Assembly (NCBI RefSeq): GCF_002310835.1
Contig: NZ_CP011041.1
Location: 2,850,001 to 2,882,000, forward strand
Reading direction: 5' to 3'
Source: Pseudoalteromonas tetraodonis
GTDB lineage: Bacteria; Pseudomonadota; Gammaproteobacteria; Enterobacterales; Alteromonadaceae
Length of the DNA stretch: 32,000 nucleotides
In this document: piece by piece, positions 1-32,000 of the stretch
How positions within the stretch are numbered: the first letter of the stretch is position 1
How the letters are laid out: each line of letters starts with the position of its first letter
Program-made: the position numbers and the translations under genes
The notes under the pieces: model-generated
Told to the model about the DNA's origin: nothing
Databases searched by the model: none
What the model saw: the letters and a program-made list of their open reading frames with translations, nothing else

Positions 1-3000
1 CTAGTTGTTTTAATAAGTCCATATTTTTAAGCGCATGTTCTGAGTCGCGCATTAAAATAGACTCTGTTATTTCAAATACAATAGCCTCGGGCGGCAGTGC
101 TGCATTGTTTAGTGCTTGGCGAATTTCAGGGACGAGTCCGATAAATTCAAAATCCAGTGCTGAGAGGTTAATTGATAGGTATAGATCAGGACACACTTTA
201 CGCCAACGAGCTAACTGCACCAAAGCACGCTTAAATGTTTGTAGCATTATTTTAGTGATTAAACCTATATTTTCAGCTACGTTTGCAAACTCTTGCGTAC
301 TCGCTAACTGATTATCAGGCCAGCGTAGTAACACCTCAAAGCCCACTGTTTTTTGCGTAGACGCATTAATAATGGGTTGATAATAATTACAAAATTCATG
401 TTCATGATAAGCTTTGATCAACTGTGATTCTAAATGCATCGCTCTTTCAACACGTTGATTCATTTCTTGTTTGTAAAACTTATAACACCCTTCCAAGCCA
501 TCTTTAGCATAATAAAGCGCCACATTTGATGCTTTCAATAGTGCTTTATAATGCGCGGCATCATCAGGGAAAATAGCCACACCAATACTTAGGTGCACAT
601 TGACGCTTTGCTGGTTCATAACGATGTCTTTACTCACGCAATCCATTAGTTTGGTGCATATAAGTAATACTTCTTCTATTTGCTGAATATCTTCAACTAG
701 AATTACAAATTCATCACCGCCTAAACGCGCGACGCTATCACAAGGACGTAATGCTGTTTTCAAGCGGTTTGCCACCAGCTTTATTATCTCATCGGCGTTT
801 TCTGTGCCAAATGAATCATTAAAATACTTAAACCGTTTTATATTAACGTGTAACAAAGCCACTTTACACTGATGGCGGCGCGCCTGATCGATGGCATGTA
901 TAGCTCTGTCGTTAAACAAGGTTCTATTTGGCAGCCCTGTAAGTGAATCGTAATTAGCCAGTATATGCAGTTCGCTCTCGGCTGACTTTTGTGCATGAAT
1001 ATCTGTTAAAATAATCACGAAACTACTCAGCCTTTGGCTTTCATCAGCTACGGCGCTTATTTTAACCAGTACATGGCGTTGCTCTTTGTTTGCCAGAACG
1101 ACAGTGTCTTCACATGAAAAATGTTCGCCCACTTCAAGCTTTTGCATAATTCTTAAATAATCAAAATAGCTACTGCGGGACATTCCCAAATTAAGCGCAC
1201 GGGTTGAACGAGGCTCTGCTGATAAGCCAAAAGCGCTTTGCAGTGATTTATTTGAGGCACGTATATTAAAGTTTTTATCTAAGATAAACACCCAATCTCG
1301 GGTTTGTTCAAACGCGGCGGTAAATAACCGTGCATGCTCTTCAAACACCCTTTCGCGTGTCATATTGGTATACGTACCGGCTACTTTTTGCGGCGTTTTT
1401 TTGTCCCATTCAACCACCTTGCCAAAATCTTTGTACCAGCGCCAATGACCTTTGGCGTGGCGTAATCGGTAGGTACAATTAAAATACCCTTTATCTGTTG
1501 ATAAAAATTCTAACCACTCCAACCTAAAAATAGCACGCTCTTGAGGGTGAATTTTTTCTAGGTAGTCATCTAAACTCACCGAGTCATCCTCGTAGCCTAA
1601 TTCGTTGACTAATCTAGGCTGATAAATATTTAACTGGCTCGCCTGCCAATCCCATACCCCGGACTCACTTCCCTCTAGTGCAAGCTTTAAACGCGCCTCA
1701 CTGTCTTGGCTTTCTTTGTGTGCTGCCAATAAGATACGCTGTATTTTGTTGCGCCTCATTACCCATGCAGTCACTATGGTGATCAATAAAATGGCATAAA
1801 GCGCTAAAAAGTATGGAGCACGCCATAGCGGATATTTCACTTTAATATTTAACGTTGCTGGCGCAGTATAGTCGCCGGTCAGTGGATCTTTTGCCCAGAC
1901 TTTTAACTGGTAACTGCCTGGGTTTAATTTAGGAAACACCACTCGATTATTTCGGGTATAACTTTTTTTACCTTTATCGAGCTGATATTCATAAATAATG
2001 CGCTCTTGGAAGCTAAATGACATCGCTGAAAATGCAATCTCAAGCCCGATATCATCATGATTTAAAGTGATATTTTTTAATGGCTGCTGTAAATTTATAG
2101 ACAAGTCCCGAGACATTAAGTTGATGCGCGTGATATTGACCTGATCTAATAAACCTTGGCTATTTTTATTGTCTTTAGGGTCAAAGTAGGTAAAACCCTT
2201 GAGGCTACCGAAGGCAATTCGACCATCCGCTAACTTAGCCATAGCGCCATTATTAAACTCAGCAGAGAGCACCCCATCTGATGTTGTAAATTGCTGAAAA
2301 TGAATTGTTTCAGGATTTAGTCGCCATATTCCTTTATGGCTACTCATCCAAATCATTCCCTCTTCATCAAGAACCATATCGTACAACAAGGTGCCTAGTT
2401 TATTTTTATCTAAATCAATTGTGTGCACTAACTCATAGGTTGTTGCATCTATACCAATCAGCCCAAAATTAGATAACGATAGCCAAAGTATGCCTTGCCC
2501 ATCTACCACGTAGGAAAGAATACTAACGGCTACATTATCATGGTGCTTAGGCACTTTATAAATGGTGTTTAAACTTAAATCATTGGGGTTAAATTGATAT
2601 AAAACGCCACCACTAAAAAATAATGGCTTCTCGGGTTGGTGCGGTAATGGGGGTAAAAAGCCATGCGCTAAAAAAGGGTCAAATTGTGCTAATTCGCCTT
2701 TTAAGTGAACTAATTGTCGGCTATCAATATTATATTTAAACATGCCATGATCTGGGTGTACAAAATACAAATCCCCGTTTGGTAGCAATGTCAGGCCATG
2801 CATCCAATCATTTAAAAAAATCTGATTGGTAGGACTGTTGGTTTTTGGTTGGGTAAGTTGCTGAGTTTGCGGGTCAAAAATGAATAATCCTCGGTTTGAG
2901 TGCAACCAGAGTTTATCTTTGTAAGGCATAATTTTGAAAATAGTAAACTCTGTGGTCAGTAAATCGACTTTATAATCTTTTAAATACACCTTTGAGCGAT

Positions 3001-4168
3001 TACTTTTTAAATCAACCGCAGTTAAACCATTGTGTGTGCCTAACCATAGCTTTTCTTGGAACTCCTTAATTGACCATACCGAATGATGTGATAAACCATC
3101 CCCAACCAGTGCATTTCCCTCTACATTATAAAACTTGTAATTGTCGCCCGATAAATAAAACGCACCATCGGTTTTAGTGGCTAGCCACATTCCGCCCGAT
3201 TTATCTTTCACCATATCAATAATACTGTTATCGGCGAGAGTGTACTTACTCTGTTGGATACGTTTATTTTTAACCACTTTTTTAGTGGTTAAATTAAAAC
3301 AAAGCAGGCCTTTATCTGTTGCTAAATCGAGCACTCCTTGCTGATTATCAATATCCCAAACATTCAAATCGGCCAGTAATTTTTGGCTTGTAAATGATTG
3401 CTCGCGGTTGTTAAACATTGCCTCTAAATTACTAATATCAACAGCGTATAAGCCCTTAACCGCACCTACAAGCAACTGATTGTTATTACCTAGCGCAAAT
3501 GATTTCACATTATTTTGATAAATATGTACATCCGTTTCGCTCAAGTGCTCGAGTGGCCTTACCTGCTGTGTTGCGATGTTAAAAACATACGCGCCGTCTG
3601 TGCTACCGATAAAAATATAACCGTTATAATGAAACAAAGTACGCACAAACGCATTTTCAAATTGCTCAGGAAGTGTAAATAAGGAGGTAATAGAGCCGTT
3701 GTCTATATCGAGTTTTGCAAACTCTCGGCCTTGTCCAATCCATAAGGTTTTATCATCGGTGGCTAACATAGTAAAAACGGACTGCTGTAGTATTTGCTCT
3801 TCTGTGACAGGTTTTTCTATGTATTGTTGGTAGGTATCCGTTTTCGGATCGTATCTGAACAAGCCTGCTAATAAGGAGGCAATCCAGATATGCCCTTGTT
3901 GGTCTTGATATATGCGATCGATGATCGCCTCTTCTAACTCACCATTAGGGCCATTGATTGGAATAACTTGATAGCCATCGTATCGGTTAAGGCCTCCCTC
4001 AGTAGAGAGCCATAAATACCCATTGTTATCAATAAGCATGGTATTAACGTAACTTTGAGATAAGCCTTCGCTTGGGGATAATCGTTTTACTTGCGCTGTT
4101 ACTTCAACGCTTATGAGCATAAACAGCACAAATATGGCTGTGATAAACCCATTAATACTCATACCCAT
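1..4168 (-). CDS. Beta-propeller (two-component-regulator-propeller / Y_Y_Y-like) sensor fused to TM, PAS, GGDEF and EAL domains. C-terminal EAL part runs off the window start (partial).
   Basis: An open minus-strand frame leaves the window, which is why it is absent from the ORF track. My translation from ATG 4168 (alternative 4162) reads MGMSINGFITAIFVLFMLISVEVTAQVKRLSPSEGLSQSYVNTMLIDNNGYLWLSTEGGLNRYDGY... The N-terminal repeats are followed by a hydrophobic TM segment (~1745-1815). Also present: GGDEF motif ARLGGDEFVI (~700-730) and EAL-domain motifs GFEVLLRW (~320-343) and FEITES (~61-78). Confidence 0.8.
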   Translation of the reverse strand, partial: MGMSINGFITAIFVLFMLISVEVTAQVKRLSPSEGLSQSYVNTMLIDNNGYLWLSTEGGLNRYDGYQVIPINGPNGELEEAIIDRIYQDQQGHIWIASLLAGLFRYDPKTDTYQQYIEKPVTEEQILQQSVFTMLATDDKTLWIGQGREFAKLDIDNGSITSLFTLPEQFENAFVRTLFHYNGYIFIGSTDGAYVFNIATQQVRPLEHLSETDVHIYQNNVKSFALGNNNQLLVGAVKGLYAVDISNLEAMFNNREQSFTSQKLLADLNVWDIDNQQGVLDLATDKGLLCFNLTTKKVVKNKRIQQSKYTLADNSIIDMVKDKSGGMWLATKTDGAFYLSGDNYKFYNVEGNALVGDGLSHHSVWSIKEFQEKLWLGTHNGLTAVDLKSNRSKVYLKDYKVDLLTTEFTIFKIMPYKDKLWLHSNRGLFIFDPQTQQLTQPKTNSPTNQIFLNDWMHGLTLLPNGDLYFVHPDHGMFKYNIDSRQLVHLKGELAQFDPFLAHGFLPPLPHQPEKPLFFSGGVLYQFNPNDLSLNTIYKVPKHHDNVAVSILSYVVDGQGILWLSLSNFGLIGIDATTYELVHTIDLDKNKLGTLLYDMVLDEEGMIWMSSHKGIWRLNPETIHFQQFTTSDGVLSAEFNNGAMAKLADGRIAFGSLKGFTYFDPKDNKNSQGLLDQVNITRINLMSRDLSINLQQPLKNITLNHDDIGLEIAFSAMSFSFQERIIYEYQLDKGKKSYTRNNRVVFPKLNPGSYQLKVWAKDPLTGDYTAPATLNIKVKYPLWRAPYFLALYAILLITIVTAWVMRRNKIQRILLAAHKESQDSEARLKLALEGSESGVWDWQASQLNIYQPRLVNELGYEDDSVSLDDYLEKIHPQERAIFRLEWLEFLSTDKGYFNCTYRLRHAKGHWRWYKDFGKVVEWDKKTPQKVAGTYTNMTRERVFEEHARLFTAAFEQTRDWVFILDKNFNIRASNKSLQSAFGLSAEPRSTRALNLGMSRSSYFDYLRIMQKLEVGEHFSCEDTVVLANKEQRHVLVKISAVADESQRLSSFVIILTDIHAQKSAESELHILANYDSLTGLPNRTLFNDRAIHAIDQARRHQCKVALLHVNIKRFKYFNDSFGTENADEIIKLVANRLKTALRPCDSVARLGGDEFVILVEDIQQIEEVLLICTKLMDCVSKDIVMNQQSVNVHLSIGVAIFPDDAAHYKALLKASNVALYYAKDGLEGCYKFYKQEMNQRVERAMHLESQLIKAYHEHEFCNYYQPIINASTQKTVGFEVLLRWPDNQLASTQEFANVAENIGLITKIMLQTFKRALVQLARWRKVCPDLYLSINLSALDFEFIGLVPEIRQALNNAALPPEAIVFEITESILMRDSEHALKNMDLLKQL

Positions 4169-4193
4169 GCTTGTCCTATTACTAATTTATGTT

Positions 4194-4604
4194 TTATTGA
4201 TATTTCAATGCGGTAATATTTCGGTGCTTATAAGCATCAAATAGCGTTAATAATGCAGGAGTATATGTTAACACTTGGTTAAAACCAAGTGCTTGATAAA
4301 AATCAGTAAGGCGTTGATAAGCAAAGGTGTAAACAGGTTCTGTTTGCGCATTTAAAAGGGCAACTAATAACTGGGTTGCCACCCCCTTTGAACGATAAGA
4401 AGGAGCCACGAACACCGTTGATAAAAATAAAAAAGTGGGCTTATTCTGTAACCGGCAGGCGGCAATAATCGTATTATTATCGTAAGCGACCCAGACTTGA
4501 TCCTGTTTGTTAGCACGGCCGCGAACGTTATGTAACGTATAAAACTTATTAACTAAGGGCGTTTTAATTGATTCTAATTGTTTAATTACAAGCATAGTAG
4601 GCAA
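4194..4604 (-). CDS. Small GNAT-family N-acetyltransferase
   Basis: 136 aa. Acetyl-CoA motif A, R-x-x-G-x-A, occurs in VAPSYRSKGVATQLL. Size and layout fit a single GNAT fold. Confidence 0.75.
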   Translation of the reverse strand: MPTMLVIKQLESIKTPLVNKFYTLHNVRGRANKQDQVWVAYDNNTIIAACRLQNKPTFLFLSTVFVAPSYRSKGVATQLLVALLNAQTEPVYTFAYQRLTDFYQALGFNQVLTYTPALLTLFDAYKHRNITALKYQ

Positions 4605-4607
4605 ACC

Positions 4608-4817
4608 CTAGCTAAGCATAATTGCCAAATACTGCTCAAATTTTTGTTTTAAAACACCTTGCTCTGCAACAGGACGACTATGCAGAGTGTCGTACACTTG
4701 CTCACGCGTTTTTTTACCGCGCTTAATTTGATAAGCCCAAAATGAGGCCTCGTAATCTAACTGAATTTGATACTTTTGCTCTCGCGGCAAGTCACACAGA
4801 TTAAAACTCATATTCAC
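4608..4817 (-). CDS. Hypothetical small protein (69 aa), 3 nt upstream of the GNAT gene
   Basis: ORF tightly coupled to the downstream GNAT gene. A GGAG-like sequence (ttggagtgaatATG) precedes the start. I recognise no motif. Confidence 0.45.
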   Translation of the reverse strand: MNMSFNLCDLPREQKYQIQLDYEASFWAYQIKRGKKTREQVYDTLHSRPVAEQGVLKQKFEQYLAIMLS

Positions 4818-5073
4818 TCCAATTTTTAGGGGCTATAAACTTATTGTTGCCTGCATGAATACAGGTAAGGGCCGTGAGCAGCACACGGAGGCTTTAACTA
4901 GCCCACTAGGTAAACAAGTCGCGCCGAGGGCCCCTAGTTTGAACAAATTTTCATCCGCAAAGGTCAACAACCCCTCGCTCAATAAAACGTAGATTATACG
5001 TTTAAACTTATAAAAAACTAACTCTATAACTAATAAAAATAAGCGACTGTAAATAATTCAACGTAATCAATAA

Positions 5074-5880
5074 TTGTTGGTGGTAACTTTTGCAAGATTA
5101 CTAATGCAAACTGTGCAAAAGACAGACAATTTGTTACTATGGCTGCTTATTATCTTGCCGCAATTAATTGGAAATACTGACGTGCTTAAACGCTTTAACG
5201 GATTGCTGGTATTACTGTGCTTAGTTTTTAGTAATATGTCTTTTGCGCACAGTTATAGCTACACATTTAATCGCCCGCAAAACACTCAACAAGCAAACTA
5301 TACCATTGAGCTATTACAATTGGCCTATGCAGATATGGGCTTTAAACTAAATATTGTCGATTTTAATCGTCAAAATGCATTATTTGCAGCAGATAATGGC
5401 ATGTTAGATGGGCAGCTTGCTCGCGATATCAGTATTGAAAGTGCCTATAAAAATTTAATTCGAGTTAACTATCCACTCTTTAAATTTAACCTTGAACTTT
5501 ATAAACGCTGTGAGCCCAGCTCCACTAAAACCATAGATAGCGTTGCTATTATTTCCAGTTACCCTGTGCAACAGCGATATTTAGACAGTATTGATTTTCA
5601 AGGTAAGGTAATTGAAGTTAAAAATAATAATACGCAGCTTAACTTACTGATCCAGCAAAAAGTACAAGGAGCGTTACTTATTGATTTTGCGATGGCAAAT
5701 AAAACCATTCCTCCCTCTTTGGGCTGCTATGAAAAACAAGTAGTTGCAACCTACCCGCTTTATCATTATTTACATAACAGTCATGCGGATATTGTTCCCC
5801 AGCTAGAAGCAACACTGGATAAGTTACACAATAACGGCACAGTTGCAAAACTCAGGTCAAAATACAACCTACACTTTTAA
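5074..5880 (+). CDS. Periplasmic solute-binding-protein-like protein (family-3 SBP-like). The true start is probably downstream (ATG 5104 or GTG 5182).
   Basis: A classical signal peptide KRFNGLLVLLCLVFSNMSFA|HS begins just after GTG 5182. The mature part has the size and style of orphan amino-acid-type binding proteins. The TTG start at 5074 in the track is unlikely. Confidence 0.55.
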   Translation: MLVVTFARLLMQTVQKTDNLLLWLLIILPQLIGNTDVLKRFNGLLVLLCLVFSNMSFAHSYSYTFNRPQNTQQANYTIELLQLAYADMGFKLNIVDFNRQNALFAADNGMLDGQLARDISIESAYKNLIRVNYPLFKFNLELYKRCEPSSTKTIDSVAIISSYPVQQRYLDSIDFQGKVIEVKNNNTQLNLLIQQKVQGALLIDFAMANKTIPPSLGCYEKQVVATYPLYHYLHNSHADIVPQLEATLDKLHNNGTVAKLRSKYNLHF

Positions 5881-6122
5881 AAATCAAAACCTTGTTGATC
5901 TGCTTGCGGTGATGATTGTGCCACTTTATTTTTTTGCTGTAAGTAACGTTTATAGCGCTGCTGGCATAAACTCAATACTTTTTTCTTTTGGGAATTCGTT
6001 AACGAATTCCAAGAAAAACGTTCATCGCGACTGCGATAGCAGCCTTTGCAATAACCGCGATTATTAACTAAGCAAATACCTTTACAAGGGCTAGGAATAT
6101 CAAATATTTCAATTTGTTGCAT
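5877..6122 (-). CDS. DUF1289 (YdhL-like) Cys-motif protein
   Basis: SPCKGICLVNNRGYCKGCYRSRDERFSW matches the SPC-x-G-x-C...C-x-G-C-x-R...W signature. ATG 6122 has the strong RBS GGAGGG 4-5 nt upstream, so I prefer it to track start 6146. Its stop overlaps the convergent stop of the previous gene. Confidence 0.7.
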   Translation of the reverse strand: MQQIEIFDIPSPCKGICLVNNRGYCKGCYRSRDERFSWNSLTNSQKKKVLSLCQQRYKRYLQQKNKVAQSSPQADQQGFDF

Positions 6123-6171
6123 TTTACCCTCCGGTATTAAAAGCATAGCCTGAGTATAGCGCTATTTTTGT

Positions 6172-6204
6172 GCAAAAAAAAAGCAGCAAATAAATTGCTG
6201 CTTT
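6172..6204 (-). terminator. Rho-independent terminator downstream of the acyltransferase gene
   Basis: On the minus strand, stem aagcagcaa / ttgctgctt (6181-6189 with 6195-6203) and a 5-nt loop are followed by a run of 8-9 T (plus-strand A-run 6172-6180). Confidence 0.7.
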
Positions 6205-6225
6205 GTTGTTAGCTTAAGCTGTTAA

Positions 6226-7359
6226 TTACTGCTCACAGCTTTGTTCATCTACTTGTGTTTTTCGATGAAATGGCTTGGCATACATAGCTAAAACCAAAGC
6301 CCTTAACTCTTCTGGCACCTTGGCCAAACGTTCTTCAAACTGTGCTGCGTCATTTTTATTGATCACCGCCTCAGTGCAGCCAGCAGCAATAAAGTTGCCT
6401 GGGTGTAAGTAAAACGAATCAATAATTTGCTTATCAATGGTTTTTGCCAGTTCATCGGCACTGTCACAACCTGACTCAATGGGCTGACCAAACGATAAAT
6501 GCACATGCCCTTTGGCTGAACTAAACCCTTCAACAATGCTGGCAATATCTTCGCCCGCCGATTTAACATACTTGCCATGATGTTGTTTATGATATAGCTC
6601 TTTTGCCTTGGCAATTGCACATGGTTCGTATTGGTAAGAGATTGCAACCGGCACCACTTTGAGCTCTTTAATGTATTCGCCAAATTCTTTCTTTTGTTTA
6701 CGGCCATTAAGTTGCAACATTTTTAAAAGCGCAGGATCAGTTTGATCAACCCCATCTTTAGCGCGCCCTTCTTTTTGGGCAATCCAAATTGAGTGCCCGC
6801 TACTGAGTGAATCATAAATATAAGCCGATAACTGAGTCAGCGCTTTTAACATCTCTTTTGGGGCTTTTGCTGAGCGTTTCACAATAAAACTTTTATTTAA
6901 GCGCATAAGCTCAGTAATGTAAGGAATTTGCAGCAAGTTATCGCCAATCGCAATTCTCACTGTTTTCATTTTATGCTGGAATAAGCCCCAATTAACCAGT
7001 GCAGGATCAAGTACAATATCTCTGTGGTTTGAAACAAAAAGATAGGCTTGATTAGGGTCTAAGTCTTCTAAGCCAGAAAAAGTGACTTTTGAGGTGGTAC
7101 GTTTTATTAATTTATTTAAGTAATGTGCCACTTCATTTTGTACATCTTCAACCGTTTTAACTTTGCCCCACTTTTTGCGCAACTGATGCTTTATTATAGC
7201 GCGTGCTAAAAACCCAACTGCGGATATAAAGCGTGGCAAATTGTATTTTGCAATTACATCAATAAACGCATTATCGTTAATTAATCGCGTTAATGAGGCG
7301 GCAACTTCATCGTCATTGTAAGGTCTTATATCTGCGTACTTATCTTCTAATTCAATCAT
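6226..7359 (-). CDS. Glycerolipid acyltransferase family protein (PlsC-like, long form)
   Basis: 377 aa. Acyltransferase block I-like VSNHRDIVLDP and an EGR block (AQKEGRAKDG). The assignment rests on motifs only. Confidence 0.6.
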   Translation of the reverse strand: MIELEDKYADIRPYNDDEVAASLTRLINDNAFIDVIAKYNLPRFISAVGFLARAIIKHQLRKKWGKVKTVEDVQNEVAHYLNKLIKRTTSKVTFSGLEDLDPNQAYLFVSNHRDIVLDPALVNWGLFQHKMKTVRIAIGDNLLQIPYITELMRLNKSFIVKRSAKAPKEMLKALTQLSAYIYDSLSSGHSIWIAQKEGRAKDGVDQTDPALLKMLQLNGRKQKKEFGEYIKELKVVPVAISYQYEPCAIAKAKELYHKQHHGKYVKSAGEDIASIVEGFSSAKGHVHLSFGQPIESGCDSADELAKTIDKQIIDSFYLHPGNFIAAGCTEAVINKNDAAQFEERLAKVPEELRALVLAMYAKPFHRKTQVDEQSCEQ

Positions 7360-7799
7360 TTACTGCATCTACAAAGTTAAAAACGGCGCGTTAAAACGCC
7401 CCGCTGTGTCTGATTTTGATTATAACTCAATCAAAAATACGAAACTAGCAATACTAAAGTTCGATTTACTGAGTTTTCATAGCGTTATAGTTTAACGCCG
7501 AGCCAAGCTGTCTTGCTAACAACGCATACGTATAAACTATGGCTATTAATTATTAATTTAAATGGGTAGACCCTACTAACAGCACTTTGTTCAAGTTCAC
7601 TTAGCAAGGCAGTTGATCATAATAACATGCAAGTTAACCGTCAGTGGGCAGACCACATTTAAATATGGCTCTACAACTGCTAATGTAAACGCAATATGAT
7701 AAACCCAATAACATTCAAATAGATGATACTCTTTTTATCACAAGCACTTCGCGTACAGGGGTTATTATTCCCTTAACACATACACTATTAGGACACACC

Positions 7800-8744
7800 G
7801 TGAACATAACAATTCTTGATAACGCTACACTGGCAAACACCTCACTTGATTGTATCTCAGCACTGGGAAAGCTTACCGTGCATCAGCTAACTAGCCCAGA
7901 GCAAGTGCTAGCACATAGCCAAAATGCAGAGGTGTTAATCACCAATAAAGTAGTGATTAATCGTGACACCATGGCACAATTAACATCTCTCAAACTTATT
8001 TGTGTTAGTGCCACCGGCACCAATAATGTTGATTTAAATGCCGCGAAAGATTTAGGCATTGCGGTAACCAATGTTGCTGGTTATTCAACCCCCTCGGTTG
8101 TGCAGCACACCTTTTCGTTAATTACTAACTTATTAGGCAATACTCATCGCTACCAAGCGGACTGCCAACAAGGCGCATGGCAAAAAAGTGAAATGTTTTG
8201 TCGCCTTGATTACAGCTTTAATGACATTCAGGGTAAAACATTAGCCATTATTGGTGGGGGAACTCTGGGCAATGCTGTATCTAAAGTGGCTGAAGCCTTT
8301 GGTGCTCATGTCATTGTTGCAGAGCGCAAAGGTGCTGAGTGTCGCCAAGGACGCACGCCTTTTGAAACCGCAATAAAAACAGCGGATATTATCAGCGTAC
8401 ATTGCCCACTTAATGATGAAACGCGTGACTTAATTACGCTTAATGAATTAAAAATGATGAAACCAACTGCGCTTATTATTAACACCGCGCGCGGGGGGAT
8501 CATTAACGAAGCCGACTTAGCACAAGCCTTAAAAACCAATGTGATTGCTGGTGCAGGTGTTGACGTACTAACCAAAGAGCCTGCTGAGCACAACAATCCA
8601 CTGGCCAATTACACGGGAGATAACTTACTACTAACCCCACATATAGCGTGGGCCAGTACCGAATCTATTGTGCGCTTGGTTAAAGAAGTGAGTTTAAATA
8701 TCGCTGCATTTAGTCAACAAGAGTCGCGTAATCGCTTGGTTTAA
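7800..8744 (+). CDS. D-isomer-specific 2-hydroxyacid dehydrogenase (glycerate/hydroxypyruvate reductase-like), GTG start
   Basis: NAD fold IIGGGTLGNAV...VAER. Catalytic R/E/H context: NTARGGII, DVLTKEP, LLLTPHIAWAS. Confidence 0.8.
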   Translation: MNITILDNATLANTSLDCISALGKLTVHQLTSPEQVLAHSQNAEVLITNKVVINRDTMAQLTSLKLICVSATGTNNVDLNAAKDLGIAVTNVAGYSTPSVVQHTFSLITNLLGNTHRYQADCQQGAWQKSEMFCRLDYSFNDIQGKTLAIIGGGTLGNAVSKVAEAFGAHVIVAERKGAECRQGRTPFETAIKTADIISVHCPLNDETRDLITLNELKMMKPTALIINTARGGIINEADLAQALKTNVIAGAGVDVLTKEPAEHNNPLANYTGDNLLLTPHIAWASTESIVRLVKEVSLNIAAFSQQESRNRLV

Positions 8745-8918
8745 TGCCGTTAAATTAAGTTAGTCAAAATAACTAAAAAGTGGCTTTTTAATTTTATTTC
8801 TTAAAAAAGCCACTAACTCAAAAATCACTTTAAAAATAAGCAATTGATTTTTAAGGACTAAAAAACTGGCCTAGTCTTTGCTCTAAAGTCTGTAATTAAT
8901 CATCTAGGATAATAAAAA

Positions 8919-9299
8919 ATGAAAAAAACACTTTTAATCGCCGCCCTCACCGCTCCTTTTTTAACTGGCTGTGTTATTGCTGTATCCGATGGCGAAGCGG
9001 AAGGTCATTGGGCTGGTAATAGTTCTTCTAGCTGGCAAGCAACACATAAGAATAATCGTGAAATTATTTCAGGCTTGGCAATGGATAGCTCTTATCAGTC
9101 GGTATTAAAAACCCTAAAAACACCTGACTTCACCGAATTACTCAAAAAAGAAGAGGATGTTTACCAAGTCTTATTTTATGCAACGCACAGCATCCATTCA
9201 GATGGTAAAATGACTAAAGATGAATGCACACCGTTGGTATTTAAAAATGATAAATTAGTTGGTATTGGTGCCTCAGCACTGCAAATGCTGACAAACTAA
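8919..9299 (+). CDS. Small lipoprotein (possibly DUF3192-like)
   Basis: MKKTLLIAALTAPFLTGC carries the lipobox L-T-G-C. 126 aa. Confidence 0.65.
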   Translation: MKKTLLIAALTAPFLTGCVIAVSDGEAEGHWAGNSSSSWQATHKNNREIISGLAMDSSYQSVLKTLKTPDFTELLKKEEDVYQVLFYATHSIHSDGKMTKDECTPLVFKNDKLVGIGASALQMLTN

Positions 9300-9312
9300 G
9301 TAACTACAGCAT

Positions 9313-10212
9313 TTATTGGGCGCTAATTTGATTGCGCCCTAACTTTTTCGCATTATACAAACCGGAATCAGCTTCTTCTAACAATGCTTTTTCAGTGTAA
9401 GCTTGGCTACTCTCACTAGAAGCAATACCGATGCTAATGGTGACGTGTGTAGCGTTTAAAGACGCATTATGTTCAATATTCAAATCATTAACGGCGTTAC
9501 GTAACTTGTTGGCAAAAGCGATTGCACCTTGCTGATTGGTTTCTGGTAATACGGCCACAAATTCTTCACCGCCGTAACGCGCAACAAAATCACTGCCACG
9601 CTCACATTGCGCGGCTAACGTTTTTGCCACTGTTTTTAAACATTCGTCTCCAGCTCGGTGGCCATAGCAGTCGTTATAACGTTTAAAATGATCAATATCT
9701 ATGAGTAAAACGCACAAAGGAGAGTAGTTACGCTTACTTCTACGCCACTCTCTTTCTAAGTTCTCATCTAAATAACGTCTATTGGGTATTTCTGTTAAGC
9801 CATCAATAGAGGCAAGCATTTCTAGCAAATCATTTTTTTGCTTAATTAATAACTGGTTCCGCACTCTAACTTTCACAATAGCGGCACTAAATGGCTTACC
9901 AATATAATCCATTGCGCCGAGCTCTAGCCCCTTTGCCTCATCTTCATGACGGTTGTTTGCAGAGATAAAAATAATAGGAATAGCCTGACTTATACTGTTC
10001 TCTTTTAGCTGTACGAGTACTTCATAACCATTCATACCAGGCATCATGATATCTAAAATGATTAAGTCTACTTGTGTGTGTTTAACAAACGCCAGCGCGT
10101 CTTCGCCGCTTGTCACTAAGTAAACATCATGCTCATCGCTTAAGGTTTTTTCTAAAATGATTCGGTTAAGCGCATCGTCATCTACAATTAATATTTTTGC
10201 TTTATTTATCAT
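9313..10212 (-). CDS. Response regulator receiver + GGDEF diguanylate cyclase (PleD/WspR-like)
   Basis: Receiver with acceptor context LIILDIMMPGMNGYE. Active-site RYGGEEFV. The start overlaps the kinase stop by 11 nt. Confidence 0.85.
   Translation of the reverse strand: MINKAKILIVDDDALNRIILEKTLSDEHDVYLVTSGEDALAFVKHTQVDLIILDIMMPGMNGYEVLVQLKENSISQAIPIIFISANNRHEDEAKGLELGAMDYIGKPFSAAIVKVRVRNQLLIKQKNDLLEMLASIDGLTEIPNRRYLDENLEREWRRSKRNYSPLCVLLIDIDHFKRYNDCYGHRAGDECLKTVAKTLAAQCERGSDFVARYGGEEFVAVLPETNQQGAIAFANKLRNAVNDLNIEHNASLNATHVTISIGIASSESSQAYTEKALLEEADSGLYNAKKLGRNQISAQ
9318..9348 (+). terminator. Putative terminator of the lipoprotein gene, embedded in the 3' end of the convergent GGDEF gene
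   Basis: Stem gggcgc (9318-9323) / gcgccc (9334-9339) with a 10-nt loop, followed by taaCTTTTT (T-run 9344-9348). Confidence 0.45.
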
Positions 10213-13200
10213 TGCTTACATCTAAAATTTTTATATAAATATGAACTTGTTTTAACTGTATTATCAGCTCTTTAATTGCAGCATTGGCGCTCTTGTCGCC
10301 CACTTTTAATAATTGCTCAGTATGTTGAGCACATAATAATAATCGGTTAAACCCTAAGTTTCCTGCTATCCCTTTTAGACTATGCACTAAGCGTACCATT
10401 TCAATAGTAGGTATGTCTTTTTGAAGATCAGCTGAATATGACTCACTTAACACCGCTAACTTAGTAAGCATGCTTTGCAATAGCTTCTCATCATCATTGA
10501 ACTGTGTCAAAGCGAAGGTTTTATCAAAAAAGCAAGGCTTAGATATGCCTAAATCAGCTATCGATGCAAATAAAATAGGCGCAACCACAGGCTTAGTTAA
10601 ATGTTTATTCATACCACTATTCAATGAACGTGCAATGTCGGCAGGCTCACAATGTGCAGTTAATGCAAAAATAGGCAATTGCTGGGCGTCAAACTGTTGG
10701 CGTATTATTTGGGTTGCTTGATAGCCATCAATACTCGGCATTTGAATATCCATTAAAACTAAATCGGGGCGCAATATATTCACCCATTCAACCCCCTGTT
10801 TAGCATCACTAGCAGTCACAACATTCACTTCGGCTTTACACAATATACTGCTAATAATGTCGAGATTGAGCGGGTTATCATCTATGGCTAATACTAAGGT
10901 TCCCGCTATTTCTTCTTGTGGTTTATCCGCTTTATATTGAGTTACTTTCTTTAACTTTTCAGGGGTTAAACTAAGTAACCGCTGCGCCAATGCACTGCGC
11001 GGTAAATACTGGCTAATAAAAGAGTCATTTATTGAAAGCTGATTCGGTTGCGAGTGCTCTATAACGATGAGTGAAGTAGTACGAGTGTGTAATACTGCTT
11101 TTATTGCTGAGGTGAGAAAGGCAGGTACGTCATCAGCATCGATTATAATGCTATGCGCTTGTTGCAAACAATCTGGATCAGTTACGACTATTTCAAGAGC
11201 TTGATTATTGAAAAAAGGATGCGCGGTAATAACCTGATTAAGCAACTGACTCTTCGCGCTGGTGATCAGTAATAGTCTATCTGTAAAGCTTGCTGATTTC
11301 TCGGTATCTGTCGCTAAATCAAGCGTGAAGTAAAAATGACAGCCATGGCCTTTATCACTACTGAGTGCAATTTCACCTCCCATTAATGCCACACTATGCT
11401 TTACAATTGCCAGCCCTAAGCCAACCCCTTGATGCAAGCGAGTAGATGATTCATCACCTTGCGTGAAGGCATCAAATAAACGGCGTTGATCCGCTTGAGC
11501 AATCCCCACTCCCGTATCAATAACCTGAAAACAAATACGCTGCTCTATATGGCTCTGACTCGGCTGTAATGTCATTTTTAATGTCACACTGCCTTTATTG
11601 GTAAACTTAACGGCATTGGTAAGTAAGTTACCTAATACTTGTTGCAAACGAATTGTATCACCGACTAAAAATGGAGAAATTTGCGAGTCTATGTCGATTT
11701 TTAGCTGTATCTGTTTTGCTTGGCATAAAGGTAAAATTAAACTTTCGCAGGTATCAATCAAATCAACTAAGCACAATGGCGCTAATTGCAGCGTTGCTTC
11801 TTTACTTTCAACACGGGCAAAATCAAGCATACTATTTAGCATCTGCAACAAATTATTGGCCGCATATTTTGCTTGGCTAGTTTGTTGAATTTGCCGCTGT
11901 GTTAACCCGTGCTCTGCGAGCATATCCAATAATCCCAACACGGCATTGAGGGGGGTGCGTATTTCGTGGCTTAAATTAGCAATAAAACGGCTTTTAGCTA
12001 ACGTGGCACGCTCTGCATCATCTTTGGCTTTGGTAAGTTCTGTAACATCTTGAATATGAATAACATAATAAAGCGGCTGACTATTTTCATTCCAAATTAA
12101 CGACATACTCAACTGTAACCAGGCATTTAATTGGGTATGAGCCAAGGTTAAGTGAAACACCCTTTTCTTATTATTTAATAATTGCTGTAGTAATGCTTCA
12201 AGCTCCTGCCATTGCGTATTATTAAAAAGCGCATAAAAAGGGGTATCGGTTAATTTATCATGCTTGGAAAATAATTTTCGTGCGGCTTTGTTTATCTGTA
12301 AAATAGCGTACTCAAGCGAGAGTAAAAACACCCCATTTGCGGCAAATTCAATTGCGCTTCTAAATATAGATTCAGACTCTTTTAATGCATACAAAGTATG
12401 TTGTTGTTCTGTAATATCACGACCAACCCCCATAGTTCCTAATAAGTGTTGCTGTTCATTGTAAAAGGGAGCAATGGTTAACTGATAAGTTCGCTCAGCA
12501 ACATCTATGCGCTGCTGAATTTGCATTCTATGCTGTAATACTTGATATTCCAGCAAACTAATTTGTTCATACTCGTTACTTATGTTGTGTATTTGCTGCC
12601 CAAGAAGTTCACCTTGAGTTTTTCCAATAAACAACTCAAACGCTTTATTACAGCCTAAAAAAATGCCTTCTGTATTTTTAAAATAAATAAAATCAGGCAC
12701 GCTATTAAGTACTGTGTTTAATAACGCTAAATGACGCTCTTTTGCTTGGTCGCTATGTTTTAGCTTTTGCGATTGTTGCCGTACTTGATCATCTAACTTT
12801 TGATTAGCATTTTGCAAAGAAATAACTAAATGCTCATTTTTCGCAAAAATAGCTTTTACCCGAGCAAACCAAGGTTGCCAGTTTAACGGTATTTGGTAAT
12901 TTAAATACCCGCTATTGTCATCGTTATGATGCTCTAAATAACGCATCAACTCGGTCATAGGTTTGATAAATATACGTTTGCTTAACCAAAAAAAGATGTA
13001 AAACATCAAACATAAAAATAAGGCTAACGAAATAAACTCTATCAATACTTCATACACAATACCGCTTGAGAGAGTGTGCTTGTCAGCAAGAAACGCCAGA
13101 TGAATAGGGTTCTTTTTTGAAGGCTGAATTAAAAATAATGAGTCTGCTCGCGCATTACTCTTTTGTGAGGGGCTATTAATATTAGGCCAATAGGTCGATA

Positions 13201-13972
13201 ACTTTATGGCTTGATTAATTGGCTGCTGTGAACTGGCAATAATTTCATTCTCTTGGTTGATAAAAACATACTCGCCTTGCTTTGAGGTTATTTTTTTCAA
13301 CCAACTAGAGATAGCCTGTAAGTCATATATTAAAACAATATAATCTGAGGAGTTAAGCTCTCGCTGTCGGCCAACTGCAAAATATGCGTTATTGTCTACT
13401 TTAATAACGGCACTTGAAGTGAGTTTGTTCGCTGAAGGTAAGGGTTTAAAGTCGCCATTAAGTACCTGCGTTAAAATATAACTTTGTGTATTGTTACGCC
13501 GAGCTAAATAAGCAAAGCCGCGCTCATCAACATAGGCTACAGAATGCAGCGACGAAAGCAGCGCTAAAGCGGTATTGAAAGACGGTGCCAGCGACATGAC
13601 TTTTTGCCAGCGTGATAATGCCTGTTCGGAATAGCTGAATTGGCCTTTTCCTACTATTTCGCCATTAAAATGTGCTATCTGGCTATAATAATAATGCTCG
13701 TATTGATTAATGTTTTTTGTGAAGGCATGATTCGCTGGTTGTGGGGCGTGTTTGTCATACATAATAAACATCGCATTAAGTAAATCGTCGATGGCTTGCA
13801 TATCATGGTCAAGCTGCGCCGATAACGCACTAAAATCGGTGGTCTTTTTTGTTATTGCACGGTCCATTTTTATATCATAAAAATGCAAACACAAAAAAGA
13901 GGCCACCAATAAAGGGATTGCTAACGCCACAAAAACAGAGCGATGATAATGTTTTAGCGGTAAAAAATTCAA
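10202..13972 (-). CDS. Hybrid sensor histidine kinase (periplasmic sensor, PAS x2, HisKA, HATPase, receiver(s), HPt)
   Basis: H-box LSHEIRTPLNAVLG. N-box NLLTNAVKFT. G-boxes DTGVGI and GVGLGLAIV. Receiver LVLMDIQMPSIDGY. HPt VHSLKGIAGNLGF. Two TM segments flank a ~280-aa N-terminal sensor region. Confidence 0.85.
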   Translation of the reverse strand: MNFLPLKHYHRSVFVALAIPLLVASFLCLHFYDIKMDRAITKKTTDFSALSAQLDHDMQAIDDLLNAMFIMYDKHAPQPANHAFTKNINQYEHYYYSQIAHFNGEIVGKGQFSYSEQALSRWQKVMSLAPSFNTALALLSSLHSVAYVDERGFAYLARRNNTQSYILTQVLNGDFKPLPSANKLTSSAVIKVDNNAYFAVGRQRELNSSDYIVLIYDLQAISSWLKKITSKQGEYVFINQENEIIASSQQPINQAIKLSTYWPNINSPSQKSNARADSLFLIQPSKKNPIHLAFLADKHTLSSGIVYEVLIEFISLALFLCLMFYIFFWLSKRIFIKPMTELMRYLEHHNDDNSGYLNYQIPLNWQPWFARVKAIFAKNEHLVISLQNANQKLDDQVRQQSQKLKHSDQAKERHLALLNTVLNSVPDFIYFKNTEGIFLGCNKAFELFIGKTQGELLGQQIHNISNEYEQISLLEYQVLQHRMQIQQRIDVAERTYQLTIAPFYNEQQHLLGTMGVGRDITEQQHTLYALKESESIFRSAIEFAANGVFLLSLEYAILQINKAARKLFSKHDKLTDTPFYALFNNTQWQELEALLQQLLNNKKRVFHLTLAHTQLNAWLQLSMSLIWNENSQPLYYVIHIQDVTELTKAKDDAERATLAKSRFIANLSHEIRTPLNAVLGLLDMLAEHGLTQRQIQQTSQAKYAANNLLQMLNSMLDFARVESKEATLQLAPLCLVDLIDTCESLILPLCQAKQIQLKIDIDSQISPFLVGDTIRLQQVLGNLLTNAVKFTNKGSVTLKMTLQPSQSHIEQRICFQVIDTGVGIAQADQRRLFDAFTQGDESSTRLHQGVGLGLAIVKHSVALMGGEIALSSDKGHGCHFYFTLDLATDTEKSASFTDRLLLITSAKSQLLNQVITAHPFFNNQALEIVVTDPDCLQQAHSIIIDADDVPAFLTSAIKAVLHTRTTSLIVIEHSQPNQLSINDSFISQYLPRSALAQRLLSLTPEKLKKVTQYKADKPQEEIAGTLVLAIDDNPLNLDIISSILCKAEVNVVTASDAKQGVEWVNILRPDLVLMDIQMPSIDGYQATQIIRQQFDAQQLPIFALTAHCEPADIARSLNSGMNKHLTKPVVAPILFASIADLGISKPCFFDKTFALTQFNDDEKLLQSMLTKLAVLSESYSADLQKDIPTIEMVRLVHSLKGIAGNLGFNRLLLCAQHTEQLLKVGDKSANAAIKELIIQLKQVHIYIKILDVSNDK

Positions 13973-14038
13973 CGACCTACCTAATTATTAGCTCAAAAAT
14001 CAAACTGTAGACTATAGAGCCAAGATGTTAAGCGCAAG

Positions 14039-14305
14039 TTATAAATTTTCCTCGGCGAACGAAGCCAGTCGACTACGTACTACCCCATTAAGATTTACGG
14101 TAGCACCACCTTCAAAGTGCTTAAACCGCTCTACAATATAGGTAAGCCCCGAAGTAACCGCCGTTAAATAATTACTGTCTATTTGTGCCAAATTCCCAGT
14201 ACAAATTAGTTTTGTTCCTTCTCCGCAGCGGGTAATAATGGTTTTTAGCTGAGAAGCTGTTAAGTTTTGGCTTTCATCTAAAATCACCCCCGAATTGATA
14301 TAATA
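14039..14305 (-). pseudogene. 3' fragment of a phoH-like (PhoH/PhoH2-type) ATPase gene, truncated by island insertion
   Basis: The translation (V)ILDESQNLTASQLKTIITRCGEGTKLICTGNLAQIDSNYL...SGLTYIVERF...RSRLASFAEENL is the Walker-B-to-C-terminus part of PhoH-like ATPases. There is no Walker A. The in-frame extension stops at TAG/TGA at 14306-14311, and unrelated AT-rich DNA follows. Confidence 0.75.
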
Positions 14306-14325
14306 CTATCATACCCTCAATAAAC

Positions 14326-14354
14326 TTGAACAAAAAAGTTTTTACACACATACT
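14326..14354 (+). promoter_or_regulatory. Candidate sigma70 promoter of the recombinase operon
   Basis: TTGAAC (14326-14331), a 17-nt spacer, then CATACT (14349-14354). RBS AAGGTG precedes ATG 14382. A TGaTATAAT extended -10 also sits at 14296-14304, right at the junction. Confidence 0.35.
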
Positions 14355-14381
14355 CTAGCTAAGAATCAAAGGTGAACGAAA

Positions 14382-15872
14382 ATGATACTTCGAAATACAA
14401 CAAAAACTAAAATAATTAAAACATCAGTCAACTTTGGAAAAGGAATGTCTTTTCACCTCGATAAATCAGGGCAACCTATTAAGACTGAAAAAGGCATCAG
14501 AACTCACTCATATAGGCACGATAAAATAGAACCTAATTTTCCAGTGCTATATCACCCGACTCGCTTCACCGAATGCCAAGAAATGAACTTATTTTTAATG
14601 CACCGCTTTGAAGGTCATTTCAGTCTCAAAAAGAATCAAATAGACAATGAGGCTTTTAGTGACGCTTATCATGCCAGCCAACCGGGAAAGCCATTAGATG
14701 TTAAGTCTGTTCGCAGTATAGCTAAGCACTTAAAAGCTTTCTTAGATTGGTTGGATAAAGATGATGCATCCTATTTTGAAGTAATAGCTGCACCACTTTC
14801 AAAACAATCTGTAGATGATGATATTTCTAGGTTACCTGTGTGGAGATATCACAAACATTTATGTGAAAGAGTCGAAACCAAAGATAAGTCTAAACGCATA
14901 AGCTTTAACAGCGCTCAAGAACGAATTAGAGCTGTTAAAGCATTCTATATATGGAGCCATAAGCGCGGAGCTATAGATAGCCTCCCCTTCTCACTTGAAT
15001 ACAAACAGGTACGTATTAAATCGAAAGCTAAATCAGGTGTCAGTTCGTTGTTTCAATTACCTACCAGCAACAATCGTTCTGGGGGCTTATGGAAATGGGT
15101 CAGTAATTTGAGCATTCCAAATACATTGAAACAAAAAGAAGACTCACCAGACAAAGGTCTACAACCATATTCTCCAAAAGAACTTAAACAGTTACTGGAG
15201 ACGAATACAGCTCAAAAAGAGACTTATAAACTTTATTTGCAGTGTGCCTTGTTAGGTGGACTTCGATCTTTTGAAATTTCGGCCATCGACCAGAAAGACC
15301 TCTTTAACCCTGATGAAAAAGAAAACGAGAAACGTATTCCAAAATTGAACATTGTACGAAAAGGACATAAGCCAGTGAGATTAACAATAGCGCGAGTTCT
15401 AATGAAGCTTTTGTACAATCACACTTTGACAATTCAAAATATGAAGCGACGTACCAAACATGAGACTAATCATGGTATGGACAATAGCGAACATCCGCTT
15501 CCTTTGTTTATGAATAGTTCAGGATCGCGGATAAGCGAAGATACACCGGGGAATACTATTTCCATAGTTAGAAAAGAACAAAGGAAGCAGGGATTAGAAA
15601 TACTATTACGCACATTCCATGACTTACGCGCTACCTTTGCTACTTATGTCGCTAAATACCTAATTGACAAAGGTGAATCAGAAAGTTCCATCCGACAAAC
15701 ACTAATGACTTTGATGAGTCACGAAAGCTTTAAAACAACCAAACGTTACATCGACTTTGCCAAAAGTGTATCAGTGGATGCATACGGAGCGATGTCAGAG
15801 TGGGTAAAAGATATCTACGGTGATGTTAACGAATTGCTTATGCGTGAGGCTGAAGATGCTACAGCAAGTTAA
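14382..15872 (+). CDS. Tyrosine recombinase 1 of trio (GinA/TnpA-like)
   Basis: Box I LGGLRSFEI, beta-hairpin K (VRKGHKPVRL), HDLRATFATYV (H-x-x-R), LMSHESFKTTKRYIDF (H...Y). Confidence 0.8.
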   Translation: MILRNTTKTKIIKTSVNFGKGMSFHLDKSGQPIKTEKGIRTHSYRHDKIEPNFPVLYHPTRFTECQEMNLFLMHRFEGHFSLKKNQIDNEAFSDAYHASQPGKPLDVKSVRSIAKHLKAFLDWLDKDDASYFEVIAAPLSKQSVDDDISRLPVWRYHKHLCERVETKDKSKRISFNSAQERIRAVKAFYIWSHKRGAIDSLPFSLEYKQVRIKSKAKSGVSSLFQLPTSNNRSGGLWKWVSNLSIPNTLKQKEDSPDKGLQPYSPKELKQLLETNTAQKETYKLYLQCALLGGLRSFEISAIDQKDLFNPDEKENEKRIPKLNIVRKGHKPVRLTIARVLMKLLYNHTLTIQNMKRRTKHETNHGMDNSEHPLPLFMNSSGSRISEDTPGNTISIVRKEQRKQGLEILLRTFHDLRATFATYVAKYLIDKGESESSIRQTLMTLMSHESFKTTKRYIDFAKSVSVDAYGAMSEWVKDIYGDVNELLMREAEDATAS

Positions 15873-18627
15873 AACGCGGAAGTCCAATCGTATTCCTGCT
15901 AGATTTAAACCTCATTCAATTGTTCTAGCCGAACAGTTAGACGTTTTATTTAACAGGGCATATGACAAAGAAAGCAATATTAGCACAGGTGACGACACTG
16001 CTATTTCAATGAGTCGCTTGCGGAATGCTTGTGTCAGTTTACAGCACATTCTTCCTCTAGCCCTTAATAAGGTTAGTGCAGATACTGCGACATCAATTCA
16101 AACTTCGGGATTAAATGCTCTATCAGACTTTGAAATTTGGCAAGAACTGGAATACTTTTGCATTAATGAAATAAATGATGTCAAGCTACCTAGTTATGCT
16201 ACTCGTATAGAAGAAGCTTTAGAAAACATAGCTAAGTTTCATTTTTATGATAACGCTATCAACGCTCCTTTTAGGCTAGTAAATGGGGCTACTTCAATCG
16301 ACATAACTAAATTATTCGAACTTGAATTCCATCAAGTAAAAGAGACTCGTAAATTACTAAAAAAATATCTGGACTATCTCGTCCTTCCAGAATTAAGCCT
16401 CAAAGATTCTTCTATTAGAGACAACATCCTCAAAACTGCGACTGCTATTATAAATATTTGTCTACATGATACTTTTAAGAATACTGAACGCGTCAAACTG
16501 CCATTATTGGCAACATTAAAGGATAGGGAATTCGTTTCATCATTTATATGCAATCACAACTTCCGTACTTTTTTAAAATTTATACTACCCGATGTGTGGG
16601 GTAAAGCTAGAGTCAATCAATTTAAAACTGAAGCCGAAGTGATAGGGTATGCACAAAGCATATCATCCAAATTTGGCAATGAAGTTGATGCTTTTTTGAA
16701 AAATCAGATAGCAAGCGCTTCGGAAGCTAATACAACAAGAGTTAGATCCTCAACTTTATCATTTCCAAGGTGGTTGAATAGTGCTGGTAGCGTAGCATCA
16801 CCAATAATTAAGCTGCTTAGTGAGCGTGGAATTCAAGGGTTTGCAGAAAATGGCCTTCAGGGATTTAAATACCTTTATAAGCATTACCAAGAAGAAACTC
16901 AAAATAACCAGCAGTTTTTACTGCTACTAAACGCTGCATTGGACCTTTACCACTTTGTTACGGGTGAAAAAATCGCAAAGGAAAGTTTATTACCCTACTC
17001 ATTGGGCTATTACCTTAAAGAAAGTGACACTACCGAATGGCAGAAGCATGAGTGGGTATATGACAATGCCTATAAATTTTATCAAAACCTAGTCGAATAC
17101 CATAAAGTTTTTACAAAGCGAATTGATGGCGAGAGCATAGGCATCGTCACTCTCAAAGGTTACATAGGTAGTATGGCTAGAGCATTGAAAGAAAATGCAT
17201 CATCATTAACAGATGAACAAATGAAGCTTATTGCCAATCATGGGGTTCATGCTTTTGTTGAAAATAACTGTGAGATACTAAAGGCTATAAGAGAGGCAAT
17301 TCAACTAAAATCAAAACAAGGCGATTTGTCGGTTTTTGTTGGTAATCAATATCAGAGCGCTATCGACAAATTACTATCGTTTTATGGTCTAGATACTATT
17401 AAAAGCTTTCCGGTCAACACCGAATTAACTGCACAACATCAAGAGCAACTCTCTCAGAATCAAGATAAGCTCTACTCATATAGAGAAGTAGTAGAATTAG
17501 CATATTACATAGAAAAAGGGCTTTCTGAGACCTTACTCACAATTAAAGACAAAGTTACACTTTATGCAGCAAAAGTCATATTGAAAACTGGTTGGAATTC
17601 AACTCCTACGCTAGAGCTTGATACTGACGACTTATTTTTCTTTAACACGCCATTACATTCAAGTAAAACTCCTGCTCTTCGTTTATTTAAACGCCGAGCT
17701 AATTATCAAACACAATGGCATAAATTTGAAATTAAAGCCGAAGATCTAGAAAAAGAAGGCGTCTTATACGGCGACGTTGTCGAACCAGTAATATTTGATA
17801 TTAAGGCTGCGACTAAACTTACGTCTATTTACCGCCCTTCTATTGAGAACCTATCAAAAAGAATTTTTGTTTTTCCCAAAGTAAATAGTATTGGAGAAGT
17901 AAAGATTCAATTATTAACAGCATCACGTTTCAAGACCACTATAGATAGGATATTGACTGAGCTTGGGTGTGATATCGTATTTAATTCGCAAAAGATCAGA
18001 AAATCAGGGCTTAACTACATTTACCGAAAAGTTGCCAAAGAATTTAAGTGGTATCAAAAAGCTGGCAAGCACTCTTATGAAACGTTCTTGCGTCATTATT
18101 TAATGCAAGATAACAAAGATGTTGCAATGACAATCAACAGAGCGACAAAAACAATGGCAGACTATTTTGTTCGCGATGTTACCGACAAAGTAATCATTTT
18201 GCAGACTCCACCAGAAGACGGTAAAAAAGTCCCGAATGGCACATGCATTAACTCAAAAGATAAATCCGCAGTAGTGGCATTCGAATCACAAAACAGGAAA
18301 TTATTAGACCAGCGAGATACAAACGAGCATGCATGTGCCGACTTTAACGCATGCTTGTGGTGTCCGTTCTATCGCTGTGTTGCTGACGCATTGCATGTTT
18401 GGAAACTTTTGTCATACCGGGATTTTGTTGTTGCTGATATGGAAAACTCAGCCGCAACATTTGACTCTATAACAGAGCAACTGGAAAACATAGAGCAGTT
18501 GAAAAATAGGGTTAACGAAATATTAGCTGATATTGCCAAGCTTAATGCTCAAGCTGTGACTGATGGAAAAGAACTATTGAGAACAGAGGGTATTCATCCT
18601 CATTGGAAAAACACAGGTTTGCTATGA
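15856..18627 (+). CDS. Tyrosine-recombinase-like protein 2 of trio (GinB/TnpB-like), very large with a divergent active site
   Basis: The C-terminal third has a recombinase-like layout: KTGWNSTPTLEL (box I position), LRLFKRRANYQ, KIRKSGLNYIYR, GKHSYETFLRHYL. A Cys cluster HACADFNACLWCPFYRC follows. I prefer ATG 15856 (RBS GAGG 6 nt upstream, overlapping the gene 1 stop) over the track GTG 15820. Confidence 0.65.
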   Translation: MLQQVKTRKSNRIPARFKPHSIVLAEQLDVLFNRAYDKESNISTGDDTAISMSRLRNACVSLQHILPLALNKVSADTATSIQTSGLNALSDFEIWQELEYFCINEINDVKLPSYATRIEEALENIAKFHFYDNAINAPFRLVNGATSIDITKLFELEFHQVKETRKLLKKYLDYLVLPELSLKDSSIRDNILKTATAIINICLHDTFKNTERVKLPLLATLKDREFVSSFICNHNFRTFLKFILPDVWGKARVNQFKTEAEVIGYAQSISSKFGNEVDAFLKNQIASASEANTTRVRSSTLSFPRWLNSAGSVASPIIKLLSERGIQGFAENGLQGFKYLYKHYQEETQNNQQFLLLLNAALDLYHFVTGEKIAKESLLPYSLGYYLKESDTTEWQKHEWVYDNAYKFYQNLVEYHKVFTKRIDGESIGIVTLKGYIGSMARALKENASSLTDEQMKLIANHGVHAFVENNCEILKAIREAIQLKSKQGDLSVFVGNQYQSAIDKLLSFYGLDTIKSFPVNTELTAQHQEQLSQNQDKLYSYREVVELAYYIEKGLSETLLTIKDKVTLYAAKVILKTGWNSTPTLELDTDDLFFFNTPLHSSKTPALRLFKRRANYQTQWHKFEIKAEDLEKEGVLYGDVVEPVIFDIKAATKLTSIYRPSIENLSKRIFVFPKVNSIGEVKIQLLTASRFKTTIDRILTELGCDIVFNSQKIRKSGLNYIYRKVAKEFKWYQKAGKHSYETFLRHYLMQDNKDVAMTINRATKTMADYFVRDVTDKVIILQTPPEDGKKVPNGTCINSKDKSAVVAFESQNRKLLDQRDTNEHACADFNACLWCPFYRCVADALHVWKLLSYRDFVVADMENSAATFDSITEQLENIEQLKNRVNEILADIAKLNAQAVTDGKELLRTEGIHPHWKNTGLL

Positions 18628-20708
18628 CCAAAGAGATAACTAAAACAAAACTACTTGATATCGCTGTTGTAAAAACACATACAGGTCAAATCACTATAAA
18701 ACCTTTGGTTCAGGTGTTAGAAGATTTTAAAGTTGATGATACTAGCGCTTTTAATTCGATTGCTTTGTGGGAAAACAGAGCATTGAATATTGCTAAACAT
18801 GGCACTATTCACTTTGGCGATGACACTTGGATAAGCTATGAAGAAACGCAAAGAAATGTGAATTTTAAAGGTGTTGATGAATTAGCATATCAAATTCGAA
18901 TTTATTCACTAATTAAACTCACACATGGTGATGTTGTAGGCGGTAAACCTCTAAAAATCTCTACACTTCAAAATGATGTAACGTATCTAAATTTATTTGC
19001 AGCCTTCTTAAGACAAAGAGGTTATCACTCATTTCATGAGTTGGAGTTCAAATCTGACTTAGTTATTAGGAATCTCATAAAAGACTATTTATATGAAGTC
19101 AGGAAAATAGCTATTTACAGACAATCACACTCATTTACTAAACTATTTGACGTGCAGCGCAGCTTTCGTCTTTTTGGCCCTAAGGTGTGTAGTGTTTTTA
19201 TTGATGTACTTAACCAACTAAACGAGTTACACCATCCGAGACCAGTCACTTATTCGCACCCTGTCATTCCTACTAAAGTAATGAAAAAAATTCTGAAGTT
19301 TGCAGAAAAAATAGTTGAAAACTCTAAGGATAAGATAGAACGATGGCTAGAATTAAATGCACGCTTAATAGATAGTTTAAATGAAGGCTCCGTTGAACCA
19401 CCGCCCAAAATTAGTACAGGTGAGCTAATAGCAAAACATGTAAGAAACTTACCCGATGAAGTGGAATTCATTCAATTATCCGAAGAATTAGAAGATTTAA
19501 AATTAGCCACATACATTAATATCTTGGCCTATACAGGCATGAGATATAACGAAGTACTTACATGCAAGGTTGGCTGTGCCAATTACAAAGATGATATTTA
19601 TTACATTACGGCAATCATGACCAAAACCGACAACAGTAAGGTTGAGATGGAATGGTTTTCAAACGCTGAAGTACATGAGTGTGTTGGTATTTACGAAAAA
19701 TATGTGTTCGGTATGCAAGAAAGGGCAAAAGCTGTACTTTCTTCATGCAGAGCCAATATAACAAGTAGTCAAGCACACAACTTGAAAGAAGGGTTAGAAA
19801 GAAACCGTCTTTTCGGGGTTTCACATAGTAGCTGTAGTGTTAGTTTTAGCGATGCTGGGCGATTCACAAAATTTGAGGTTAAAAACAGTGAAAACATTGA
19901 GCTTTTTGACTTAACTCTAGACGATGATGATATAGCAGAGCTTGAACGCCTTGAATCTAACTACAAAGAAGTTAGAGGAGAGAATAGAGGTGTCCCATAC
20001 GAAGAAGGCGATACGTTTAGATTAACCGCTCACATGTTTCGACATACGTTGGCCTACTTTGTCATTGCCAATAAATTAGGTGAGCTTGATGATATTAGAT
20101 ATCAATTTAAACATTTAACCAGCCTAATGACGTTTGTTTATACTCGAAGAGCATTTTTGGCCTCAACAACTTTAATTAAAACTACTGAAGAGTTTAATGA
20201 GATTTTAATTGACCGTGTTGCAGAAGAGTTAATAGATGAAGCCGAGTCACAATCACTTAAAGGTGGTGCTGGTGAGCAAATTAATAAAACATCTAAAGAT
20301 CTGATAATAGGTATTACTGATAGTCAAAGTAAAGATTCGACTGTGATTAAGCAGATCCATTTCAGTTCAATTGAAGAACTGAAAAAATTTCTCGTCAAAA
20401 ATATTAAAAACATACGTGGCTTGCCTACGGGGTACTGCACTGCGGGAGAAGCTTGCAAGATAAAAGGAGCAGGAATCCCTAGTGGCTGTGTGTATTGTGG
20501 TAGTAAAATCATTACCAAACGCCACAAGGTCAATTGGCAAGTGATAAAAAAAGATGCGACCCAGAAACTAGAGGCATATGCAGCATCAACCACAGAAGAG
20601 CAAGAAGATTACGAGCTATTTGCTATTCACTGGAAAAATAATATAGCAGCAGCTGACTATGTATTAGATGAAGGCAAAGCGCATACAAACCAAGGAGAAC
20701 AAGCATGA
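18624..20708 (+). CDS. Tyrosine recombinase 3 of trio (GinC-like)
   Basis: Box I AYTGMRYNEVL, LTAHMFRHTLAYFV (H-x-x-R-H), FKHLTSLMTFVYT (H...Y). C-terminal Cys motif GYCTAGEACKIKGAGIPSGCVYCG. ATG 18624 forms an ATGA overlap with the gene 2 stop. Confidence 0.75.
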   Translation: MTKEITKTKLLDIAVVKTHTGQITIKPLVQVLEDFKVDDTSAFNSIALWENRALNIAKHGTIHFGDDTWISYEETQRNVNFKGVDELAYQIRIYSLIKLTHGDVVGGKPLKISTLQNDVTYLNLFAAFLRQRGYHSFHELEFKSDLVIRNLIKDYLYEVRKIAIYRQSHSFTKLFDVQRSFRLFGPKVCSVFIDVLNQLNELHHPRPVTYSHPVIPTKVMKKILKFAEKIVENSKDKIERWLELNARLIDSLNEGSVEPPPKISTGELIAKHVRNLPDEVEFIQLSEELEDLKLATYINILAYTGMRYNEVLTCKVGCANYKDDIYYITAIMTKTDNSKVEMEWFSNAEVHECVGIYEKYVFGMQERAKAVLSSCRANITSSQAHNLKEGLERNRLFGVSHSSCSVSFSDAGRFTKFEVKNSENIELFDLTLDDDDIAELERLESNYKEVRGENRGVPYEEGDTFRLTAHMFRHTLAYFVIANKLGELDDIRYQFKHLTSLMTFVYTRRAFLASTTLIKTTEEFNEILIDRVAEELIDEAESQSLKGGAGEQINKTSKDLIIGITDSQSKDSTVIKQIHFSSIEELKKFLVKNIKNIRGLPTGYCTAGEACKIKGAGIPSGCVYCGSKIITKRHKVNWQVIKKDATQKLEAYAASTTEEQEDYELFAIHWKNNIAAADYVLDEGKAHTNQGEQA

Positions 20709-21169
20709 GTAGCGCATATGATGATATAAAACGTGCTTTTGAAGAGATGAAATCTGATGGCAGCAAGATAACCAAAAATGCAGTAGCAACGAGAGCTAAA
20801 AGAAATATTGCGAATCTATCTAAAGAAGAAGAAAAATGGGTAAAGTTACGAGAAAGTATTGAAAAAGCTCAATTAACTTGGGAAGAAAAAAATAAAGATA
20901 ATTTAATAAAACAACTCAGAACAAAGGTAGCCGAACTAAAAAGCAAGCTTGCTAAAGAAAAGCAAAAAAATAATATCGGCACTAAGGAAATCGATAATAA
21001 AGATACAAAGTTATTAGTGTTGTTGAGTGAAATGTACGCAGAAATAGATAAGCTCAAACTGATTAATGCCGATTTACAAAATCAACTTCAGCATTCAGGG
21101 CAACATACAGAAATAAGAGTGGATACGTCTACTGGTGAAATTATTGAATTAGTTTCAACGAAACAATAG
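20705..21169 (+). CDS. Small recombination accessory protein (GinD / Tn554 TnpC-like): N-terminal HTH-like segment + coiled coil
   Basis: 154 aa. ATGA overlap with recombinase 3 and RBS AAGGAG. The N-terminus ...GSKITKNAVATRAKRNIANLSK resembles the short HTH of TnpC-like proteins. The rest is a K/E-rich heptad-like coiled coil. Confidence 0.55.
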   Translation: MSSAYDDIKRAFEEMKSDGSKITKNAVATRAKRNIANLSKEEEKWVKLRESIEKAQLTWEEKNKDNLIKQLRTKVAELKSKLAKEKQKNNIGTKEIDNKDTKLLVLLSEMYAEIDKLKLINADLQNQLQHSGQHTEIRVDTSTGEIIELVSTKQ

Positions 21170-21391
21170 ATTAGATGTAGTAGCTCATATCTCAACTTAC
21201 AGTTTTGTTGATTAGGCTTAGACTTCACCTGACAGGCAGCAAGAGCGAACAAGAGACGGTCAGAGTGATCTGGATATGTGAACTTAATTCTACAAAGAGG
21301 ACGCTTAGCGACCCCGTTCATGCAATAAAATTGAGTTTAGGCAATCCGCATTAATTGTATAATGATATTTCTGCTTCTAAAGAGTATGTTT

Positions 21392-21769
21392 ATGAGAACC
21401 ATTGGAAAACTGGCAAAAGATTTAGATATCAATGTTGAAACAATCCGTTTCTATGAGCGCCAAGGTCTGATAGAGCAACCTTTAAAACCAGAGTCTGGTT
21501 ACAGAATGTATGGCGATGCCCTTACCAGTCAACTCAAATTTATTCTGAAAGCTAAAGCATTAGGGTTTACGCTGAAAGAAATTGAATCGCTTATGTCACT
21601 AAGTGACAGTTGCGCTGATATTGAGTCGATGGGGTTGCAAAAACTTAATCTCATTCGTAATAAAATTGCTGATTTACAGCGATTAGAGAAAGTAATTCAA
21701 GATATGACAGATTCTTGCAAGGCCAATCAAGACCCTCAATCCTGCCCGGTAATAAATTCACTTAAATAG
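21392..21769 (+). CDS. merR: MerR-family Hg(II)-type metalloregulator
   Basis: MRTIGKLAKDLDINVETIRFYERQGLIEQP is a MerR HTH. Three Cys sit at the positions of MerR Cys82/117/126 (SDSCAD, DSCKAN, QSCPVINSL). ATG 21392 has AAGAG 7 nt upstream, so I prefer it to track start 21362. Confidence 0.8.
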   Translation: MRTIGKLAKDLDINVETIRFYERQGLIEQPLKPESGYRMYGDALTSQLKFILKAKALGFTLKEIESLMSLSDSCADIESMGLQKLNLIRNKIADLQRLEKVIQDMTDSCKANQDPQSCPVINSLK

Positions 21770-21772
21770 CTA

Positions 21773-21804
21773 TTGACCCCGTACTTATGTACGGAGTTTA
21801 TACT
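21773..21804 (+). promoter_or_regulatory. MerR-type operator/promoter in front of merC
   Basis: TTGACC (21773-21778), a 19-20 nt spacer holding the dyad CCGTAC-ttat-GTACGG (21779-21794), then TATACT (21799-21804). The half-sites match the classical merO TCCGTAC-N4-GTACGGA. Confidence 0.75.
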
Positions 21805-21829
21805 ACCTTAAAAATTGAGGTAGATAGTT

Positions 21830-22219
21830 ATGATCAATAAAATTCTAGATAAAGTAGGTTCTGGTGGCGTTTGGCTAGCCGCCCTTAGCTGCACAGCATG
21901 TTTTCCTGCACTCGGCTCATTGGCATCTGCTCTTGGGTTAGGTTTTCTTTCACATTTTGAAGGGATAGCGGTGAACACCTTATTGCCATTATTTGCTTCA
22001 CTAGCGTTGTTAGTTAATTTCTATAATTGGTATCAACATCGAGATTCATTGAGAGGCGTTTTAAGTGTCATTGGCCCAATTGCAGTATTGCTGACCCTTT
22101 ATCCTTTATGGCAATACGACTGGAGCACTTACTTATTTTACTTTGGGATCATTTGGATGGTCGTAATGTCTATTTTAGATATTGTTAAGCCCATTAAGGA
22201 ACCAGTATGCAAGGTATAG
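21830..22219 (+). CDS. merC: Mercury transporter MerC
   Basis: 129 aa and four hydrophobic helices. LSCTACFPALGSLASALGLGFLSHFEG...LLPLFASLALLVN closely parallels MerC (CAACFPALASFGAAIGLGFLSQYEG...LLPLFAALAFLAN). Confidence 0.8.
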   Translation: MINKILDKVGSGGVWLAALSCTACFPALGSLASALGLGFLSHFEGIAVNTLLPLFASLALLVNFYNWYQHRDSLRGVLSVIGPIAVLLTLYPLWQYDWSTYLFYFGIIWMVVMSILDIVKPIKEPVCKV

Positions 22220-22425
22220 AACTAGAATCTAAAATCACTTGCCCTGAATGTGGATTTAGCAAAGTTGAAACCATGCCTACAAACGCTTGCCAATGGTATT
22301 ACGAATGCGAAAGCTGTAAAGCACTACTTAAACCGTTAAAAGGTGATTGTTGCGTTTATTGCTCTTATGGAACAGTTAAGTGTCCTCCTATTCAAGAAGG
22401 CAATGCATGTTGCTCAGGTAAGTAG
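22207..22425 (+). CDS. GDCCVxC-domain small Cys-rich protein
   Basis: 72 aa with CPECG...C...CESC...KGDCCVYCSYG...C...CC. It overlaps the merC stop by 13 nt. Confidence 0.7.
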   Translation: MQGIELESKITCPECGFSKVETMPTNACQWYYECESCKALLKPLKGDCCVYCSYGTVKCPPIQEGNACCSGK

Positions 22426-22447
22426 CCTAGTATTCGGTGGTTCTGTG

Positions 22448-22987
22448 TCAACCAAGTAATATCTTAAATGCGATTGCGATTAACACTAAACCACCAAATA
22501 GTTCAGCTTTAGATTCCAGCCATACGCCACTTCTTTCGCCGATATTCACACCAATCCAGCTAAAGGCAAACGTCGTGACGCCTATTATCAAGCAAGCTAC
22601 GGCTATATCTACCTCAAGCAATGTGATTGCATAACCTGCCGCCATTGCATCAATACTGGTGGCAATAGCAAGAACAAATAGCACACGATGAGTAACATTA
22701 GCAATATCTTCTTCAATTCCTTCAGATTGGGACTCATAAATCATTTTGCCACCGATAAATACTAGCAAAATAAAAGCTATCCAAGGTGCATAATCTTCAA
22801 TCCAAGATGATAAACCTTTACCGCTGTAATAGCCTAAAAGAGGCATAAAGCCTTGGAAAAAACCAAAATAAGCAGCGGCTTTAATAAAGAGCTTTTCAGC
22901 ATTTACTACTTTTTTAGAACCTAAGCCTATGGATACTGCAAACGCGTCCATACTGAGTGCTATAGCTAATACAAATACTTCAAACAA
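22448..22987 (-). CDS. mntP: Manganese efflux pump MntP
   Basis: 179 aa and six TM segments. The duplicated DUF204 signature is present: [13 protein letters not shown] and [10 protein letters not shown]. Confidence 0.8.
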
Positions 22988-23038
22988 ACCGATTAAACCT
23001 GAATAAAATTGTTATAAGATTACGTGACGTATAATTAG

Positions 23039-23770
23039 TTACTTGACTGATGTTAAACACCTAAGATTTACTGACAATTTTTCTATTATCAAAGCCTTAT
23101 TTTTACACCAAATTTCAGCCAGATATTCAGTAACAGTGCCAACACTTGAAGGAAACAGAATATTCCCCGCCACTTTGGCGAAAGGTCCATCAGTTTCGAG
23201 TAGAACTCTATCTTGAGGTATCCACGATATTACTTTTTTAGCTCTGGCTGAAGTTAGCATGGCTGGCCCAATAGAGAAGAAACAGCCTAGCTCGACGGCT
23301 TCTAGAACTTGCTTCTTAGTACCTAAAAACCAATGAAGAATAGAAGTACCAGCATTGGGATGTAACTTAAGTTGTTCAAGAACTTCACCAGTCGCGTTAA
23401 GACTATGGATAGTTAGTATTTTGTCATCAAAGCCTTCACATTTTTTTAGAATATGCGTGAAAACCTCTAATTGATCATCAAAGTAATCAGCGTAACCTTT
23501 TGAGCCATCCAGTCCAATTTCTCCAATATATCTAGTTCTATCAACTAGCTTATCGAATAGTGCTAATTCATTTTTTCTTAGATGAGCAAGTTGAGGGTGA
23601 AGCCCCAAGGCCGTCTTACAGTGTTTTATGCCACTTGTTAACTGGACAGTACCTTCAAAAGCTGAAGGCACCGTAGTTACTGATAGCACGTAATAATTAC
23701 TGCTTTTTATGTCGTTCAATACCTCTTGATGATCTGGATATAAATCAACGTGGCAATGAAGATCCATCAT
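23039..23770 (-). CDS. qatD: QatD, TatD-family metal-dependent hydrolase/nuclease of the Qat anti-phage system
   Basis: N-terminal DLHCHVD (HxH) and C-terminal LETDGPF. ATGA overlap with the qatC stop. It is the fourth gene in a KAP-ATPase / QatB / QueC-like / TatD order. Confidence 0.75.
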   Translation of the reverse strand: MMDLHCHVDLYPDHQEVLNDIKSSNYYVLSVTTVPSAFEGTVQLTSGIKHCKTALGLHPQLAHLRKNELALFDKLVDRTRYIGEIGLDGSKGYADYFDDQLEVFTHILKKCEGFDDKILTIHSLNATGEVLEQLKLHPNAGTSILHWFLGTKKQVLEAVELGCFFSIGPAMLTSARAKKVISWIPQDRVLLETDGPFAKVAGNILFPSSVGTVTEYLAEIWCKNKALIIEKLSVNLRCLTSVK

Positions 23771-25101
23771 GACGATTTATCCGCTTGGAGAAATAATTCA
23801 ACCTCTGCCAATCCTCGCTTAATAGTTGATTCTAATTTTTCTCGTATATCTTTTTCTTGTGGTATTGGCCCTGAACTTCGAAGCCAAGAACGATAGTTAT
23901 CGGATTGTTTCAATCTAATAATGGCAGTTTGAACCGCTTGGAGATCATCGCGAGTATCTTTTTCTTTGATAAGATCTCTCAACCGCTTTGTCTTGTATGG
24001 CGCATCTTGTGTAAAACCAGCATGAAAAACTGACGCTCTTCGAATAAGGCAAGGTACACAATGCCCACACTGTTTATGTTCTCTGTGCCAATGACTGCAT
24101 GAAACACTTAGGGGAACTGCTTTTCTAATTGCGTCTTGATCAACACATTCCGCTAACATTTCACCTTTAGTTTTGAATTGATAGGGGTTTACAAATTTGA
24201 CATGAAACCCAGTGTCTCTAAGCAAAGATTCAAGCCTGCTTAGAAAATTAGGATGAGTAGTTCTAGTGCTATGGCTACCAATCCGTCTTCTGGTAAGCGG
24301 CGGATTTATAGAAATATAGCCATTCTCTGGGACGACAATAGTTTCAATACTGCTATCGCAATTAGCATTTCTTAAGGCTGATATACCAAGTACCGCCATA
24401 GCTAGGAAGTTAAAGCTTCTTCCCCTCATACTAATGTCAGTTTTACCTTCTAAGTGCTTAATAATATGGGGAGACATTGAATAGGACAATTCGCCGAATG
24501 GCGGGGATAATAATTGCTTAATGTCTTCTTGCTTAGCGCCATCACCACGATAAGCGTGACTAACCAAGAGAGGCTTTAAATCTGATTCTCCGTTCAAAAT
24601 ATCAATTGCACCAACTGCGCTATCAAGACCACCAGAAAAAAGGCAAACAGAGTTGAGTCCAATTAATGATTTTGCTTTTGCTTTCGCTTGCTCACTTGTT
24701 TTAGGAGTCGGCATCGGCATAGTTGTTTTTTCAAAAGTAAACAGCCATTGATCGCCTGTAAGAAAGTTGAGCAAAGAACTCAGTTCAGGTTCTACAAAAT
24801 TCCACATATCCTCATCAGTTACAGGAACATGCAAATGCATTTTTCTAGCCCATGCATTTTCTGCATTATCCCTTAATTCAAATGTATCAGCAGCGGTAAC
24901 GGCGGTAGCAATTGTTATCAGATCTATTGAATCAGCATCTACATTCAATCCTAAATCACGAACTGTTTGTAGTAGTTGTTTTGACACCAAGCTGTGCTTA
25001 GTGATGTCATTTTGATGCGTATGAAACATTTGGACAGGATGACAATCATCAGAAAAGTCAGGCAAGTTAGCAGGGTCATGGTTAAAGTAAAAATTAGTCA
25101 T
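23767..25101 (-). CDS. qatC: QatC, QueC-like PP-loop protein of the Qat system
   Basis: PP-loop LFSGGLDSAVGA. Zn-type Cys cluster CSHWHREHKQCGHCVPCLIRR. ATG 25101 has GGAG 7 nt upstream. The track alternative TTG 25122 / ATG 25119 has a weaker RBS. Confidence 0.75.
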   Translation of the reverse strand: MTNFYFNHDPANLPDFSDDCHPVQMFHTHQNDITKHSLVSKQLLQTVRDLGLNVDADSIDLITIATAVTAADTFELRDNAENAWARKMHLHVPVTDEDMWNFVEPELSSLLNFLTGDQWLFTFEKTTMPMPTPKTSEQAKAKAKSLIGLNSVCLFSGGLDSAVGAIDILNGESDLKPLLVSHAYRGDGAKQEDIKQLLSPPFGELSYSMSPHIIKHLEGKTDISMRGRSFNFLAMAVLGISALRNANCDSSIETIVVPENGYISINPPLTRRRIGSHSTRTTHPNFLSRLESLLRDTGFHVKFVNPYQFKTKGEMLAECVDQDAIRKAVPLSVSCSHWHREHKQCGHCVPCLIRRASVFHAGFTQDAPYKTKRLRDLIKEKDTRDDLQAVQTAIIRLKQSDNYRSWLRSSGPIPQEKDIREKLESTIKRGLAEVELFLQADKSS

Positions 25102-25981
25102 TAAAGCTCTCCCATTCATCAACCGTCATAGCAATAGCATCGGCTTGAATTTTAGTAATATTTTCTTTGCTAATAGTACTGGGGTTGCCATTAGTTACTT
25201 TGTCTAACTGCTCTTGTGTAATCACTTTTATTAGTTCCCTTAATTCAACTTCCATTTGATGATGCTTGCTTGCTGGCTCAACATGAAACCAAGCTCTGCC
25301 CATGCCTTCAACCACATCCTGAAAAATAAGGTCTGTTAAATAACAGCCTATGGCTTCTTGGATAACTTCGTCAGTAAAACTGTTTGGGTCAAATTCTTCT
25401 GTATCGGGGAGTGCTTCTTCTAGTGCGTAATCCAACGCAACTCTTACAGCATCCGAATCGGCATTATCAGGCGCTAAATGGCTAGCAATTTTGTCGATTG
25501 CTTGATCAGTCGATAGCCCAGTTAGATCACCTAATGATAAGCTTTGATTATTAACCGTTACGGTGTCGCCACGCATGACACCAAGCAATCCAGAACCAGC
25601 AGTTATGCCGCTTGATAGTCTCCTGCTTGTGCTTTTACCTCCGCCAGAGCCTTTTCTAGAGTAACTTTTTAATGAACGCCTTAGATCTGAGGTTGAGCCA
25701 CCTGTTTGCGCATATTTACCAAATGCTCTTCTGGCACTGGCAAACCTATTTGGAGGCGGTGTTGCTGTAGGTGAACCACCGATTTCTTGTTGAACCTTGT
25801 CATTGTCAATATCATTGCTATTGTCATTCTGATCATCAGCTTGATTATTATCAGAGCCAGCTTGCTCATCCCCATCAGTACCTGATGCAGGTTCTATTGT
25901 GACAGGATCTCCTTGCTCTGCCCAAGATGGAATAAGTGGACTCTTATTATTTGGTCCTGTTGACGATGCGGACGTACCCAT
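25094..25981 (-). CDS. qatB: QatB (Qat system protein of unknown function)
   Basis: N-terminus MGTSASSTGPNNKSPLIPSWA, then an acidic low-complexity tract. It lies between the KAP ATPase and the QueC-like gene. RBS GAGGGA. Confidence 0.65.
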   Translation of the reverse strand: MGTSASSTGPNNKSPLIPSWAEQGDPVTIEPASGTDGDEQAGSDNNQADDQNDNSNDIDNDKVQQEIGGSPTATPPPNRFASARRAFGKYAQTGGSTSDLRRSLKSYSRKGSGGGKSTSRRLSSGITAGSGLLGVMRGDTVTVNNQSLSLGDLTGLSTDQAIDKIASHLAPDNADSDAVRVALDYALEEALPDTEEFDPNSFTDEVIQEAIGCYLTDLIFQDVVEGMGRAWFHVEPASKHHQMEVELRELIKVITQEQLDKVTNGNPSTISKENITKIQADAIAMTVDEWESFND

Positions 25982-25982
25982 A

Positions 25983-26364
25983 TTACTTAGTTCCCTCTAG
26001 TTCTTTTAAAATTGGATTAAGCCATCTTTGGCGGGGCAAGCTTTTTAAAAATGTAAGAAGACTTAAGCTACATTTATCATCCTGCTTGGCAAGTAACACA
26101 GCCCCATAAATGCCTGTTGGTCTTTCGGTCCAATCACCAATCAACTTAAAGTTTTCAATCAAACCATCCATGACTGACATGTATTCTTCCTTCGGAGTTG
26201 TGGTAATCGCAGTAGAGTTAACGCCACTGACCCTTACCTTTTGCTTCATTAATTCTTCTACGAGTTTTTGAGCGGCTCCAGACATTACCGAATTAACAGC
26301 CCCCATTGGAATGCTTTCTCTGCTCAGATATGCCGCTGGTGTCAAATCCATTTCAGTGAACATG
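25983..26364 (-). pseudogene. qatA: qatA 3' fragment (C-terminal 126 codons), separated from the rest by the IS insertion
   Basis: The frame continues exactly from the 5' fragment once the IS and one ATG copy are removed (..KLPP|MFTEMDLTP..). Its apparent start codon is the target-site duplication itself. Confidence 0.75.
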
Positions 26365-27553
<1,189 letters not shown>

Positions 27554-27604
27554 TTTTTCACCCAAATTTGTATGCTTATTAGCATAACATTTCTTTCTTA
27601 ATGG

Positions 27605-27630
27605 GTGACCAAAATCACTGTACCACTACA
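27605..27630. repeat. IS left inverted repeat (IRL)
   Basis: The reverse complement reads tgtagtggtacagtgattttggtcac, identical to the other end at 21 of 26 positions. Confidence 0.85.
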
Positions 27631-29012
27631 ATGGGAGGTAATTTCGACCATTTATCAATAAAAGCTAGGTCGAGTTTCCACTCTTCAGGTAAATTAATTT
27701 CGTCAAATTCGACTTCTGAATTTTCAAGATCCGCTAATACTTTTGGATATCCGTTTTCCTTATCAATTAATTCATAAAGCTTGTTGGTAGCCTGAGTGCC
27801 TAAGCACCTCTCAAAAATTACCAGCTTAGTGATAGTTTTTTCATCAAGCTGCATTCCTCTGCGATGAGCGGTTTTCTTTCTCATCTTAACCTGATTGAGT
27901 AATCGCTTAACTATGCGAGGGTTGCCGTTAATGTTTGTGGATTCAGCTAATAGTGGAGCTAACTGTTCAGCAACCACAAATTTACTTCTGAGTTCGGAAT
28001 GCTTTTCAATCTCGTGATCTTGAAGTAGCTCGTCAACGGTAATTTGTGGTTGTTTCCACGACAGCCTTAATGACTCTTCAAGGGCACATCTTATCGTTTC
28101 TAATTGCGCATCGGTAACGCCGTGATCTTGAGCAGTAAGCATCATTAAATATGCCCTTATCTCCAGAACGCCGGGTCTTGGTACATGCACAGGAATTTGA
28201 ATAAGCTTGTCTAAATAATCAGTTTGATGTCGTTGAGATGCACCTTTGTGATACTCAGGCACTGCCAAGCGGATCATGTCCTCATCGGCGGCAATAACAA
28301 ATGCAGTATTGGGTAAAAATAGAAATAACCTGATCGCCTCAAGGGTCGAAATAGCATTAAATGGAGAGCAGCGATCTAAATTATCGACATAGACAATAAG
28401 TGGCTTATCAAACTCCTTTAACAGATCAGAATATGCTTTTCGGAATTCTTTAATTTCTTTAGGTGGTGAAAATGATTTATTATCTTTGATCAAACCTTTG
28501 TTTTTCTTCGCGACATCCTTAGCGCCATCGACAGCACCTTTTACATCATCAACATCCAGTTCACCATCGTCACCACCACTGAATAGTCCCATGATCTTCT
28601 GTATACCACCCATAGTTGGTATACCAGCTAATGCTGCACCACCATCCATTAGCAATCCCATCAGTCTGATCTTATCTATTCGTCCAGCAAACTCTTTTGC
28701 TTTTGCACTGAGATTTTTATCGTCTGCTGCTTTTTTAACTAAAGTAGATGCAATTGTTTCTAGTAACGCCGCTTTAGCGTCATCATACCCTTGGAAAGTC
28801 CATGCATCGAAATGTACTTGGATATATTCTTGTTCATCACTTTCCAGAGAAGCCTTAGTAAGTTCAAGAATCGTCGATTTTCCAGCGCCCCAATCACCAA
28901 AAACGCCTATACTAATAGGCATTAACTCCTTTTCTGTTATAAGATCTTTTATTGACTCAGCCGTTTCATTAAAATTTAAGAAATCAATTTTTGATTCTTT
29001 ATCAGACCACAT
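27615..29012 (-). pseudogene. qatA: qatA 5' fragment: KAP-family P-loop NTPase. The native part is 27631-29012; the last 5 codons and the stop come from the IS end.
   Basis: Walker A GVFGDWGAGKST, FDAW, an inserted hydrophobic segment LMGLLMDGGAALAGIPTMGGIQKIMGLF, and Walker B LIVYVDNLDRC. The frame ends ...KLPP+IVVVQ*, reading into the IS inverted repeat. Confidence 0.8.
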
Positions 29013-29030
29013 AACGTCTCCTTTTATTTA

Positions 29031-29276
29031 TTATTTCTTTTGTTCCATTCTTTCAATAATTCGGTGAACCGTGGGGCGGCTAACAGAATATTTCTTCGCT
29101 AATGCAGAGATCGATTCACCATTTAATTTATCTTTATATAATTCTTTCGCTTGTTTGTCTGATAAAGCAGGCAATCTGCCCATGTGTTTGCCTTTAGCTT
29201 TAGCCTCTTCACGACCTTCTGTGGTTCTGGCTTTTATAAGATCCCGCTCAAGTTGAGCGAATATGTGGCTACGCAT
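29031..29276 (-). pseudogene. Serine recombinase (resolvase/invertase) C-terminal fragment; catalytic N-domain missing
   Basis: FAQLERDLIKARTTEGREEAKAKGKHMGR plus the HTH ISALAKKYSVSRPTVHRII form the E-helix and HTH_7 part only. There is an in-frame stop 6 codons upstream of the ATG. A different frame just upstream reads DEDFLVLTQSGLMRNNLKH, possibly a decayed LVV.KLDRL.R block. Confidence 0.65.
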
Positions 29277-29725
29277 AATGTTTGAGATTATTTCTCATCA
29301 AGCCAGATTGGGTGAGTACTAGGAAATCTTCGTCAGATTTGAGCCTGAAGCAGTCGTAAACGATGGTACAAAATTACTTCAGCTAAAATTCACTTTGATA
29401 CGAAACCGGACATTAGGCTTAGCGTATCTCATGACAAGTGTTCCAACAATATAGTCGTTGCTCTTACTTTTAAATTTAAATCTTGTTTTAGATCCTCTGT
29501 ACAATTAGTAACACACCAACGCGACTTTAATGTGGAATTAGGATCATCGGTTAATTTATTCTATCTAGATAGCTCTTCTATTTTTTATCTTTGATAAACA
29601 TCGGTATAAAACGGGCAGTCCAAATAATGTTAGCAGTGTTTGCTGTCACTACCCCCCAACAATTATTTTCTTGGAATAGCTATTTGAGTTACTTCCCAAT
29701 CTTTTCAAATTAAATAACTTTTTAT

Positions 29726-29756
29726 TTGACTCTATAGCCACTATAGATTTTATACT
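29726..29756 (+). promoter_or_regulatory. MerR-family (CadR/ZntR-type) operator/promoter upstream of the CDF gene
   Basis: TTGACT (29726-29731), a 19-nt spacer holding the dyad TCTATAG-cca-CTATAGA, then TATACT (29751-29756). Confidence 0.65.
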
Positions 29757-29776
29757 TATTTTAATATTGTTTCGGA

Positions 29777-30685
29777 ATGTTAAATATGTCAGAAAAATGT
29801 AGTGGTCAGTGTCAATCATCTCCTACCAACGAAGACGTAAAAATTGATACACAATTAGATAACTATAGTGGCGCGTTTGTCAGTACATATAAAGTGCCTC
29901 AAATGGACTGTCCTTCAGAAGAGAGATTGATCAGATTAGCACTTGACTCAATTCAGCCTTCAGTTGGATTGCAGTTTGATATTCCTAATCGCTTAGTCAA
30001 AGTTTTTCATGATGAAAATTTAGATGAGATAACAAAAAAGTTACAACAACTTAAACTCGGTGCAGAGTTAGAGTCAACTAAACAAAGTTGCAGTACAGAA
30101 GCTGCAAAAGCAAAAGACTTAGCCCAAAAAAATGAGATGAAAGAAGCATCAACCCTAAAATGGTTGTTAGCCATTAATGGAGTCATGTTTTTTATAGAAG
30201 TAATTGCTGGGATTATTGCACAGTCTGCTGGCCTAATTGCAGACTCATTAGATATGTTTGCTGATGCTGCTGTGTATGGTTTAGCTATTTATGCCGTAGG
30301 TAAAAGTATTAGCATGAAACTTAGAGCAGCACATATATCTGGTGTGCTTCAAGTTATTCTAGCGCTAGGTGCTTTGAGCGAAGTCGTAAGACGCTTTGTT
30401 TACGGTAGTGAACCGATCTCTTCTTTAATGATGATATTTGGTGGAATAGCACTAATCGCTAACGTTGCTTGTCTGTTTTTGATATTTGGCAACAAAGAAG
30501 ACGGCGCTCATATGAAAGCGAGTTGGATTTTTTCCGCAAATGACGTTATCGCAAACGTTGGTGTAATTTTAGCTGGCTTATTAGTTACAGCAACAAGCAG
30601 TCGTTATCCAGATTTAGTGATTGGTTTGATAATTGCTCTTGTCGTTTTAAACGGTGCTCGCCGCATCTTACAGCTAAAGTATTAA
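29777..30685 (+). CDS. Cation diffusion facilitator (CzcD-like) divalent-metal exporter with an N-terminal soluble extension
   Basis: Six TM segments from ~residue 125. TM2 carries SAGLIADSLDMFADAAVYG and TM5 carries SWIFSANDVIANVG. The N-terminal ~120 aa contain VPQMDCPSEERLIRLAL. The protein ends right after TM6. Alternative start ATG 29786. Confidence 0.7.
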   Translation: MLNMSEKCSGQCQSSPTNEDVKIDTQLDNYSGAFVSTYKVPQMDCPSEERLIRLALDSIQPSVGLQFDIPNRLVKVFHDENLDEITKKLQQLKLGAELESTKQSCSTEAAKAKDLAQKNEMKEASTLKWLLAINGVMFFIEVIAGIIAQSAGLIADSLDMFADAAVYGLAIYAVGKSISMKLRAAHISGVLQVILALGALSEVVRRFVYGSEPISSLMMIFGGIALIANVACLFLIFGNKEDGAHMKASWIFSANDVIANVGVILAGLLVTATSSRYPDLVIGLIIALVVLNGARRILQLKY

Positions 30686-30693
30686 GCAGAGAA

Positions 30694-31065
30694 ATGAAAA
30701 TAATGCACTCATCGTATATCAAATCAAATATATCATACGTGATAATGATTTTAATCGCGGTGCAGTCTGTGTTTTTTTCGCTAGAAGAGCTTGAAATAAA
30801 CTTAAGTGAAAGTTCTTTTAGTTCATCACTAACTAAGTCTATTACCCCGCTAAAAGCTCCAGAAGACTCCAATATGCTTGAGGTGAATAATAGCAACTCT
30901 TCAATTGATAATTGTAATTTTTGTTGCTGTTGTCACTTATTTTTAAATGCTGATTCTTCCTGTAACATTTTCCAAGCAATAGAATATTTCCTTACCTACG
31001 CCTTAGTTTCTCCTGAGCTAAAAGGCTATATCTCGGTGCCATTCCGCCCACCTAAATACGCCTAA
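30694..31065 (+). CDS. Small membrane-anchored Cys/His-cluster protein (DUF2946/CzcI-like position)
   Basis: N-terminal TM YVIMILIAVQSVFF, cluster NCNFCCCCHLF, C-terminal ...VPFRPPKYA. It sits between the CDF gene and the outer-membrane factor gene. Confidence 0.5.
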   Translation: MKIMHSSYIKSNISYVIMILIAVQSVFFSLEELEINLSESSFSSSLTKSITPLKAPEDSNMLEVNNSNSSIDNCNFCCCCHLFLNADSSCNIFQAIEYFLTYALVSPELKGYISVPFRPPKYA

Positions 31066-31137
31066 ATTTTATAGAAAATTATGAAAGGTCAAATGTTAAT
31101 GACCGAAAAAAACATATAAATTTATAGGAAAGTATAC

Positions 31138-32000
31138 ATGGCACTTAATACCTGTGTGCATCGCAAGATAGCAATTTTGAGGTGTGTAACACCTCGGCTT
31201 AAATATATCGCGTTTCTCGCGTTGTCACTTTTTACATTTAATGTTTATGCCTTTGAAAAGCAGTTAAATCTTCAAGAGGCAATTCAGTGGACGCTTAAAC
31301 AAAATCCTGAACTCAAAATATTTGATTTCAAACAAACCGCATTAACAGGACAAGAACAAACAGCAAGTTTAAATCCTGCTTATGAACTAGAAGTTGAAGC
31401 TGAGAACTTTGCAGGCTCAGGTGAATTTAATGCATTCGACAGTGCTGAATTAACAGTCGCTCTATCTTCGGTTATCGAAATGGGAGATAAACGCTCAGCG
31501 CGGATTGGACTTGTTTCAAAATCAAGAGCACAACTCAATGCTGAGAAAGAAGTCTCTGCGCTTAATTTAATGGCTCAAGTCACTGAGAAGTACGTGGAAG
31601 TACTTGCAGCCCAACAAAGAGTTATATTGGCAGAAAATGCTTTGAGCTTAGCACAAGAAACGTTAGAGATTGTATCTCAGCGTAACCGCGCAGGTGCTAC
31701 TCCTGAGGCTGAAGTGAAACGCTCAAAAGCAGTTATTGCTCAGGCTAACCTCACCCTTCAATCTGAACAAAAGCGCTTGGAATATTTGAAGCTCTCATTA
31801 GCAGCCTACTGGGGGGAAAACTCTGTAACCTTCTCTGAAGTACAAGGGGATCTTTTTCAGTTTGGCAATGATAGTGACTTTAACAGCCTTTTTGCGAAGT
31901 TAGAGAAGAACCCTGCTATTCAAATCTATGCAAGTGAACAGCGACTAAAAGAGGCTGAAATACAGTTAGCTAAAACAGAGTCAACGGCCAATATCAAATG
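31138..32000 (+). CDS. TolC-family outer-membrane efflux protein (CzcC-like), 5' part; continues beyond the window
   Basis: My translation from ATG 31138 reads MALNTCVHRKIAILRCVTPRLKYIAFLALSLFTFNVYAFEKQLNLQEAIQWTLKQNPELKIFDF...AEVKRSKAVIAQANLTLQSEQKRLEYLKLSLAAYWG... This is the typical OEP repeat style. It is missing from the track because it is open at the window end. Confidence 0.75.
   Translation, partial: MALNTCVHRKIAILRCVTPRLKYIAFLALSLFTFNVYAFEKQLNLQEAIQWTLKQNPELKIFDFKQTALTGQEQTASLNPAYELEVEAENFAGSGEFNAFDSAELTVALSSVIEMGDKRSARIGLVSKSRAQLNAEKEVSALNLMAQVTEKYVEVLAAQQRVILAENALSLAQETLEIVSQRNRAGATPEAEVKRSKAVIAQANLTLQSEQKRLEYLKLSLAAYWGENSVTFSEVQGDLFQFGNDSDFNSLFAKLEKNPAIQIYASEQRLKEAEIQLAKTESTANIK

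Follow-up and report, generated by a model that had tools for sequence, protein, structure and literature searches.

[quoted passage not shown] Typical of SEs are the catalytic residues RHRY in IntA and IntB, the lack of this tetrad in Tfp, and imperfect terminal inverted repeats of 13-19 bp with a 6-bp spacer. In the SE survey, element sizes of 6.4-58.5 kb are given, Alteromonadales are listed among the hosts, and SEs are reported to be absent from Alpha- and Betaproteobacteria; the accompanying model derives the 6 bp beside terminal motif C from the target and regards the 6 bp beside motif C' as a footprint of the donor site. For Tfp, PMC10214605 gives a tyrosine-recombinase-like fold assigned by Phyre2. 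GInts, in turn, excise and integrate by means of three integrases and GinD encoded by ginABCD (Bardaji et al. 2017), with ginA and ginB described as catalytic and ginC as degenerate in PMC5385486 and PMC10214605. They are reported to leave imperfect direct repeats of 10-11 nt, and in the analysis by Idola et al., GInts and SEs fall into separate protein clusters. Tn554 of staphylococci (tnpA, tnpB, tnpC) combines an ordinary and a large recombinase with a small helper protein, and its 6-bp junction sequence is brought from the donor site (PMC10214605). RIT (recombinase-in-trio) elements have terminal repeats of 34 bp and encode three recombinases, all catalytic and 315-410 aa long, a fourth gene being absent. 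Here, a block at positions 14288-21169 of the window (the whole 32,000-nt stretch of Pseudoalteromonas tetraodonis DNA that was analysed) is described which, judged from its sequence, is probably the left-end intA-tfp-intB-srap module of an SE-class integrative element.

The four-gene module and its proteins

The block contains four co-directional genes on the plus strand: intA (ORF1, 14382-15872, 496 aa), tfp (ORF2, 15856-18627, 923 aa from its ATG or 935 aa from an upstream GTG), intB (ORF3, 18624-20708, 694 aa) and a srap-like gene (ORF4, 20705-21169, 154 aa). Direct reading of the sequence confirmed the sizes and overlaps given in the initial annotation, with 17 nt between ORF1 and ORF2 (ORF2 ATG at 15856, ORF1 stop at 15870-15872) and ATGA both between ORF2 and ORF3 (18624-18627) and between ORF3 and ORF4 (20705-20708). 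Shine-Dalgarno-like purine runs are found 5' of ORF1, ORF2 and ORF4, no terminator-like site was detected on the plus strand within the four genes, and the first of them starts 95 bp from the interrupted host gene phoH2. Since many independent contigs carry the same four genes at the same lengths, a chance pattern of ORFs is excluded. The proteins had been considered unusually long, but their sizes are ordinary for SEs (467/773/731/165 aa in SE-6283 and 460/863/677/128 aa in the block on Vibrio cholerae plasmid pW7G).

The gene order is that of SEs, and the homologs are collinear. Compared with the SE reference modules taken from Additional file 3 of Idola et al., the nearest block is that of pW7G (29-31% identity, E 1e-66 to 1e-96), and IntA, Tfp and IntB of the experimentally characterised SE-6283 (pSEA1) pair one-to-one with ORF1, ORF2 and ORF3 at E values of 5.6e-12, 1.6e-4 and 3e-11. 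Motif alignment showed RHRY in IntA and IntB and none in Tfp. ORF1 matches Pfam Phage_integrase (PF00589) at 1.7e-8, displays the catalytic motifs GLRSFE ... HDLR ... H ... Y when aligned with SE homologs, and is 31% identical to pW7G IntA over its full length (BLASTP, E 7.5e-67). ORF3 matches PF00589 at 2e-7, shows the corresponding motifs TGMRYNE ... HMFRHT ... KH ... Y, and is 31% identical to pW7G IntB (BLASTP, E 1.6e-96), with further matches on pAQU1 and pSEA1. Its C-terminal Cys cluster is common to three of the four aligned SE IntB proteins, the V. penaeicida sequence stopping short of the cluster. The description of three tyrosine-recombinase proteins was accordingly upheld for ORF1 and ORF3, whereas ORF2 gave no Pfam or NCBIfam match and no recognisable RHRY tetrad.

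ORF2 is 29% identical to pW7G Tfp (BLASTP, E 6e-66) and also matches Tfp of a P. agarivorans plasmid (7.7e-14). Placed on the catalytic fold by motif analogy alone, TGWN stands where integrases have the Arg-I motif TGxR; the nearest SE Tfps show TGWN as well (pW7G and Azonexus), TCWN (V. penaeicida) or TGIN (P. agarivorans plasmid). At its C-terminus, ORF2 carries the Cys cluster CADFNACLWCPFYRC and an HPxW end; Cys clusters of Tfp and IntB are shared with SEs. AlphaFold was run on full ORF2 and then on its C-terminal 394 aa alone, and gave a confident, all-helical N-terminal part of 370 aa and a poor C-terminal half (pLDDT ~50). Foldseek searches with these low-confidence models returned integrases 3nkh and 2a3v as best matches with non-significant E values above 1, hhalign found no relation between the Tfp C-terminal profile and the IntA catalytic-domain profile, and PDB sequence searches with ORF1, ORF3 and the Tfp C-terminal profile returned nothing usable.

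In ORF4, an N-terminal TetR-like HTH motif (KITKNAVATRAKRNIANLSK) and a coiled coil in the middle are both present, as had been claimed for the small fourth protein, along with conserved Y..D and TGEI motifs. The family is rare: among 1.84 billion proteins, just 16 cluster representatives belong to it. While BLAST gave no Srap match and tblastn against plasmids was also empty, the ORF4 profile aligns with Srap of pW7G and V. penaeicida by hhalign at 97.5-97.7% (E about 1e-12), and with SE-6283 Srap weakly, at a probability of 15% with the same HTH motif aligned. This divergence best explains why the published synteny screen, based on PSI-BLAST with Tfp and Srap, scored 0 for NC_014803.1 (chromosome I of Pseudoalteromonas sp. 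SM9913), which is missing from Additional file 3: the zero score reflects the screen rather than biology.

Insertion in phoH2, cargo and distribution

On the host side of attL lies an 82-aa ORF (14039-14287, minus strand; Pfam PhoH) reading from the Walker-B residues DESQ onward. Since it covers only positions 124-198 of the 205 in Pfam PhoH, it is a 3' gene fragment. Contig L012, otherwise 99.5% identical to the window, contains the empty site with an intact 463-aa PIN+PhoH gene, and identity between the two breaks exactly at 14287/14288, which places the insertion in the Walker-B codons of chromosomal phoH2 (VVIL|DESQ). The position of the block directly at a disrupted host gene was thereby verified, and the comparison with close genomes that had been suggested as a check yielded an empty site and both ends. 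A natural empty site of this kind is expected in genomes that were never occupied and has no bearing on excision.

From comparison of attL, attR and attB, the 6-bp spacer or crossover sequence at attL is TAAAAT (14278-14283, plus strand), which is repeated beside the right end; elsewhere, the attL 6-mer follows the host species (CAGGAT, TAATAT, CAAAAT). The adjoining left terminal arm, CACCCCCGAATTG (14284-14296, plus strand), resembles motif C and matches the inverted right arm C', CAATTCGGGGTTG, at 12 of 13 positions, or at 15 of 20 if extended; the right arm lies beyond the window and was taken from contig L112 and SM9913. One half of attB is also similar to the arms (10/13). With empty site, attL and attR all recovered, the element shows 13-bp imperfect terminal inverted repeats and a 6-bp spacer, as do SEs. 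The flanking imperfect direct repeats that had been proposed for inspection were found as well, comprising 10 bp (TAAAATCACC) on both sides in SM9913-type hosts and exactly the 6 bp in Aliiglaciecola. In P. rubra S1946, the two 6-mers differ (CAGGAT at attL vs TAGAAT at attR; CAGAAT in the type strain), so that this is not a simple duplication but would fit a carry-over of the spacer as in SEs and Tn554.

The remaining half of phoH is absent from positions 29-32 kb of the window in six-frame translation, as the element runs off the window. In SM9913, it measures ~52.4 kb, with the right terminus about 35 kb past the window end. A complete phoH2 paralog, which lacks the att core and whose product shares 39% identity with that of the host gene, is located there, 206 bp from the terminus, and its ATG overlaps the stop of the cut host ORF (ATGA coupling); paralog and coupling are kept in SM9913, contig L019, P. 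rubra and Aliiglaciecola. Within the window, GC content is 0.381 for the element and 0.389 for the local host flank. Size, a GC content below that of the host and host taxon agree with the published SE ranges, the 52 kb lying at the large end.

The cargo combines metal resistance and phage defence, in agreement with the initial annotation. Following the module are genes for a MerR-like regulator (21362-21769) and MerC (21830-22219) on the plus strand and mntP (22448-22987) on the minus strand, all assigned by Pfam, and then a QatDCBA anti-phage system (23039-29012, minus strand; PADLOC QatA-D, E 1e-181 to 1e-22). Its qatA gene is split (25983-26363 and 27615-29012) by an IS3-family insertion (26365-27630, minus strand; Pfam rve/HTH_Tnp_1; orfA 27242-27565, orfB 26373-27203) with a 3-bp target duplication. 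This insertion is specific to the window's copy: other copies encode an intact 586-aa QatA, and in contigs L004-L009 the IS3 is missing and its flanks overlap by 3 bp. Further on are a resolvase remnant (29031-29276, minus strand) and, on the plus strand, a CDF transporter gene (29777-30685), a small ORF (30694-31065) and the start of czcC (about 31138), which runs off the window. In agreement with the initial annotation, no tRNA, conjugation or phage genes were found. A tRNA-targeting integrase island was rejected because no tRNA gene is present, and an ICE or prophage because neither transfer nor phage genes occur in the stretches surveyed, which comprise about 27 kb at the left end of the element and about 10 kb at its right end.

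At least five further species of Pseudoalteromonas hold the element in the same phoH2 site, at about 97% identity. This identity spans more than 10 kb, while the hosts' own phoH2 flanks are clearly diverged (in P. rubra, 10 differences in 46 nt compared). Such near-identical copies occupy the cognate site even in the distant species P. rubra and P. lipolytica, which indicates from sequence comparison that the element has recently moved between Pseudoalteromonas species, into the same site each time. A relative is present in Aliiglaciecola, and homologs of Tfp and IntB are found on betaproteobacterial plasmids and in one alphaproteobacterial MAG. In the literature searched, no earlier description of this Pseudoalteromonas island was found.

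Alternative readings and proposed mechanism

An SE-derived island might by now be fixed and inactive in this lineage, with the four genes as a relic and the cargo inherited vertically. Decay is indeed visible, in the form of an IS3-associated deletion from the 3' part of intA to qatA in contigs L015 and L018, an IS21 splitting intB in Aliiglaciecola and the IS3 in qatA of the window, and phoH2 is disrupted in most close relatives, the best-scoring N-terminal homologs (97-100%) being nearly all fusions of 450-453 aa. This reading is nevertheless unlikely, given that the four ORFs are full-length in the window and on most contigs, that both terminal arms are intact, that the P. rubra and P. lipolytica copies sit between host-specific flanks and that a genome otherwise nearly identical to the window's is free of the element.

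The initial annotation had assigned the module to the GInts. What stands of this is a recombinase operon opening a discrete, site-specific and non-conjugative island in phoH; the family is, in our reading, SE instead, and a GInt in the sense of Bardaji et al. (2017) is a distinctly improbable alternative. The two have in common a 5'-terminal operon of four genes, large cargo and site-specific insertion, a small helper, short imperfect flanking direct repeats (here 10 bp in SM9913-like hosts) and a degenerate recombinase-like member, GinC in GInts (PMC5385486) and ORF2 here. However, the degenerate protein is second here and third in GInts. Against the one GInt module used as reference (E. coli Sakai ECs_3509-3512, a distant GInt subgroup lying outside the comparison), only motif-level matches to GinA-D were obtained: the best BLASTP hit was 4.7e-4 and out of register (ORF3 with GinC), ORF2 gave nothing below E 1.9, and ORF4 reached E 3.7 against GinD by BLASTP and a probability of 0.4% by hhalign. 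With SE modules, these proteins give E values of 1e-66 to 1e-96. Neither was the AT-rich non-coding 3' end of GInts, which the initial annotation had expected, encountered, as the phoH2 paralog comes within 206 bp of the terminus. The element has 38-39% GC, compared with 36% in these 206 bp, and a dip to 32% is confined to the final 100 bp.

A RIT element or Tn554-family transposon is hardly credible, since the tandem overlapping tyrosine recombinase genes recalling the former encode proteins of 496-923 aa, the middle one without catalytic motif, between 13-bp arms, and since Tn554, for all its mechanistic analogy (a 6-bp spacer, strong target specificity within a gene and a small TnpC-like helper, the part of the suggested relationship that was retained), is much smaller, is known from Firmicutes, has no counterpart to the 923-aa Tfp homolog between the recombinases and shows no detectable similarity here, Staphylococcus being absent among the ORF3 matches listed (10 of 18 genera, 40 of 56 plasmid records).

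Membership in the SE class thus remains the preferred reading. Besides gene content, order and comparable sizes, this element shares with SE-6283 and SE-6945 of Vibrio alfacsensis and with the pW7G block site-specificity, a marine gammaproteobacterial host and the lack of conjugation genes in the parts examined; it differs in being just 23-31% identical to any listed SE, with Srap beyond BLAST detection, and in targeting the phoH2 Walker-B codons. By homology to SE-6283 and SE-6945, IntA and IntB would act as catalytic recombinases, with Tfp and Srap as obligatory non-catalytic partners. The complex would synapse attL and attR and exchange one strand preferentially, giving a circle with attS in the form C'-6 bp-C and leaving no empty site behind (copy-out). 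Upon entry of the circle into attB, the target's 6 bp would come to lie beside C and the donor's 6 bp beside C'. For this element, circularisation, strand bias and the no-empty-site outcome would follow by analogy with the two Vibrio elements; a search of viral contigs for the attS joint pattern gave no match, which is uninformative on circle formation. Because the parts examined hold no transfer genes, passage between cells would depend on transport by a conjugative plasmid or some other carrier.

The phoH2 paralog and meaning for the SE family

Phages in icd or tRNA genes restore their target by duplicating its 3' end. The present element would likewise offset insertion into a coding gene with its own sequence, but it brings a whole 39%-identical paralog downstream of the cut host ORF. 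Once insertion has destroyed the host copy, the coupled paralog would maintain PhoH2 function from the host promoter. phoH2 is struck by no fewer than three types of insertion whose recombination modules differ, at the Walker A codons, about residue 347 and the Walker B codons, and the Walker-A-type and Walker-B-type elements are 97.6% identical in their right part, paralog included. A metagenome scan with the PhoH N-terminus gave attR of a related strain and a second insertion type, and no contig in common with the window's element. The paralog cluster P0024, tried as a route to the element's end, led to another module instead. No coupled phoH2 paralog is mentioned in the consulted portion of the SE paper, and the term phoH is absent from all supplementary files of Idola et al. 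It is possible, though still doubtful, that the paralog is integral to the strategy of the element, swapping the host's PhoH2 for its own, and that phoH2 is a contested locus. In that case, a role in conflicts with mobile elements or phages may fall to PhoH2 itself, which is a PIN-domain RNA helicase/RNase, and SE-type modules would serve as interchangeable 'engines' of a single cargo island.

The element is likely a further member of the SE family, hence of a known class. Only a handful of papers deal with SEs, and what is known of their host range comes from one survey. Entire clades escape that survey, as shown by an apparently intact SE-type island of 52 kb in one of the complete genomes it covered. 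Given culturable hosts and the recovery of both junctions and an empty site, the island offers a tractable natural system for the copy-out model and for the roles of Tfp and Srap. For Pseudoalteromonas, it accounts for the sharing of one block of copper/zinc/cadmium/mercury-type/manganese resistance and Qat defence across many marine species.

Gene content and family of the recombinase operon

Four co-directional genes occupy 14382-21169 on the plus strand at the island's left end, namely ORF1 (intA, 14382-15872, 496 aa), ORF2 (tfp, 15856-18627, 923 aa counted from the ATG), ORF3 (intB, 18624-20708, 694 aa) and ORF4 (srap-like, 20705-21169, 154 aa). Direct reading of the sequence bore out the overlaps of 17 nt, ATGA and ATGA given in the initial annotation, and no terminator-like site is present on the plus strand within the four-gene block. 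Of the three tyrosine recombinases proposed there, ORF1 and ORF3 stand: both exceed the Pfam Phage_integrase threshold and, aligned with homologs, display complete catalytic sets (GLRSFE, HDLR, H and Y in ORF1; TGMRYNE, HMFRHT and KH...Y in ORF3). ORF2 gave no match in Pfam or NCBIfam, and a set of three tyrosine recombinases is therefore not apparent. [quoted passage not shown] The N-terminal 370 aa of ORF2 form a well-modelled all-helical domain without structural match, and the C-terminal half is poorly modelled, with integrases as non-significant top Foldseek hits.

Conserved Cys clusters end both Tfp (C..C(A/N)DF..C.WC, 18244-18390, ORF2 residues 797-845) and IntB (GYC..G..CK...P..C..C, about 20460-20540, C-terminus of ORF3). 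The former was found in every SE Tfp aligned and a counterpart of the latter in three of the four SE IntBs aligned. Both clusters may represent zinc-binding modules, and they go unmentioned in the sections consulted of the SE paper (PMC10214605).

The initial annotation had placed the operon with GInts (ginABCD-type islands) and Tn554, an assignment that did not hold up. Using tblastn of ORF2 against plasmids, four-gene modules were found on Vibrio, Pseudoalteromonas and Shewanella plasmids, and Idola et al. 2023 (PMC10214605, Additional file 3) list such modules for V. cholerae pW7G, a V. casei plasmid and the P. agarivorans Hao 2018 plasmid. In BLASTP, ORF1 pairs with IntA of pW7G (31%, 7.5e-67), ORF2 with its Tfp across the C-terminal half (29%, 6e-66) and ORF3 with its IntB (31%, 1.6e-96). 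SE-6283 on pSEA1, the experimentally studied archetype (467/773/731/165 aa), pairs identically with ORF1, ORF2 and ORF3 (5.6e-12, 1.6e-4 and 3e-11). ORF4, whose family is tiny (16 representatives among 1.84 billion proteins), has no Srap relative at BLAST level. Its family profile aligns nearly end-to-end with two Sraps, one from pW7G and one from a V. penaeicida module (hhalign 97.5-97.7%, E about 1e-12), covering the N-terminal TetR-like HTH (KIN..VA..AGV...LY) and the C-terminal Y..D motif, while the alignment with SE-6283 Srap is limited to the HTH (15%).

As GInt control served the E. coli O157 Sakai module ECs_3512-3509, a GInt listed by Idola et al., against which the four proteins reached 4.7e-4 at best and out of register, and ORF4 scored 0.4% against GinD (hhalign). 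Gene order disagrees as well, since in GInts two catalytic genes are followed by a degenerate one, so that the degenerate protein comes last of the three. The family label should be moved from GInt/Tn554-like to SE-type (intA-tfp-intB-srap). Likewise, the proteins are not unusually long, as had been stated, but of normal size among SEs; Tfp spans 550-897 aa across the SE blocks listed and SEs measure 6.4-58.5 kb. In general terms, it was correct to read the four genes as a recombinase operon belonging to a discrete mobile island, and the finding itself is confirmed and has clear limits.

The phoH2 insertion site and the phoH2 paralog

The operon adjoins a disrupted host gene, as initially annotated: positions 14039-14287 on the minus strand hold a phoH2 3' fragment (82 aa) matching just the final third of the Pfam PhoH domain. 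Chromosome I of Pseudoalteromonas sp. SM9913 and related contigs share 99.6-99.7% identity with the window, and the empty site is provided by a metagenomic contig (L012), otherwise 99.5% identical, with an intact 463-aa PIN+PhoH (PhoH2) gene. Identity between L012 and the window breaks off exactly at 14287/14288; gene disruption and discrete insertion are therefore confirmed. Insertion took place in the Walker-B codon run of phoH2 (VVIL|DESQ). By way of truncated PhoH N-terminal proteins, the right junction was found in SM9913 itself (L112), where the element measures about 52.4 kb in record coordinates. In window orientation, the empty site attB reads ...GGCTTTCATC TAAAAT CACCACCGCATTTTG..., the left junction attL ...GGCTTTCATC TAAAAT CACCCCCGAATTGATATAAT... 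and the right junction attR ...TTTCCAATTCGGGGTTG TAAAAT CACCACCGCATTTTG.... The terminal arms are 13-bp inverted sequences matching at 12/13 positions, and the right half of attB is arm-like (10/13). In the circular joint, the arms would face each other over a 6-bp spacer, C' CAATTCGGGGTTG-NNNNNN-CACCCCCGAATTG C, and, by analogy with the SE model, exchange of one strand would yield a nicked circular copy without an empty site.

The apparent flanking direct repeat of SM9913-type hosts comprises 10 bp because host and arm have CACC in common. It is exactly 6 bp in Aliiglaciecola sp. LCG003, where a roughly 19-kb relative, marked by a 78%-identical Tfp, occupies the same codon of the same gene. 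In P. rubra S1946, the flanking 6-mers are unequal (CAGGAT at attL, TAGAAT at attR; CAGAAT in attB of the type strain), and hence are not a simple target duplication. Unequal 6-mers are predicted by the 'fingerprint/footprint' rule of SEs and Tn554, the P. rubra attB compared being that of the type strain.

In all right ends examined (SM9913 and relatives, L019, P. rubra and Aliiglaciecola), the truncated host ORF extends about 70 codons into the element, where its stop codon and the ATG of a phoH2 paralog overlap (ATGA, or a single shared base). This paralog is a complete 460-aa PIN+PhoH protein, 39% identical to the host protein, and would serve, under the host promoter, as the element's own replacement for the gene that the insertion destroys. 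At the equivalent place its DNA lacks both the arm-like GGTGGTG and the spacer, so that, judged by sequence, the paralog would not itself be a target.

Cargo, decay and spread

Because the window stops inside the cargo (czcC), the map was extended via contigs with the same CDF protein. Past the module follow MerR and MerC, MntP, QatDCBA, a resolvase remnant, a CDF transporter, czcCBA, a second CDF transporter, a transglutaminase-core protein, MerR, a DUF305 protein and a MauE-like protein. As initially noted, conjugation genes, phage genes and tRNA are absent from the island parts seen. An IS3-family element (26365-27630; orfA and orfB on the minus strand) splits qatA with a 3-bp target duplication; QatA is intact (586 aa) in other island copies, and the Qat defence system of the window copy is therefore probably inactive. 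Two contigs (L015 and L018; IS3 copy at L015:4036-5301), otherwise matching window 1-14911 and 27783-31817, carry an IS3-associated deletion from inside intA to inside qatA, with loss of tfp, intB, srap, mer, mntP and qatDCB; an island so reduced should no longer be mobile. In the Aliiglaciecola relative, IS21 lies within intB. A serine recombinase remnant (resolvase HTH_7 end, 81 aa, 29031-29276, minus strand) between qatA and the CDF gene hints at a cargo put together from transposon-borne pieces.

Scanning of species-representative genomes placed the element in five species (P. rubra S1946, P. lipolytica CGMCC 1.8499, P. haloplanktis ATCC 14393, P. shioyasakiensis JCM 18891 and P. gelatinilytica NH153), with Tfp 98% and DNA about 97% identical for more than 10 kb. 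All copies occupy the same phoH2 position, with host-specific flanks and a 6-mer adjoining arm C that varies by host. Near-identical copies at one site within host-specific flanks indicate that the element has spread horizontally in recent times and is strictly site-specific. In the assembly collection, 270 indexed blocks contain the CDF cargo protein. Separately, the database proteins most similar to the N-terminus of the host PhoH2 (97-100% identity) are nearly all of the truncated 452-453-aa fusion form and seldom the intact one of 463 aa, so that an occupied site is the common condition in the group of P. issachenkonii, P. tetraodonis and SM9913.

Other insertions in phoH2 and the previous SE survey

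A second type of element also interrupts phoH2, but at the codons for Walker A (GCGK|T, residue 286), with its left end at L010:1-5680 and its right end in L028, L057, L064, L073, L075 and L078. It is bounded by 8-bp inverted ends, AGGTATTA / TAATACCT, and a flanking 6-bp repeat (TAAAAC). The products of its end-proximal genes measure 1085 aa and at least 760 aa (785 aa as called, from an ORF continuing past the locus edge), both without Pfam hit or similarity to SE or GInt proteins. On its right side, 9.65 kb that include the paralog of phoH2 are 97.6% identical to the right part of the SE-type island, the exception being the last ~300-350 bp. The recombination system of this second element may be more novel than the SE-type island. 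A third module, at 1615-11383 in Pseudoalteromonas sp. 10-33 (LOFI01000024.1; L099 and L100), is placed between a host phoH2 cut to 347 aa and an element-type phoH2 paralog, and encodes proteins of 777 and 760 aa (no Pfam hit) and 183 aa and a 478-aa tyrosine recombinase. The phoH2 gene looks like a hotspot of nested or tandem insertions.

No published description of the Pseudoalteromonas island was found in the literature searched. For NC_014803.1 (SM9913 chromosome I, 3,332,787 bp), Idola et al. 2023 (PMC10214605) report 0 SEs, and it is missing from their tfp/srap table. Their screen demanded a PSI-BLAST match to both Tfp and Srap, and the strong divergence of ORF4 is the likely reason why the SM9913 element was missed. 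Clear homologs of Tfp (28-33% identical, E 1e-59 to 1e-78) were also found in Betaproteobacteria, namely an Azonexus plasmid (NZ_CP151407.1, L003), Azospira (NZ_AP021845.1), Caballeronia (NZ_CP084276.1) and Noviherbaspirillum (L127), and in one alphaproteobacterial MAG (Dongia, L129); SEs had been reported as undetected in both classes. IntB homologs also occur on the Azonexus and Azospira plasmids, with intA-tfp and the intB homolog about 10 kb apart in Azonexus. Overall, the island is classified as a previously uncounted member (clade) of the SEs, and among its accessory traits the coupled phoH2 replacement stands out.
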